Notes: generated by a model from the letters alone, not told the origin. A DNA stretch of 64,000 bases from Diplonema japonicum (GCA_964019335.1 OZ025670.1:434001-498000), one strand, 5' to 3'; shown: positions 1 through 64,000, numbered from the stretch's first letter. Numbers and translations: made by a program.

Positions 1-506
1 TCAACATAGGTGGGGACCACGAGGTGACCTCAGACGGTGTGAAGGAACTTCTACTGGAGCTGCGGGACCTAGAGGTGGTGCAGATCGAGAACTGCCCGAA
101 AGTCAAAAGAGTTATCCCTTTTTATCTATTTCAAAATCTGAACGAGCTCAGCCTTGTTGGTGTGGCGCTGTCGGATGAAGCGTGCTCCAGGAGCATCGTG
201 GGGTGCGTCACATTGCGCTCCTTAGTACTAGACCTCCTCCCAGACGTGCTGCTCGACAAGACGCTTAAGGTCATTGCTACTCTCTCGCTCACGACCCTCA
301 GTATTTACGACCTGTACTGCACCAGGTCTTCGTACGACATCGTCTCACAGACGCTCAACACTCTCCATCTTTACACCCCTTCCCCGATGCCCTCTACAGT
401 ACTCCTCAAGATATCACAATCCTGTCCTAAACTGCGGTCCTTCCACGGGAGCATCCAAGGCAGGCCCTTACCGGGGCACGTGGCGGTGCACACGATGGGT
501 GTTTAA
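1..506 (+). CDS. Leucine-rich-repeat protein (F-box/LRR-like), 5' partial
   Basis: Repeated LxxLxL motifs (LEVVQIENCPKV, LNELSLVG, LRSLVLD, SCPKLRSF); likely begins upstream of the window. Confidence 0.55.
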   Translation, partial: NIGGDHEVTSDGVKELLLELRDLEVVQIENCPKVKRVIPFYLFQNLNELSLVGVALSDEACSRSIVGCVTLRSLVLDLLPDVLLDKTLKVIATLSLTTLSIYDLYCTRSSYDIVSQTLNTLHLYTPSPMPSTVLLKISQSCPKLRSFHGSIQGRPLPGHVAVHTMGV

Positions 507-577
507 GCTTCCAATTTAATTTTTTTTTTTTGTGATTTCTTTGCAATGATTGAAGGCACAAAGGTGGCAACCTGCAT

Positions 578-1435
578 ATGAAAGAGACGGTTTTATCATT
601 ATGGGAAGGTTTGCTTGCAGAGGCGGGGAGCGCACCCAAGAGGCTTGACAAGGGCGTGAGGATGCACGATGTGCTCATAGTAGTCGATATGCAAGTCGAC
701 TTCATAGACGGCAACGTGAAGGTGCCGGAGGGGGAAACAGCTGCACAGGAGGCAGCTAAGCTCATTAGACACGCTGCTCGTGTGGGGTGTAAAATAATCG
801 CCGCAAAGGCCTTCCATCCTGCAAACCACAACTGTTTCAGGAAGGGAATGATGCCGCCCCACTGCTTGCAAGGATCCGTAGGTGCGAACCTCTGTAGCCC
901 TGTTGCCGATGCACTAACATACGCTGCTGAAAAGGCTGTGGAACGACGCGAGCATTCTGTTCACATGTGCTACAAAGGAATGAATGAAGACATCAACAGC
1001 CCTGGCGCGCTTCCTTATGGCCCGCAGTTTGCCTTGCAACGGCTGCAGATGACCGATACAAACCACATCCCTTTGGAATGGACGGGGTCCTTCGAGCTCC
1101 ATTCTTCTTCCAGGGATCTTAACATTGATGCTCATCCTGACATTCGGTCCATCTTGAAGAAAACGCCAATCAAAGAGCTGCTGTGGGGCCTGCCTGATAG
1201 CTCCCGCATGTTCATTTGCGGCTTGTCTTTCGACTTCTCAGTCCTCGACACAGCGTGTGCCGCCAGCATCATCGGCAAGAAGAACGTCCACATCGTGTTC
1301 GATGCGACACGACCTTTTTACTTTCCAGAAAAAGGGAAATACCGTGGCTTCGTCTCCAACCCCTCTGAGGTGCACAAGATGCTTACCCACAACGAGGTGA
1401 AGTTGTGCAACGTGTTTGACTTTCTAAAACCATAA
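578..1435 (+). CDS. Isochorismatase/nicotinamidase (PncA-like) family protein, probably catalytically altered
   Basis: LIVVDMQVDF, PPHCLQGSVGA, YKG and CGLSFDFSVLDTA match the nicotinamidase fold; the catalytic Cys position reads Ser. Confidence 0.75.
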   Translation: MKETVLSLWEGLLAEAGSAPKRLDKGVRMHDVLIVVDMQVDFIDGNVKVPEGETAAQEAAKLIRHAARVGCKIIAAKAFHPANHNCFRKGMMPPHCLQGSVGANLCSPVADALTYAAEKAVERREHSVHMCYKGMNEDINSPGALPYGPQFALQRLQMTDTNHIPLEWTGSFELHSSSRDLNIDAHPDIRSILKKTPIKELLWGLPDSSRMFICGLSFDFSVLDTACAASIIGKKNVHIVFDATRPFYFPEKGKYRGFVSNPSEVHKMLTHNEVKLCNVFDFLKP

Positions 1436-1443
1436 CCATTTTC

Positions 1444-3231
1444 TTGCCAGTGCAACCAATGTCAGTTATTCCCAGTTACAAAATGTTACCAAATATGCTG
1501 CAAAGCTCGACGTACAAGTGCAAGGTAGAAGCAGCCCTCGTCAACGTTCTGAAGGACCCCTCAGTGAAGGCGGTACCGAAGAAGGTGTGGAGAATGCTGT
1601 GGCTGCTGAGGGAGAGGCGGTGTGCAGAGTGTGAATACTACGACATCAACGAGGACCTTGCGGAGATCGTGCTGCAGTTTGTCCTGAAGGCTGGGCTCAC
1701 TGATACGAACATCAGCCTGCACTTTTCCTTTAGATTTGACAAATGGAATGACAAGCGCTTCTTCTGTAAGATTCAGATGCCTCATCAAACAATGAAATCC
1801 TTGAAGATCGGTGTCCTTTGCTTTTCGGTCACCGAAGAGTTGAATGCTGTGGAGGCAGGACTTGTGCCTGTCTCATCTGCTGACTTTGCTTGCGGAAGGA
1901 ACCGTAAGATATTGCGCAAATTATTCAAACCGTTTGACTACCTCTTGTGCATCGATAGCATGCTTCGCAGCGTTCCAAGGATCGTTGGGCCTCATCTAAA
2001 TAAGATGGGCAAGTTTCCTCATCCCTATTCTGACAAGGCGAACATGAAAAAGATAAAGGAGAACTTGTACTATGAAGCACGATACCAGGCTCGGAAGCCT
2101 GGCTGTGTAATTGGGCACACAGGGCTGACAGCGCAGCAGTTGCGCGAGAATCTCCACACGATGCTGAATGCCATCCTCCTTGAAGTACCTTATAGGAAGT
2201 ATCAATACATAACTGCTGGGATACAAGCTACTTTTGGAGAGTATCAAAGGATAATCGGGAAGGTAACCAGTCCTCTTAACGTGCACCCGAAGCCCGCCCC
2301 CTCCCCCTCTTACCGGTCGCTGTACGTGAGCGTGGCGACAGGGAACGTGGCAGATCTTAAGGAAAGGGTGGCGCACCTCCCAGGGGGGAGATACAAGCGG
2401 TTGTCAGGGTTTCAGCTTCAGAACACATTGGGGTTTGCCTTGGAAGAGTCTGCGGACCTCGAAGTGGTGAGGACACTGCTGAACGCGAAGGGATTGATCT
2501 TCGACAGGGGGAGCAGCCTTGTTATGAAGGCATTACGGTCGAAGCACCTCGAAACAGAGAAGGTTGAGCTGCTCCTGCGAAGCTGCCCCAACATCTGGGT
2601 GTGTTCGAAATGCCTTGAGTACGCTTTCGCTGTTAAGGGGGTCAAAGTGATGGTGGAGATGGGGAGGATGGTGAAGGAAGTGCAGCAGACACAAATGTGG
2701 AGGGGTTTACACGGTATCCGTCCAACGAGGCGGAGTGCTAGGCTGGTGTTGAGGGGTTATGGTGAACAGGTCGATGTGGAAGGTGTGGAGTTCAAACTTG
2801 CTGCATTGTGGGTACTGTACAAGGTTTGCCTCGGTAAAGGGTTGGGGAGCAACACCGTTCTGATTATCAAAAGCATGCTGGGGACTGATTTAGAGACGGC
2901 AATGTACGGGGACTGGTACAAAAAAATTATTTATTCGAGGCCCACCGATTACAGTTTCTATGATTACGATTCTTATTATTGGAGTGACGATTTCTCTGTC
3001 GCCAGCAGTGAAGAGGAACTCCCATTTGCTTTTAAAACGCAACATTACGGTAAGAACATTGAAACAAAGCCTGGAGGGCCTAAGAAGAAGCTACGCAAAC
3101 CGAAAAACACCTCGGGGGCTCAAAGGCATTACATTCGGCCCACAATTCCAACTGCCCCCGTCCCCTTCACCCTTACAAAGGTGGTGGATGCCAACGTATC
3201 TTACGCTGCTGCTTTGTGCAATAAAAACTAA
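1444..3231 (+). CDS. Protein containing a ribosomal uL1/RPL10A-like domain (tandem copy 1); start uncertain
   Basis: FDYLLCIDSMLRSVPRIVGPHLNKMGKFPHP and CVIGHTGLTAQQLRENLH resemble RPL10A (PRILGPGLNKAGKFP...VGH...L..N); long non-ribosomal C-terminal extension. Confidence 0.6.
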   Translation: MPVQPMSVIPSYKMLPNMLQSSTYKCKVEAALVNVLKDPSVKAVPKKVWRMLWLLRERRCAECEYYDINEDLAEIVLQFVLKAGLTDTNISLHFSFRFDKWNDKRFFCKIQMPHQTMKSLKIGVLCFSVTEELNAVEAGLVPVSSADFACGRNRKILRKLFKPFDYLLCIDSMLRSVPRIVGPHLNKMGKFPHPYSDKANMKKIKENLYYEARYQARKPGCVIGHTGLTAQQLRENLHTMLNAILLEVPYRKYQYITAGIQATFGEYQRIIGKVTSPLNVHPKPAPSPSYRSLYVSVATGNVADLKERVAHLPGGRYKRLSGFQLQNTLGFALEESADLEVVRTLLNAKGLIFDRGSSLVMKALRSKHLETEKVELLLRSCPNIWVCSKCLEYAFAVKGVKVMVEMGRMVKEVQQTQMWRGLHGIRPTRRSARLVLRGYGEQVDVEGVEFKLAALWVLYKVCLGKGLGSNTVLIIKSMLGTDLETAMYGDWYKKIIYSRPTDYSFYDYDSYYWSDDFSVASSEEELPFAFKTQHYGKNIETKPGGPKKKLRKPKNTSGAQRHYIRPTIPTAPVPFTLTKVVDANVSYAAALCNKN

Positions 3232-4730
3232 GGTCACGGTCCTGTTGTCCTTTTATTCCTCGTTCTGTCTGTTTCTAACCCATCAACACCCGGACCTCAG
3301 TTGTAAAGATGGAAATATTGCAAAGATTTTTTAACAAGTGCAGGGTAGAAGCAGCCCTCGTCAACGTTCTGAAGGGCCCCTCAGTGAAGGCGGTACCGAA
3401 GAAGGTGTGGAGAATGCTGTGGCTGCTGAGGGAGAGGCGGTGTGCAGAGTGTGAATACTACGACATCAACGAGGACCTTGCGGAGATCGTGCTGCAGTTT
3501 GTCCTGAAGGCTGGGCTCACTGATACGAACATCAGCCTGCACCTCACCTATAAGTTCAACAGACGTCAAGATAAATTCGTAAGGGTCCGGACAGCACTGC
3601 CCCACCAAGCAAGGACTGAGTTACAAATCGGTGTAGTTTGCTTCTCATCAAATGAAGAAACTACTGTCCGAGATATAGGCCTCATACCTATCACCGTCGA
3701 TGATGTGAGGAAATGCCGCAAAAGGCGCAGATTGCTTAAAAGATTATTCGAGCCATTCGACTACCTGTTTTGTGTCGATAACTACATCCGGAACTACCGT
3801 CGTCTGGTCAGTCCCTACGCAAACAGGATGCGGCACCCCGCCATTTATTCTGACAAGGCTGACTTGAAACGGTTAAAGCAAGAGTGCTACCACCTGGCAC
3901 AGTATGCGTCTTGGAAGCCTGGCTGTGTAATTGGGCACACGGGACTGACGGCACAGCAGCTTCACGAGAACCTCCACACGGTTTTGAGCGCCATCCTCTG
4001 TGAGGTGCCTCGTAGGAAGTATCAATACATAACTGCTGGGATACAAGCTACTTTCGGAGAGTATCAAAGGATAATCGGGAAGGTAACCAAGACTCCATTT
4101 CCCATGAGGCCCTCATCCTTATACCAGTCGCTGTACGTGAGCGTGGCGACAGGGAACGTGGCAGATCTTAAGGAAAGGGTGGCGCACCTCCCAGGGGGGA
4201 GATACAAGCGGTTGTCAGGGTTTCAGCTTCAGAACACATTGGGGTTTGCCTTGGAAGAGTCTGCGGACCTCGAAGTGGTGAGGACACTGCTGAACGCGAA
4301 GGGATTGATCTTCGACAGGGGGAGCAGCCTTGTTATGAAGGCATTACGGTCGAAGCACCTCGAAACAGAGAAGGTTGAGCTGCTCCTGCGAAGCTGCCCC
4401 AACATCTGGGTGTGTTCGAAATGCCTTGAGTACGCTTTCGCTGTTAAGGGGGTCAAAGTGATGGTGGAGATGGGGAGGATGGTGAAGGAAGTGCAGCAGA
4501 CACAAATGTGGAGGGGTTTACACGGTATCCGTCCAACGAGGCGGAGTGCTAGGCTGGTGTTGAGGGGTTATGGTGAACAGGTCGATGTGGAAGGTGTGGA
4601 GTTCAAACTTGCTGCATTGTGGGTACTGTACAAGGTTTGCCTCGGTAAAGGGTTGGGGAGCAACACCGTTCTGATTATCAAAAGCATGCTGGGGACTGAT
4701 TTAGAGACGGCAATGTACGGGGACTGGTAC
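1514..4730 (+). repeat. Tandem duplication (~1.8 kb period) with near-identical blocks 1514-1722/3334-3542 and 2316-2919/4127-4730
   Basis: Direct comparison: 209-bp block with 2 mismatches seen; 604-bp block with no mismatch seen by eye. Confidence 0.95.
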
Positions 4731-5018
4731 TCAAACTATTCCAGCACTGCTATCAGCGAAAGGTATTCCTATGATTACGATTATTGCGAGTCTGAGGCAG
4801 GCAACCACGAGGAGGAGGACGAAATCTTCATGTACAAGACTGAACACTGCGGCAAGAACTCTGTACGTCTGTTTGCAAAACTCCGCAAACCAAAGAACAA
4901 CCCTCCAAAGTATAGGCGGCAGCCTGTTACAAGACGAGCCGCTCCTGTCCCCTTCACTCTGACGAAGGAGGTTGCTCCCTCCTTGTCCTATGCTGATGCT
5001 TTGCGGCATACATCTTGA
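3309..5018 (+). CDS. Tandem paralog (copy 2) of the uL1-domain protein
   Basis: Shares near-identical blocks with 1444-3231; the L1-like core is more diverged. Confidence 0.6.
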   Translation: MEILQRFFNKCRVEAALVNVLKGPSVKAVPKKVWRMLWLLRERRCAECEYYDINEDLAEIVLQFVLKAGLTDTNISLHLTYKFNRRQDKFVRVRTALPHQARTELQIGVVCFSSNEETTVRDIGLIPITVDDVRKCRKRRRLLKRLFEPFDYLFCVDNYIRNYRRLVSPYANRMRHPAIYSDKADLKRLKQECYHLAQYASWKPGCVIGHTGLTAQQLHENLHTVLSAILCEVPRRKYQYITAGIQATFGEYQRIIGKVTKTPFPMRPSSLYQSLYVSVATGNVADLKERVAHLPGGRYKRLSGFQLQNTLGFALEESADLEVVRTLLNAKGLIFDRGSSLVMKALRSKHLETEKVELLLRSCPNIWVCSKCLEYAFAVKGVKVMVEMGRMVKEVQQTQMWRGLHGIRPTRRSARLVLRGYGEQVDVEGVEFKLAALWVLYKVCLGKGLGSNTVLIIKSMLGTDLETAMYGDWYSNYSSTAISERYSYDYDYCESEAGNHEEEDEIFMYKTEHCGKNSVRLFAKLRKPKNNPPKYRRQPVTRRAAPVPFTLTKEVAPSLSYADALRHTS

Positions 5019-5238
5019 ATGAAGCCGCTTTCTCTTATTTGTATCAGCAATGACATCGGCACGTCTAGTTGATTTTATTTTTTTCTACGAACTAGAAAAG
5101 AAACGCAAATCGAGTCGAACCTCCCCGCTAACCTCGGTAGGACTGATTCTAATATTCCCTCCCTCCCCCCTTTTTTTTTTCTCTCTTTGAAAATTAAAAG
5201 ATTCGCTGGTTTTATTTTTTATATATCAGGGGAAAGAG

Positions 5239-6219
5239 ATGAAGGCTCCTCGAGGCCCCCCCTTCGAGGTGTCGGCTTATTGCATAGATGGTGCCGTGAA
5301 GAGATGGTGCCTTACTGGTAAGGTATCTCTTGGTGACATGGAGAGGTTCGTGAAATCGTGGCACCCGAACGTCAGGGAGCAGGCAGGGTACAGCAGCGAC
5401 CTGCTGAACCGTACGTTCCATGCAGTGGATGCGGAAGGAAAGGGTTTCATAACAGCCAACCAGATCCGACAGGCTTGCAAGAACGGATCGCATGCTCTAT
5501 TATGGAGGCACCTTGTCAGCCTTGCTTGTGAACGAAACGACATATGGTACACACCTCGTTCCTCAGAGGCAAAAGAAAGCACCTCCAAGAAACGTCCCAA
5601 GAAGAACTCCCGCAAGCTTAGCTCGGATGAAACTCCTGCGTCCCCAACGAAGCAGCAACCTGTGGAATGTCACGATGGTCTGCCTGCAATACACGCCTTT
5701 GAAAAAGCAAAGATAGATGGCAAAGGAAATATGCAGATAGTGGACATACAAGAAGAACCGCCTCTATTCCTTCCCTCTCCGAAATTTAAGGCCGGCAATC
5801 ATCAACCTCGAACTGAGAGGAGGCCGCCTGCAGTGTTTAAACCAAAACCACCACCGGTAGATCAGCCTGCTGGCCCGCGAAGCTCACGGTCTGTAAATCT
5901 CAAAGCACTTAAAGCGAATCTAGCCGCATTTTCTGTAAACGAGTCTCACTTTAGCCTCGGTCTAGAAAAGACCGATGTTGTAGCAGAGAAATCTCGTTAT
6001 GCAGGCACTCGCAAACGCTCCGTGTTCAAGGAGAAAGTGGTAGATTTCAGACCCTTAAGGCGACCCACCACGCTCTTCCTCACTCAGTTCAATCCCGGCA
6101 AGCATACCAACTTCGATGCCGTGTCCCAAGTAGCAAAGAAAAGCGAAATAGAAAACCGCCCCCTTCTTAACGCGCACGCAGTGACCTCTGCTTTTATACA
6201 TTCTTCGTTTCCACGATGA
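5239..6219 (+). CDS. EF-hand-containing hypothetical protein
   Basis: FHAVDAEGKGFITANQIRQA EF-hand-like loop; low-complexity C-terminus. Confidence 0.55.
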   Translation: MKAPRGPPFEVSAYCIDGAVKRWCLTGKVSLGDMERFVKSWHPNVREQAGYSSDLLNRTFHAVDAEGKGFITANQIRQACKNGSHALLWRHLVSLACERNDIWYTPRSSEAKESTSKKRPKKNSRKLSSDETPASPTKQQPVECHDGLPAIHAFEKAKIDGKGNMQIVDIQEEPPLFLPSPKFKAGNHQPRTERRPPAVFKPKPPPVDQPAGPRSSRSVNLKALKANLAAFSVNESHFSLGLEKTDVVAEKSRYAGTRKRSVFKEKVVDFRPLRRPTTLFLTQFNPGKHTNFDAVSQVAKKSEIENRPLLNAHAVTSAFIHSSFPR

Positions 6220-6321
6220 GGTTTTCAGCTGGGAATTCCCCAATCATACGATTTCTTTTTTTTATTTTTATTTTCAAGCTTTATAATAATACACACAGAC
6301 ACAAAAGAAAAAAAAAATAAA

Positions 6322-7654
6322 ATGCAGGCACTGCGTGGACAGAGGAGGTTCGCTGGGATGGGGAGGCCATTGATGAGGAAAATCATTGCCGAGCAGCTGG
6401 AGGAGATCAAAGCTGCAGGTACCTTCAAGAAGGAGAGGGTGATCACGTCGCCGCAGGCAGGGAGCGTGACGACAAGCCAGACCACCGGCCCGGTGCTGAA
6501 CTTCTGTGCGAATAACTACTTGGGACTGAGCAACCACCCGGATGTGACGGCGAGGGCAGCAGAAGTCATCGCGGAGAGAGGTTTCGGGATGAGCTCGGTG
6601 AGGTTCATCTGTGGAACGCAAGACCTTCACGTTGATCTGGAGAACAAGCTGAGCAACTGGCTGGGCACAGAGGAGACCATCCTGTACCCGTCATGTTTCG
6701 ATGCCAACGCAGGTGTGTTCGAATGTCTGCTGACCGACCAGGACGCGGTCATCAGCGACTCACTGAACCACGCATCCATCATCGACGGCATCAGACTGTG
6801 CAAAGCGGAGAGGCACAGGTACAACCACCTCGATATGGAAAACCTGGAAGAGATCCTGAAGAAGACCCAGAACCGCCGTATCCGCATGATCGTCACAGAC
6901 GGTGTCTTCTCGATGGACGGTGACGTGGCACCGCTTGACAAGATCGTCGCGCTTGCCGACCAATACGACGCTGTGATCTTTGTTGACGACTGCCATGGAA
7001 CGGGCATCATGGGCCCCGGCGGTAGGGGTTCCCCTGCGCTCTTCAACGTCTCGGACAAGATCGACGTTCTGAACTCGACACTCGGGAAGGCGATGGGCGG
7101 TGCGTCTGGTGGGTTCTCTTCTGGTGTCAAGGAATTCGTCGATTTGCAGAGGCAGAAGTCCAGGCCGTACCTTTTCTCCAACGCGATCGCACCCCCTGTG
7201 GTGGCGGGGACGCTGAAGGTATATATATATATATATATATTTTTTTTTTTTGTTTCTTCCCTTTATTTTTTTTCTTCCAAACAGGCGTTGGACGTTGTTC
7301 AGAGAGACGACGCGGTGCTCGGGAAGCTCCGTGCCAACACCGAGCAGTTCAGGACGCAGATGAAGGCTGCAGGCTTCGATATCAGGGGGAACGATGCGTG
7401 TGCCATCGCGCCCGTCATGCTTGGCGACGCCAAACTGGCCTCCACTTTCGCTGACAAGATGCTCGAGCAGGTTTTGAATTTTTTTATAAAAAAGAATACA
7501 CTCTCAGGGTATCTATGTCATCGGGTTTTCGTTCCCTGTGGTGCCCAAGGGCCAGGCACGTATCAGAGTGCAGCTCAGTGCAGCCCACAGCTCCGAGGAG
7601 GTGCAGCGACTCATCGACGCATTCATCTCCGTGAAGCAGCAGCTTAACCTGTGA
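6322..7654 (+). CDS. kbl: 2-amino-3-ketobutyrate CoA ligase (glycine C-acetyltransferase); introns 7219-7284 and 7471-7507
   Basis: LNFCANNYLGL, SSVRFICGTQ, LNHASIIDG, DGVFSMDG, STLGKAMGG; spliced C-terminus GIYVIGFSFPVVPKGQARIRVQLSAAH. Confidence 0.95.
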
Positions 7655-8045
7655 GGTGAATTTTCCGAACCATGATCTGGAAGAAAAAAAAAAAAAAAAA
7701 AAAAAAAACGTTTTTTAGCCTTGTTTTTTGTTTTCTTTGTCTCGGGGTAAAGAAAAAAAAAAAAAAAAAAAAAAAAAAAAACGAGCAGAGTGTGTGCATG
7801 AGAAAGGGGACGTAAAAGGGTGCTGGTACATTTCTGAGAAGGTCTTATACATTTGAGGGAACCCCCCCTCCTTCCGAACAAAAGAAAAGAAGAAATAAAA
7901 AAGAAAACGTTGTCGTCCCTATTCACCACCCCCCCCCCCCCCCCCTTCCCCCGGTTTAATTACTTTATTCTATTGTAAACATTTCACGAACAATGGGGGG
8001 GGAAGAAAAAAAAATTCGAAAATAAAATAAAATAAAAAGAGCGGT

Positions 8046-9533
8046 ATGAGGCGAGTCTCAACGGTCCCCGCCGAGGTGCTGCCGATGCATGGGCACAGCG
8101 CGAGCTTGGTAAACGGCAACATGCACGTGATAGGCGGTCTGGTACAAGGTGCTGGGTTCAATCTGGATGTGCTTCGCTACGATGTGGTAACAGGCAAATG
8201 GGACAAAACAACGAAGAAAGAACGCACGACAGAAGAAGCCTCACGGTACCAGCACAGCGCAGAAACGTTCCGCGACACTATTTTCGTCTATGGAGGTTTT
8301 GCCCGACAAGGAAGGCTCCACGGGGACACATGGCAGCTAGACACTTCAAAGCTTAAATGGCAGCTTGTCACCACCCGAGGCGTCGCGCCTGGCATGCGTG
8401 CTGGCCACGCCAGTGGAATTTACAACAACCAAATCTACTATTTCGGGGGGTGGTCGTCCACCGGTTTGATGAACGATCTCTATCAGTTCAACCCCGAAAC
8501 CTCCTTCTTCACCCTTCTCTCGGGGCCTTCTCCCCCGTACGCCCCGTTGCTCAACCTCCCTTCCCACCGTAAGGACTCTGCAATATGCTTTCACGACGAT
8601 TCCCTGTACATCCTCGGAGGACAGGGGATCGGAACCCCTGGTCCGGACAATTGGGGCGACGTTGTCAAGACATGGTTGGTGTCTGATAAGGTCTGGGTGG
8701 ATAGACCTTGTGTGCTGCCTGTGAAACAGTTGCAAGGGTATTGTTTGGCTCAAGATGGAGACGAGGCCATCGTGGTGGGCGGGGGTGTCTCTGGGTTCCG
8801 CGTTTGTTTCGAAGGAATGCACGGCAAAGAGATAGGCGTCGTCCCCAACGTAAAGCAACGCTTGAAAGCAGTAGGAATGTCATGTTGCCTAGTAGGCAAG
8901 ACAGGAATAGCCGTGTGCTACGGGGGGAGAACAGCCTGCGACGGTACCATCCACAGCGATGTCGTGAAGCTGGACACACGGTTCAGCGAAGAGTGTCAAG
9001 ACACCACCGCTGTTCCCGTAACACCAGCGAGAAAAAGACAGAAACAGTCCCCAACCTCGGAATCGAAAACAGAACCGTTGTTTAAAGAAGACAGTAGGCC
9101 GCCCAGCTCTATGGAAGCCTTTCATGCGTATAATGAAGAGCTCGATGATCTATATCTTTCCCGTTCGCCTCTTAACGACCACGAGCTTTACCACAGAGCA
9201 GTTGCGTTACACACTGCACGCAGTCCTCGGTCTGTGTACGTGCAGGTTCTCTCCGATGCACGGAACACTCCCACACCGCTTCCTCCTAAAAAACCTAAGA
9301 GAACTTCTTGTAAAAAGTATAGAAGACAGGTTCTCTCTGCTCAAGTTTGCGATCCTATCTTCCGGAAGCTAGTCGACCGTCCTGTGGTGTCGCCCTGCGT
9401 TCCGAGGGTCGCGCAGCAGGGCTGTCGTCGCCCCATTGGTACCCTTTCACAAGAAGCTAAAATCGTAGGAGAGCAGGTGTCTTATAGGGTCCAGCAGACC
9501 TGGAAACGAGCACCAAGGCCAGAGCATTATTGA
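8046..9533 (+). CDS. Kelch-repeat protein
   Basis: Repeated GHS/HSA...(V/Y)(I/Y/F)GG motifs (HVIGG, FVYGG, YYFGG, YILGG). Confidence 0.85.
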   Translation: MRRVSTVPAEVLPMHGHSASLVNGNMHVIGGLVQGAGFNLDVLRYDVVTGKWDKTTKKERTTEEASRYQHSAETFRDTIFVYGGFARQGRLHGDTWQLDTSKLKWQLVTTRGVAPGMRAGHASGIYNNQIYYFGGWSSTGLMNDLYQFNPETSFFTLLSGPSPPYAPLLNLPSHRKDSAICFHDDSLYILGGQGIGTPGPDNWGDVVKTWLVSDKVWVDRPCVLPVKQLQGYCLAQDGDEAIVVGGGVSGFRVCFEGMHGKEIGVVPNVKQRLKAVGMSCCLVGKTGIAVCYGGRTACDGTIHSDVVKLDTRFSEECQDTTAVPVTPARKRQKQSPTSESKTEPLFKEDSRPPSSMEAFHAYNEELDDLYLSRSPLNDHELYHRAVALHTARSPRSVYVQVLSDARNTPTPLPPKKPKRTSCKKYRRQVLSAQVCDPIFRKLVDRPVVSPCVPRVAQQGCRRPIGTLSQEAKIVGEQVSYRVQQTWKRAPRPEHY

Positions 9534-9576
9534 TTCATGTTTTTTTTTTTATCACTCTCTCCTCCCCTTCTCCCCT

Positions 9577-9613
<37 letters not shown>

Positions 9614-9955
9614 GAAGTTTTAATCGGGTGAAAAGGAAAACGTTTCTACGTTTTTTTTCTCTTTTTTTTTTCCCTCCTTTCTTTTTGTCGTCGACGTATC
9701 GATTTTTTTTTAATTTTATTTTCTTTACTTGTCTCGCATGAAGTTCGGCACATGGGAGCATATGTCCCAACGAAAAAAAGGGAACGGCCGACAGCAACGC
9801 CAAATGATGCGGTGGTGTCGTTGCTCCACAGCTTTCTCCCCAACAACCATAGTATTTTTTTTTTCCTTCATCTATTTCTACTTTCAATTTTCCATTTCGA
9901 ACATTAATTTGAAAAAAAAAAAAAAAAAAGGGAACTTCACACCCCCCTAAAATAA

Positions 9956-11056
9956 ATGCTCGATGTCGCGGAATGGGAATACCTAGCACAAGGGGGGCGG
10001 CATGTGGTGTTCAGACACACGGGGGACAGTAAAGAATGGAAAGGCAACGTCGTCAGGTTCCTAAAAGCCTCCGGGGTGTCCAGAGAGGCAGATGAGAAGG
10101 AAGTCGCAGAGACAATCGAATGGCTTAAAAGAGAAATGCTTGCCGATGTCGAAGGGTGCATGGACGTACCAGCTGCTGTCAAGGTAGGCGAAGGTGTCGC
10201 AGAAGCGTTCTCAAAACTGTGTGGAGAAGAGTTGGCCGCAGCTGCGGACACAATGCCGGACTACACGATATGCGACATCCTGTTGGAGGTGAAGCCTAAG
10301 AAAGGTGTGATCTTCACGACAGACTCGTGGTGCGACAGAGGCGTCTTCATCCCATCTGGCGATACCCTTCGAAAGAAATGCTGCAAGCACTGCATGCAAC
10401 AGTCCCTCAAGCTCGGGAAGGGTAAGATCCAAACCGTGTCATCGTTCTGCCCGTGCAATTTGTTTCAGGGCAGCACAGAAGCGTCTCTCCGGCATATGTT
10501 CGAGGTTCCTCAGAACTCTCTTTCCATCAGGATAAACGGCGACCTAGCCGACCCAACATCGATCCCAAAGGATGCCCAGACCAGAATGATAAATGAGGCA
10601 ATGATCGGGCTTCGAACGAGCAATGTTTTGAGCAAGCTTCTTACAATACAACGCCGTATACCATTAGACATTGAAAGCATCCACAGGGCACGGCAGCGGA
10701 AGTCCGTGACTATTCACTACGCCCCGTCTGAACGAATTGCCTGCGACGCTGAAGGACTCCGTTCCGGCTCGGCAGCGCTCCCTTCCGGATATGAAGAGAC
10801 CCGGCCTCTTCCCGATACCGTCAAAACAGTGACCTTGAAAGAGGCGACAGAATCCTACTTCATTTCCAGGTCCGCCCAGGATTGCTCTATCATGATTCAG
10901 CTTTTCAACGACCCTTCTGTAGCACCTATTTGCCGGATTATTGATTTGGACAAGAAGCCTAGTCGGAAATACGATTTCTGGTACGCGCAGGATCGCAACT
11001 TAGTGTCTGCCTTCAGGGACTCTATTCAGTCCAATGAGAAAAAAGAAGCAGTGTGA
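9956..11056 (+). CDS. IPK1: Inositol-pentakisphosphate 2-kinase (IPK1/IPPK family)
   Basis: WEYLAQGGRHVV, LLEVKPK, CKHCMQQ, FCPCNL, SAQDCSIMI, IIDLDKKP motifs. Confidence 0.85.
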   Translation: MLDVAEWEYLAQGGRHVVFRHTGDSKEWKGNVVRFLKASGVSREADEKEVAETIEWLKREMLADVEGCMDVPAAVKVGEGVAEAFSKLCGEELAAAADTMPDYTICDILLEVKPKKGVIFTTDSWCDRGVFIPSGDTLRKKCCKHCMQQSLKLGKGKIQTVSSFCPCNLFQGSTEASLRHMFEVPQNSLSIRINGDLADPTSIPKDAQTRMINEAMIGLRTSNVLSKLLTIQRRIPLDIESIHRARQRKSVTIHYAPSERIACDAEGLRSGSAALPSGYEETRPLPDTVKTVTLKEATESYFISRSAQDCSIMIQLFNDPSVAPICRIIDLDKKPSRKYDFWYAQDRNLVSAFRDSIQSNEKKEAV

Positions 11057-12238
11057 GAAGCACGGGGAAAACAACAAAGAAGGAAATAAAAAAAAAGAAG
11101 AAAATATTTCATCGACGAGACCGGTATACGGGGCATACTCCCCATTCGCAATTTGCGTATCGGGGTTGTTGGATATCAAAATGCTTATGTGCCCCCTTAG
11201 AGAGTGGTAAGCAAACTTGATTTAGATCTAGACAAAGTTGACTACGAATAATTATTTTTTTTTTGTGCATCACAGGGGATGGTCCAGTTGTGAGCGTGGC
11301 CATGCTACTGCGGGCTGTTTTCAACAAAGGACAGGTTTAGGGAGTGGGCCAGCTTTGCAAGTTTCTTTTTACGGATTTTACCTCATGTCGCGATGCCTCG
11401 GTGTGCGAGCCCGTGGTTGTCCCTTAGCCAGAGATACTTGGGGCAGGAAAAACAAAAAAAAAAAAAAAAGAAAAGAAGAAAAAAAAAATGAAATGCCCTT
11501 TGCATCTTCGCACCCTAGCTTTCTTTTCTCCCCCCCCCCCCCCCCCGTTCCTACTTTTTTTTCTTTTTTCTTTTTACATAAATGATCAGGCTGGCCAATG
11601 CATGTGAATTTAAACATTTCTTTTTTGTTAAAATAAGCCCTTTTCAAGGGCCGAAGAAAGAGAGGAAAAAGAAGAAAAAAAAGATCATCAATACCCCATG
11701 TCCCCTCCCCGTCCCCAATACGTTGCTGTTCTGTTATGGAAAGAAGAGAACGAGAAGGAAAAAAGAGAGGGGAAACAAAAAGAGAATGAGGAAAGGTTCA
11801 GTGAGCGAGTTTCTCCCCCCACCCACCCCTTTGCTAGTCTTAAAAAGAAAGAAGAAGAAAAGCAGAGAATTTTTTATGTTGAAAGAATAAGCAGGAGGTA
11901 TGTCCTGCCAATAGGCCGTCTCTTTCTTTTTTTTATTTGTTTTGTGTCTTCATGTGTGGAGGTCCGCCCTGTGCAGGGCCAGCACCGGCCTCTCTAGACG
12001 GCGCTCCACCTGAAGCAGGCATCTGAGTAACATTGACAACTTTAAGCTCCCATGTTGTGCTCCCCCTCCCTGAGAATACCCTGCTTGTGTCACTTTACCC
12101 GTCTTTTCCTTCTGTTTCCCAACCTCCCTCTTTAGAGGGTAGGACTGCCTTTTTTTCTTCTTCTTTTTATCTTTATTTTTCTACGTGCATAGCTTGAAGC
12201 CAGGAGAATTTTCTTCGTTTTTTTTTTTTTTTTAAGTA

Positions 12239-12285
12239 CAGCGCAGCCGGTGAGCGCAAAAACGCATACCTTAAAAGAATAGTTT
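12239..12285 (+). repeat. 47-bp dispersed repeat (matches 51973-52019); probable solo 3' terminus of a retroelement
   Basis: cagcgc(a/g)gccggtgagcgcaaaaacgcataccttaaaagaatagttt, 1 mismatch, followed by a T-run in both copies. Confidence 0.85.
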
Positions 12286-12440
12286 TTTTTTTTTCTTTTC
12301 TTTTGTTAATGCAAATTAGTCTTAATGGTTTTCAGACCTTCCTTTTCTCGCTTTTTTTTCTCTCTCTATTCTCTGAAGAAAAATATACGGTACCAAAGAG
12401 GGGGGAGAAAAAAAAAAAGAAGAAGAAAAAAAAAGATGGA

Positions 12441-15400
12441 ATGGGGCAGAAAACGAGCAAGGTGTCGGGATCGCCTCTAGAGCTTTATCAAAAATGCCAT
12501 GTACTGCACACGTCAGGCAATGTAGATGAAATGGTGTTGACGCTGATGGAGACAGCGCGTAAGATGGAGACAGGGGGTTTTTTGCTGTGGCAGATGGTGG
12601 GGAGGATTGAGAATGAGAACCAGAAGACGATGCCGGACGAGGACGACGAAAAGGCATCAGAAGATGGCAGCACTGACGATCGGTACAACACCCTGTCACG
12701 CCTTGGCTCGGAGCTCTCCACCGCCGTAGGCACCCCAACGAACAACGATAAGCACTCGTTGAAAAATCTTAGCTCACAAAACAAACGTAATTCCGATGTA
12801 CAAGAACAGCTTGCGGACTTCCCAGGTTTCTCTGTCCCCATTGCCCTCCACTCACTTTGCGATATGCTTTCGTCTTGCTCACACATATCCTGCAAATCTG
12901 CCTACCTTGCTATCTGCAAGGCTGTCTGGGATGCCTCAGGGCAAACCAGGCACCAACGGCTCAACAACCTAAAATCCATGTCCGATATTGCCGTGAAGCT
13001 CGTCATCTCTGCCCTGCGACTCCGCCTCACAATGGAGGAACTGGGTGCCGTTGGTGATGCCATTCGTATCTATTCTAACATCCGCACCTTCCGGAAGACT
13101 TTCGTCTCCAGTGCAGGCCACGCTGCTCTCACTTCCCACTTTTCGCACCATACAAAAAAGACGTTCTTCGACACTGTCAAGCTGCGGTACACCGTCGACC
13201 CTGTCGGCATCGTCCCTGCCCTAGGAGGCCTCCGCCTCATACTTCAACAGGAGTACAACGTCGACAACAAGAGTGCCATACAAAAGGTGAGCGAAGACTG
13301 TGGCCTGTCCCAGGTCCTGTGCAACATCATCACGCACTCCTTAGTCGACTGCACTGTGTTAGTCGAAGCATGTGCTACGGCGAGTCTTCTGATGAAGAGT
13401 CTTGGTGCCGAGGCATCGTTGGTGCCCATCGCCCCCGCCGCCCTCCAGCTGCTAGGCGGGATGCAGGACTGGGACCTCAACGAAGCTGCTGTGAAATTTG
13501 TTTTAGAAAATCTTTGCTTCCTGCTCTACACGCAGGCTGGTCTGTGCTCCCTGGATCCCCTTGCCGTCGTGCGGACATGCAGGCGTGTCATCATCAAGCA
13601 CGGTCTGCTCAGCACCATCCTCTTCCACACCGTGCTCATCCTTGACAAGGTAATGACGATCTACTACGCGGAGGACCGCTCCAGCCAAGTGCATGACAGC
13701 GACATCATCCTCTGCTACGACACTTTGGGGAGTGCTCTTTCTCGTCTTGTCGCGTCAGTGGACCAAGGGACAGATGCCCTCGCTGACATCATGGCAAAGG
13801 TTTGCTCGCTGATTGCGATGTTCACAAAGCACCCCCGTCACAAGGCACTCATGCTGTCACACGCATGTTGCCATTTAGTAGGGAAACACGTGATCCGCAA
13901 ACCTGACCTGCCGGAGTTCATCCTCATTCCGTGTGTGGAAATTGTGGGGTCTGTTGTTGGCTCCGAGGCCTCGGCGCTGGCACTACAAAAGACACCCGAC
14001 CAGGTGGTCGTCTACAAGGTGCAGGACTCTCCTGTGCTGCTGTGCAGGTTGCTCGCCGAAGCAAAACATAACGTCCTCCCTGCAGTCAGAACTGCCAAGG
14101 CTGTGTTCGGCACGCTGCTTCGCTTGGTACAAGTAGAGGCCAACGCACAACAGGTGTTCTCATGCATGTCGGTAGCAGAGTTGTGGATGTGGCGTAACCT
14201 GAGGGAACACCTTCTGAAAGAAGCAGAGCGGGAGGTGAATAAAGAGTTTATAAGAAAGGGAGTGTTGAAAACAGTACCCGGGATGTTGGCGAAGGAAGCG
14301 GTGCTGCTAGTGAGGCAGCGGACAGCAAAGCTGAACGATCAGTGGAGAAAGCGTGCTGAGGTAGTGACTATGAAATGGGGCGATATGATGGCGGACCCCC
14401 CGCCAGGCGTCACGTGGGAAGCAGACGTCCTCAACATAAAAACACCTGTGGCAGAGGCCATCGAGTCTACGAGCTACCTGGCGGGGATGCTAAATGACGC
14501 ATTGAACAAGAACGAAAACATTCACGACTACAACGTGCGATACGAGAACTACGCGTGCAAGCTGCAGAAGTGGTATCGCAAGAAGCTCGCTGTATCAAGC
14601 ATCAGCAGGGCGAGCGCCAAGAAGACCAAACAGTTTAAAGCTGCTGTCGCGATACAGAAACGATGGCGCGGTGCCACCGCAAGAAGACGCCACACCACAC
14701 GCCTCCAATGGGAAGCAACACGAAGAGAAGCTGCACAGACAATTCAGTCAAAGTGGCGGGATTATCTGAAGTGGCGGTCTGTGGAGGGGTCTCTCGTCAT
14801 GGAGTATATCTGCGGCAAGTTAGACATCCCCGTGATTCCTATGGAAGAGCAAGACAAGCCCCCTCCAGGCACTGTGGTCTACAGCCACGTCGTGGACCTC
14901 ACAGGGGACAACTACGCAGATATCGTTTTAAATGAGGTGCGTCCGTCGTCTGTGCTCGTTTTCTTCTACTCCCCGTGGTGCGCACACTGCTCCGGTGTGC
15001 ACAAAACCTACCGTGCCCTCGCCCGCACTTTCAATGAGAACCCTGATGTGATCATCGCAGCTGTGAACGGTGAGGACAACAAGGACCTCGTCACACGGAT
15101 GAAGATACCTTAGTATGTACCCCACCTCAAAAGCACCAGCAATCACACAGCTACCCTTACCTCATCTGGGTTGACGCCGAGAACAAAGAGCATCCTTATA
15201 CTGCGTATGTTGTTGTTTCCTCGTAACACTCACAAAGGGCATGGCCGAAGAAGCCGATGACTATCTCGCAGCTTATTGAGAACTTTATGGCGCTTGAGAT
15301 TCAACGGATGTGGAAGGGACGCAAGGTGAAGAGAACTTACATGAACATGATAGAGAACATAAGGAAGGAAATATCAAACACAAAGAAGCGGAACATGCGG

Positions 15401-17141
15401 ACAGTGTGTGAGGTAGAGAACGCGACCGGGCTGAAAGAACTGCTGAACGACAAAGTGTCGCCTGATTCCGTCACAGACACGGGTGAGCTGCCGCTGAACA
15501 TTACTCTGCGTAAAGGGAACAAAGAGCTGTTCTCGATACTACTGAGGTACAAGGCTGACATCAATGCTGTCGATGAGAGAGGACACTCTCCCGCGTTTTA
15601 TGCTGTTGCTTTAGGGCAGTGCGACATTCTCCAAATGCTGGCCAAACACGGCGCTAACCTCACGAAGCGCGACACCCTGAGCAGGACCCTGCTTCACGTC
15701 GCCTGCGAAGCGGGTCACGAGACGATGGCGTCTCTCCTTTTGCATATGGGGCTCGAGCGCCATGTGCACAGCACTGACGTGAACAACTACACAGCACTGG
15801 ACTACGCGATGGTGAGCGGTCTGGAGGCCATCGCCATGAAGCTCCTGTTGAAGGGCGTGACGATGCAAAAAGACATCGAAATGCGGCTCATATACCACTC
15901 GCAGATCCGTTCCATGGACAGCATCTCGAAGCTGATCATCCAACAAGGTCTGACGGACTTAGAGAAGGACGACGGGACTGCGGAGAAGTGGACGCCTCTG
16001 CATTACGCGGCGTGCACCGGGAAAGTGGAGGTGGTGCGAGAGCTGATCGACTCCGATATATCGATGGAACCACTGACCGCGAAGAGGCAGACACCTCTGC
16101 ACTTGGCAGCAAAGAAAGGAAACTTGGAAGTTGCAGAGATGCTCTTCGAAGCGATGGAAATACCAGCGTCGATGCTGTTGGAGCTGCACGAACCCGAAAT
16201 GGGGAGCGATGACGAGAACACAAGCGTCGAGTACAGCGAGTTGGGACCTTACATCGACTGCGGGGGGAACACTGTCCTTCACTATGCGTGCAACCAGACA
16301 GCAATGACACCTTTCGCCGAGAAACTTCTGAATTTGGTCACCGACGATCAGATCCCGTTGAAGAATCTCTCTGGCAACACACCATTACACTTTGCTGCTT
16401 CAAAGGGTATCTACTTCGCTGCTTTCAAGCTGGCTAGCAGGCTTGTCCTTACCGGAGACACTGATCTGGTCAACAACTGTGGCAACACCGCCCTGCACCT
16501 GGCAGTCATGCATGGGCACAGAGAGGTCACTACCCTCCTGTTGGACACAGGTTGTGACATGGAAATCACCGACTTTGATGGTAACTCACTGCTACATTTT
16601 GCTTGCGTGTCGAAGAAGATGAACACAGGCGAGATCTGTCAACTCGTATGTACACCACACCACACAATTCTATCCTTTATTCAGGTTAAGTTGTTGCTGG
16701 CTTACAACCACCCTGTAAACGTCAGGAATGCAGAACATCAGACGCCGTTACATCTGGCGGCTGCCGAAGGGCATTTCCCAGCTGTACAAGTATGGGTTTT
16801 TGTTTTGAGAGAAAAGAAATATCCAGGAACTGGTGCTGCAGGAGGACACGGAGAATGATACCAGGAAGAACTTCATCAACCAGCAAGACAGAGAGGGGAA
16901 CACAGCACTGCACTATGCGTGCCAGAGGAGCAAGATGGAGACGGCTCCAACCAGCCCCAACTACCCTTACAACAACCAGATGATTGTCTTTTTGATTGTA
17001 GAGGGCGGGCTTGCCGACGTTGAGAACAGACAGCTTGTGACACCCAAGGAGCTTGTTGTCAACGAGAATGTTATCAATCGCGCGAACACCATGCGAGCAG
17101 AGCGGCTGGAGGAAGAGGCTATCCTCAAGCTGCTCGATTAG
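12441..17141 (+). CDS. Large multidomain protein: N-myristoylation motif, helical/ARM-like region, IQ motifs, thioredoxin (WCAHC), IQ, ankyrin repeats; introns 15113-15150, 15205-15237, 16646-16684, 16790-16826
   Basis: MGQKTSK start; IQKRWRG/IQSKWR/IQRMWKG; FYSPWCAHC; many TPLH/TALH repeats; GTATG..AG introns join three track ORFs in frame. Confidence 0.8.
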
Positions 17142-17247
17142 TTCACTAGTTCGGAAGTATCTGGCGGCTGTGATTTCCATCACCAAGCAGTCAGGATCAG
17201 TTCTTTCTTTTATGGCCGTTTCATATCACTGTCACCCACACCACAGC

Positions 17248-18840
17248 ATGGATGAGGAATCTGCAGTGCTCACAGCATCTGGCGATGTTCTCCCCCCGCT
17301 GTCATGTAGCCTGGCACCCAGACCGCCGGGCATTGACCCCATGCACTCCGTTGACTTGCCGCATAAAAGGAGGCTGGTTAAGCTGCTCGAAGAGCTTCGA
17401 AAGTTACAATTGAACAGTCACGGAGTGGTGCCCATAGTGAGTCGTGTCTGTTGCGAAGATGACATACATATCCCGTCTACACCGCATTATGCAAAAGACA
17501 CGTTCATGTCACGTAAGGATCCAATTGCAATCAGGACACATTACAAGTACACACAAGAGAGGATCAAGTACCTCAGGTCTCTTTCCCCTGGGAAGCTCCA
17601 CGATTGGCGGTGCTCGATCTTCAGTGAAATCATATCCAGGGTGATGCGGAACAAGGTGAACCCCGAAGAACACTTCCCTAACCCCCTTCCCAACGCTCAG
17701 ATATGGCATGTTAACTACGAACGTGCCAAGCGGAACAGGCGCGCGCTCCTCCTTGAAAAGCACAGCAAGTTCCGTTCAGGGTATGACGCGATGCGGTCAC
17801 GGCACCAGCACGCCACACTCAAACGGCTCAAATTGCTGTCCGACGAAGAGCTCCGCCACGTCGCCTTCTCGCTCCTCATCGTCTTGCACAGATCGATCCT
17901 TATCTTCCCAGCACTGCACAAGCTGGGCATCATCTGGCACAGCCATCACGATTCTTTCAAACTGGCTGAAAAATACGGCAGGAAATGGCTGGAGATAACA
18001 CGAGCTAAAATACTCCACAAAAGGCAGCGACACGCGATCCATATCCTCGGGAGGTGCTTCAGGAAGTTTGTGACGAAGCTGCGTGTTCTACGGAGAAACA
18101 ATGCGGTAGACTTGGCCATTAAAGGCATGAGGGATTACGTGACGGCGACAAGGTTCCAGCGGACGATTCATAAGTTCCGTACGAAAGCGATTCAGATTCA
18201 GCAGTGGTGGAGCTCGATGCTGCTGTGCAGAAGCTCCAGACTGGAGCTGGTGGTAAAGCAATGGATGACATATAGCACATGTGTGAACATTGTGGGGGAG
18301 CGAACGTTGAAGAAACGCAAACGAATGGTGAAGCAGTCTCCCATGTGGGAGCAAGTGATCAGTTCCAAGGTAATGTACCTGGAGAGCACAAGGTATCTAC
18401 GGCGTGGGAAAGTTCCCAACTCAGAACTAAAGATGCTGCTTTCGCTCTGTGCGGAGTGGGTGTGCTCCGCCCTCAGGCAGAATGCCGTCGCGAAGATCAA
18501 GTACGTGAGGCAGATCCGCAGCTACATCAGTGAGAGGAAGCACCGCATGATGTTGGCAAACTTCTGTTCGGACGGGACTGCCGTGCACTTAGCAGATGTC
18601 TTCAACACCTCCTCCGACACAATGCTCATAAGCGACTTCGAGCGCAGCGTGGATATTGGCAACGAGGAGAATATTGCTATGCAGCTGGAGATCAGTCTCC
18701 CTATGAAGTATGCACACCACACATACAACACGAACAGGCCTGCCTATCGGTATTTCATGAGGCCTCTTGAGCTGCAAGAGCTGACATCTAGGCTAGGCCG
18801 CGTGAATTGGCCTCTAGAGCGACGGTTGCAGCGCCGCTGA
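17248..18840 (+). CDS. Basic hypothetical protein with IQ-like motifs; start uncertain
   Basis: Long ORF; IQIQQWW and ILGRCFRK IQ-like segments; ATG after a CAG acceptor. Confidence 0.55.
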   Translation: MDEESAVLTASGDVLPPLSCSLAPRPPGIDPMHSVDLPHKRRLVKLLEELRKLQLNSHGVVPIVSRVCCEDDIHIPSTPHYAKDTFMSRKDPIAIRTHYKYTQERIKYLRSLSPGKLHDWRCSIFSEIISRVMRNKVNPEEHFPNPLPNAQIWHVNYERAKRNRRALLLEKHSKFRSGYDAMRSRHQHATLKRLKLLSDEELRHVAFSLLIVLHRSILIFPALHKLGIIWHSHHDSFKLAEKYGRKWLEITRAKILHKRQRHAIHILGRCFRKFVTKLRVLRRNNAVDLAIKGMRDYVTATRFQRTIHKFRTKAIQIQQWWSSMLLCRSSRLELVVKQWMTYSTCVNIVGERTLKKRKRMVKQSPMWEQVISSKVMYLESTRYLRRGKVPNSELKMLLSLCAEWVCSALRQNAVAKIKYVRQIRSYISERKHRMMLANFCSDGTAVHLADVFNTSSDTMLISDFERSVDIGNEENIAMQLEISLPMKYAHHTYNTNRPAYRYFMRPLELQELTSRLGRVNWPLERRLQRR

Positions 18841-18950
18841 GCTGTTTTTTCAAACAGCCCTTGCGAAGTCCTTAGCCGCCTTGATTGGTACGGCTTAGTA
18901 GTTGACCTTAACTCGTTTCCCCCAAGTTTTACCCATCAAACATACAGGCC

Positions 18951-20084
18951 ATGTCTCGATGGAGGCAGTATAGTGCTGCTGACGCGTGCCGTGAAAGTCT
19001 GGATGCTTCTGAGAAGAGGTACAGGGGGTCTGTGAGGGGCGAGGAGGTGAAGAACATCGCACATGAGCGGCCCAGGTACATGGAGGAGAGGAGAAAATGG
19101 AACCCCGCGGCAACGCAAAAGAAAGGCGTAACACAGCTTAGGGAAGCGGAACAGATACGAGAAGTAGTGCAGCTAAAGAAGGAACTACATGCAGTTGAGG
19201 AATCCCACAGGTACGAGCTTGCCAAGCAGCTTGAAGAACGCAAAGAGTGGGAACTGTCCCTTCACGAAGACATGCAGGAGGAGCGCGATGGCCTCCGCAA
19301 GGAACTGCATGCGATCAAGAGTGAGAGGCACGGCTTGCAGCAGGTTAACAACATATTGGAGATTGATCTTCAGGATGCACGAAGGGAAGCGGAGGAGGCC
19401 AAGGCTGACCTGTTTTTGATGAAGGAGAGGGACAGGGACAGGGACAGGGACAGCTTGCGGAGAATGCCAGTAACACACAGCTCGTCTCTTGGTGATGGAG
19501 TAGATGCTAGCGCAGTACGCGAGCTAAAGGCCCAGTTCAACGCAGTGAAGGGGAAACTTGCTGTGTACGAGTATGCCGAGGCGAGAGCAGTGAACGAGGA
19601 GGTGCAGCACCTACACAACGAACTGAAAGAGGTCCGAGAGGACAGGGACAAACTACGGGCAGAGATCGTGACTCTGCGGGGGCTGTTCTCGACAGTAGAG
19701 ATGCTCAAGGGCGACAAGGTGAGGTGCTTGGAGGAAGAAGTGACTTCGCTGTCTATGAAGTGCGAAAACACTAAGAAGAGAGAGGCCCGCATCCTATCCC
19801 TTGAGAGCAAGGTTTCCACACTCCATGAGCTCATCCGCGACTTAAAGGACACCCGTGAGATCTACATGTCTGAGGCTGCCGTCAACGAGTCCAACACCGT
19901 CATCGAGCTGACCCTCGAGCTCTCCAAGACTAGGCAGGACAAAACCGCCGCCATGAAGCTTGTGGAGGACCTCCATCACCAGCTGACCAGCCGGGGCAGG
20001 TCCTCACAGGTCTTCGACGACGCTCTCCGTGAGCTGAGCGAGAGGGCCAATGAAACCGCTTTACTAAGATATGGTTTCGATTAA
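18951..20084 (+). CDS. Coiled-coil protein
   Basis: E/K/R/L-rich heptad pattern throughout. Confidence 0.7.
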   Translation: MSRWRQYSAADACRESLDASEKRYRGSVRGEEVKNIAHERPRYMEERRKWNPAATQKKGVTQLREAEQIREVVQLKKELHAVEESHRYELAKQLEERKEWELSLHEDMQEERDGLRKELHAIKSERHGLQQVNNILEIDLQDARREAEEAKADLFLMKERDRDRDRDSLRRMPVTHSSSLGDGVDASAVRELKAQFNAVKGKLAVYEYAEARAVNEEVQHLHNELKEVREDRDKLRAEIVTLRGLFSTVEMLKGDKVRCLEEEVTSLSMKCENTKKREARILSLESKVSTLHELIRDLKDTREIYMSEAAVNESNTVIELTLELSKTRQDKTAAMKLVEDLHHQLTSRGRSSQVFDDALRELSERANETALLRYGFD

Positions 20085-20189
20085 AAGAAAAAAAAAAGAA
20101 ACAAAAAAAAAAAAAAAAAAAATTACACTGTCAACTTTTTTTCCCCCCCTTTTCCTGTGTGGTTCATGTTGTCACGCCAACAGCAACTG

Positions 20190-21173
20190 ATGTTGACAAG
20201 GATCGAGTTTGTGCGGAACGGGGAAGTGGTGGAGACGCGGAGGACGCGCCTGGTGAACCCGTCGTTTGAGGCGGTGGCGGCAGTGGGGGCTGGATGGTCG
20301 AGGGGGAAGAGCACGACGCTGCAGTACGTGGACGACGAGGGGGACCTTGTGACGATGGACACTGAGGGGGAGTGGTGCGAGTGCATGCAATCATGCCAAG
20401 GCCACCCGAGCTCCCTCAAGCTCCGCATCGTGCAAGGCGAAGAACCCCGCAACACTGCAGAGGCAGACACCATAATCGTGCAGCGCGTAGTCCAAAAATT
20501 AGGTGGCTGGGCAGCTCTTCCCCTGCTCAAATCAGGACCACCACCATGGCTCACAATAAAAGCTATCGAACGGTCTGCTGATGTGGCCATAGACGTCGAC
20601 ATGAAAACACTGCTCAAGGAGATAAAACGGCAGGGCATGCTGTGCATGAAACCCCCCTATGACGCAGCAGGGTTGGAATGGTTCCAGCTGGCGAAGGATC
20701 TCGACACAAACAAAGCGGAGGGGTGGTACAATGTAGCGGTCGCTCTGTTGAGAATCGAACTGCCGTTGGTGCAGAAGGACGAAAAACCACGGGTGATAGA
20801 CACCGCACTTGACGCACTGCAGCGAGCACTCCAATGTAAGCTAAATAAGTGGAGCTGGGCCATGAAAGATGAAGATTTGAAACAGGTGTGGTTTCATCCA
20901 AGGTTCCGGGGAATGCTCGGAAGAGAACTAGCGAGGGTTTTTTTGGAAGAACACGCAGATTCGAAGTGCATGGTGTGTGGTGTGGGGCTTACACAGTGTA
21001 CATGCTGCGTCCGCGACTCTAATCTGACGTCTTTTTTACGAGTTCAGTACTCGGAGCAGATTGTACAGCTTTGCGAGATGGGCTTCAGAGTTAATGATGC
21101 CATGCTAGCACTGCTCCATCGCTACAGCGGGGTTATTACCGACTTTATGAATGCTTATGTTGTCGCTCCATAG
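20190..21173 (+). CDS. PB1-domain protein with TPR-like region and C-terminal UBA-like domain
   Basis: LQYVDDEGDLVTMDTEGEW (PB1 OPCA motif); WYNVAVAL...A..D.DL; QLCEMGF (UBA). Confidence 0.75.
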   Translation: MLTRIEFVRNGEVVETRRTRLVNPSFEAVAAVGAGWSRGKSTTLQYVDDEGDLVTMDTEGEWCECMQSCQGHPSSLKLRIVQGEEPRNTAEADTIIVQRVVQKLGGWAALPLLKSGPPPWLTIKAIERSADVAIDVDMKTLLKEIKRQGMLCMKPPYDAAGLEWFQLAKDLDTNKAEGWYNVAVALLRIELPLVQKDEKPRVIDTALDALQRALQCKLNKWSWAMKDEDLKQVWFHPRFRGMLGRELARVFLEEHADSKCMVCGVGLTQCTCCVRDSNLTSFLRVQYSEQIVQLCEMGFRVNDAMLALLHRYSGVITDFMNAYVVAP

Positions 21174-21189
21174 ATTTTGCAGAATTCTT

Positions 21190-22035
21190 TTTTTTACGAC
21201 ATGCTCAAGCACTCGCTGTGGGACTGCGAGTTGGCAAGGGAAATACAAAACAAGGAAGCTAACAGAGCAGTGGTGGAGGAACGGACGGCCATGCCGAGGT
21301 ACATGCAGCTGCACGGAGTGCTGCCGCGAGGACACGACAAAGAGCATCTCAAGAACCTGCAGCTCTACCTCCTGGAGGTGGTAACAGAACGAGACCGCCG
21401 CCTGCAAGAAAAGAGGGCACTGGAGAGGTACACGACTCACCCGTGGGAAGTGATCACAGAAGGAAAAAGACACCCGACACCGACATGGAGAGAACTACGA
21501 CAACATGTAGGGGGGGGGCTCATGAAACAGTACGGACAGGAGATCGTCAAATCGTCAAAGGGCAGCTCAAGTGGTACCGGGGCCCGAGGAGAACAACGGT
21601 CACGACAATAGAGCTTGCGCTAGACTTCGAGAACAGCACAATGAAGTCGCTGGTGGGTGAACGTGGAGACCTGACACTAATAGGTAAAAAGGCGAGACGG
21701 CTGCATGGCCTGCTGGTGAGGCTGCAGGAAGGCTGGCAGGACGCGCGGATAAGGAGGAAGGTCAGGGGACACAGAGCCATACCGGCGGAGCAACGGCGGA
21801 ACCACGGCCTGAGGACCATAGGGGGGAGAAAGGTCTTGGGCTGGGACAGAAGACCGCTGCACGTCTCGGAACAGACGAAGAAGGACCTCCAGAAACTGAG
21901 ACAGCAGTGGCAGAAGGAGCGGGTGAGCGCCATGAGGGAGCGGGCTCAGCCCAAAAAGGAAAGACCGAAGCCGCTGAAGGGAGATAGGGGCAGGTAGAAG
22001 AACAAGACAGGAAGTCCCAGATCAGGGATTTCCTT
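21190..22035 (+). mobile_element. Decayed 5'-truncated non-LTR retrotransposon 3' end (copy A), frameshifted
   Basis: Homologous to 51159-52019 (HSLWDC/HALWRC, LHGVLPRG/LHGVVPRG, YLLEVVT, HPTPT, TT.EL.LDFE, KARRL); frameshift from an atcgtcaa duplication near 21543-21558. Confidence 0.65.
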
Positions 22036-22551
22036 TTACCTCTTTAATTTTTTTTTTTTTTTTTTTGTTATTGTATTGTGATGACGGCTCCTTTTTTTTT
22101 CTCTTAAATCTTCTTTCGGAGAAAGAAAAAAAAAAAGTTTAAAGCCGGAAAAAAGAAGGAAAATAGCCCCAAAAGAAAGAAAATAGCCCCCTTGAAAGGG
22201 AAAGGTAGAGACAAAGGGAGATTTCCAACTCGGGATTCTCTCTCTTTTTCTTCTTCTTTTTTTTTTTTCCAATTAATTCAGGAGCAATTTTGATTGCTTT
22301 ATCCCCCCCTTTTTTTCTCTTTTTTTTAAGGAGTCATGCCAAAAAGAAAAGGATTTCTGCTACATACTGCAGGTTCTCCTCTTGAATGCCTCTCTTTTGT
22401 TTTATTTTTTATTTTCTGCCTCTCGCATTCAACAATTTTCTTTTCCAGGAACTTTTTTTTCTCTCTCTTCCTTTTCTTCTTTTTTTTTGTTGCAATGATG
22501 ATGATCACCGTACAGAAACGTTTGTAATTGTAGTGCTTATCAAGGATGAGG

Positions 22552-22583
<32 letters not shown>

Positions 22584-23086
22584 AAAGAAAACAAGATAAT
22601 GTTGAGCATCTTCTTATTCGGTAAAAAAGAAAGAAGAAGAAGAAGAAAAAAGAATTGTCCGCTCCCTCTTTTATTTTTTTTTTGCTTTGTTTTTTTAACC
22701 ATCAAAGGACGGGTTTTTTTTTTTTGGGGGGCAAAAAAAAAAAAGAAAAGAAAAATAAGATCACCTTTAACTTTTTTTCTTCTTCTAAACTCAAAACATG
22801 TGCGGAAATCCGTTCTTTAAGTTTTTTGAGCTTCGTCCTTTTTAATGGTTAATTATTAACAAAAAAAAAAAAGAATTGCATTCGCTTCCACTCGGATTCT
22901 TCCATTTCTGGGTTCTTACACTTCATTTCCCTTCTATTTCCCCTTCTAGCGAGAAAAAAAAAAAAAAAAAAAAAAAAAAACCAATCCAAATAGTAGGGAG
23001 GGAAGGGTAGGCGAGGGGGGAGGGAAGGGTAGGCGAGGCAGAGGGAGGGGGGGGGAACGAGGAGGCGGTAAAGGGGGGAAAAAATA

Positions 23087-23592
23087 ATGTTTGCGAAGTT
23101 AATCCTCGGAGAGGTGTGGTTCTACTTCCTGTTCTCAGGGCTGTGGCATTTAGTGGTTTTTGGCATATCAAGCGGGAAATATGACGGAACGACAGAAGTG
23201 CTCTGGGATGAGTCCTTTAAGTACTTTGCTTCTTCCGAGTCGTTTCAGTCCCAAGGTGGCCGTGGCACTGTCACACACAGCGGCTGTGGTGATCTCCTTC
23301 CTAGTTGGTTCCTTGTAAGTGCCCTTGCGGAGTTCGTGCTGTCGTTACAAATATGCTACTCAGCTAAGCGTGGGACCGGCAAGTTCAATACATTACCACT
23401 TTTCTTCTACCTATGTTGGTACATATACGGCAATATACTTATATGGTCCTCTGACGATTCTGACTGTGGGGATTTTGCTTCTTACGGAAAGTACCACCTT
23501 GTCCTGAGTTACGTTCAGCTGGGGTTCGTAGGCGGCATGTTGTATTGCGTCGCGCACAGCCCTGAAGACACAGAGACCGAAAGAAACCCCTA

Positions 23593-23596
<4 letters not shown>
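23087..23596 (+). CDS. Small multi-pass membrane protein (paralog of 52096-52599)
   Basis: About 4 hydrophobic helices; C...WF...EF...QICY...W....NIL...C...Y pattern shared with the paralog. Confidence 0.7.
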
Positions 23597-23629
<33 letters not shown>

Positions 23630-23801
23630 TTCGTTTGTAAACACCATTTATTCTTAAAATCTTCCCCTTGGTTTTTTTTTTTTTTTTTCTTCTTTTACTT
23701 CTCTCTTCCCCTTTCATGAATTAATCGGGGCGGACAAATGGGAAGAAGGGGAGGGTGGGGGGAAAAATAAGGGAAGAGGGGAACAAGCATGGCTGTTTAG
23801 A

Positions 23802-25025
23802 ATGGGTTGTGTTGAGTCTAAAGACAAAAAAGAAAAGCAGGAGGGCACGAGGCGTGGTACCACGGCCGAACAAGCTCAGGGTCCGGGAGTGAACCAAAGG
23901 GCGCCGCCACAGCCACAGCCACAGCCACCTCCGGTGGTAGCAGCGGCAGCGGCAGTGGCACCTACGCAGCCCATTTTAAATGCTGTAGCAAAGGCGCCCC
24001 CTTGCAATGTCGATGCACCAGACACGGGGGTGGCGGAGGCGGCAGGTGCAAAGAGAGAAACAAGTGTGGCGACGAAGGTGAAGGCAGTCACCAAGGAAAA
24101 GGAGCCCAAAGAACAGGAGGGAGAAGAGGATAAAAAACAGAGCTCAACTGAAAGCCACACCCCGCCCTCAAGAGCTGTTGTGCCGCTGGTACAGAACACC
24201 GAGACCCTGCTGGACAGCTGCCTGGCAGGGAAGGGACATAGCGTTAAAGCAGTCATCATTGCAGCCACGCAGCCTGCCACACAAAGCGCATTGGAGTGCA
24301 CTGCGGACATCAATGCACTGCAGGACACTGTCGAGGACTGCGGTGGAGTGGCGACGGTGCTGCGCGACGATCTGCCAACAGGGATACGGCCCACGAAATC
24401 GCGCATTCTGGGCGCTATCAGGAACGTTGTTTCTTCAGCTTTCCCGGGTGACACAGTCCTTGTGGTGCTTGTGGGGTACACAACCTTCGCGCAAGGCATG
24501 GGCTGCTTCATCCCCTCCGGTTATGACAACAGCGCATACCCACAAGTTGTGAGCGGTGAAGAGCTCAAAGATGCGATCCAAGGTGCTGCCCCGGAGTGCG
24601 CCACGGTGCTTGTTGTCGACACGCCATGTCCCCCTCTCTACCCGCTGCTGCCCGTCTCCACGAGCGAGAAGTTCGTAAGCACCCTGCAGCGGGGCGTTGT
24701 CGCGGAAGTGCGATGCACGCACCCCGCACTTGACAGCGAGGCACCCCCACAGTGCGGCTCCCTTACCACGGCAGTGGGATCTCTTCTGCTAGCGCCCCGC
24801 ATCAGCCACACAGCCACAGGTACCAACACGCTCTTAGCCCTCCCACACCTCCAGTCAGTCCTTGCGTCTCGTAGCCCAAGATCCACACAGGTCACTGTTG
24901 GCTACCTCTGTGTGCAGCCGGCAGAGGCTTTCACCATTGAGTACTCGCCGCAACGTTCCGCAACACCGTCCGACGCCTGCTCGTGGGTGTCGCTGTCGCC
25001 TGTCACACCTGTGAGGCGTATTTGA
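23802..25025 (+). CDS. Metacaspase-like protein (probably inactive) with N-terminal acylation motif
   Basis: MGC start, Pro/Gln-rich N-terminus, DINAL, PTKSRILGAIRNVV...PGDTVLVVLVGY, VVDT; His/Cys dyad not conserved. Confidence 0.6.
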   Translation: MGCVESKDKKEKQEGTRRGTTAEQAQGPGVNQRAPPQPQPQPPPVVAAAAAVAPTQPILNAVAKAPPCNVDAPDTGVAEAAGAKRETSVATKVKAVTKEKEPKEQEGEEDKKQSSTESHTPPSRAVVPLVQNTETLLDSCLAGKGHSVKAVIIAATQPATQSALECTADINALQDTVEDCGGVATVLRDDLPTGIRPTKSRILGAIRNVVSSAFPGDTVLVVLVGYTTFAQGMGCFIPSGYDNSAYPQVVSGEELKDAIQGAAPECATVLVVDTPCPPLYPLLPVSTSEKFVSTLQRGVVAEVRCTHPALDSEAPPQCGSLTTAVGSLLLAPRISHTATGTNTLLALPHLQSVLASRSPRSTQVTVGYLCVQPAEAFTIEYSPQRSATPSDACSWVSLSPVTPVRRI

Positions 25026-25088
25026 TTAGATGTAGATGTATTATGTTCTTATTTGTTCTCATTTGAATACAAGCCAACAGCAGGCAAG

Positions 25089-26419
25089 ATGGGATGCTGC
25101 CAAACGTCGTGTGCGGCGGACGACGCGGAGAAGGAGGACGAGACCATCCAGACACCTGTGAAGGGGAAGCTGAAGGAAACGCTTCTCCAGGAACCGGAGA
25201 ACAGCGAAGGTGGTGACAAGGTGATCGCCATCTCAAAGAATGTGTACCTGAGCGAGAGGGACAAGGCTGTTGATGGTGGGAAGGGTAGCTACCGGTGGTA
25301 CGTGGATCTGGGGGGGTGGGAACCCGATGGCGGCGCCCAGGGTGAAGAATTCCAGTTCTTGATGTCATTGATCAAGGAGGAAAGGGAACGGGAGGGCGTC
25401 ATGCGGTACACGTACTTCGCGGATCAGAAGCGGGCGTTGGTGAGCAGGTTGATGGCAAGGACCGTGTGCAGCACGGCTTTGCAGATCAACCCGCGTGACG
25501 TGACCATCGCAAGAACGAAGGGCAGCAAACCCTACCTGGCGACACCTGTGGAGGCGGAGGCGGTACCAAACTTCAACTTCAACATTTCACACGACGGGGA
25601 CTACGTGGTGCTGGCTGCGGATGGGTTCTGCGTATGTGGAGTGGACGTGGTGGCCCCAGGGTTCAGGGCATCAAGGGATTCCTTCTCAAAGGAGTTCACC
25701 ACACAGGAGTGGGATCTGATCAACAGCAGAGAGAACGATGAGGAAAAAGACAAACTCTTCTCTCTCCTATGGTCGTGCAAGGAATCATACACGAAAGCAC
25801 GCGGGGACGGCTTGAAGTTCGAGCTTGCAAGGGCTGAGTTCAGCGTTGTAGGCGGTGATGATGGCTTCGAGACCAACGAGCCCTTGACGCTCGTGGTAGC
25901 TGTCGACGGTGTGCCAATGAAACGTTGGATATTCTCATCCATGTTGCTCCCAGACGGCTATCGGGTAACAGTCGCTCGTGGGCCTACCTCAGATATTGTT
26001 GACGCACTGGGCGGGTTCACAGCGACTCTGAAACGCTCCATCGACTCCTTCACGAACTCCGAATGGGGTGAGCTTCTCGACACCCCGCAGCCTGGCTTTA
26101 CAAGGATCCCCATTGGCTTCCTTGTTCCACCCTCCAGGCACAATGAGTACACTGTGGTGGGTGGTGTGCTGCCTCCTCCTTCATTCCTCCCAGTGTCGCC
26201 TATTTACACACCGGTTGCCAAGTACGGCAGATCACTGTCATTCCCACGGCCCCCAGCTGGGTTTATGGGCTCTGCAGGGTTTTCACCTAGAGCAAGGTTG
26301 CTCAGAGATGAGGAAGAGGTTTGTCGGGGGGGGGGGGTAATTTTTTATTTAGTTCTCTTTTGTTTTTTTTTTCTAAATAAAAACAACGACAGGTGAGCGA
26401 GGTAGAATACGTCTCGTAA
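25089..26419 (+). CDS. Sfp/AASDHPPT-type 4'-phosphopantetheinyl transferase; probable last intron 26319-26392
   Basis: SKPYL, FNFNISHDGDYVVLA, CGVDVV, FSLLWSCKESYTKARGDGL (WxxKExxxK). Confidence 0.9.
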
Positions 26420-28124
26420 CAAGCAATGTGGTGTGTTTTAGTTGAGGGAGCTGATGTGCTTGATGCTCCTCCATCCCCTATTTGAGCTGGTTAGGAATTG
26501 TAATTTCTAACCTACTGGGAGCCTTTTCCCACCAGATGAAAAGGAAGGGAGGGGGGGGGGGGGGAAGAAAAACCACCCAAGTCAAAAGAGATTGTGTGTG
26601 TGTGTCAAAGGTTTGGTTTATTTTCCCCCCTTCATTTTTTTAAACCTTTTCTGGGGTCAATAGGGAAACGAAGAGGCTGGGGGTGTGTATTTAACATGAA
26701 GGAGCTTGCTTGTGCATATAGCCTTCCCATGGCCTATTTTTCACACTGCTCATGTTATGTTAAGCAATAAATTATGTTGTTCGTCTTTTTTTTTTTTTTT
26801 TTTTTTTTTTTTTCCCGCGTGTACATCGCGATCCATATAGACTATTAGTCCTTCTTTTTATGTTTTTCTCTTTTTTTTTTCTTTATTATTTATTCTACCT
26901 TTTCCCCCGAGATCTGTTCAAGCAATAAATGAAAAAAAAAAGAAACAAAAAGAAATTGGAAGATTCAGAGACGGTGTAAGACCGCCCTCTTAATAGTTCC
27001 TTTTTTAAAGAAGAAAGAAGAAAGGAATGAATTCTTCATATGCAGCATGCCTATGCCCATCAGCCGGCCTTAGAAGATATTTTTCAAAAACACACCCTTA
27101 CGGAATTTACTTTACTAGATGAGATGTGGTAATGCAGTTATTAATCTCAGGGCAAGAAGAAGAAACGGGTTTTTTTCTCTTTTCGAAGATGTTGAAGCGG
27201 GATGTGATCCTGCTCTCAATGTATCTTTGGAAAAGCCCTAATTTTTTTTTCTTTTTCTTTTTTTTTTTCTCTCTCCTCTTTTTTATTTTTCTTTTTTATT
27301 TTGGCAGAACCTTGCCCCCCCCTCCGTATTTTTTGGTCTCTTTTGTCCCTTTCTACTTCTTCTATTCCAGAGGGAAATGTCCCTGGGAAAAAGAGAAAAA
27401 TAAAATAGAAAGAGACGGCCAAAGAGCACTTTCCAATCCCTTAATCGACTTCTAACCACCCCTCCTTTTTTTTTTAACACCCCCTCCCTTCCCCCTTGAA
27501 AAGTTTTTGTACTTTTTTTTTTTTTTTGGTCGTCCATCTACACCTTCTTAAAGCTTGTCCCATGAGGGAAGAAGAGAGAAAAAGAAAAGACAAAACGAAA
27601 GGGGGAAAACGAAAGAAACGCGGAAACGAGAGTGGGTTTCTCTTTCTGTTTTTTTCCAAAAAAAAAAAAAAAAAAAAGAAAAGCAAAACAAAACAAAACA
27701 AAACAAAACAAAACAACTCTGTACTTCCTGTTGAAGCAAGAAACAAAAGAAAGAAGTACTTCCTTCAACATAATCGCTCTGTTCTATTTTTATTAACACC
27801 CCCCCCCCCCCCCCCCTCTCTCTCTCTCTCTCTCCCTCTCTCCCTCTCTTTCTCTCCTTATGGTTATCCCTCTTTCTCAAAAGGTAAGAGTCCAATCAAC
27901 TAGAGGTAGCATTGTCCGCACATCCCTCTTTTTTTATTTTTTTTTATTTTTTTATTTTTTTTATCCTGCTTTTTTTTTTAATTGCCCCCCCCCCCTCCCC
28001 CCCCCTCATTTTTTCTCTCTCCCCCCTCTAACCTTCAAAAAAAGAAAGGAAAAAAGGAAAAAAAAAAAAGAGAGCAAAAAAGAGAAAGAAAAAAGAAAAG
28101 AAAAAGAAGAGGAGCACGCAAGCA

Positions 28125-28622
28125 ATGCCAACTTCCCACAACGTGCAGGAGGTGATACAAAAACTAGGGCTACAACCGCACCCAGAGGGGGGGTACTACA
28201 AGCAGACGTATAGGTCAGCGGAAGAGGTCGATGTGGAAGGAGCGCACAGAAGGGCTGCGACGGATATTTATTTTCTCATAACCGATGACATGCCTTCTAG
28301 ATTCCACAGGCTGAGGTACGGCATTGAGACATGGCACTTTTACTACGGGAGTGCAATGGAAGTGGTGGAGATAAGTACCACAGGGGTGTTATCTAAAACA
28401 AGGCTTGGCCCTGACTTCCTTGGTGATGATGTACTTCAGCACTCTGTGCCGCATGGGTGCTGGTTCGCTGCGCGCATGCTTGGAGCTGGGTATGCTCTCG
28501 TGGGCTGCACGTGTGCCCCGGGATTTGAGTTTTCTGACTTCATCCTTGCTGATCGCCCTGCATTGAATGAACAGTATCCCCACCTTGCTGGCATTATCTC
28601 CGAGCTGACCCCTGAACCTTGA
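28125..28622 (+). CDS. Cupin, DUF985/Cupin_5 family
   Basis: LGLQPHPEGGYY, IYFL, SRFHRL, ETWHFYYG, LVGCTCAPGFEFSDF. Confidence 0.9.
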   Translation: MPTSHNVQEVIQKLGLQPHPEGGYYKQTYRSAEEVDVEGAHRRAATDIYFLITDDMPSRFHRLRYGIETWHFYYGSAMEVVEISTTGVLSKTRLGPDFLGDDVLQHSVPHGCWFAARMLGAGYALVGCTCAPGFEFSDFILADRPALNEQYPHLAGIISELTPEP

Positions 28623-28909
28623 CTTGTTTGGGCTTTATTTTTTTTTTTTTTTTTTTTTTTCTGGGAAGGAGAAAAAAAACTTTAAAAGAGAAAAGAGATA
28701 CAAACAAAAAAAAAAAAAAAAGAAAACAAAAGAAAGAAAACGAAAAAGGGAAATTGCTCCCGCAATTAAAATGATGTTATTATTATATTTTTTTTTGTTC
28801 TCTTTCTTCTTCTTTTTTTTTTTCTCCTCTTTTCTCTTCTTCTTTTTTTTAAAAAAAAGAAAAACGAAAAAGAAGACTCACCACAGGCGGCGGGCATGGT
28901 ACCCGAAAC

Positions 28910-31900
28910 ATGGCGGAAGTAGACAGGTGGCGACGATGGAGGGATTTAGAAAAGAATGTCCTGAACAAAGGAGTGGTCCTGCTGGACGGCAGCGTCGCAA
29001 CGGAAGTACAGCAAGTGTGCGGGGCGCAGTCGATAGATGAGAAGATACTATGTGCAAGGGCAGCGGTGGAGCATGCAGAGGAAGTGCGCGGCATCCACGA
29101 GACGGGGCTGCAGAGCGGCGCGCACATTATCATTGCAAACACGTACTCAACCTCCAGAACAGTGATGGGGGCTGCTGGCTTTGCCTCTGAAGCGGTGGCG
29201 TGCACAACGGCATCTGTTCAAGCAGCCCTTGAGGCTCGCGACAAGTACTCCCCTGCCTCATTGGTCGCAGGGTCCATCTCTTGCCATCCGCCTCTTATGC
29301 CCATTGGAGCTGAAGTAGCACCAGGCACGTGGCCTTCTGCTGCTGAAGAAGTCGCCAATTTCCAAACGCACGCCAAGCTCCTCGCCGACACAGGTTGCGA
29401 CGTCCTTGTGGTTGAGATGGTGTGGGACACACATCACGGGACACGAGCACTCGAAGCAGCATGCTCTGTAGGGCTCCCTGTCATCCTCTCTCTAGCAATA
29501 CCATACTCTGACACTTCCAAGCATGGTTCGCGTCTCCATGAGTCTACCGAGCCCCTGCGGCTTGGAGGTACTAGCGACACCCCTCTAACAGAAGCCGTGG
29601 CAGCCTTCATCAAGAACCGTCCCAGGATCGTGGCCATGTGTATGCATCACACTTCAGTCAGACTTGTGGGACGTGCCCTTCAAGCTATCCGTGACGGGGG
29701 CTGGACTGGTGTGCTTGGCGTTTATCCTATGTCCGGAACCTACAGCTCTCCTCTCTGGCACTGCAGCCCCCTCGATCCCCGTGCGTTCCTCAGCGCAGCC
29801 CAGACATGGGTGTGCAACTATGGAGCACAGATGATCGGCGTAGGTTATGGCCTGCGTGCCTCGCATCTGCAGTACCTCACCAAGCACTCACAGGTTCTTG
29901 TTGATGAGTTCCAAGAATCTAAAATAGAGCAGCTGCACCGCGCTGTGTCCCAGCAGCGGGTGGAGGCCATCAAACAGCTTCTCGACCACTGCGACACAAG
30001 ATCGCGCACGGGGCGGACAGCCCTCCACGTGGCCTCCCGGATCGGTGATGCTGAAATAGTAGACATGCTTCTTGATGCGGGTGCCGATACGACGGTGAAG
30101 GACAACTTCAACCTTACGGCCGCCGACACTGCTATGCTGTGTGGGCACACTGAGGTGCGGAACCAGATACGGGGCCACTCCCAAGGGCCGCGGAAGGTCT
30201 GTGTTGTATATCTCGAATCGCTCAAGGAACAACTAGGCTTGAATCTGAAGCACATTGAGAAGAAGAATGAGGTGCGGATAACAGGCGTGGCACCGGGCGG
30301 TGCAGGTGCACGATGCGGCGTTGTCACGGGTCTGATCCTTCTGATTGACGGCCATGAAGTGCACACGCTGCAAGAAGTCGTGGCGCAGCTGGCGGCCATT
30401 AAAAAGCTGAAACGACATAGTTTCTCGATTGTCATCCAAACCGACCCCCAGTTTGAGGCGGGTGCTGTGGTTGAGGTGCTGAAGGATCTTATAGTGGCTG
30501 GGAAGGTTGCTGTGAGGCAAGGGGCAAGTGCGATTGTGCAGTGTCAGAAGAAGGACAACGACGGCGGACGGCGCGTGGTGCTGACGGGAATGGATCGAGT
30601 CGACGATCGCACGGGCCCCCTGGGTTCCATGCCTTGGGAGATAGCCCATGTCAGTGCTGGAGATGTGAGCCTCTCTGTGTCGGTGGACCTTTCAGGGACG
30701 TACTACGACTCGTGGTCCTGCGAGCAGATAGTTGTTGCCAAACGTGGTGGCGGCGGGTTTGTAGTGAGGTGGTCCTCGAAAGCCAACAACGCAGTGATAT
30801 CGACTAAAGGCCCACTAGTCACGTTCAGAGGGAAAAACGGCGAAGGCATGTCCGGGAACTGGAATGGCACGGCTGTGAACTGGGACAACGGGTCGTCATG
30901 GGTGTTGGAGAGGGGCCGCGTGGACAGGCAGCCTCTGGAAGAGGTCAGAAAAGAGCCTATTCGAAGAGAGCACGAAAAGCCGAAGAAGGTTGGCTCGACA
31001 TTATCAAAAATAGGCAGCTTCTTGCGAAAGGGTTTGGAGGACGCGAAGAGCAGCTCGTTGCCTACATCTGCCCCGGCCAGCCCTCTGAAGCTCAAGAGGA
31101 GCGGTTATTCCACACCCGTCGAGACAGAAGCGAAGCTGTTAGAAGCTGCGTCACAGGGTGATGCAGAAGGTGTCGCCGAGCTGCTTGCTGTTGGTGAAGA
31201 TGTGCAACAGACGAACAAAGAAGGTGAGACAGCCCTCCACATTTCCGCCCGGGATGGTCTTGCAGAAGTGGCTGAGGTTCTCCTCACATATGGCATCGAC
31301 ACCACCTACAGGAATGTGCAGGGCTTGTGCGCTGCCGATGTAGCTGCCCTCCACGGCAAGACAGGACTCCGCATGCGGCTGCGGGAGGCTGCGCAGGGCC
31401 CTCGTGTCTCGTACCGCATGTCCCTCGACACTGCGACAGAGAGGCTTGGCCTGGACCTCAAGTACAACGAGAAGTGGAAGCACGTCAGGATCACAGGCGT
31501 GAGGGACAGCACTGCCGCAGCCAAGGCCGGTGTCGTTCCTGGCATCCTCATCTCTATCGACAGAAAAAACGTCGGCACGCTCGCAGATGTTGTGCGCATC
31601 GTGAACCCCTTGAAGGGAACGGGGAAGGTCTTCACGTTGCTTGTACAAGAGGAAGTCCCCCCCAGGTGCCCAAACAAGCATAAGATGTCACGCGCATCAG
31701 GCATCCCAGACGACATTAAGGCCTACATGCCTGCCGCGGAAAGCGACCTTGTGTTGACATGCGATATCTGCGAAGAAGAAGACTTACAAGACATGGACCA
31801 CTACTACCACTGCATGCAGTGCGAGCATGACGTGTGCAAGGAATGCTGCAGCGTCTCTGAGTTCACGACAGGGAAAACCATTGATGTGCTGTCTGACCTC

Positions 31901-33437
31901 ATCTTTGGCGGTGTCACTGCAGTGCCTGCCGGGACACAGGGCAAGGTGGCAGGCATCCACGTGGACGGCACGGGGCAGCGGAGAATCATTGTAAACGCGA
32001 AACGTGTGGACGGCAGGGGCGGGGCGATCGGGGCATTCTCCCACGAGGTGATGCTCACTCTCGGGGAGCAGCTTGAAGAAGAGCACCAGCCCGTCCAGAA
32101 ATGGAAGGTCGTGTGGGGAGCTGGTGTATTTGTTAGGGAACGGCCTGATACACATGCGGCACAGCTAGGGCTGCGCAAGTGCAGCGAAGTAGTAACGGCA
32201 CTCGAGCAGCATGGAAACTGGATCCGCATAGAGTCGGGGAACAACACCACTGAAGAGTGGATGCTCGTGGAGGGCTCCGAGATTGGCCTTGGCACGCTGC
32301 TGACGCGCCATGACCCTACGGCCACTGATAATGAGTCGACTGAGTCGTGCGTGTCATTCACGCCGCCGATGCAGCCTGAGGCACCAATGCCAAGAAAACC
32401 GTCGTTCGCAGGACTATGGAGCGGCCGTCCTGAGCAAGAGAAGTTGAGAGAAAGGTGGCGCGCACACTGGGCTAAGTACAGCACCAGCGAGGACCCAGGG
32501 ACGTTTGAGCCCCCTGTGCTGGAGGCGACACGGCGGGTGTGGGTGACGTCAGACATCCACATCGACCATAAGGCCAATCTGATGTGGTTGGAGAGCCTCC
32601 CGCAGCACGACGGGGACGGGGTGGCCTACGCGGAAGGAACTCTGATCGTTGCAGGGGATGTGTGTACAAAACTGGAAAGCATCCGGCACGCGTTCAAAAT
32701 ATTAAAGAGGAGCTTCCAACATGTGATGTACTGTGTGGGGAACCACGAGCTGTGGCAGTGGGGGAAGGACGTCCCGGACTCGGTCGAAAAATTCTTCTCG
32801 ATAATGGACGTGGCGCATGAGGAGGGTGTGCAGACGGTGCCGTGCGTGGTGGGCAGTGTTGTGGTGTGCCCGCTGCAGAGTTGGTACCAAGCGAACTTCT
32901 CCGAGAACGACGGGGGGAAGCTGGACAAGATGATCGAAGTGTTCGACGGTGGGTGCAGGTGGCCGGCGTGTGTCGGCGACCCGCTGAAGGAACGCAACTC
33001 ACTCCACGACGGCATCGGGGAGTTCTTCTTGTCGCTCAACGCGCCCCTGCTTGACAACTGGTGTGCACGAGGAATGGTGGTGTTATCCTTCTCTCATTTT
33101 ATACCCAGACCGGACTTGTTCCCAGGGTACAAGAGGTTGGACAGAGTGATGGGCACCAGGGCACTCGAGACTATAATACGCATGATTGGCTCGTCAGGTG
33201 TGAAAAAAAAAAGAAAATAAAAAAAAAAAAAATAAAAATAAAAATAAAAATAAAGTTCATTGCTTCGGCCACTCCCACTTAGACATAGACAAAGTAGAAG
33301 ACGGTGTGAGGTATGTCCAGAATAATCTGGGCTACCCCAGAGACCGATCCGATCCTAAGATGCCTCTTGTATGGTTTTTTTTTTCCTCTTTTCTTTTTGT
33401 ATATGCACAACTACAGGCCGTCTGGGACGCATTCTAA
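28910..33437 (+). CDS. Fusion protein: homocysteine S-methyltransferase-like + (ankyrin-PDZ-like)x2 + Cys-rich zinc finger + SH3b-like + calcineurin-like metallophosphoesterase; introns 33198-33255, 33369-33416
   Basis: LLDGSVATE, GAHIIIANTY, VAGSI; GRTALH/GETALH; CDIC...HCMQCEHDVCKEC; VFVRERP; SDIHID, AGD, GNHE, SHF and spliced GHSH. Confidence 0.8.
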
Positions 33438-34431
33438 TCACATTCGTTTCCATCTTTTTTTTTCTTTTTTTTTCTTTTTCTTTCTCCCTTCCCTCACATG
33501 CCTTCGTCGGGGTTCCGCTTCAGTTTTTTTTTTTTTTTATTGTATTCGAGTTGCGGAATGTTCACGCGTTCTACTCATCGCCCGCCCCCCTTAGGGCTAT
33601 GTTGGCAAGGAAAACGCGTTTCCAAGCTTTTTTTTCTTTCTTTTTTTTTTTTCTTTTTGAAAATAAGGAAACGGAAACAGAAACGTTTCCTTGTTTTGGG
33701 GCCGTTTCTTAAGAAGAGAACACGTTTTTCTCTAAGAAGGAATATGGAAACGGAAACGTTTCCCCGTTTATTTGTCAGCATAGCCGCACCCCTCCCCCCT
33801 TCTTTCTTTTTCCTTTGATTTTTTTTACAGGTTCTGAGATGAACATGCTTGGACCAGTTATAACTTTCATTGGTGTACAAACAGGCAGAAGCTCCTGAGT
33901 GGTCTTTTCTTCTTGTCTTGTGGACAACGTTAACGAACTCAAACAAAAAAGAAAAATCTGCTGTTTTCGGGTAACATCTGTGCACATTTTTTTTTTTTTT
34001 TCGATCGCAATTCCTTCTGGGGGGCCCCCCATTGAACCAACATCTTAAAGAACGAGCTGTCTGTCAGAGTTTTTTTTTTCTTCCTTAGCTTGCAGTAACA
34101 AAAAAAAAAGGAGGGGGTGTACTTACTTACCCCATTTTTATTCACTTCCCGATTCCCCCTTTATATCTTAATTTCCTCTTCCTTTTATCTCCCCCTCCCC
34201 TATCATGAAATGTTCAAAGACTTGCCTGTGGATTTTGTGCCAAAGAAGAAGACAACGAGAGGGGGAGGCAAGGGAAAAAAATAAAAATGAAAAAGAAAGG
34301 AATTGATGCGAACCCAGCCGAAGACTCAGTTTGGGCACACACCGGGAGAAAAAAAAAAAATAGATAAGGTGTGTGGTTAAGATTGTATTTTTTTTTGACC
34401 CCCAAGAAACGTAAATGGATGGATAGGTACC

Positions 34432-34463
<32 letters not shown>

Positions 34464-35256
34464 TTGTAGGGAAGGAGAAAGTGAACAAGGAAAAGGAGAA
34501 GCTGAAAAAGAGCCTTGTTCCCCCCCCCCTCATTTTTTGAAAGATCAAAAAGAAAGAACATACAAAAACTGCGAAAAGGTTCACACGCGCGCTTTTATTG
34601 TTTTTGTTTTCCCCCTTCTCATTAGAAAAGGTGATCGGGGGAAAGAAAAGGGGGAAGGGGATCCTATGCTTTATATGAACTCGTCCTGGTGGGGATTTTC
34701 TTTTCTTTTTTTTTTGTCCACAACTGACCCTGCTGTGCGGCAGAAACAGAATATTGAAGGATTTTCCTAATTTTTACTATACGCATGGGTTTTCTCCAAA
34801 ACTGCTAGGCTATGATTCACTATCCTTTTTTTTTTTTTTTTTTTTACAAAATATTTAAATCTTTCAAAAAATGATTTTATAACCATATGCAACTTGTGCC
34901 GAGCAAAAGACTTTCGCAGCTTTTTAAAAACATTTTTTTTTTTTTTGCTCGCGCGAACAGCAAAGACGTATTGTCATAAAGAATGATTTTTTTTTTTTGC
35001 ATGAACAAGAAAAAAACAAATTGATAATGAATTTTTAGTACTAAAAAGAGTAGTGGTAGCATTGTTGGGCTTATCCTTCTACAGGTTAACCCCCGGCTGT
35101 GCACAAACAATAAATACATCATGTCTGTTGCCGTCCTTTTCGAGGGCGAGAAGCTCGAGCTCTTGCTGTGCCGGCTGTGCACAAACAACACAATAAACCG
35201 ACTCTTTACCCCGGCAAATACTCAAAAAGAAATTTTTTTTTGAAACCCCGGGTGGG

Positions 35257-35289
<33 letters not shown>

Positions 35290-35564
35290 CTCAAGACAGT
35301 TTTCCACCGGACGAGCTCATATCACTAATCTTTCACGGCTCCCCCCCTTTTTTTTTAATGTCTGGAAAAAGGGGAGGCACCCCCCCCTACAACCACACCC
35401 TCTGTTCCTTTCACAAGTAAGGTACTTTGGTTCTTTTCTGTTTCCTTTTATTAAAAAAAAAGAAAAATTATATCCCCCTTCTCCTTTTCTCCTGAAGCCC
35501 AACCTCAAACACATGTCCAGCGTCACAGTGTACACCCGACAAAAAAAAAAAAAAAAAAAAAAAA

Positions 35565-38500
35565 ATGTCGTCGATGACAAGCCCGAACCTGATAGTAGGA
35601 AGAACATGCAGACTGTCAGAAGCCATTGGCGGGCTCCTCAGAGAAAAGGGCGTTAAAGGTTGTTTCGCATCCTGTGGGTTTGACGTAGATTCAATGTTAA
35701 GAGGGTTGAAAGAAGGAGGGCTGCCTTGTTGGCCAGTCGGGGACGATGGAGAGGGACAAGCAGCAAGGTGTGCGTGGGCGGTAACAGGCCAGCTTCAAGT
35801 TGTGGTAAGTTCTGGCACCGTCCCAATAGGGATTAACAACTCCCCTATATTGGTGCTCAAACTTGAGCAAGCCACTGACAGCCCTGCCACCCCTCTGTCC
35901 ATTTTTTCTTCAGTCAATTCCATTGGATCAAACGATGACGGTGATGTTCGTGTTGTCACCATACCCACCACTCTTGTTTCAGCACCCTTCACCATCCCCA
36001 TTGATTTTACAATGCCGCAGAGGATGGTACGATGCGATAGAACATCACCCTTATCTAAGGGGCAAGGCCAGTCTGGCGATCACCTCATGTCGTGCCTCGG
36101 GGAATCTGTCCCTGAGGCAGCTCTGTTCATAGCCGACGATGCTGAGATCGTTGCCAAGGGCATAGAGCATTTAAAACCAACGCAAGATATCCTAAAGGTT
36201 CCAAGCGACACAGTCCACCACAATCTCTCTGGCACTGTGCAGTGCAAGGACCGCACGGTCGTAGCCCTCGTCAGCGACGTCTCGCTGATGAAGTACGGGC
36301 TGCAGCTTTCCTTCTCCTCCCTTGCACGAAACTTTATAATCGTCTCCCTTCCTTCCCAATCCCGTTCTTCAAGCCTCGAGCATCTCGCTTCAGCGTTGAA
36401 CTTTAAATTCCTCGAGACCGATGACCCTTCTCTGCTTTCGTCATCGCTTGCTAGCTTCAATGGGTCACTTTTGGTCAGCTGGACTCGTTTTACGAGTGTC
36501 CCTCTTCCTCCCCCGTCGCACTTAATGAATGCTATCTGCAACGTGCTCTTGGAAGCTGGCGTGAAGCATATATTCACACCTACCCAGGGAGATAGACATG
36601 TTACCGTCCACGGGGCAACACATGCCGCAAAAGGAGCCGCCGAAACATCGTCGGCCTCCGCTGTCATCTGCACCCTTGAGGACGCTTCCCCGCTCCCTCC
36701 CTCAAAACCTGTTGTGCAAGTCATCCTATCTGGGGAAGACCCTGCTTGTGTTGAAGCGTCTTTCAATGCAAAGCAGACTCTTGCAGTCACAGAGCCCTCA
36801 CGTCTCTCTTCCGCCTTACGCCATGCTGTGGCTATTTCCCTTGTGCCCCCATCGGCTCCCGTGACGCTGATCCTTCCACGGGAAATGCTGCCGTGTGGGG
36901 AGCCTACCGACTTCTCGTGGCCTTCTCTTCGGGATCCTGTTAAGGATTTGTCTCGCCTTACGGAACTTAAGCTGCTTTGTTCTACTACACCCACACGACT
37001 TCACATATCGTGCCCCCTTCCTGCTTCCCTCCAGCCACACGTCGAAGCCATCGTGAAGGCTTTCGACATGACAGTCACCACCGCTGCTGTTGCTAAAGGC
37101 AGCTACCCTGAGACGGCATCGAACTGGCTCTGGTCAGGTCCTGTTGTCCCCCCTGAACTGCAAGCAGCACTGGTCCCTTGCAGGGCTTGGGTTGTCCTTG
37201 GTGACGGGGTGCCCCCCTCACCTGCTCCGCATGTACTCACCATATCCCCGAGCCCACAAGCTGACCTGCTGTGCGACGTTGAAACCTTCGTCACTGAACT
37301 GGCGCTTGTCTCCGCAGACCAGAAGCCCAAAGCACCAGTTGCAGCCGATCTTATCAGCAAGTGCCACGTGAAAATGAGCTCTCGTCTGGCAGCCTTGCGA
37401 GGCGAGGGTGGCCCGACTCCTTCGTTCATCTTTGCGAAGTTGCAGGAAATACTACCGCAAGACACTGTGTACTGTTTGGACTCAGGGATGTCATACGAGG
37501 CAGGTGTTGAAAACCTGAGAGTTGGGAGCACCGATGACGTGATTATCCCCACTGACCCTAAGATGAGGGGCGTGGCATTACCGGCGGCAGTGGGACTCAC
37601 CTGCAGGACGCAGAAAACAGCGGTAGTGGTGTTGGGCGATGGGTGCTTCTTGGAGTCGTACTCCGCACTGGTGACTGCAGCAGCCATGAAAGCGCCTATG
37701 ATCATTGTGCTCTTGAGGGACGGTGAACGTGCATTGCTTTCGGTGCAGTATAAGCTTGCCGGGAGGCGAGTCCCCGAGCACAACGACCTTCCTCCTTTTG
37801 ACGTATCTCACGCAGCAGCCCTTTGCCGTGTAGCATACAGAAAAGTGACAAAGGATGATATGGGTGCAGCGGTGGCATGGGCCCGGGAACGCACAGAAGC
37901 AGGCGAAGGACCTATTTTGCTTGAGATTCGGCCAGCTCCTGAAGTGCCCTTCTCTGTCATCGCGTCACTTCTGCCGCAGAACAACATAGAGGCCAGCACC
38001 GAACCGCTGCCTGTGAAGCAAACAGCCAGCAGCCCGAAGAATGTGACGCTCAACAAAGTGCAGCGTTTAGTGCGTGCCACCGTCGAGCCCGGCGACTTCT
38101 ACACCCCCATTGTAAGGCAGCGCGATACTTCTTTTGCTGTAAACGAGCTACAAACCAGAACTGCTTCCAACAAGCTAGCAATCTGGGACATCCTATGCCA
38201 CGCAAGGGACACTGCGCCACAGCACACTGCCTACGTCGAGGGTGACGTGAAGGCTACGTATGAAAAGTTCTATTCGCGAGTTTGCCATGTTGCTGATTAC
38301 TTGCAGAACGTCGCGAAAGTGCAACCGGGAGAGAGGGTAGGGGTTATGACGCCTAACATATACCAGTGCCTTGAAGCACATTATGCCATCGCAGGTGGTG
38401 CCAGAGGGGTTGTTCTGAATCTTAACCAGAGGTTGAGTGCGGAGGAGCTGGCGTACGTGCTGGACGACTCAGAGCCTGTGTGGATCGTCACGGCGAGTAG

Positions 38501-41500
38501 GTTTGCGCCACTAATCATCGACGCTGTGAAGAAGAGTAAAAAGACCGTTAAGGGACTGCTGTGGGTCGGTGACGTACCGTCGGCAGTAGAGGCATCGATC
38601 ATGCACCACGATTTCGACGCAGTGGCCAACGGAGAGGGCACGGAGCTTGACGTCGAAGGTTTCACGCCGCCACCTGGCGACCCGAGCGACGGTTGTGAAA
38701 TGTACTACACGTCCGGCACAACGGGAAGGCCCAAAGGTGTCATCCTCACACAGAAGATAGTGGTCCTTCACGCACTGGGCTGCATGATCGAGCACCGCCA
38801 CCACTCACGTGACGTGTGGGGGCACATTGCCCCCATGTTCCACCTGGTTGATGCCTACGGGATGTTCTCGATCACATGGGTGTGCGGAACACAAGCCTTC
38901 GTCCCTGTTTTCAGTGCTGCCAACTCCTTGTCCGCTATTGAGGACTACGGCATCACCGTCACGAACATGGCATCAACAATGGCCACGCTGCTGCTCACGC
39001 ATCCCGGTGTTGAGAAGAGGAACTTCCGTTCGCTTGAAATGATTTCCTGTGGCGGGGCACCCCTGAGCAGGGAGACCACGCTGCGCGCTATTGCTGTGTT
39101 CGGGTGCGAGATCTTCCAAAGTTACGGGATGACAGAGTGCTGTGGGAAGATATCCATGTCCCTCCTGAACACACCTGAAGTGCAGAAGCTTCCTCCACAT
39201 GAACAAGTGGATCTCGTGTGCAGTTCGGGGAAACCATTTGGCCTCCCTGGGTTTGAGGTGCGTGTTGTTGGCAATGACGGCAATGTGGTGGCGCCTATGA
39301 GCGGGGATGTGGGTGAAGTGCAGATAAAAGGGCCAACTGTCTTCAGCGGGTACCACAACAGACCCGAGGCGACTGCCGAGTCCTTTGACGGAGACTGGTT
39401 TAAGACAGGAGACCTTGCGACAGTGGGCGCTCACGGTTATCTGAATGTTTGCGACAGGAAGAAGGACATGATCCTCACTGGTGGGGAGAACGTCTATTCC
39501 GTCGAAGTGGAGCGCGTCCTCGCCGACCACGAGGAGGTCAAGTATGTGGGTGTCTACGCAATTCCGAACAGCCTCCTGGGCGAGGTTGTCAAGGCAGTCG
39601 TGGAGCTCCACCCCGGGGCAACCATTACATCTACCAAGCTTAGGCGGCACTGTGAAAAGTTCCTTGCAGACTATAAAGTTCCCAGAGAGCTTGAGATCGT
39701 CTCTAACATGCCCCTCACAGGCACCGGCAAGGTGGCAAAAGCGGAGCTGAAGGCGCGAGAAGCCGCAAAGAGAGAAGAAAAGGAGAAAGCAAGGAAAGAG
39801 CGTTCTACACCTGCACCTGCCCCTGAAGCACAGCCACCTCTCACCAACGAAGTTCTTCAGAACGACACATACCACGTTACATGGAAGCCTGAGAGTGTAG
39901 GCAGAGGCAACAACATCACGGGGCACTGGGTTGTCCTCTCTGACTCAGACGGCATTGGGAACTTACTTTCTGAACAGCTGGCCTCCGAGAGCGCGAATAT
40001 AGCAACGCTGGACTACTCTGCATGCGATCCGTACTCGGTGGACACCTTCAAGAATGTTCTCAGGAAAGATACGGAAGGTGTTGTTTTCATGTGGGGCCTG
40101 AACTGCAGCCCTGTTGGTGGTGAGAAGGTGACCTCTGACGTAACGCAGCAGGTCCATTCGTCGTTGCGATCGCTGTTGGCACTGCTGCAGGCTGTCTTGT
40201 CTGTGAAAACAAGCATGAACATATGGATTGTGACTAGAGGTGCTGAAGTGGACATCCCTGGGGTGCCATCGCAGTGCACGCCTGTGCATGCTTCGCAGCA
40301 GGCTTTGTGGGGTATTGCTAGAGTGATACCTGCCGAGAGGTCAGGGCTTCGGTGCCGCGTGGTGGACTTGTGCCCAGGAGACAGCAGTGTCGAGGCCAAT
40401 GCTTCTTCCCTACGATCGGAGATTTCTGCGCCAGACGGAGGAGCGTCGCACGGAGAGTCCGCTTGGAGGGCACGCAGAAGGTACGTACCACGCCTTCAAC
40501 TATTGTCGATGCCTTTTTCTGAATCCCCTAGCCTCCGGTCGGATGCTACATATATCATTACGGGAGGCCTTGGCGGGCTGGGGAGAAATCTTACGCGCTA
40601 CATGGTCACGAGCTGGGGTGCCAAGCACCTAGTCTTGGTGAGCAGGCGGAAGCCCGAAGACAGCGTTGCTAAAGAATTGCAGGATCTTGAGGCAAGGTTC
40701 TCTGCTACCATTAGAGTTGAGTCAGCGGACATCTCAAAGGTGGAGTCGACAGAAGCTTTCTTCGCTAGAGTTGCCAGTTCCATGCCCCCCATCAAGGGTG
40801 TCTTCCACCTGGCGGGTGTCGTCGACGATGGTAAGATTGAAGATCAGACGTGGGACAGATTCTCAAAGGTTCTGGTGCCGAAAGTGGATGGCTCCATCAA
40901 CCTTCATGTTGCAGCTGAGAAACTGAAGCTGGACCTCGACCATTTTGTGTTGTTCTCGAGCATTTACGGCGTGCTAGGATACAGGGAGCTCACGCACTAC
41001 GCTGCGGCCAACGCATTCCAAGATGGGTTATGCCTGGCTAGAAGGCGTATGGGTCTTCCCGCCCTTGCGGTCAGCTGGGGCACCTGGGCAGACGCTGGGA
41101 TGGCGTCGAGGTTTGGTTCTGGCTTCGAGTCTTACTGGAAAGGGTTGGGGATGGAATTCGTGCCTTTAGAAGGTGGGATGCAGACACTCGGTTCTTTGTG
41201 CATGCAGGCAGCAGGGTGCATGCAGGCAGCAGCGGCTGACAGGGTCGTTCATGCGGGGGTCTTTCCTGCAAGCTGGGAAAGATACACAAAGCAACGCAGA
41301 CAGCTTGGCCCTCACCCTTTGTGTGTGGACCTCGTCGAGTCTCCGGCGCAAGCTGTCACTGCCTCTACAGAGAATCTGCCTCCCCTTGTCAAGGAGATGT
41401 TGCAGGTGCCACCCGAGCGGAGGCAAAAAGCAATGGAGACAAGCATCATACGCATGATCCTCGAGCTTAAGGATGAAAGTGACGACGAAGAAGTGGACCC

Positions 41501-44500
41501 TGAACTGCCTGTTGTGGACATTGGGCTGACGTCAATGCACGTCATCGATCTCACGGTGCAGCTGGGAGAGGTAACAGGGATCGAGGACATCTCCCCAACA
41601 CTTGTTTACGAGTGCGTCACAATCGCCGCTGTGGCGGAGAAAATCCTTGAAGACATTCGTGACCACCTGGACAAGGCGTCCAGTGCGGCACCGCAGTCTG
41701 CAGTGGACCCCAACGCCACGCAGCTGGTGCAAAGGCTGCAGGGGGCGTCACCAGCTGACCGCCCGAAGATCTTGCAGGATGCCGTAATCGAGCTTACAAA
41801 GGAGCTGCTTGATGATGAAGATGTTGAGGTATGCTTTGAGCTTCCTATGTTATCGCCACAGATCGACGTGACAGCACCTGTCGTGGAGCTTGGGCTGACC
41901 TCGATGCACGTCGTCGACATGACGCAGCAACTGGTATGGCACCACACCACACTGCCTCACACTGCCACAGATTGATATCACGGGACTCGATGACCTGTCG
42001 CCGACCTTCATCTACGAGTGCGTCACAATCGCTGCCGCTGTCGCCCAGTTGCTTGAAGAGCTTCCCCTGTCAAATGCCGTTCAAGCAACACCACAGCCAA
42101 CTTCTTCACCTGTAAAGGAGGCACCTGACCAGTCTATGGGGCCTTTGGCTGTGGTCGGGATGGGATGCAGACTCCCTGGCGACGCGAACACGCCGTCTGA
42201 ATTTTGGGAAAACCTCGAAGCCGAGAGGAACTGCATTGTGCCGACACCAGGGGACAGGCCGTCTAATGGCAGGCCAAGCGGCTACCTGAGCGCTAAAACA
42301 ATTAAAAACTTCGATAGCCAAGCGTTTAATATTTCTGATGTTGAAGCAGCGTGCATGGACCCACAGCAGCGCCTACTGCTGCAGGTGGCTAAAGAAGCTT
42401 TTGAAGATGCAGGGATCAAAGTGGAAGAGCTGCAGGACAGAAGAGTTGGTGTGTTCGTGGGTGTCAGCAATGTGGAGTACGGTGCACTGTGCATGAAAGC
42501 GGTTCAGGAAGGGAATATGGACCCTCTACCTTACTGCGGCACCAGTTGGCATCTGAGCATTGCTGCAAACCGCATTTCGTATCTACTGGACCTCACGGGA
42601 CCGAGTGTGTCAATGGATACGGCCTGCTCTTCGTCACTTACGGCGATGGACTTTGCTGTAAAGGCACTTCGGGCGGGGTCGTGCTCCATGGCACTGGTGT
42701 GCGGTGCCAACGTGCAGTTGGTGGAAACGTGGAGCGACTGCTTCGAGATTGCTGGGATGCTCTCCCCGACGTATTCGTGCAAGTTTGGTGACAACTCGGC
42801 AGATGGCTACGTACGGGGTGAAGGTGTCGGTGCCGTGCTTGTAAAACCCTTGCAGGATGCTGTCGCTGATGGAAACAACATTTACGCGGAAGTGGTTGGC
42901 ACAGCTATCAACCAGGACGCAAGAAGCAATGGCTTGACAGCCCCGAACCCCGCTGCACAAGAGGCACTCTTGAAAGCTGCATACACAGGCATGGACACCA
43001 ACGATGTAATGTACATCGAGGCGCACGGCACGGGAACGCGCCTCGGAGATCCTATTGAAATGGCAGCTCTCGGACGAGTGCTGGGTGCACCTAAAGACAT
43101 GCCACCCCGCCAGCAGCCGCTGCTCATGGGGAGCGTCAAGAGCTGCATTGGGCATTTAGAGTGCGCTGCTGGTATCGCTTCCATCATCAAGACGTGCCTC
43201 ATCCTCAGCCATGGCAGGATCCCCCCATCGCTGCACTTCAGTACACCGAACACTGTCGTGAGATTCGAAGTATGCTTAAATTTACCCTCAACCCCATTAG
43301 GCGTCGGGACTTGAAGTAGTTGGCCAGTCAAAGGGTACCCGTCCCCTCCCCCGCCCCGCTAGCAGCAGACAACCAATGATTGGAGTGTCTGGCTTCGGGT
43401 TTGGTGGCACCAATGGGCACTGCGTCTTCAGGCAGCACGAGCAGAAACCCATGTATGCCCCTCACGAACTCAAGTTTACACATACTGCAGTGACAAAACC
43501 GCTCTGAAACACTCTGGAAGGTGCCTTGTTCCTATCTCAGCACACTCAGAAGAGTCGCTGAGGTTGACAGCGGAGCGATGGATAACTGTGGCCAAAGATG
43601 CTAACCAGACAGGATACCCTACACTGGCTGACTTCGCAAGGACAGCAGCACTGTACAGGTACCATGGCACGCGAGAGAAGCCTGTCAGAGCGACCGTTGT
43701 TGCTGCTGACATGTCGGAGTTGACTACTAGACTAACAGCGCTGGCGACATCTTCGACGCATCCGTGTGCGCCATCGAACCGTGCTGTGTCTACAGCACCA
43801 AAGGTGGCATTCGTGTTCACAGGACAGGGGTCGCAAACGGTAGGCATGGGACGTGGGCTGTACGAGACGAGCCATGCGTTTGCCAAAGCAATGGAAAGCT
43901 GCGATGAGATCCTGGCCACTAAGAACATTCTCCCCGAGGGCTACACTCTGCTGGGCACTTTGTACGGACCTCCTGAGGCTTGCGAAACGGCTATGAGCAA
44001 CGCCGGGTTTTTGCAGCCAACGCTCCTCTCGGTGGAGTACGCTCTGTCGAGACTCATCGAAGACGAGCTGATGGTGCAACCAGCCGTTGTCATGGGCCAC
44101 AGTCTTGGAGAGATCACAGCGTGTATTGCTTCGGGTGTGCTCACGCTAGAAGATGCCCTCGTCCTAGCAGCAGGCCGTGGTGCTGCTATGGCAGCCGTAC
44201 CAGCAGGTCAAGGTGGGATGGCAGCAGTGAGGTTGGACAAGAAAGAGCTGGACGAATTCCTGAAGGAGTGTGCACCAAAGGTAACCGTTGCGGCAGTTAA
44301 CGCGCCTGGTTCGTCTGTTATTAGTGGGCCACTGGCAGATTTGAAGATAGCGATTGCTGCTTTGAAGGAAAATGGGAAGAAGGTGAGGCAGCTTACAGTC
44401 TCGCACGGGTTCCACTCCATGCAGATCGAGGATGCCTTGCCGAGACTCAGAGACGTGGCATCAAAACTCCGTCCGAGACCCGTCAAGGAGGGTATTGTGG

Positions 44501-47500
44501 CCATCTCGAATGTAACAGGGACTGTCCAGACCAAAACGCCTGACGCACAATACTGGGTAGACCACGCAAGGGGCGCTGTGCTGTTCATGAGTGGCGTCGA
44601 GGCTGCACTCGAGCAAGGCGTCAACGTATTCTTAGAGCTTGGTCCCCAGCCGCATTTGTCAGTGCAGATCAACGGGGTCATTGCCACACACAACAAGCCA
44701 GTTGCAGTGGTCAGCACCCTGAAGGCAGGTGAAGACGAGTCAGAGCTGCTTGGTATCACTGCAGGTGCCCTTCACAATGCAGGTGTTCCACTTCAATGGG
44801 ACAGACTGTGTGGCAGCGGGACGCGTGTCCAGCTTCCCACCACTGCATTTGCGGGTGCAGAGCTGTGGTCTGACGCCCTGCAGCCAACTCGCAGGCAGCT
44901 GTTGGCACAAATTCAGGAACGGGACCCTGCAGGGGTTGTTTTCAACACTGAATGGAAGGAACATCCCGTCAGTAGCAACATAGACCTAAGGTCTAGAGCG
45001 GTGCTGCTCATCTCTGACAACGGCAGCCACAAGGCTCTTATACCTGAGCTTAAAAGCGTTGGGTGTCTTGTTAGCAAGGTGGTCGCACCTCCGACTGAAC
45101 TGTCATCCCAGAAGGTCACTGCCGCGTTGGAGGAGCGCCCGAGGTGGCACTGTGTGGTGTTCTCGTGCAGTGCACCTGATATTCTGCACTGCACCACTGC
45201 ACTGCTTCGTGTTGTGCAGGCAGCACAGCGTTTGAAGAGAGTCGACAGGATCCTTGTACTCACAACTGGTGTGTGCAGCGACAAACCCGGCGAGAATGGA
45301 CTTGACATCAGTGTCGCGTGCCAAGCTGGGTTGTGGGGATTTGTGAAGTCAGCTCGTCTTGAGATGACGAACGGCCCCCTCATGCAGTGCTGTGACAAGG
45401 ACCCTTCCAACACGGACGTCGCAAAATCCGTTGTTGCTGAGATCAGCGCAGAGCACTTCGGGACCGACAACGTGAGGCTTGCTGGCGGTGGTTTTGGAAG
45501 GAGGATCGAACGAGTAGCTGAGGTGAAACGGGTGACAAAGCACAAGTACACGCCACCCCCTGCTGGACCTATTATCCTGACAGGCGGCACAGGTGCTCTG
45601 GGGCTACAGTTGAGCGACTGGCTGATCCGCAGAGGTGCAAGGAAACTTGTGTTGCTGTCGCGCAGCGGAAAGATAGCAAGCAGCAACAGTGGGCTTTGGG
45701 ACGCACTCACCGTGACTAGTGAAAGATTGGGCGCTGAAGTGAAGCTGCAGAAATGCGACGTATCAGACCCGAAGCAGGCAAAGGACATGATCAACGAATA
45801 TGCCGCTGACCTACCACACGGTGGGTTGGTGCATTGTGCGGGTGTGCTGGACGACGGGCTGCTTAGATCGCAATCAGAAGAACGCTTCGACAAGGTGATC
45901 ACGCCAAAAGTGGGGGGTCTGCTGCACATCTTCAAAGCAATGATGGCGCGCACTGTGCGCCCCACGTTGTTCTTGCTCTTCTCCAGCGTCACTTCCTTGA
46001 TGGGGAACATTGGGCAGACCAACTATGGCGCCGCGAACTCGATGCTGGATTCCATTGCACGCCAGTTGCGGGCAGCGGAGTTTCCGTGTACCTCTGTGCA
46101 ATGGGGTCCATGGGGTGGTCACGGAATGGCCGCCTTCATGGATGAGAGTGAAGGTGTGAACACCGTTTGGAAGCCCCTGACGCCTGCCCTAGGTTGGGGT
46201 GCACTTGACGTGGTATGCCAATTATGTTAAACCCACTTCACCGCAGGCCCTGGCGCAAGGTGCTGACCCCGTTCTCTGTGTAAGCGGCTTCAAATGGAAC
46301 AACCTTCGCGAATTCATGTCAACAAGCCCGTGGAACGAGAACTACTTCGGGGACATGGTAGAGGTATGCACCCCGCGCGCTGTGAAACACGTGGCAGATG
46401 TACACCGAGGAAATCGACAGCAGCGTGAGGAACGAGAGCGTTGAGATCCTTGAGGAAGAAGAGTCCGCCACCCCCGTCTCTGAATCAAGCGTTGCAGAGA
46501 AGCTCAAAGTATGTTATAAAAATGTAATAAGCCACGCATCACAGGAACTGCTTAGTAGATACGTAAAACAAGGGTCGCAGTTGCTACCCACTACCGAGCT
46601 TGTGTCCCTTGGCCTTGATTCTGTCGACATGACAGCCACAGCACAGGACATCTCAAAGAAGTTCGGTATCAAAGCGGGTCCTATGCTGGTGATGGAGGCA
46701 AGCAATTTGGCTGAGTTGACAACAACCATAACTGCCGAGCTGGTAAAGGGTAGCAGTCACAAAGCCCCTGCTGTTAAGAAGGTCAAGCGTGCCGAACCCC
46801 GAAGCAAGAACCCGCTGTCACCAGCTGCTGCTGCGGAACAGGAGGCCCTCTCGGAAGCTGATATCTTGGCTGGTGTAATTGACATCCTTTCCAAGTTCGC
46901 AAAGGGTGTGCTAGGCATCACCATGGGCACAACTCTAGTATCCCTCAGTCTGGACTCCGTGGATATGACAGCCATTGCGCAGGAGGTGGGCAAGCGTTTC
47001 AGCATAAAGGCAGGCCCCATGCTTGTCATGGAGGCAGAGATCGTTGCGGATCTAGTGGCCTCCATCCAAGAGGCGGGAGCTAGCCGGACGACTGAGAAGA
47101 AGGCAAGTAAACAAGTGAAAAAGGTAAGCAGCAAGAACGGATTCACGGCACCGCAGGCAACTCTTACCCCTGAGACTTGCTTGGAACAGTTGAAGCAGGT
47201 GCTTTTAAAGTTCGCAAAGAGCGGAGCTGCCATCGAGCCCTCCACAGAGCTGGTGGCGCTCAGCCTTGACAGTGTCGACATGACAGCCATTGCACAGGAG
47301 GTTGCACGGAAGTTCAATGTCAAAGTGGGTCCTATGTTCGTGATGGAAAGTGAGACAGTCGACGACTTGTGCCAAGGGGTCATCGCCAAGCAGCCGGTAG
47401 CATCTCCTGCAGCATCTACCTCGCAGTCCGCAAGGCGTGCTACACCCAAAGCAGCTGAAGCCAACGTCGACCTGCAGGATGAGAACGCGGACTTGAAGTG

Positions 47501-50060
47501 TGACAACGAGATCCTCAAACGACAGGCCCACATCCACAGCAAAGATGCCCCATGGATCGTCGAGGTGACCTTTAAGGTCCTCCCACTCATTTTCTCACTA
47601 CTGGGTTTCTTCGTTGCTACGCTGCTTGCATCCCTCGCTTCGCGTCCTATGGAGGCCGTCATAGACCTCACTAACCAAGAGTGCGGCAAGAATCTGGGCT
47701 TCTTCCTGTCACCTAACGTATATTTCGAGCTCGCCTACAGAATAGCTCTTTTCCTTGTGCTGTTCTTGCTTCTTGGGTGTGTTTATGGCGTGCTTTTGAA
47801 ATGGATTGTGATTGGAAGATTTAAGGCCCACACGTGGGATTCGCACTCGGCATACGCATTGAAGAGGGCGATTGTGCACACTTACCTCGAGATGCTGCAT
47901 AAGATGCTTGGTGCTCTGGAGGAGACGGAGTTCCTTGTATGGTTCTACCGGGCGCTGGGGGCTGACATCGGGCACAACGTGCTGCTGCCGTGGACGTTGC
48001 AGCTGGACTACGACTTGCTGCATATTGGTGACCACGTCATCATGGGATCGCGGACAGGGGCACAGACTTCATACTGCCATGATGGCATAACAGTCACCTC
48101 AAGGCACACTTGGATTGGGGCAGGTACTAGTATATGCAGAGCTGCATATGTGATGCCTGGAGCACAGCTGGGACAAGCTGTCGTTGTGTGCGCGAGGTCC
48201 ACAGCACAGGGCTCTGTCATGTCAGGTGCGACAGTGTACGAGGACAAGGTTCTTCCCCCTGGTGAGCAGCCCCCAGAGGACACAGGCGTCTGCACCTACC
48301 TCCGCACGAAGGATGGCACCACTTTAGCGTCAATCTTCATGCAGTTCGTCGCCGTGGTCTTTTTCCTTATCACGATGGTGATATCCTTCACCTTCTCCGT
48401 CTCATGGTCCCTGTGGGGCTTGGCCATGATCCCTGGCATGTGCAATAATGGCACGCAGGCCACGCCCATCCTGAGCATGGGGAACGTCAACCTGTACCTC
48501 ACCGCTGAAGGCGCCGTTGTGCTTCTATTCACCTTGTGGGTGCTGGGGGGTACCACCAGCATCCTTGCGTTAATATGCAAATGGGCCCTCATCGGTAGAG
48601 TGAAACCAGGAACAGAAAAGGTGACGAAGACTATGATTCTCAGATTCTGGTTTGTGAAGCAGATGATCAACATCAGTGAGAGCTTGTTCATCATGAGCTA
48701 CTTCAGGTACACGCCTATGATGTGGGCGTGGTACAGGCTCCTCGGCATGAAGGTGCCGTGCAGCGCGATCATGTCCGCTTTCGTCAACGTGATCCCTGAC
48801 CTTGTCTCGTCTGATGAGGACGCCTACTTCGGGTACAACCCGCAGATACCGTGCATCGCTTGCGACCCTGCGGACGGTGTTGTCACTTTTGTGAGAACCC
48901 ATGTGGGGGCACGTGGCTTCATTGGCCCTGACGCCATCATGTTGCCTGGGTCGAACATTGAGACCAGAGGCGCTGTGTCCGCGTCAGGGATCGTCGGGGC
49001 GGGGAAGACTATCAGAACAGGCACCACACAGATCGGGCCGAGGGTGACAGTCGCCTTCCGCCCCGAAGCACAGCTGTCTAACAACGCCCTGTTCCAAGTC
49101 TATCTCACTATATTCGCGCTGTGGCGTGCAGTGTGGGACATGTCTTTCTCTATGGTCTCCATCGCAATCTCATTGGCCGCGATGCTCGCTGTGCACGAAG
49201 CAGGCATGGGGTGGTCCTTCTCACTGGGAATCGCGGTTGCCTCAATCGCCTTCTTCTTCACCGTAGTGGTGTCGACGTTGCAGGGCTTGATATCTATCGC
49301 AAGCAAATGGATGCTCTTGGGCAAAGTGAAGGAGGGCGTGCACCACCAGTGGCGGTCGTTCTACCACGCAAGGTGGGTGAACTGTTTGGCAGTTTCGATG
49401 AAGGCGGTGGACAACATGAAGACGATGTACAGGGGGACAGTGGTGATGCGGATGTACCACAGGATGAGGGGTGGAAAGGTAGGGCCAGGGGCGAAGTTGA
49501 TGTGCGCCCCGAGATCTCCGGAAGCTGAGCTAGTGGAGTTCAAGGAAGGGGTGTACCTTAGTGAGGAGAGCGGGCACATTTACGCTCACAACTTTGCAAC
49601 AGGCGACCTGCACTTTGAGAAATCAATAATCGGGGCGGGCGTGAGGCTGCCGACCACCACACACGTTGTACCAGGTGCCACCATCAACGACGGGGTCACA
49701 ACAGGGCCGGGGACGCTGATTCTCCCTAGGGGGATGGAGGACAAGTGCGAGATCCTAATGGGAAACCCATGCAAGCCGTGTGTCTATGAATCGGAAACAT
49801 ACACAAGGCAGGGCAACGGTGTTATCCCCTTGGACTTCACCCTTGCAAAATACAACAAGGCTTTGCTCAGGTCTGCTGATTCAGAAGACACTGAAAACTG
49901 CGATGGTGAGATACACGAAGTGCAGCGTAAGCGTTCTAGTTATAGGCGGAGGAGTGCGCTGCAGGCGTCTCTCTTGCATGGCGATGGTGGGGTGGAGCCC
50001 AGTGACGACGAGGAGATGGAAGTCTTGCAACTTACGTCGGCCGATGCTAACGAGGTGTGA
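35565..50060 (+). CDS. Hybrid megasynthase (~4750 aa): ThDP-enzyme-like x2, A (acyl-CoA ligase type), KR, ACPx2, KS, AT, KR, ACPx3, Pls/PosA-like membrane terminal domain; introns 41829-41861, 41934-41970, 43270-43300, 43453-43490, 46213-46246, 46364-46397, 46509-46544
   Basis: GDG motif; YTSGTTGRPKG, YGMTE, TGD, TGK; TGGLGGLG/YAAAN; GLTS x2; DTACSSS/HGTGT/GHLE; GQG/GHSLGE/HGFHS; TGGTGALG/LDD/YGAAN; LDS x3; three KW..(I/L)G(R/K).K plus left-handed beta-helix repeats. Removing 243 intron nt leaves 14253 nt (4751 codons) in frame. Confidence 0.9.
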
Positions 50061-51158
50061 AGAGGGGGGAGGAAGAAGAAAAGTCGAAAACGAAAAACAA
50101 ACAGGTTACTTACTCGGCTGCCTTATAAGAAAAAAAAGAAGAAGAAGAAAAAAAAACTTGCGAGAAATTATCTTCCGTTTTTTTTTTTAAACTCTTTTTA
50201 TCTCTTTGCTTTTTGGGCCGAGAGAAAAAAAAATAAAAAAGAATCTTTTTTGTTTTGTGGCATTTTCTAATATTCTGTGTGTTTTTCCTTCCCCCCCCCT
50301 CTTTTTGACTATTGATGTGTGCTAATGGGAAACTCCATCCCCCCCCCCCCCCCCGCTTCGCAATTTTATTTCGTAAACTGAAGAAGAATGCCGGAATCAT
50401 TTTTAGAACTAATAGTGAAGTTAATGCACCTTCGATGGCTTCCTTTTTTTTTTGCGACGCAGAAGGGTAACAACACAAGATCGACCCTCCCCACGCTGCA
50501 CACTTAACGCCAAATAGTGTTGCAGCCAAAGCCCCATTTTTTTTTTTTTTTTTTTTTTTTGTAGCTAGTTGGTATACACTCCGATAAGAAGTCCCTCTCC
50601 CGCCAGCGTTTGCTGCGGTAGGCCTTGAAACAACCCTGCACCCCTTCTACGCTTTTGAAAAGAAAAAAAAATACAGATTACACTCTCACATTCCGATTGA
50701 AATAAAAAAAGAAAAAGAAAATATATATGGCAGATAAAACTTCTGTGGAAGTGGGGTGTACCTTATGCAACGATTTTCTGCGCCTTTCTTTTTCTTTTTT
50801 TTCTCTTTTTTTTTTCTAGAAAGATTATTAATCCTGGTATTTATTTATCGTTGAGTCCCCCTCCACCCCCCCTTTTTTTTTCTTTTTTCTTTTTTTTTGA
50901 GGGAAATAAATAAAAAAAAAGAGAGAGCGAACAAAAGAGGGTGTCCAGTGCTATGCTTTCGTGTGTTGTTGGCAGCGATTTCTTACAACATTGTGGGATG
51001 CAAAGATTCCAACTTTATTTCATCTCTTCTTCCCCCCCCCCCCCCCCATCTATCCTTTTGACTCCCTCCTCCCCCCCTCTTACTTTTTTGGATTTAGGCC
51101 GTTTGTTGGCTCAAGTTGGACAATGCTAAGGTCTTGAGGTTATATATTTTTTTTATTT

Positions 51159-52019
51159 CTCTGCGACGTGTGTGAGGAACGGTTCGGCAGCTACACGGAG
51201 GTGCTGGAGCACGCCCTCTGGCGATGCGAGCCGGGTGTCGCGGTGCGGAGCAAGATGGAGTACGCGAACCTGGACCCGGCAGCTATGCCGAAGGCGACGA
51301 GGCTCCATGGGGTGGTGCCCAGAGGCTGCCAAGACAAGCCAAGGGCCTTACTGGTGCAGAAGTACCTGCTGGAGGTAGTCACGCGGAGGGATGCAGCGGT
51401 GGAAGCGAACCGCGCACTGCAGACACAAGCTTACCCGTGGCGGGCGGTCGTGACGGGGAGGGCGCACCCGACGCCGACGGTGTCTGAACTACGAAGGCTG
51501 GGAGCGTCAGGAACAGTGATGGACAAGCTGCTGAGGCCGGTGCTGAGGTTGGGAGGCCTGCTGTGGGATGACGCGCCTGGTCGGCACACGGCGGTGACGA
51601 CGTTAGAGCCTCGACTTCGAGAGGGAGATGGAGCTGCCGCTGGACGACGGCGGGGAAGTGGGCAAGGTGGAGGACCTGGGCGTCAAGGCAAGGAGGCTAC
51701 GGTATGTGCTGAGACGAGTCCAGGACCTGTACCACGCTGATGGCAGAGGGGTAGCGTTCCCAGCGGCGCGAGTGGAGCGCGTCAACTCCCTACGCTGTAT
51801 CGGAGGACCGACCACACACGGGTATGACAGGAGGCCAGTACTCCCGGAACGAACCATGAGTAGCATCGAAGGCTTGCGGGACAGGTACCTGTCGCAGACA
51901 CCGACAAGGCTGCCCCGCAGCATGACCACCGCAGTAGGAACCTGCCAGAGCCCCCAGAACGGGGACTAAGCGCAGCGCGGCCGGTGAGCGCAAAAACGCA
52001 TACCTTAAAAGAATAGTTT
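51159..52019 (+). mobile_element. Decayed 5'-truncated non-LTR retrotransposon 3' end (copy B) with CCHC zinc knuckle and 3' terminal repeat
   Basis: In-frame LCDVCEERFGSYTEVLEHALWRC = CX2CX12HX4C; frameshift near 51610; homologous to copy A; ends in the 47-bp repeat plus T-run. Confidence 0.7.
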
Positions 52020-52095
52020 ATTTTTTTTTTCCTCCTTTTTTTGGGGGGCGAAACTAAAAAGAAAAAAAAAGGGGGAAAAAAAAAAAAAGAGAAAA

Positions 52096-52599
52096 ATGGC
52101 TATCGGGTGCAAGCAGATAATAGCAGTTTCCTGTGCAACATTATTGTTCGTTTTAGGGATTATGCACCTGGTGGCGTACGTATCGGGTAGCCCCTACTCT
52201 GCAAGTAGCACTGTGAGTGAGTTCGACGAAACAGTAAGGTACACCCGGGGGAGCGGGGGCGGGTTCGAGACTGTGGCATCGAAAAGGGCTGAAGAGGTGA
52301 ACTGCAGCACCTTTGCAAAATACTGGTTTGTCATCGGGTTCTGCCTTGAGTTCACTATCGTCAGCCAAATCTGCTACTTTCTTTTCAGGGGGAGCTTCCC
52401 CGCATCTGTTGTTTCCCTCACCGGTCTTTACTACGTTTGGTTCATTGTTGAAAATATTCTGTACTATTCAACCCTCTCAGAACCGGAATGCACCTCTTAC
52501 CATGATCTAGCGGGATATGCCTTAAACGTATCGTACGCAGCAGTGGGGGTCTGTGGGATTGTACTGTTCATTGTTTGGAGTATCTCAATCCCGAGCTAG
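52096..52599 (+). CDS. Small multi-pass membrane protein (paralog of 23087-23596)
   Basis: Shared Cys/Trp/QICY/NIL pattern, similar length (167 vs 169 aa). Confidence 0.7.
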   Translation: MAIGCKQIIAVSCATLLFVLGIMHLVAYVSGSPYSASSTVSEFDETVRYTRGSGGGFETVASKRAEEVNCSTFAKYWFVIGFCLEFTIVSQICYFLFRGSFPASVVSLTGLYYVWFIVENILYYSTLSEPECTSYHDLAGYALNVSYAAVGVCGIVLFIVWSISIPS

Positions 52600-53566
52600 A
52601 TTCGGTTACAGTATTTTTTTTTTTTTCTTCTCTTACTTTTCTTCTTTCTTTTTTTTTTTACCCCCTTCGTTGTTTTTCTTCACTCTCATGCAATGACCCC
52701 GGCTCGGATAGACGAAACAGAGAAAGAAAAAAAAGGAAAAAAAAAAGGAGAGGGATTCATTTATTCACACGTAAGTAATGAAAACCCTCACATTTTCTAA
52801 GCAGGGGACGAGGGAAGAAATGAGAAAAAAAAAGAAAATAAAATAAAAAGAAAAAGTTCGATTTCCGAAGTTATTAGCAATCTTGTCAAAAGGTACAGTG
52901 AACGACTGTGACGAAGGGGTATTGGAAGAAAGGAAAAAAAAAAGAGAAAACAAGAAACGACTCACTTACCCCCGGTGTGTTTTGCACTCTGGGTATCAAG
53001 TTAAAACTATGATTTTATTTACTCGTTGGTAGTGAACAGCTATTTTTTTTTTCTCTTTTTTTTTCTCCATTCACCCATTGTCTTTTTTTTTTCTCTCTTT
53101 TTTTTCTTTTGCTACCTTTTCATTTGTTCCGGGGGGGGGGGGGGGGGTGTATCTTCCAATCCTTTCTTTTCGGTAATCTTTCTCTCCATCCTCTCAGCTA
53201 GGCAACGCGAACAGGGCGTGTTTCCTTTTGTGTTTCAACCATGCCAAGTCGCCTGCAGCGTGTCCGGGACCCGCTTGATCCTTACCGCCTTCTTGTCGGT
53301 GGCTATTGTCCCTGCGTTCTACTCCTCGGCTCGGCTAGATAGGCTGAAGCTGTTCCTTGAGAGCTTCCGCGAGGTCATGCCCAGGATTCTTCTAGCTCGC
53401 CAGATCTTCCTGCTTCCAATCAATCGTCGGGAGCCACCCCAGGAGTAGCGTTTCCCATCCGCTTCACATCCCGTACGCCTGCCAACCTGTCCATGTTGCC
53501 ATCGAACCGTCAGCCAAAAGAAAAAAAAAGAGAGGGAGAACAAAAAAAAAAAAAAAGAAAAAGAAT

Positions 53567-54388
53567 ATGGAAACCGCAAACAAACGGAAAAAGCGTATTG
53601 AGCAGAGATTACAAGAGAAGGAACGTGAGAGGCTTCGAGCAGAGAATGAAGCCCTGCGCGACAGGGTGGAGATGATTGCAGAGACGGGTGAGGAACACAG
53701 AATGAAGGTTGAAGAGATGTTTGTCAACACAAAACGGGAGCAAGAAGAGCTTGAAGCGGAGTTCGCGAGGCTGGAAAACGAGAAGGTTTTGCTTTGCAAA
53801 GAGATCGCTGAAAGCGGCGGGCAGCTAAGCGTGTCTCAAGTCGAAAAGCTGGAGATGGAAAGTACATGCCTCAACCTTGAGAAAGAGTTGTTAGCCTCAA
53901 CAACCGAGCTCAGCGATCTAACCGCACAGCTTACCATGGCTGACGCAGAGGCATTCAGACTTGCAGCCGCTTCATCCCTCAGAAAACAAGATGTCATCTC
54001 TGCTGAGGGGCAGGTCGCCAAGTTGACAAAAGCTTTTTCCGAGGAGCAGGCTCTCTACAAACAGGAGAAGGCAGACCTCCTCCAGGCGCAGGGCATCTTC
54101 CAAGAAACCTCATCGCAAGCCGCACAGCTGCGGGAGGCAGCGGACGCTGCCCACAACAATTACACAGAAACCACTCACGCAGTCACCCACCTCATGTCCT
54201 TCCTCGAGGAAGTTCACACTGATGCAAACGCGATCTGCGATGCAGCAATGCCCGCACTGATCGCAAACAAAACCCCCCTTCCCAAAGATAGGCACATCCC
54301 CGAAGAGGAAGCACGGCAGAAACGTGAGGCGAAACGACGCGCAGATGCCATGAAACGGAGTCGGAGTAGATCGAAAAGCCCCCTTTAG
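53567..54388 (+). CDS. Coiled-coil protein; may have upstream exon(s)
   Basis: E/K/A-rich heptads. Confidence 0.6.
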   Translation: METANKRKKRIEQRLQEKERERLRAENEALRDRVEMIAETGEEHRMKVEEMFVNTKREQEELEAEFARLENEKVLLCKEIAESGGQLSVSQVEKLEMESTCLNLEKELLASTTELSDLTAQLTMADAEAFRLAAASSLRKQDVISAEGQVAKLTKAFSEEQALYKQEKADLLQAQGIFQETSSQAAQLREAADAAHNNYTETTHAVTHLMSFLEEVHTDANAICDAAMPALIANKTPLPKDRHIPEEEARQKREAKRRADAMKRSRSRSKSPL

Positions 54389-54460
54389 ATTTGTAGTATT
54401 GTTTTTATATTCTATTTTTTTTGCCCCCCCTCTCTTCTTAAAACTATAAGGTGGTTGGAG

Positions 54461-57068
54461 ATGTTGTCGAAGGCACCGGAGGAGATCCTTGTGATAGTGT
54501 GGTTGTACCTGCTGCACTGCCCGGACGGGTTGTGGGTGTGCGAGCTTGTGTGCCATGCGTGGAGGGATCTGATGAAACGGACGTTTTGGGACGTAGCATG
54601 CAAACAATGCATGGTGAGCAGCGAGCAGCAGGCCGCATACTCCAGCAAGAAACTCGCATTCTTCGCCAACGTGCACCACTTCCACTGGCGGCGGGCCGTG
54701 TGGGGCGATATTTCCAACTCCAGCCTCGTCTTTGAAGTGCCCGACTATCTTCTATACGATGCGTTCCCCAACGTGAGCCAGCTGTATGAGGACACACTGG
54801 TCACGTACACCACAAAGACGGTGACTGGAGTTGACGTGAAAAGAGAGAGATTTCTCCTTGGCATGCTGCCCAGCAAAGAGGTTGAACAGCTTGGCTTTGC
54901 AAAAAAACAAGCGGAACACTGCAAAATGTCTTCAAAGTTCCGCACCAAAACCGAAGCCATCAAGGCTGACATGTACCATGGCGACGCCGTTGTGCTCACG
55001 ACAGAGTCCATCGAAGTATTCGAGGCTCCTGAAGGAGACATCACAGAAGCAAGCCCGTACCAACCATGCAAAGGCGTCTTGGACACAGAAGGCATCCCGT
55101 CGAAGAACGTGGCGGTGATCCATTTATGCAGAGGGGTAGCTTACGCATTGCTTAAAAAGCCAGTCGTGGTTCAAATGTGGGACACAACAACCAACAAGAA
55201 ACTGGGGTCAATCCCCCTCCCCGGAGTGTACTCCTGGCCTACAGACGATGATTTCTTCACCTGGAAATCTCAGGAACGGTTTGCATTCACCGACCCTTCA
55301 TGGTATGGTGTGGTCATCGACGACGACGGGATGGCGTGGGTCGTGAACATGGATGGGCTGCAATGTGCAAGGATCCCCACAGAGGACCCTGCACGGAAGG
55401 TGTGTTTCAACTCTCCGCACCACGACTCGTATGGGGTCCCAGCGAACATGCCCTTCCCGAACCCTTCAGCATCAACTGCCCCTGTCTCCATCTTCTCTTC
55501 TCCTACTGACATACACCCGTCACTCTCGGAGCCTTGGGGTAAAAACCCATCATACGCCTCCATCCCTGACCCTTCACTGGAAGAGTCTGAAGACACCTCT
55601 CTTGTGGTATGTGAGAAATCCAAACCGAGAAGAAGGGAAAAAAAAAAAAAAAAAAAAAAAAAGCCTGCCACTGTGCGAGTCTGCGGTCCGTCTGTCTTAT
55701 TATGGGGCGGCAAGAACCACCTCGACAGCTCCGACTACGGGTACGAAGAAGATGTTTCTGGGCGTGCCTTCATCCAACTGTGGAGGGCGGAGTCGTCTTA
55801 TAACTTGAACTCGAACAGCAAAGACTTGGTGTGCGTGTTGCAGGTGTGTTTTTGCTAACCTGACGAAAAAGAAGAAAAAAAAACAATAAAGGCCAAATAT
55901 GACCACTTGCTCATAGCGCACACAGACGGCCACCGCGTGTACGTTCTCTTCCACCCCTTTTTCAACTGCGATGCTGCTGTGAACCAATCGCAACACATCC
56001 AGCACCTAGCAGTCGATGTCTGGGACGCTAACGGCGGTGGGTTCGTCTGCCGCCGACTCGTCCACGACGAGGACAGGTGTGTGTGTGTGTGTGAGCTTTC
56101 TCACCCATCCCAGGAGCCCTTACCCCTTCATCCAGCATGACGACCTCACACCATCGCTCATTCAAATAGTCCACGGCGGGCCCGAGGAGCTTGTGTACTA
56201 CATATCTCAGAAAAAGGTATGTTGGAAAACAATACGTAAGACGTAAGACCTTCTCCCTACAGAATGATGTCAATCTGCTAACATTACACCAACTGACGAC
56301 CCTTGCCAGTGCGAAAGAAGGCGCTGCGTTGACTGAGAAAACCGCTGAGGCCAACGGGTGGTGGAGCGAGATGGACCCCGAGCACCCGGGCGTCGAGAAG
56401 TACTGGGACTTAAACCTACTAGTAGGATCGATTGTGGATAGTAAGGTGGGGACGTGCTTGGGGAAGTATGGGGGACAGTCCTTGTTTTTTACTGAGGGAC
56501 ACAATGGATCCCTTCGGATGGAGGTACGGGAGAAGCGAGCGGGCGACGACGAGGTGTGCACGCCGCCGTCTCAGTGTGGGTCCGCACTGGAGCTGATTGC
56601 GATGCTTTTTGGGAAGGAAGGGTTGCTAGGAAACGTCTTGCACCTCCCGCCTCTTCGACCTGACTTCGGCTCTCTCTCCACTGCGCCTACTGATTGCCCA
56701 GCTGCCTTTCTTAACAGCGTAGGGCCTGTCATCTCAACGCAGCTGGCCTGCTACCAGCCCAGCAAAGCTTCTCTTGTACAGTCCTCCATCACCACCCTAG
56801 TCCATCACCTAACGTATCTCGATGCTATTGTGCAAAAGGTTTTTGAAGTACATTCAGGTATGCCATCTGAATCTGCACCCCACGCGCACTTAATAGGTTC
56901 ATGGGGGGATTATGTCACTGATGATGGCATGCCCGAACCCGCAAAGGGACAGCTACTCAGGGCCCTGCTGCGGGACGCCTATCTCTCTATTGCAACAGGT
57001 ATGGTGTTATATTTTTTTTTGTCTTTTTTATTTTGACTATTTTTGACAACAATAAAAATCAGGGATGA
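54461..57068 (+). CDS. F-box-like protein, multi-exon; exact structure and 3' end uncertain
   Basis: LSKAPEEILVIVWLYL...VCHAWRDL F-box; apparent introns at 55607-55663, ~55844, ~56076, ~56217, ~56999 link the downstream ORFs. Confidence 0.5.
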
Positions 57069-57235
57069 TCGGGTGCACGTTGAAAGACTTCTACATCAAC
57101 ACCCCAATGCCACTGCCCTCCGTTTAGATGGGAAGAATGGAAATTGGTGCTGTTGTATTTTCTTTTTCTCTCTCTCTCGTTCCTTTTATGCTTCACAACA
57201 ACAGGACCGCAGGTGTACACAAATATTTTATCACA

Positions 57236-58892
57236 ATGCCGAGCAAAAGAGATTCTTCCACCACACGTGTGGGTAAGGTGAAGAGAACGTCCAGCTCTAA
57301 GGGAAAGCGGAACAGGGAGGAGGAGCTTGCCGAGGACATGGTGGTGGATGAGGCGCAGTTCGAGGATGACTACGACGACGTCATCGATGATGGTGAAGTG
57401 GTGGACATGCACAGCGACGAGGAGGGTGCAGATGAGGAGGAAGAGCAGGAGGACCCCGAGCGCAAAGTAGTTTTCCGTCCTGGGGTCGACGAGATGCCCG
57501 AGGGTGCCGAGATGACTTATGACTCCTCTGCGTACGATATGTACCATAAGCTGGCGGTTGACTGGCCCTGCCTCAGTTTTGACATCGTCACCGACACCCG
57601 GGGTGCCTCCCGAACAAAGTACCCCCTCACTTGCTACTGGGCCTGCGGGAGCCAAGCTGCAAACGGTGAGGAGAACTACATCGGTATCATGAAATCCGCG
57701 CAGTTGTGCAGAACACGTTACGACAACGCGGAGAACGAGGACGATGTTGAGGAGGACGACGATGAGGATGAGGACGAGGACCTGGACATGGACCCTACCC
57801 TGGAGTCGAAGTTCAGCACCGACCCCGTGCCGTTCAACCGAGTCAGGGCCATGCCCCAGCAGCCCACCATCATCGCCGGTTGGAGCGAAAGCGGTGTCGT
57901 CAAGTGCTTTGACTTCTCCGATCAATTCAAGCAGCTCGACAACCCCGCAGAGTGGGTCCGTGAAAATGCCGAATCCCAGGGTGCCAAGGCCGGTGCACCC
58001 CCCCGCAACCTGTTCACAACACCACACGGCAAGGAAGGCCACACCACGGAAGGCTTTGGTCTCGGGTGGTCCCCGCTCAAAAGGGGCACCCTTGCCTCTG
58101 GTGACAACGAAGGCCACCTTCGTGTGTGGTCCCTGACAGACACAGGTATGCAAGATTTAAGAGAAAAGAAATACATAAACAGGAACTGTGGCTTCTACAA
58201 GCTTGACGGGGAAAGCAGCACCTGGATCGATCGAAGACATTAAATGGAGCACCGTCCAGGAGAACGTGCTTATAACAGCGCTCTCTGGTGGTTCGTGCCA
58301 GGTGTGTTGTTTTCTTTAAAGAAACAAAGTTAAACTGCTCAGGTGTACGACGCTAGGGCACAGGGTGCCAAGCTCACATGGACAGCGGCGCAGAATGGAG
58401 TCGACGTGAATGTGCTGGACTGGAACCCGCACACGCAGTCGTCGCATCTGGTGGCCACCGGCAGTGACGATGGAAGCTTCTTCATCTGGGACTTGAGAAA
58501 GGTGGGCAACCCGGCGGGTGCTGAACCCGTGCAGACCTACACCTTCTTGAATGCCCCTGTCACGAGTATCGAGTGGTCACCCACAAACGAGAACCTTCTG
58601 GCTGTGGCATCTGATGACAACCAGGTATGAACGAGCATCATTCCACCACCACTACCAATAGGTAACGCTGTGGGACTTCTCCATCGAGAGAGACAGGGAG
58701 GAGGAGCTGGCTATGGCAGCGCGCCACCCGGAGCTGGCAAGGTTCCCCGCTCAGCTCGTTTTCCAGCACATGGGCCTGAAGTCCCCCAAGGAGCTTCACT
58801 GGCACCCCCAGCTGCCTGGTGTCGTCATCGTCACCGACGAGAACGGTTTTGACATCTTCCGACCATCGAACTGGAAGTCTATCATTCGTTAG
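57236..58892 (+). CDS. GRWD1: Glutamate-rich WD40 protein GRWD1/Rrb1; introns 58146-58182, 58302-58342, 58625-58661
   Basis: AYDMYHKL..WPCLSFD, NRVRAM, EGFGLGWSP, SIEDIKWS, DVNVLDWN, APVTSIEWSP, PAQLVFQHMG..KELHWHPQ. Confidence 0.9.
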
Positions 58893-59022
58893 GCAGAGGG
58901 CAGAAAGCAAATATTTTTTTTTCGATCAGTCCACGCATTTGATAGTTTATACTTTTTGTCATATCATAGTTTATCATTTCGTTGCCGGTACTATTGAGAT
59001 GTTACTCAGGACAGCAGGAAAG

Positions 59023-60087
59023 ATGCAGGAAGAGGTAGAAAACACCAAAGCAGGAGAGATGCAAGACACTAACGAGGAAGAGACGAAGACAGAGGGGATA
59101 ACTGAAACTAAAGAAACAGTTTCTGACGAAGCGGAGGTGACTGACACCAAAGAACAAGAGGTGCACAACGAGGAAGCTAAAGCAGAAGAGATTCCTGAAA
59201 CTAAAGAAGATCTAATTTCCGACGAGGCAGAGGCACCAGACACCAAAGAAGAGGTGCAAAATACCGAGGACACAACAGAGGAGGTACCTGAAACACAAGA
59301 AGTTGCAGCAGCCAACGAAACCCCAGACAGCAAAGCGGAAGAATGCGAGGTGTCTGACAAGGGGGAAGCAACGCAACAGAGTACAGAGACAAAAGAAAAT
59401 GAAACACCGGAGAAGGAAGAAGAGATACTAGAAGCCAAGGTGGAAGAAGAAACATCCAAGACTGCTGATGATACGAAAGTACGGGAAGAAGAACAAGCCT
59501 TGAAAACGGAAGATACGGAGAGCACGGCAAAGGAGGAAGAACGACCGCAAGCCGCCGAAGCAGCCACACCTGCTTTAGAGGCAAAATCCGAGAAAATAGA
59601 AGCACCTGTTGAGTCAAAGGAGGTATCTGAGGACCCGAAGACACCTAGACAAACCCCCGAGGTATGGCACGCACATTGTTGCTACCACATGACAGGGCAT
59701 TAAACGGCACCCCATTGATGCTGCGACGAGGGCTATGAACGACACGGAGGCATATGACAAGGCTGTGTCCGTGCAGAACCGCACCCTCTCAGCCCTCATC
59801 ACTACCACTTCGAGGCTCAACACCTTTAATAAAGCGTCAGAGGTATTTACACCCTCCCCTTTTTTTTCACCCACCTCCCAAAACAGAACCACCTACCTGT
59901 CATGAAAGCAAAATTTGAAAAACACTCCACAATGATGCTTGGCCTGGGGAAGGACCTTCAGAATATCGACGCGATGCTTCAGGTATGGAGGCAACAGCAC
60001 ACACACACACACACACACACACAGAATATCCGTCACCGGTTGGTGTCTCTCGGTGGGAAGGCTCCCGAAGAGAGGGAAGAGGACTGA
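59023..60087 (+). CDS. KxDL-domain protein (KXD1/BORCS4-like) with long acidic N-terminal extension; introns 59662-59695, 59843-59886, 59983-60024
   Basis: Spliced C-terminus QNRTLSAL..TTSRLNTFN..SE...KFEKHSTMM..LGKDLQNI...NIRHRL. Confidence 0.7.
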
Positions 60088-60126
60088 TTGGAACTTTGAC
60101 AGTGTTGCCCTCCGTGTTTTTCTTTT

Positions 60127-61478
60127 TTGTTTTCTTCTTCCCTCTGTTTCTTGTCCGGTCTTAGCATTCCTTCTTTGAATGAACATGTTGGCTTACTGCA
60201 CACAGGGTGGTTCGAAATGCAGAACAAGTCTGTCTATGAAGTGTTTGGTGCGCAAGGTACGTTGAGCGAGATAGGTGCAAGCCACGTGAAGATGACACGG
60301 AGGACGTACGATAAGGTGGTTCGCGGAAGCGTGCTAACCTGCGAAGGTGACTTGACCCGGCTGATGCTGCCGAAGTCAAGTAAAGTGCCTTGCTTACGAT
60401 TGCAACATCCTGTTTTAGCTTTTCAGCTGTACACTCCAGTAGGGCTGTCTTGCTTAGAGGTGATTGTCGAAGACACAGGCCCCATCCCTTCGCGTAAAAA
60501 AATAAGTTTCGGAACCCATCGAAAGAAGGCCACGTACAAGAATGACGTCGCAAAGCTTCCTCTCACCCTTCCTACTAACTCTTGGGTGCTTATTTGTATA
60601 AACTTGGTATCTCCTCTTCCCCTTCTTTATTATCAACACAGCCGTGTTTGCTGGCAAAGTGTTTTGGGCCATCATGTGAGTTCAAATCGATAGAGCGGCT
60701 CTCCCTCGGGTCGTGGTGCAGTCTCAAACGGATACTTGCCCTCAAGGTAAATGGAATGGAGGAAAAAAAAAAAAAAGAAAAAAGAAAAAAAAAACAGAAC
60801 CCTATACCTCCTTCCTACGAGCCTGGCGACGGATTTCTACCAAAATCATTAGATTTCCCAGCAGGCGTATCATGTCAGGTTGTGCAACTGCCGCATAATT
60901 CGTTGTACGTGTATCCTATCCAAGATGTGGGTGAGTGTGGAGATGCGATCGATGAGTTTGTAGAGGTATGTTGGTCTGTGTTAAAACAACGGGAGGCACA
61001 GGACAACGATTTGCGGATACAGCCGGCACCGATAGCAGTAAAGGGCCCACCTCCAGAGAGCAGCACCATAACGATACATCCCTACATCCCCTCGCCGTTG
61101 GTGCTGAGAAGTGAACCACTCAGGAGAGCGGAGTCAACACCTCATACCCACAGACATGACAGATACGGGCCTTTCAACTACCCCCATCACTCGGCAGACG
61201 CTGACCTGAGAAGGCCAGCCTCTGCTTGTGGTAAGCCAGTTATACGGCAGCACCCCCCTGTAGAACGAGAATCCCATGACCTATTCGGCGGCTGGCTTGA
61301 GGACCCACCCCTCAAGCCTTCCATCTGCAACTTCTCCATAAAAGACTGGTCTAAGAAACCCCAACCCCGTTCTGACCACGATGACGATCTGCAGTGGTGC
61401 GACCACTACTGGGGCTGCCATGACCGGTGGTCCGCCGATACCCTTTCGTACCCACAAAGCGAGTCTTGTACCGAATAA
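60127..61478 (+). CDS. CFA20 (DUF667)-domain protein, CFAP20DC-like; start uncertain; introns 60607-60641 and probably ~60747-60798
   Basis: VYEVFGAQG, YDKVVRGSVL, LRLQHPVLAFQL, LEVIVED, W...CINL, FKSIERLSL..CSLKRI. Confidence 0.7.
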
Positions 61479-61618
61479 CTTTTCTTTTATTACTACCAGT
61501 GCGCTTCTTTTATAAGGACACCTCTTGGTAGTGTTTCCATTCCACTACACCGTTTAAAAGATTATTTCGTGGTATTTTATTCAAAGCGAGTGCAAAAGAA
61601 AGTAAGTCCATCTCAGGA

Positions 61619-63622
61619 ATGAGCAAAGCTAGTTTGAGATCGTTGAGCCCTTCGGGGTCTTCATCGCTGGGCTCTGCTGGGTCGCTGCTGTCGGGCACTG
61701 AGTCGCAGAGCGTGTCGCTGTCGTTGGTATCTGGTGATGATAACCCGTCGGAGAGCCTTTCGTCTACTACGGAACAAGAGGCGAAGCCGCGGGTGATGAC
61801 AGGTGTCGAGTTCGAGAAGGTGTGCCGTCAGGAGAAACAAAACGTTGTCCCGGTGCCGCAACAGCACAAGAGCAAAAAAAAGCGACGTATGAAAACCCCT
61901 GTGAGTAGACGACAGACGCAAGTGACCAAGATGTACACTACGCCTAGGACACAGACTTACAAGCAGCCTTCCCTTCAGAATTCTCAGCCCGAGCTAAAGA
62001 GCACAGTGAGTAAAGCCCTAGCACAGCGTAACGTGCTGCAAAGAAGGCATCTCCCCCAGCACGTACACGAGCAGGGCAACGTGGAACGCTATTACATGGA
62101 TCTCAACCATGCTCTGAACGAGCGAAAGGCTTTAGAGGAGGCGGTGGGTGAACTCAGGAGCAAGATGGCAGAAACAGAGGCGAAGCACACACGGCAACAG
62201 AGACAGACGGAAGAACTTCTGCATGCATCAGCAGCTATTTCAGGTAATAAAAACAGCGACAGGCGAAAGCAGCTTTTGACGGAACAGCAAGCACTCCAAG
62301 AGTTGAAAGAGGCTATGCGGGTTCTCGGGGAACAGATCGGCAGCAAGAAGACGGAGCTCAACAGAGTAAAGCAGGTGTCTAAGGCGACGCACGTCAAAGA
62401 GCTTGAACGGCGTGTGAAGGTTTACTTCGTGGAAATGGAGCAACTGCAGAGGCAGATCGAAGAAGCGGACGCAGATCCATTACTTAACAAGTCGAGGGAA
62501 GAGCTTCGCGAGTCGCAAAGCCTGCTGAAGTACAAGGAGGAGATGATGGAGAAGGCAGAAAACAAGCTCGGAATGTTGCGCAAACAGGAACTAGAACTGC
62601 AGAGGGGCATGGAGACACTCAAGAATGAGCTTATTAAGGAACACCAGGACACAGGAGAACTGCACCTGAAGCTCGGCGAAGAACGGCAGAAGCTAAGCCA
62701 TGACGTGAACAAGGTGCCGCTAGAACTGGAAAGAACACGTGCAGAAGTGCAAGCAGCAGAGGCACAGAAGATCATTACAGATGCCAACTTCGAGCGTGCA
62801 AAGTACCAGTTTCAGTTGAGCATGACACAGCTTGAAGCATCCGAGGCGGATATGCAGGGCAAGGTGGAGCGCTATAAAGCGAAGAAAGAGGCCCAAGACA
62901 CAAGGCTCAAGGAAGTCACAACGATACTACAAGACACCAGGGACGATCTGGCAAAAGCAGAGCAAGAGTTGGTGCGAAAGCACGACACCTTGCAGACCGA
63001 AGTTCAGAAACGATTGGCTGAAAGAGAGCAAGAAATAGTATGGAGCAATACCACAACACGATACCACCACAGGTCAGAGCACACGAAGAGAAGATGAAGC
63101 AGATTGCCGAGGAAAAAGAGAACTTAGAACACGAGATACGTGAAGAAGACGACAGAGCAGAGTTGCAGAGAAATCGGCAGGAGGCTGAGCTGGAGGACAT
63201 TACGTTGAGTTACGACGAGAGACAGAAGATGCTGCTTGAGAGGCTTCCTGTGAAGACGTACACGGCACCTAAGGCACAAGGCACAGTATGTGGTGTTGAC
63301 GTGATGGCAACACTTACAGAACGAGCAGAAGCGGATCCAGCAGCTAGAGGACGAGAAAGATATGTTAACGAAGGAGCTAGCTATTCTGAAACGAGCTGAG
63401 CGGACGGAGTACACAGTGAAAGTAGAGTGCTCGTCTCCTGTCTTCGAAGATGAAGACAGCAGCCAGCTTTCAGAAGACAGCCCGCGTGCGGAGACATCTT
63501 CAGAAGTCACCCGTGTCCAAGCCGACCAGCACGGCGATGACGAAGATGAAGGTGCAGAGTCCCTCTGCAGGGGCGCAGGCGGTACCTATCTTGGAAAAGG
63601 GTCTGACTCTGAGGACGAGTAG
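61619..63622 (+). CDS. Coiled-coil protein, IQCE/lebercilin-like; introns 63038-63072, 63286-63319
   Basis: Heptads; K.T...ELE....YF.E...LQ motif reminiscent of IQCE; introns join three ORFs in frame. Confidence 0.6.
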
Positions 63623-63690
63623 CAATACTTGACCATACCTGTAGCAATACTGTGTTTGCCTCGCTTACCCTTCACACCAACCTGCAGACC

Positions 63691-64000
63691 ATGAATGAAT
63701 ATGTATCCGAGATTACGAGTAAGCCCCGGTGTGTCTTTGGGTCCAATGAAGAGCTAAGCAGTGTCATCGAGAAGGTGAAGCAAGCAGGATTCCCCAGCTA
63801 CGCGTTCGTTGTGGACGGTGATCAGCTGCGTGGGTACATAAAAGTAGTGGAACTGTGGCGGGAAGAAAGCGGAGTTGTGGGCGATATCTTAAAGGAATAC
63901 GAACCTGAACATGTGAAGAGGGTATATACCGGGATGACGGTGAAAGAGTTTGTTTGGGGAATGGCCCCGTTCCCGCCGGCACCGTTGCCGGTTTTGGACG
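63691..64000 (+). CDS. CBS-domain-like protein, 3' partial (absent from the ORF track)
   Basis: Open frame MNEYVSEITSKPRCVFGSNEELSSVIEKV...YAFVVDGDQLRGYIKVVEL...PLPVLD runs to the window end after a CAG acceptor. Confidence 0.55.
   Translation, partial: MNEYVSEITSKPRCVFGSNEELSSVIEKVKQAGFPSYAFVVDGDQLRGYIKVVELWREESGVVGDILKEYEPEHVKRVYTGMTVKEFVWGMAPFPPAPLPVLD

Follow-up and report, generated by a model that had tools for sequence, protein, structure and literature searches.

The terminal domain of the epsilon-poly-lysine synthetase Pls comprises three tandem acetyltransferase-like soluble domains, C1–C3 (PMC8506220), and all characterised Pls-family enzymes join their monomers through a side-chain amine (reviewed in PMC8506220; also general knowledge). 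Polyketide synthases (PKSs) for which an 'LbH' or 'tpp' domain is given have been reported from Karenia brevis (contigs 54805, 78360, 15957 and 34829; PMC5725682) and from Chrysophaeum taylorii (PMC10366177), and both papers call these domains 'unusual' without naming a transmembrane (TM)/Pls-type terminus or a role (PMC5725682, PMC10366177). Judged by their domain listings, these proteins resemble the one described here in that PKS modules are followed by left-handed beta-helix (LbH) regions, and in their tpp-A-KR-PP-KS loading cassette. A search of the literature and databases found no characterised enzyme with the ThDP-A-KR-ACP-KS-AT-KR-ACP-Pls architecture of the Diplonema japonicum protein, in agreement with an earlier note on this DNA, whose author knew of no characterised system with this layout.

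We analysed a 64-kb window of the Diplonema japonicum genome (GCA_964019335.1 OZ025670.1:434001-498000), in which positions 35565-50060 of the plus strand hold a single spliced reading frame of 14,253 nt, that is, 4750 codons and one terminal stop. The gene and its introns are as follows:

35565..50060, plus strand: whole gene, 8 exons and 7 introns, stop at 50058-50060; collinear with P0001 and P0003
41829..41861, plus strand: intron 1, 33 nt, in frame, GTATG..CAG; exons 1 and 2 gapless in P0001 (2200/2201)
41934..41970, plus strand: intron 2, 37 nt, frame-shifting; ACP1 and ACP2 collinear across it
43270..43300, plus strand: intron 3, 31 nt
43453..43490, plus strand: intron 4, 38 nt
46213..46246, plus strand: intron 5, 34 nt
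46364..46397, plus strand: intron 6, 34 nt; excision cancels the frame shift immediately before the ATG at 46398
46509..46544, plus strand: intron 7, 36 nt, in frame, AT-rich; placed by motif and composition, with spacing that fits P0001 and P0003

The seven introns, all of the GTATG...CAG type and each 31-38 nt long, connect five stop-free plus-strand frames (35496-41972, 41923-43311, 43363-46227, 46193-46441 and 46386-50057), and the same intron class connects the open frames of other genes within the window. Diplonema papillatum KAJ9444505.1, a 4912-aa protein that carries the label "EryA1", is collinear across all seven exon junctions, and a Trinity transcript of Artemidia motanka encodes 4400 aa in one ORF of the same layout, with spacing that agrees with the spliced Diplonema japonicum protein. 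Because removal of the introns leaves one stop-free frame and the junctions are collinear with full-length orthologues, there is strong support for a single spliced gene in the nucleus of a diplonemid-type euglenozoan; the splicing of all seven introns is likewise supported by comparison with the orthologues, intron 7 being the least supported among them. This intron and, less so, intron 1 are in frame, and the ORF would be unbroken even if they were retained. The earlier proposal that five ORFs join in frame through seven 31-38 nt introns into about 4750 aa thus holds on recomputation of the frames, introns and 4750 codons, and by collinearity with the orthologues.

The last long ORF begins with an ATG at 46398, which without intron 6 might be taken for the start of another gene. 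On that reading two or more adjacent genes would be present: a PKS with its end near 46440, and a distinct ACP3-PlsC membrane protein acting in trans. It draws on this ATG, on the genomic origin of the contigs in all five runs that contain the stretch, and on the free-standing A-T-PlsC proteins that the same genome also encodes. We nevertheless judge it very improbable, as a canonical 34-nt GTATG..CAG intron lies exactly where the frame changes, the KR2-to-ACP spacing across intron 6 is within about 5 aa of that in orthologues, and KR2-ACP-PlsC forms a single polypeptide in all orthologues found, including the Artemidia transcript ORF and intron-free metagenomic ORFs (it is uninterrupted in P0005, P0006, P0008, P0034, P0101 and P0105). 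That the locus might be a pseudogene, a chimera of the assembly or a bacterial contaminant is scarcely credible: the unusual gene size and the bacterial-type domains speak for it and nothing more, against an intact ORF with every motif kept, spliceosomal introns of the host's own class, a stretch that is contiguous and identical in contigs from four runs and two studies, and orthologues in three other diplonemids.

The encoded protein reads, in order, as a ThDP-like region, an acyl-CoA-ligase-type A domain, KR, ACP, ACP, KS, AT, KR, three ACPs and a Pls/PosA-type terminus. Its domains, together with a neighbouring gene for a phosphopantetheinyl transferase (PPTase), are:

35565..37406, plus strand: degenerate N-terminal region, aa 1-614, collinear with the PYR - PP' - PYR' - TH3 units of relatives; no Pfam match of its own
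37407..37949, plus strand: ThDP-binding PP domain, aa 615-795 (PF02775 at 1e-13)
38211..39731, plus strand: A domain, acyl/aryl-CoA-ligase (ANL) type; A3 core YTSGTTGRPKG at 38706-38738, A10 Lys within 39717-39740
40545..41093, plus strand: KR1 (PF08659 at 8e-55); motifs TGGLGGLG, VDD (B-type-like) and YAAAN
41469..41639, plus strand: ACP1 (PF00550); atypical GLTS attachment motif at 41523-41540
41742..42060, plus strand: ACP2, paralogue of ACP1; GLTS at 41892-41909; split by introns 1 and 2
42142..43239, plus strand: KS; Cys codon 42625, His motifs at 43018-43038 and 43144-43161
43810..44772, plus strand: AT (PF00698 at 1e-52); GHSLGE at 44095-44112, HGFH (HAFH-like) within 44401-44418
45571..46116, plus strand: KR2 (PF08659 at 5e-48); motifs TGGTGALG, LDD (B-type-like) and YGAAN
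46545..47399, plus strand: three tandem ACPs (PF00550 in three stretches); LDS motifs at 46614-46631, 46950-46967 and 47265-47282
47548..49829, plus strand: Pls/PosA-type terminal domain, three units of TM-TM-KWxxxG-linker-RxxGxxxG-LbH
25026..26393, plus strand: Sfp/AASDHPPT-type PPTase gene (PF22624 at 9e-27, PF01648 at 3e-11)

Pfam and NCBIfam return TPP_enzyme_C, AMP-binding and AMP-binding_C, KR, PP-binding, KS N and C, Acyl_transf_1, a further KR, three PP-binding matches, Hexapep and TIGR02353, so that the families expected in the earlier note were all matched, with the reservation that TIGR02353 falls below its NCBIfam cut-off. The PKS domains match Pfam with E-values of 1e-72 to 5e-48, and the residues that mark a modular type I PKS are all in place (Cys-His-His in KS, GHSxG with its Arg in AT, the NADPH motif and Tyr in KR, Ser in ACP), as are the core motifs of A, KR1, KS, AT and KR2 and the serines of all five ACPs. 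The description of KS, AT and both KRs as intact was therefore accurate, with the KS Cys codon starting at 42625 as claimed, both His motifs, GHSLG in AT and YxAAN in both KRs; the tail of the KS (GFGGTNGH, 43397-43420) lies in exon 4. As also claimed, the Pfam scan of the spliced protein finds no TE, C (Condensation), R, DH or ER domain, and no aminotransferase domain either. These features strongly support an intact, membrane-anchored, single-extension type I PKS.

In its motifs and domain order the extension part resembles one reducing module of a modular type I PKS (KS-AT-KR-ACP, as in DEBS), while the loading part recalls the A-KR-carrier reductive loading modules of bacillaene PksJ and of the cereulide and valinomycin synthetases, which would reduce a keto acid starter. 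Unlike both, the Diplonema japonicum protein has neither TE nor R, carries two plus three carrier domains and is membrane-embedded; it further differs from the A-KR-carrier loaders in that KR1 follows a complete ANL-type A domain. The closest solved structures to the A domain are feruloyl- and fatty-acyl-CoA synthetases, FadD13, MenE and oxalate-CoA ligase, and a structural pseudo-KR precedes KR1 from about 39855. Tandem ACPs are typical of high-flux synthases. The PPTase, encoded 9 kb upstream and likewise on the plus strand, might activate the five carrier domains.

The terminus matches TIGR02353 almost end to end (model positions 42-694 of 695; E 4e-41, 141-142 bits), as the earlier note had predicted, at about a third of the curated cut-off of 423.1 bits. 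Six segments with hydropathy peaks of 1.8-2.9 (TM helices at about 47553-47645, 47715-47822, 48312-48416, 48486-48596, 49131-49208 and 49203-49304) appear as six long helices in three pairs in the AF2 model (pLDDT 82.4, pTM 0.85), and three internal repeats in the sequence and three beta-helices in that model correspond to three acetyltransferase-like soluble units. Foldseek matches these units to serine acetyltransferases and to maltose/galactoside O-acetyltransferases, with probabilities reaching 1.00 and target TM-scores of 0.45-0.49. Each unit thus shares the fold of the trimeric LbH acyltransferases; in contrast to those enzymes, three non-identical units lie here in one chain, each on a pair of TM helices, and the donor is a covalently attached ACP. 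Thirty-five of the 46 positions conserved in at least 75% of the Pls family are kept, including the invariant His at 49587-49589.

This is the anatomy of Pls (from Streptomyces albulus, and also Epichloe and Corynebacterium): a carrier-fed machine at the C-terminus, built from three pairs of TM helices and three LbH units, lacking TE and C domains and bearing the same conserved motifs and invariant His. As in Pls, the terminus is the last domain, placed directly after the three ACPs with no Condensation or Thioesterase domain. Whereas Pls/PosA termini are fed by an amino-acid-activating NRPS A-T pair, in the Diplonema japonicum protein this role falls to a PKS module together with an A domain of the acyl-CoA-ligase type, and KS-AT-KR lies between the A domain and the terminus. 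In a tree, the PKS-linked termini group on a branch of eukaryotic sequences that is separate from the A-T-Pls proteins. By sequence and predicted fold, then, homology to the Pls/PosA terminal domain covers the full anatomy of the terminus, but the score far under the cut-off marks the terminus as a divergent sister subfamily rather than an equivalog; the earlier label of an epsilon-poly-lysine-synthetase type stands for the homology, the six TM helices, the three LbH units and the conserved residues, and does not extend to equivalence (141 bits vs 423.1). Given the low score and the separate branch, its chemistry may differ from that of Pls.

The N-terminal region had been described as two ThDP-like units. 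Within it, only the C-terminal PP domain of aa 615-795 is statistically significant (48-52 bits against PF02775, cut-off 21.9; 1e-7 against benzoylformate decarboxylases and acetolactate synthases in the PDB) and is the sole confident part of the N-terminal AF2 model. It carries the GDG...N(D)G ThDP-Mg motif of the acetolactate synthase/benzoylformate decarboxylase family, with GDG at 37635-37643 (aa 691-693) and, because its RDGE (D719) aligns with RNGE of the solved benzoylformate decarboxylase 4q9d, an Asn-to-Asp change at the Mg-ligand position. A PYR domain with its catalytic Glu and a central TH3 domain gave no Pfam match in aa 1-610, which show weak collinear homology to the double ThDP-like N-terminus of relatives (PYR, PP', PYR', TH3, PP); aa 1-614 score 17.4 bits against an HMM from four orthologues (at most 3.1 in 200 shuffles), with an AF2 pLDDT below 50. 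Among the relatives scanned, P0008 alone has a TPP match to the window's own domain, and a ThDP enzyme of the Diplonema japonicum genome used as query confirms the ThDP-like N-terminus of P0008 and Cymbomonas. Two ThDP units are clear in the better-preserved relatives and degenerate in the Diplonema japonicum protein; the region is degenerate in the three diplonemids, and the Chrysophaeum type begins at the A domain.

The architecture is not unique to the Diplonema japonicum genome, as judged from public sequences: the A-KR-ACP-KS-AT-KR-ACPn-PlsC order is shared by Diplonema papillatum KAJ9444505.1, the Artemidia motanka transcript, Cymbomonas tetramitiformis KAK3235901.1, Chrysophaeum taylorii KAJ8613644.1 and the metagenomic P0008, P0105 and P0022, with relatives in several marine protists and algae (also Aureococcus) and in metagenomes. 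Their names are automatic ('EryA1' in Diplonema, 'hypothetical protein' in Cymbomonas and Chrysophaeum). Identity in the KS exon runs from 70% (Diplonema) down to 40% (Chrysophaeum) across five full-length relatives, and that of the terminus is 43% in Diplonema, 35% in Artemidia and 26% in P0008 (other relatives, 21-29% over the region). Unlike the Diplonema japonicum protein, Chrysophaeum, P0105, P0022 and P0007 have an extra AT-like domain after the terminus.

The best explanation, and in our judgement a fairly probable one, is that a single spliced gene encodes a one-extension PKS whose product is released or transferred by the Pls-type terminus at the membrane. The A domain, being of acyl-CoA-ligase type, would charge the GLTS-type ACP pair with a carboxylic acid. 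The presence of KR1 in the loading module points to a keto acid as the probable starter, which the N-terminal ThDP-like region may supply or modify and whose keto group KR1 would reduce. KS and AT, the latter with its HAFH-like motif, would add one malonyl unit, and KR2 would leave a short, further hydroxylated acyl chain on the three tandem ACPs, probably as an (R)-3-hydroxyacyl donor because of the B-type LDD motif. Since TE, R and C domains are all missing, release would fall to the Pls-type machine, in which six TM helices are combined with three LbH units resembling acyltransferases and with a conserved His. This machine would hand the acyl chain, bound to the ACP as a thioester, to a nucleophile located at the membrane; the His could act as general base, as in LbH acyltransferases. 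Counting against this explanation are the poor conservation of the ThDP region in the Diplonema japonicum protein, where no residue could be assigned as the catalytic Glu, and the amine nucleophile used for all Pls-family polymers known so far.

What the nucleophile might be separates the remaining readings. The variant that we favour, albeit tentatively, takes it to be the free monomer or growing chain, as in Pls, so that units of a polyhydroxy acid would be linked into an oligo- or polyester and extruded; a hydroxyacyl monomer and its polymerisation, as the earlier note proposed, would be plausible given the domain set and the Pls precedent. Rather unlikely is a single acyl transfer that would place the hydroxyacyl chain once on an acceptor in the membrane or at the surface, be it a protein, a glycan, a polyamine or the head group of a lipid; LpxA and LpxD catalyse transfers of this kind. 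These trimeric LbH acyltransferases use (R)-3-hydroxyacyl-ACP, the donor class expected here, and the Foldseek resemblance to simple O- and N-acetyltransferases, the distance from the polymerising A-T-Pls branch and the extra AT-like domain of some relatives, which hints at more complex transfer chemistry, all point the same way; yet one LbH unit would suffice for such a reaction, whereas the six-TM, three-unit machine and its motifs are kept as in polymerases, and three tandem ACPs suggest bulk flux. Amide bonds, formed from an amino-bearing starter acid to give a cationic poly(amino-hydroxy-acid), would match the side-chain amine chemistry of all characterised Pls-family enzymes (PMC8506220; general knowledge) and the retained family-conserved residues, but are quite improbable with an A domain of acyl/aryl-CoA-ligase rather than amino-acid NRPS type, a loading-module KR that implies a keto acid, and no aminotransferase domain in the protein.

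With unstudied relatives in several marine protists and algae, the enzyme may produce a polymer made at the membrane, or a modification of the surface, of a kind not yet described. A bolder and more doubtful proposal is that these proteins would form a widespread, eukaryote-specific class of membrane-embedded 'polyketide polymerases', in which a one-module PKS makes a polyhydroxy-acyl monomer for a template-free polyester extruded by the Pls-type terminus. If true, diplonemids, pelagophytes, prasinophytes and perhaps dinoflagellates would own a previously unknown extracellular or surface biopolymer.

The earlier note had joined five open frames through seven 31-38 nt GTATG introns into one synthase gene (35565-50060, forward strand), and this observation was confirmed. 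The frames and introns that compose it are as follows.

Stop-free long frames and GTATG...CAG introns of the synthase gene
35496-41972, forward strand, long frame 1
41923-43311, forward strand, long frame 2
43363-46227, forward strand, long frame 3
46193-46441, forward strand, long frame 4
46386-50057, forward strand, long frame 5
41829-41861, forward strand, intron 1
41934-41970, forward strand, intron 2
43270-43300, forward strand, intron 3
43453-43490, forward strand, intron 4
46213-46246, forward strand, intron 5
46364-46397, forward strand, intron 6
46509-46544, forward strand, intron 7

The introns, 31-38 nt in size, fall exactly at frame changes or within frames, and a script count shows that their excision leaves 14,253 nt, that is, a single frame of 4750 codons closed by one terminal stop (50058-50060). 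Homology searches were run exon by exon, and only the length and stop count were computed on the joined protein. The same class of intron, often C/A-rich, also links the frames of further genes in this window (15113-15150, 16790-16826, 63038-63072 and 63286-63319 are examples); since it recurs in this way, GTATG...CAG is the ordinary intron of this genome. One look-alike within exon 1 (39542-39571, forward strand) was rejected as an intron, being in frame and coding for a conserved stretch of the A domain, and another lies at 41047-41074 (forward strand); cases of this kind indicate that too many introns would be predicted here from the motif alone. A search for RNA runs containing the stretch returned only genomic contigs, from five runs of two studies, and the four that were compared are identical to the window and free of joints.

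Comparison with a second diplonemid supports the junctions independently. In an exhaustive HMMER search, the best match of the 842 C-terminal residues was the 4912-aa Diplonema papillatum protein KAJ9444505.1 (labelled "EryA1"), on which the exons were placed by BLASTP: exon 1 ends at 2200, exon 2 covers 2201-2224, exon 3 2225-2668, exon 4 2669-2716, exon 5 2720-3636, exon 6 3639-3675 and exon 8 3720-4905. These ranges confirm junctions 1-5 with nearly single-residue precision. The 37 aa of exon 7 diverge too far to be aligned, but their spacing agrees, at 78 aa here and 83 in Diplonema. Taken by itself, exon 4 matches the C-terminal tail of the KS (GFGGTNGH), at profile positions absent between exons 3 and 5. 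ACP2, through which introns 1 and 2 cut, lines up collinearly with ACP1, its paralogue. A separate second gene could in principle begin at the ATG at 46398; this is unlikely, because the exons are collinear with the Diplonema protein, the diplonemid Artemidia motanka has a Trinity transcript with the same architecture in a single 4400-aa ORF, and KR2, ACP and terminus are contiguous in six more relatives. From these several independent lines we infer that the gene is spliced as modelled, with intron 7 (36 nt, in frame and AT-rich) the least supported of the seven.

The order of domains was derived from Pfam and NCBIfam profiles together with motif positions. These show an intact loading module (A-KR-(ACP)2) followed by one reducing extension module (KS-AT-KR-(ACP)3). 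The A domain (aa 883-1389) is a complete adenylation domain of the ANL type whose closest solved structures are feruloyl- and fatty-acyl-CoA synthetases, FadD13, MenE and oxalate-CoA ligase; it is no amino-acid-activating domain of the NRPS type. KR1 carries TGGLGGLG, VDD and YAAAN, and the two loading ACPs carry an atypical GLTS motif, which the orthologues retain in the form GL(S/T)S. In the extension module, the KS cysteine codon starts at 42625 and both His motifs were located, the AT has GHSLGE and an HGFH motif resembling the malonyl-type HAFH, KR2 has TGGTGALG, LDD and YGAAN, and three ACPs, each with an LDS motif, lead directly into the terminus. The intact KS, AT and KR domains anticipated from the sequence are thus all present, and, also as anticipated, no TE, C, R, DH or ER domain was detected in the gene by Pfam or NCBIfam. 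On this reading of the sequence, the Pls-type membrane terminus is shown to be the only possible release device that the synthase would have.

The N-terminus had been described as two ThDP-like units, which holds in part. A TPP_enzyme_C domain occupies aa 615-795, with GDG at aa 691-693; its RDGE aligns with RNGE in a benzoylformate decarboxylase of known structure, indicating that the Mg-ligand Asn is replaced by Asp. Residues 1-610, however, gave no Pfam match, and the AF2 model of the N-terminus (mean pLDDT 39.9) is confident for the PP domain only. The duplication is real in better-preserved relatives. A 630-aa ThDP enzyme ORF elsewhere in the same genome (L009) has two matches in P0008, a metagenomic relative: one at 34-194 (PYR, 2e-9) and one at 410-902 (2e-23); the latter match spans the whole enzyme, and a degenerate PP-like piece lies between the two. 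The N-terminus of the Cymbomonas protein has the same double pattern. An HMM of four relatives finds window residues 3-88 and 420-548 at collinear places with 17.4 bits, compared with at most 3.1 bits in 200 shuffles. In the N-terminal columns of an alignment anchored on the A domain, the ThDP-Mg motif is retained in this protein and in those of Artemidia and P0008. In Diplonema it takes the form GDT...N, and Cymbomonas has lost it.

The assignment of the terminus to the Pls type also stands with a qualification. TIGR02353, the Pls/PosA terminal domain, matches with an E-value of 4e-41 over model positions 42-694 of 695, but the score of 141 bits lies below the curated cut-off of 423.1, so that the terminus represents a divergent form. 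Its anatomy is that of the family: hydropathy predicts six TM segments as three pairs, each closing with KW(x)3G, after which come a helical linker, RxxGxxxG and a beta-helix, and the three units can be aligned with one another. This organization agrees with the published definition of Pls, in which A and T domains precede three acetyltransferase-like domains (C1-C3) and TM1-TM6, without C or TE (PMC8506220). An AF2 model of the terminus built from 37 sequences (mean pLDDT 82.4, pTM 0.85) contains six long helices and three beta-helical units. No Pls-like entry was found in the PDB by sequence or Foldseek, and the Foldseek matches were single LbH enzymes only (maltose and galactoside O-acetyltransferases, serine acetyltransferases and gamma-carbonic-anhydrase-like proteins). 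The terminus keeps 35 of the 46 residues that are at least 75% conserved across the family, including the family's sole invariant His (unit 3, YAHNF, codon at 49587). Sequence and predicted structure thus support homology to Pls/PosA as a divergent sister subfamily.

The terminus is matched by 980 proteins at E up to 0.001, and the best 150 of these are mostly A-T-terminus proteins of ~1300 aa. The PKS-linked members are P0001 (D. papillatum), P0003 (A. motanka), P0005, P0006, P0008, P0022, P0034, P0101 and P0105; in P0007 the terminus is followed by an AT-like domain. Named sources include Diplonema, Artemidia, Rhynchopus, the green alga Cymbomonas and the pelagophyte Chrysophaeum. The domain content of P0008 and P0101 was established by local phmmer with the domains of the window gene, and the Cymbomonas model P0101, which ends inside unit 2 of the terminus, is probably truncated. 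A homologue search with the P0001 terminus as query returned only P0001 itself. The architecture, for which the earlier note knew of no characterised system, is not confined to this genome, but it is unstudied.

A well-supported branch (97-99% SH-aLRT) in both of two trees separates the A-T-terminus proteins from the PKS-linked termini, which share their side with eukaryotic terminus fragments from Aureococcus, an MMETSP transcriptome and Telonema. The nearest relatives come from D. papillatum, Rhynchopus euleeides and A. motanka, with D. papillatum as the neighbour in the tree. At only 40-70% identity the source is a different species from D. papillatum, presumably another diplonemid. The source assembly (62.5 Mb, 132 contigs) holds two further genes with a Pls-type terminus.

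Further Pls-type terminus genes in the source genome
L013:2986-8064 (contig C19), forward strand, (partial C)-A-T-terminus, 1693 aa
L012:2037-8006 (contig C107), reverse strand, (partial C)-A-T-terminus, 1990 aa

Both group with the A-T-Pls proteins, which argues that the PKS-linked terminus is a distinct subfamily of long standing rather than a fusion that arose recently in this lineage; the C107 gene has a carboxylesterase-family domain after its terminus. An extra AT-like domain follows the membrane terminus in P0034 (Chrysophaeum), the metagenomic P0105 and P0022, and P0007/P0151 (MMETSP). These relatives form one moderately supported branch (89% SH-aLRT), and the diplonemid proteins lack the extra domain.

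Upstream of the synthase, and on the same strand, lie two open frames.

Genes upstream of the synthase
25026-26393, forward strand, Sfp/AASDHPPT-type 4'-phosphopantetheinyl transferase (PF22624 at 9e-27, PF01648 at 3e-11)
28853-33217, forward strand, 1455-aa open frame

The transferase, 9 kb upstream, may act on the synthase's five carrier domains. The directly adjacent frame is an unusual fusion of homocysteine S-methyltransferase, ankyrin repeats, PDZ, SH3 and calcineurin-like phosphoesterase. Nearly all long open frames of the window are on the forward strand, a layout in keeping with reports of polycistronic gene clusters in diplonemids (PMC10161547). Ahead of the gene, GC falls to 42% in the intergenic stretch 34001-36000, compared with ~55% in the gene.

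These features can be arranged into a tentative pathway. The starter would be a carboxylic acid whose keto group can be reduced; in one chemically coherent scheme, the ThDP region would carry out an acetolactate-synthase-like reaction, and the resulting 2-hydroxy-3-keto acid would pass to the A domain for loading and to the PKS-type KR1 for reduction at its keto group. Extension by a single malonyl unit, followed by a B-type reduction, would then give a short polyhydroxy-acyl thioester, and the terminus would hand this group to a nucleophile at the membrane. To our knowledge, Pls-type termini have so far been known solely as polymerases of basic amino acids. As in Pls, the nucleophile may be the next monomer, so that an oligo- or polyester would form. 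A foreign acceptor receiving a single transfer is the alternative suggested by LpxA and LpxD, and an amine could also serve. Polymerisation is slightly favoured over single transfer, by a small margin, because the machine is conserved with all three units and six helices and because the carrier domains occur in several copies. The earlier proposal of a hydroxy-acyl product that is polymerised or transferred is a plausible hypothesis.

Literature searches on TIGR02353, on Pls together with PKS and on diplonemid PKSs returned nothing relevant, and the D. papillatum genome paper makes no mention of polyketides. Database labels of the related proteins read 'EryA1' or 'hypothetical protein'. PKSs with an unexplained "LbH" domain have been listed from Karenia brevis, along with a tpp-A-KR-PP-KS contig (PMC5725682), and from Chrysophaeum taylorii (PMC10366177); neither study ties LbH to Pls or notes TM helices. 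A Pls machine behind a PKS module implies that polyketides are released in a new way, by acyl transfer coupled to the membrane, and may point to a novel biopolymer or surface modification. The family is present in ecologically important marine protists, and the architecture matters both to natural-product enzymology and to the biology of these protists. With all catalytic residues mapped on a defined gene model, its function is directly accessible to testing.
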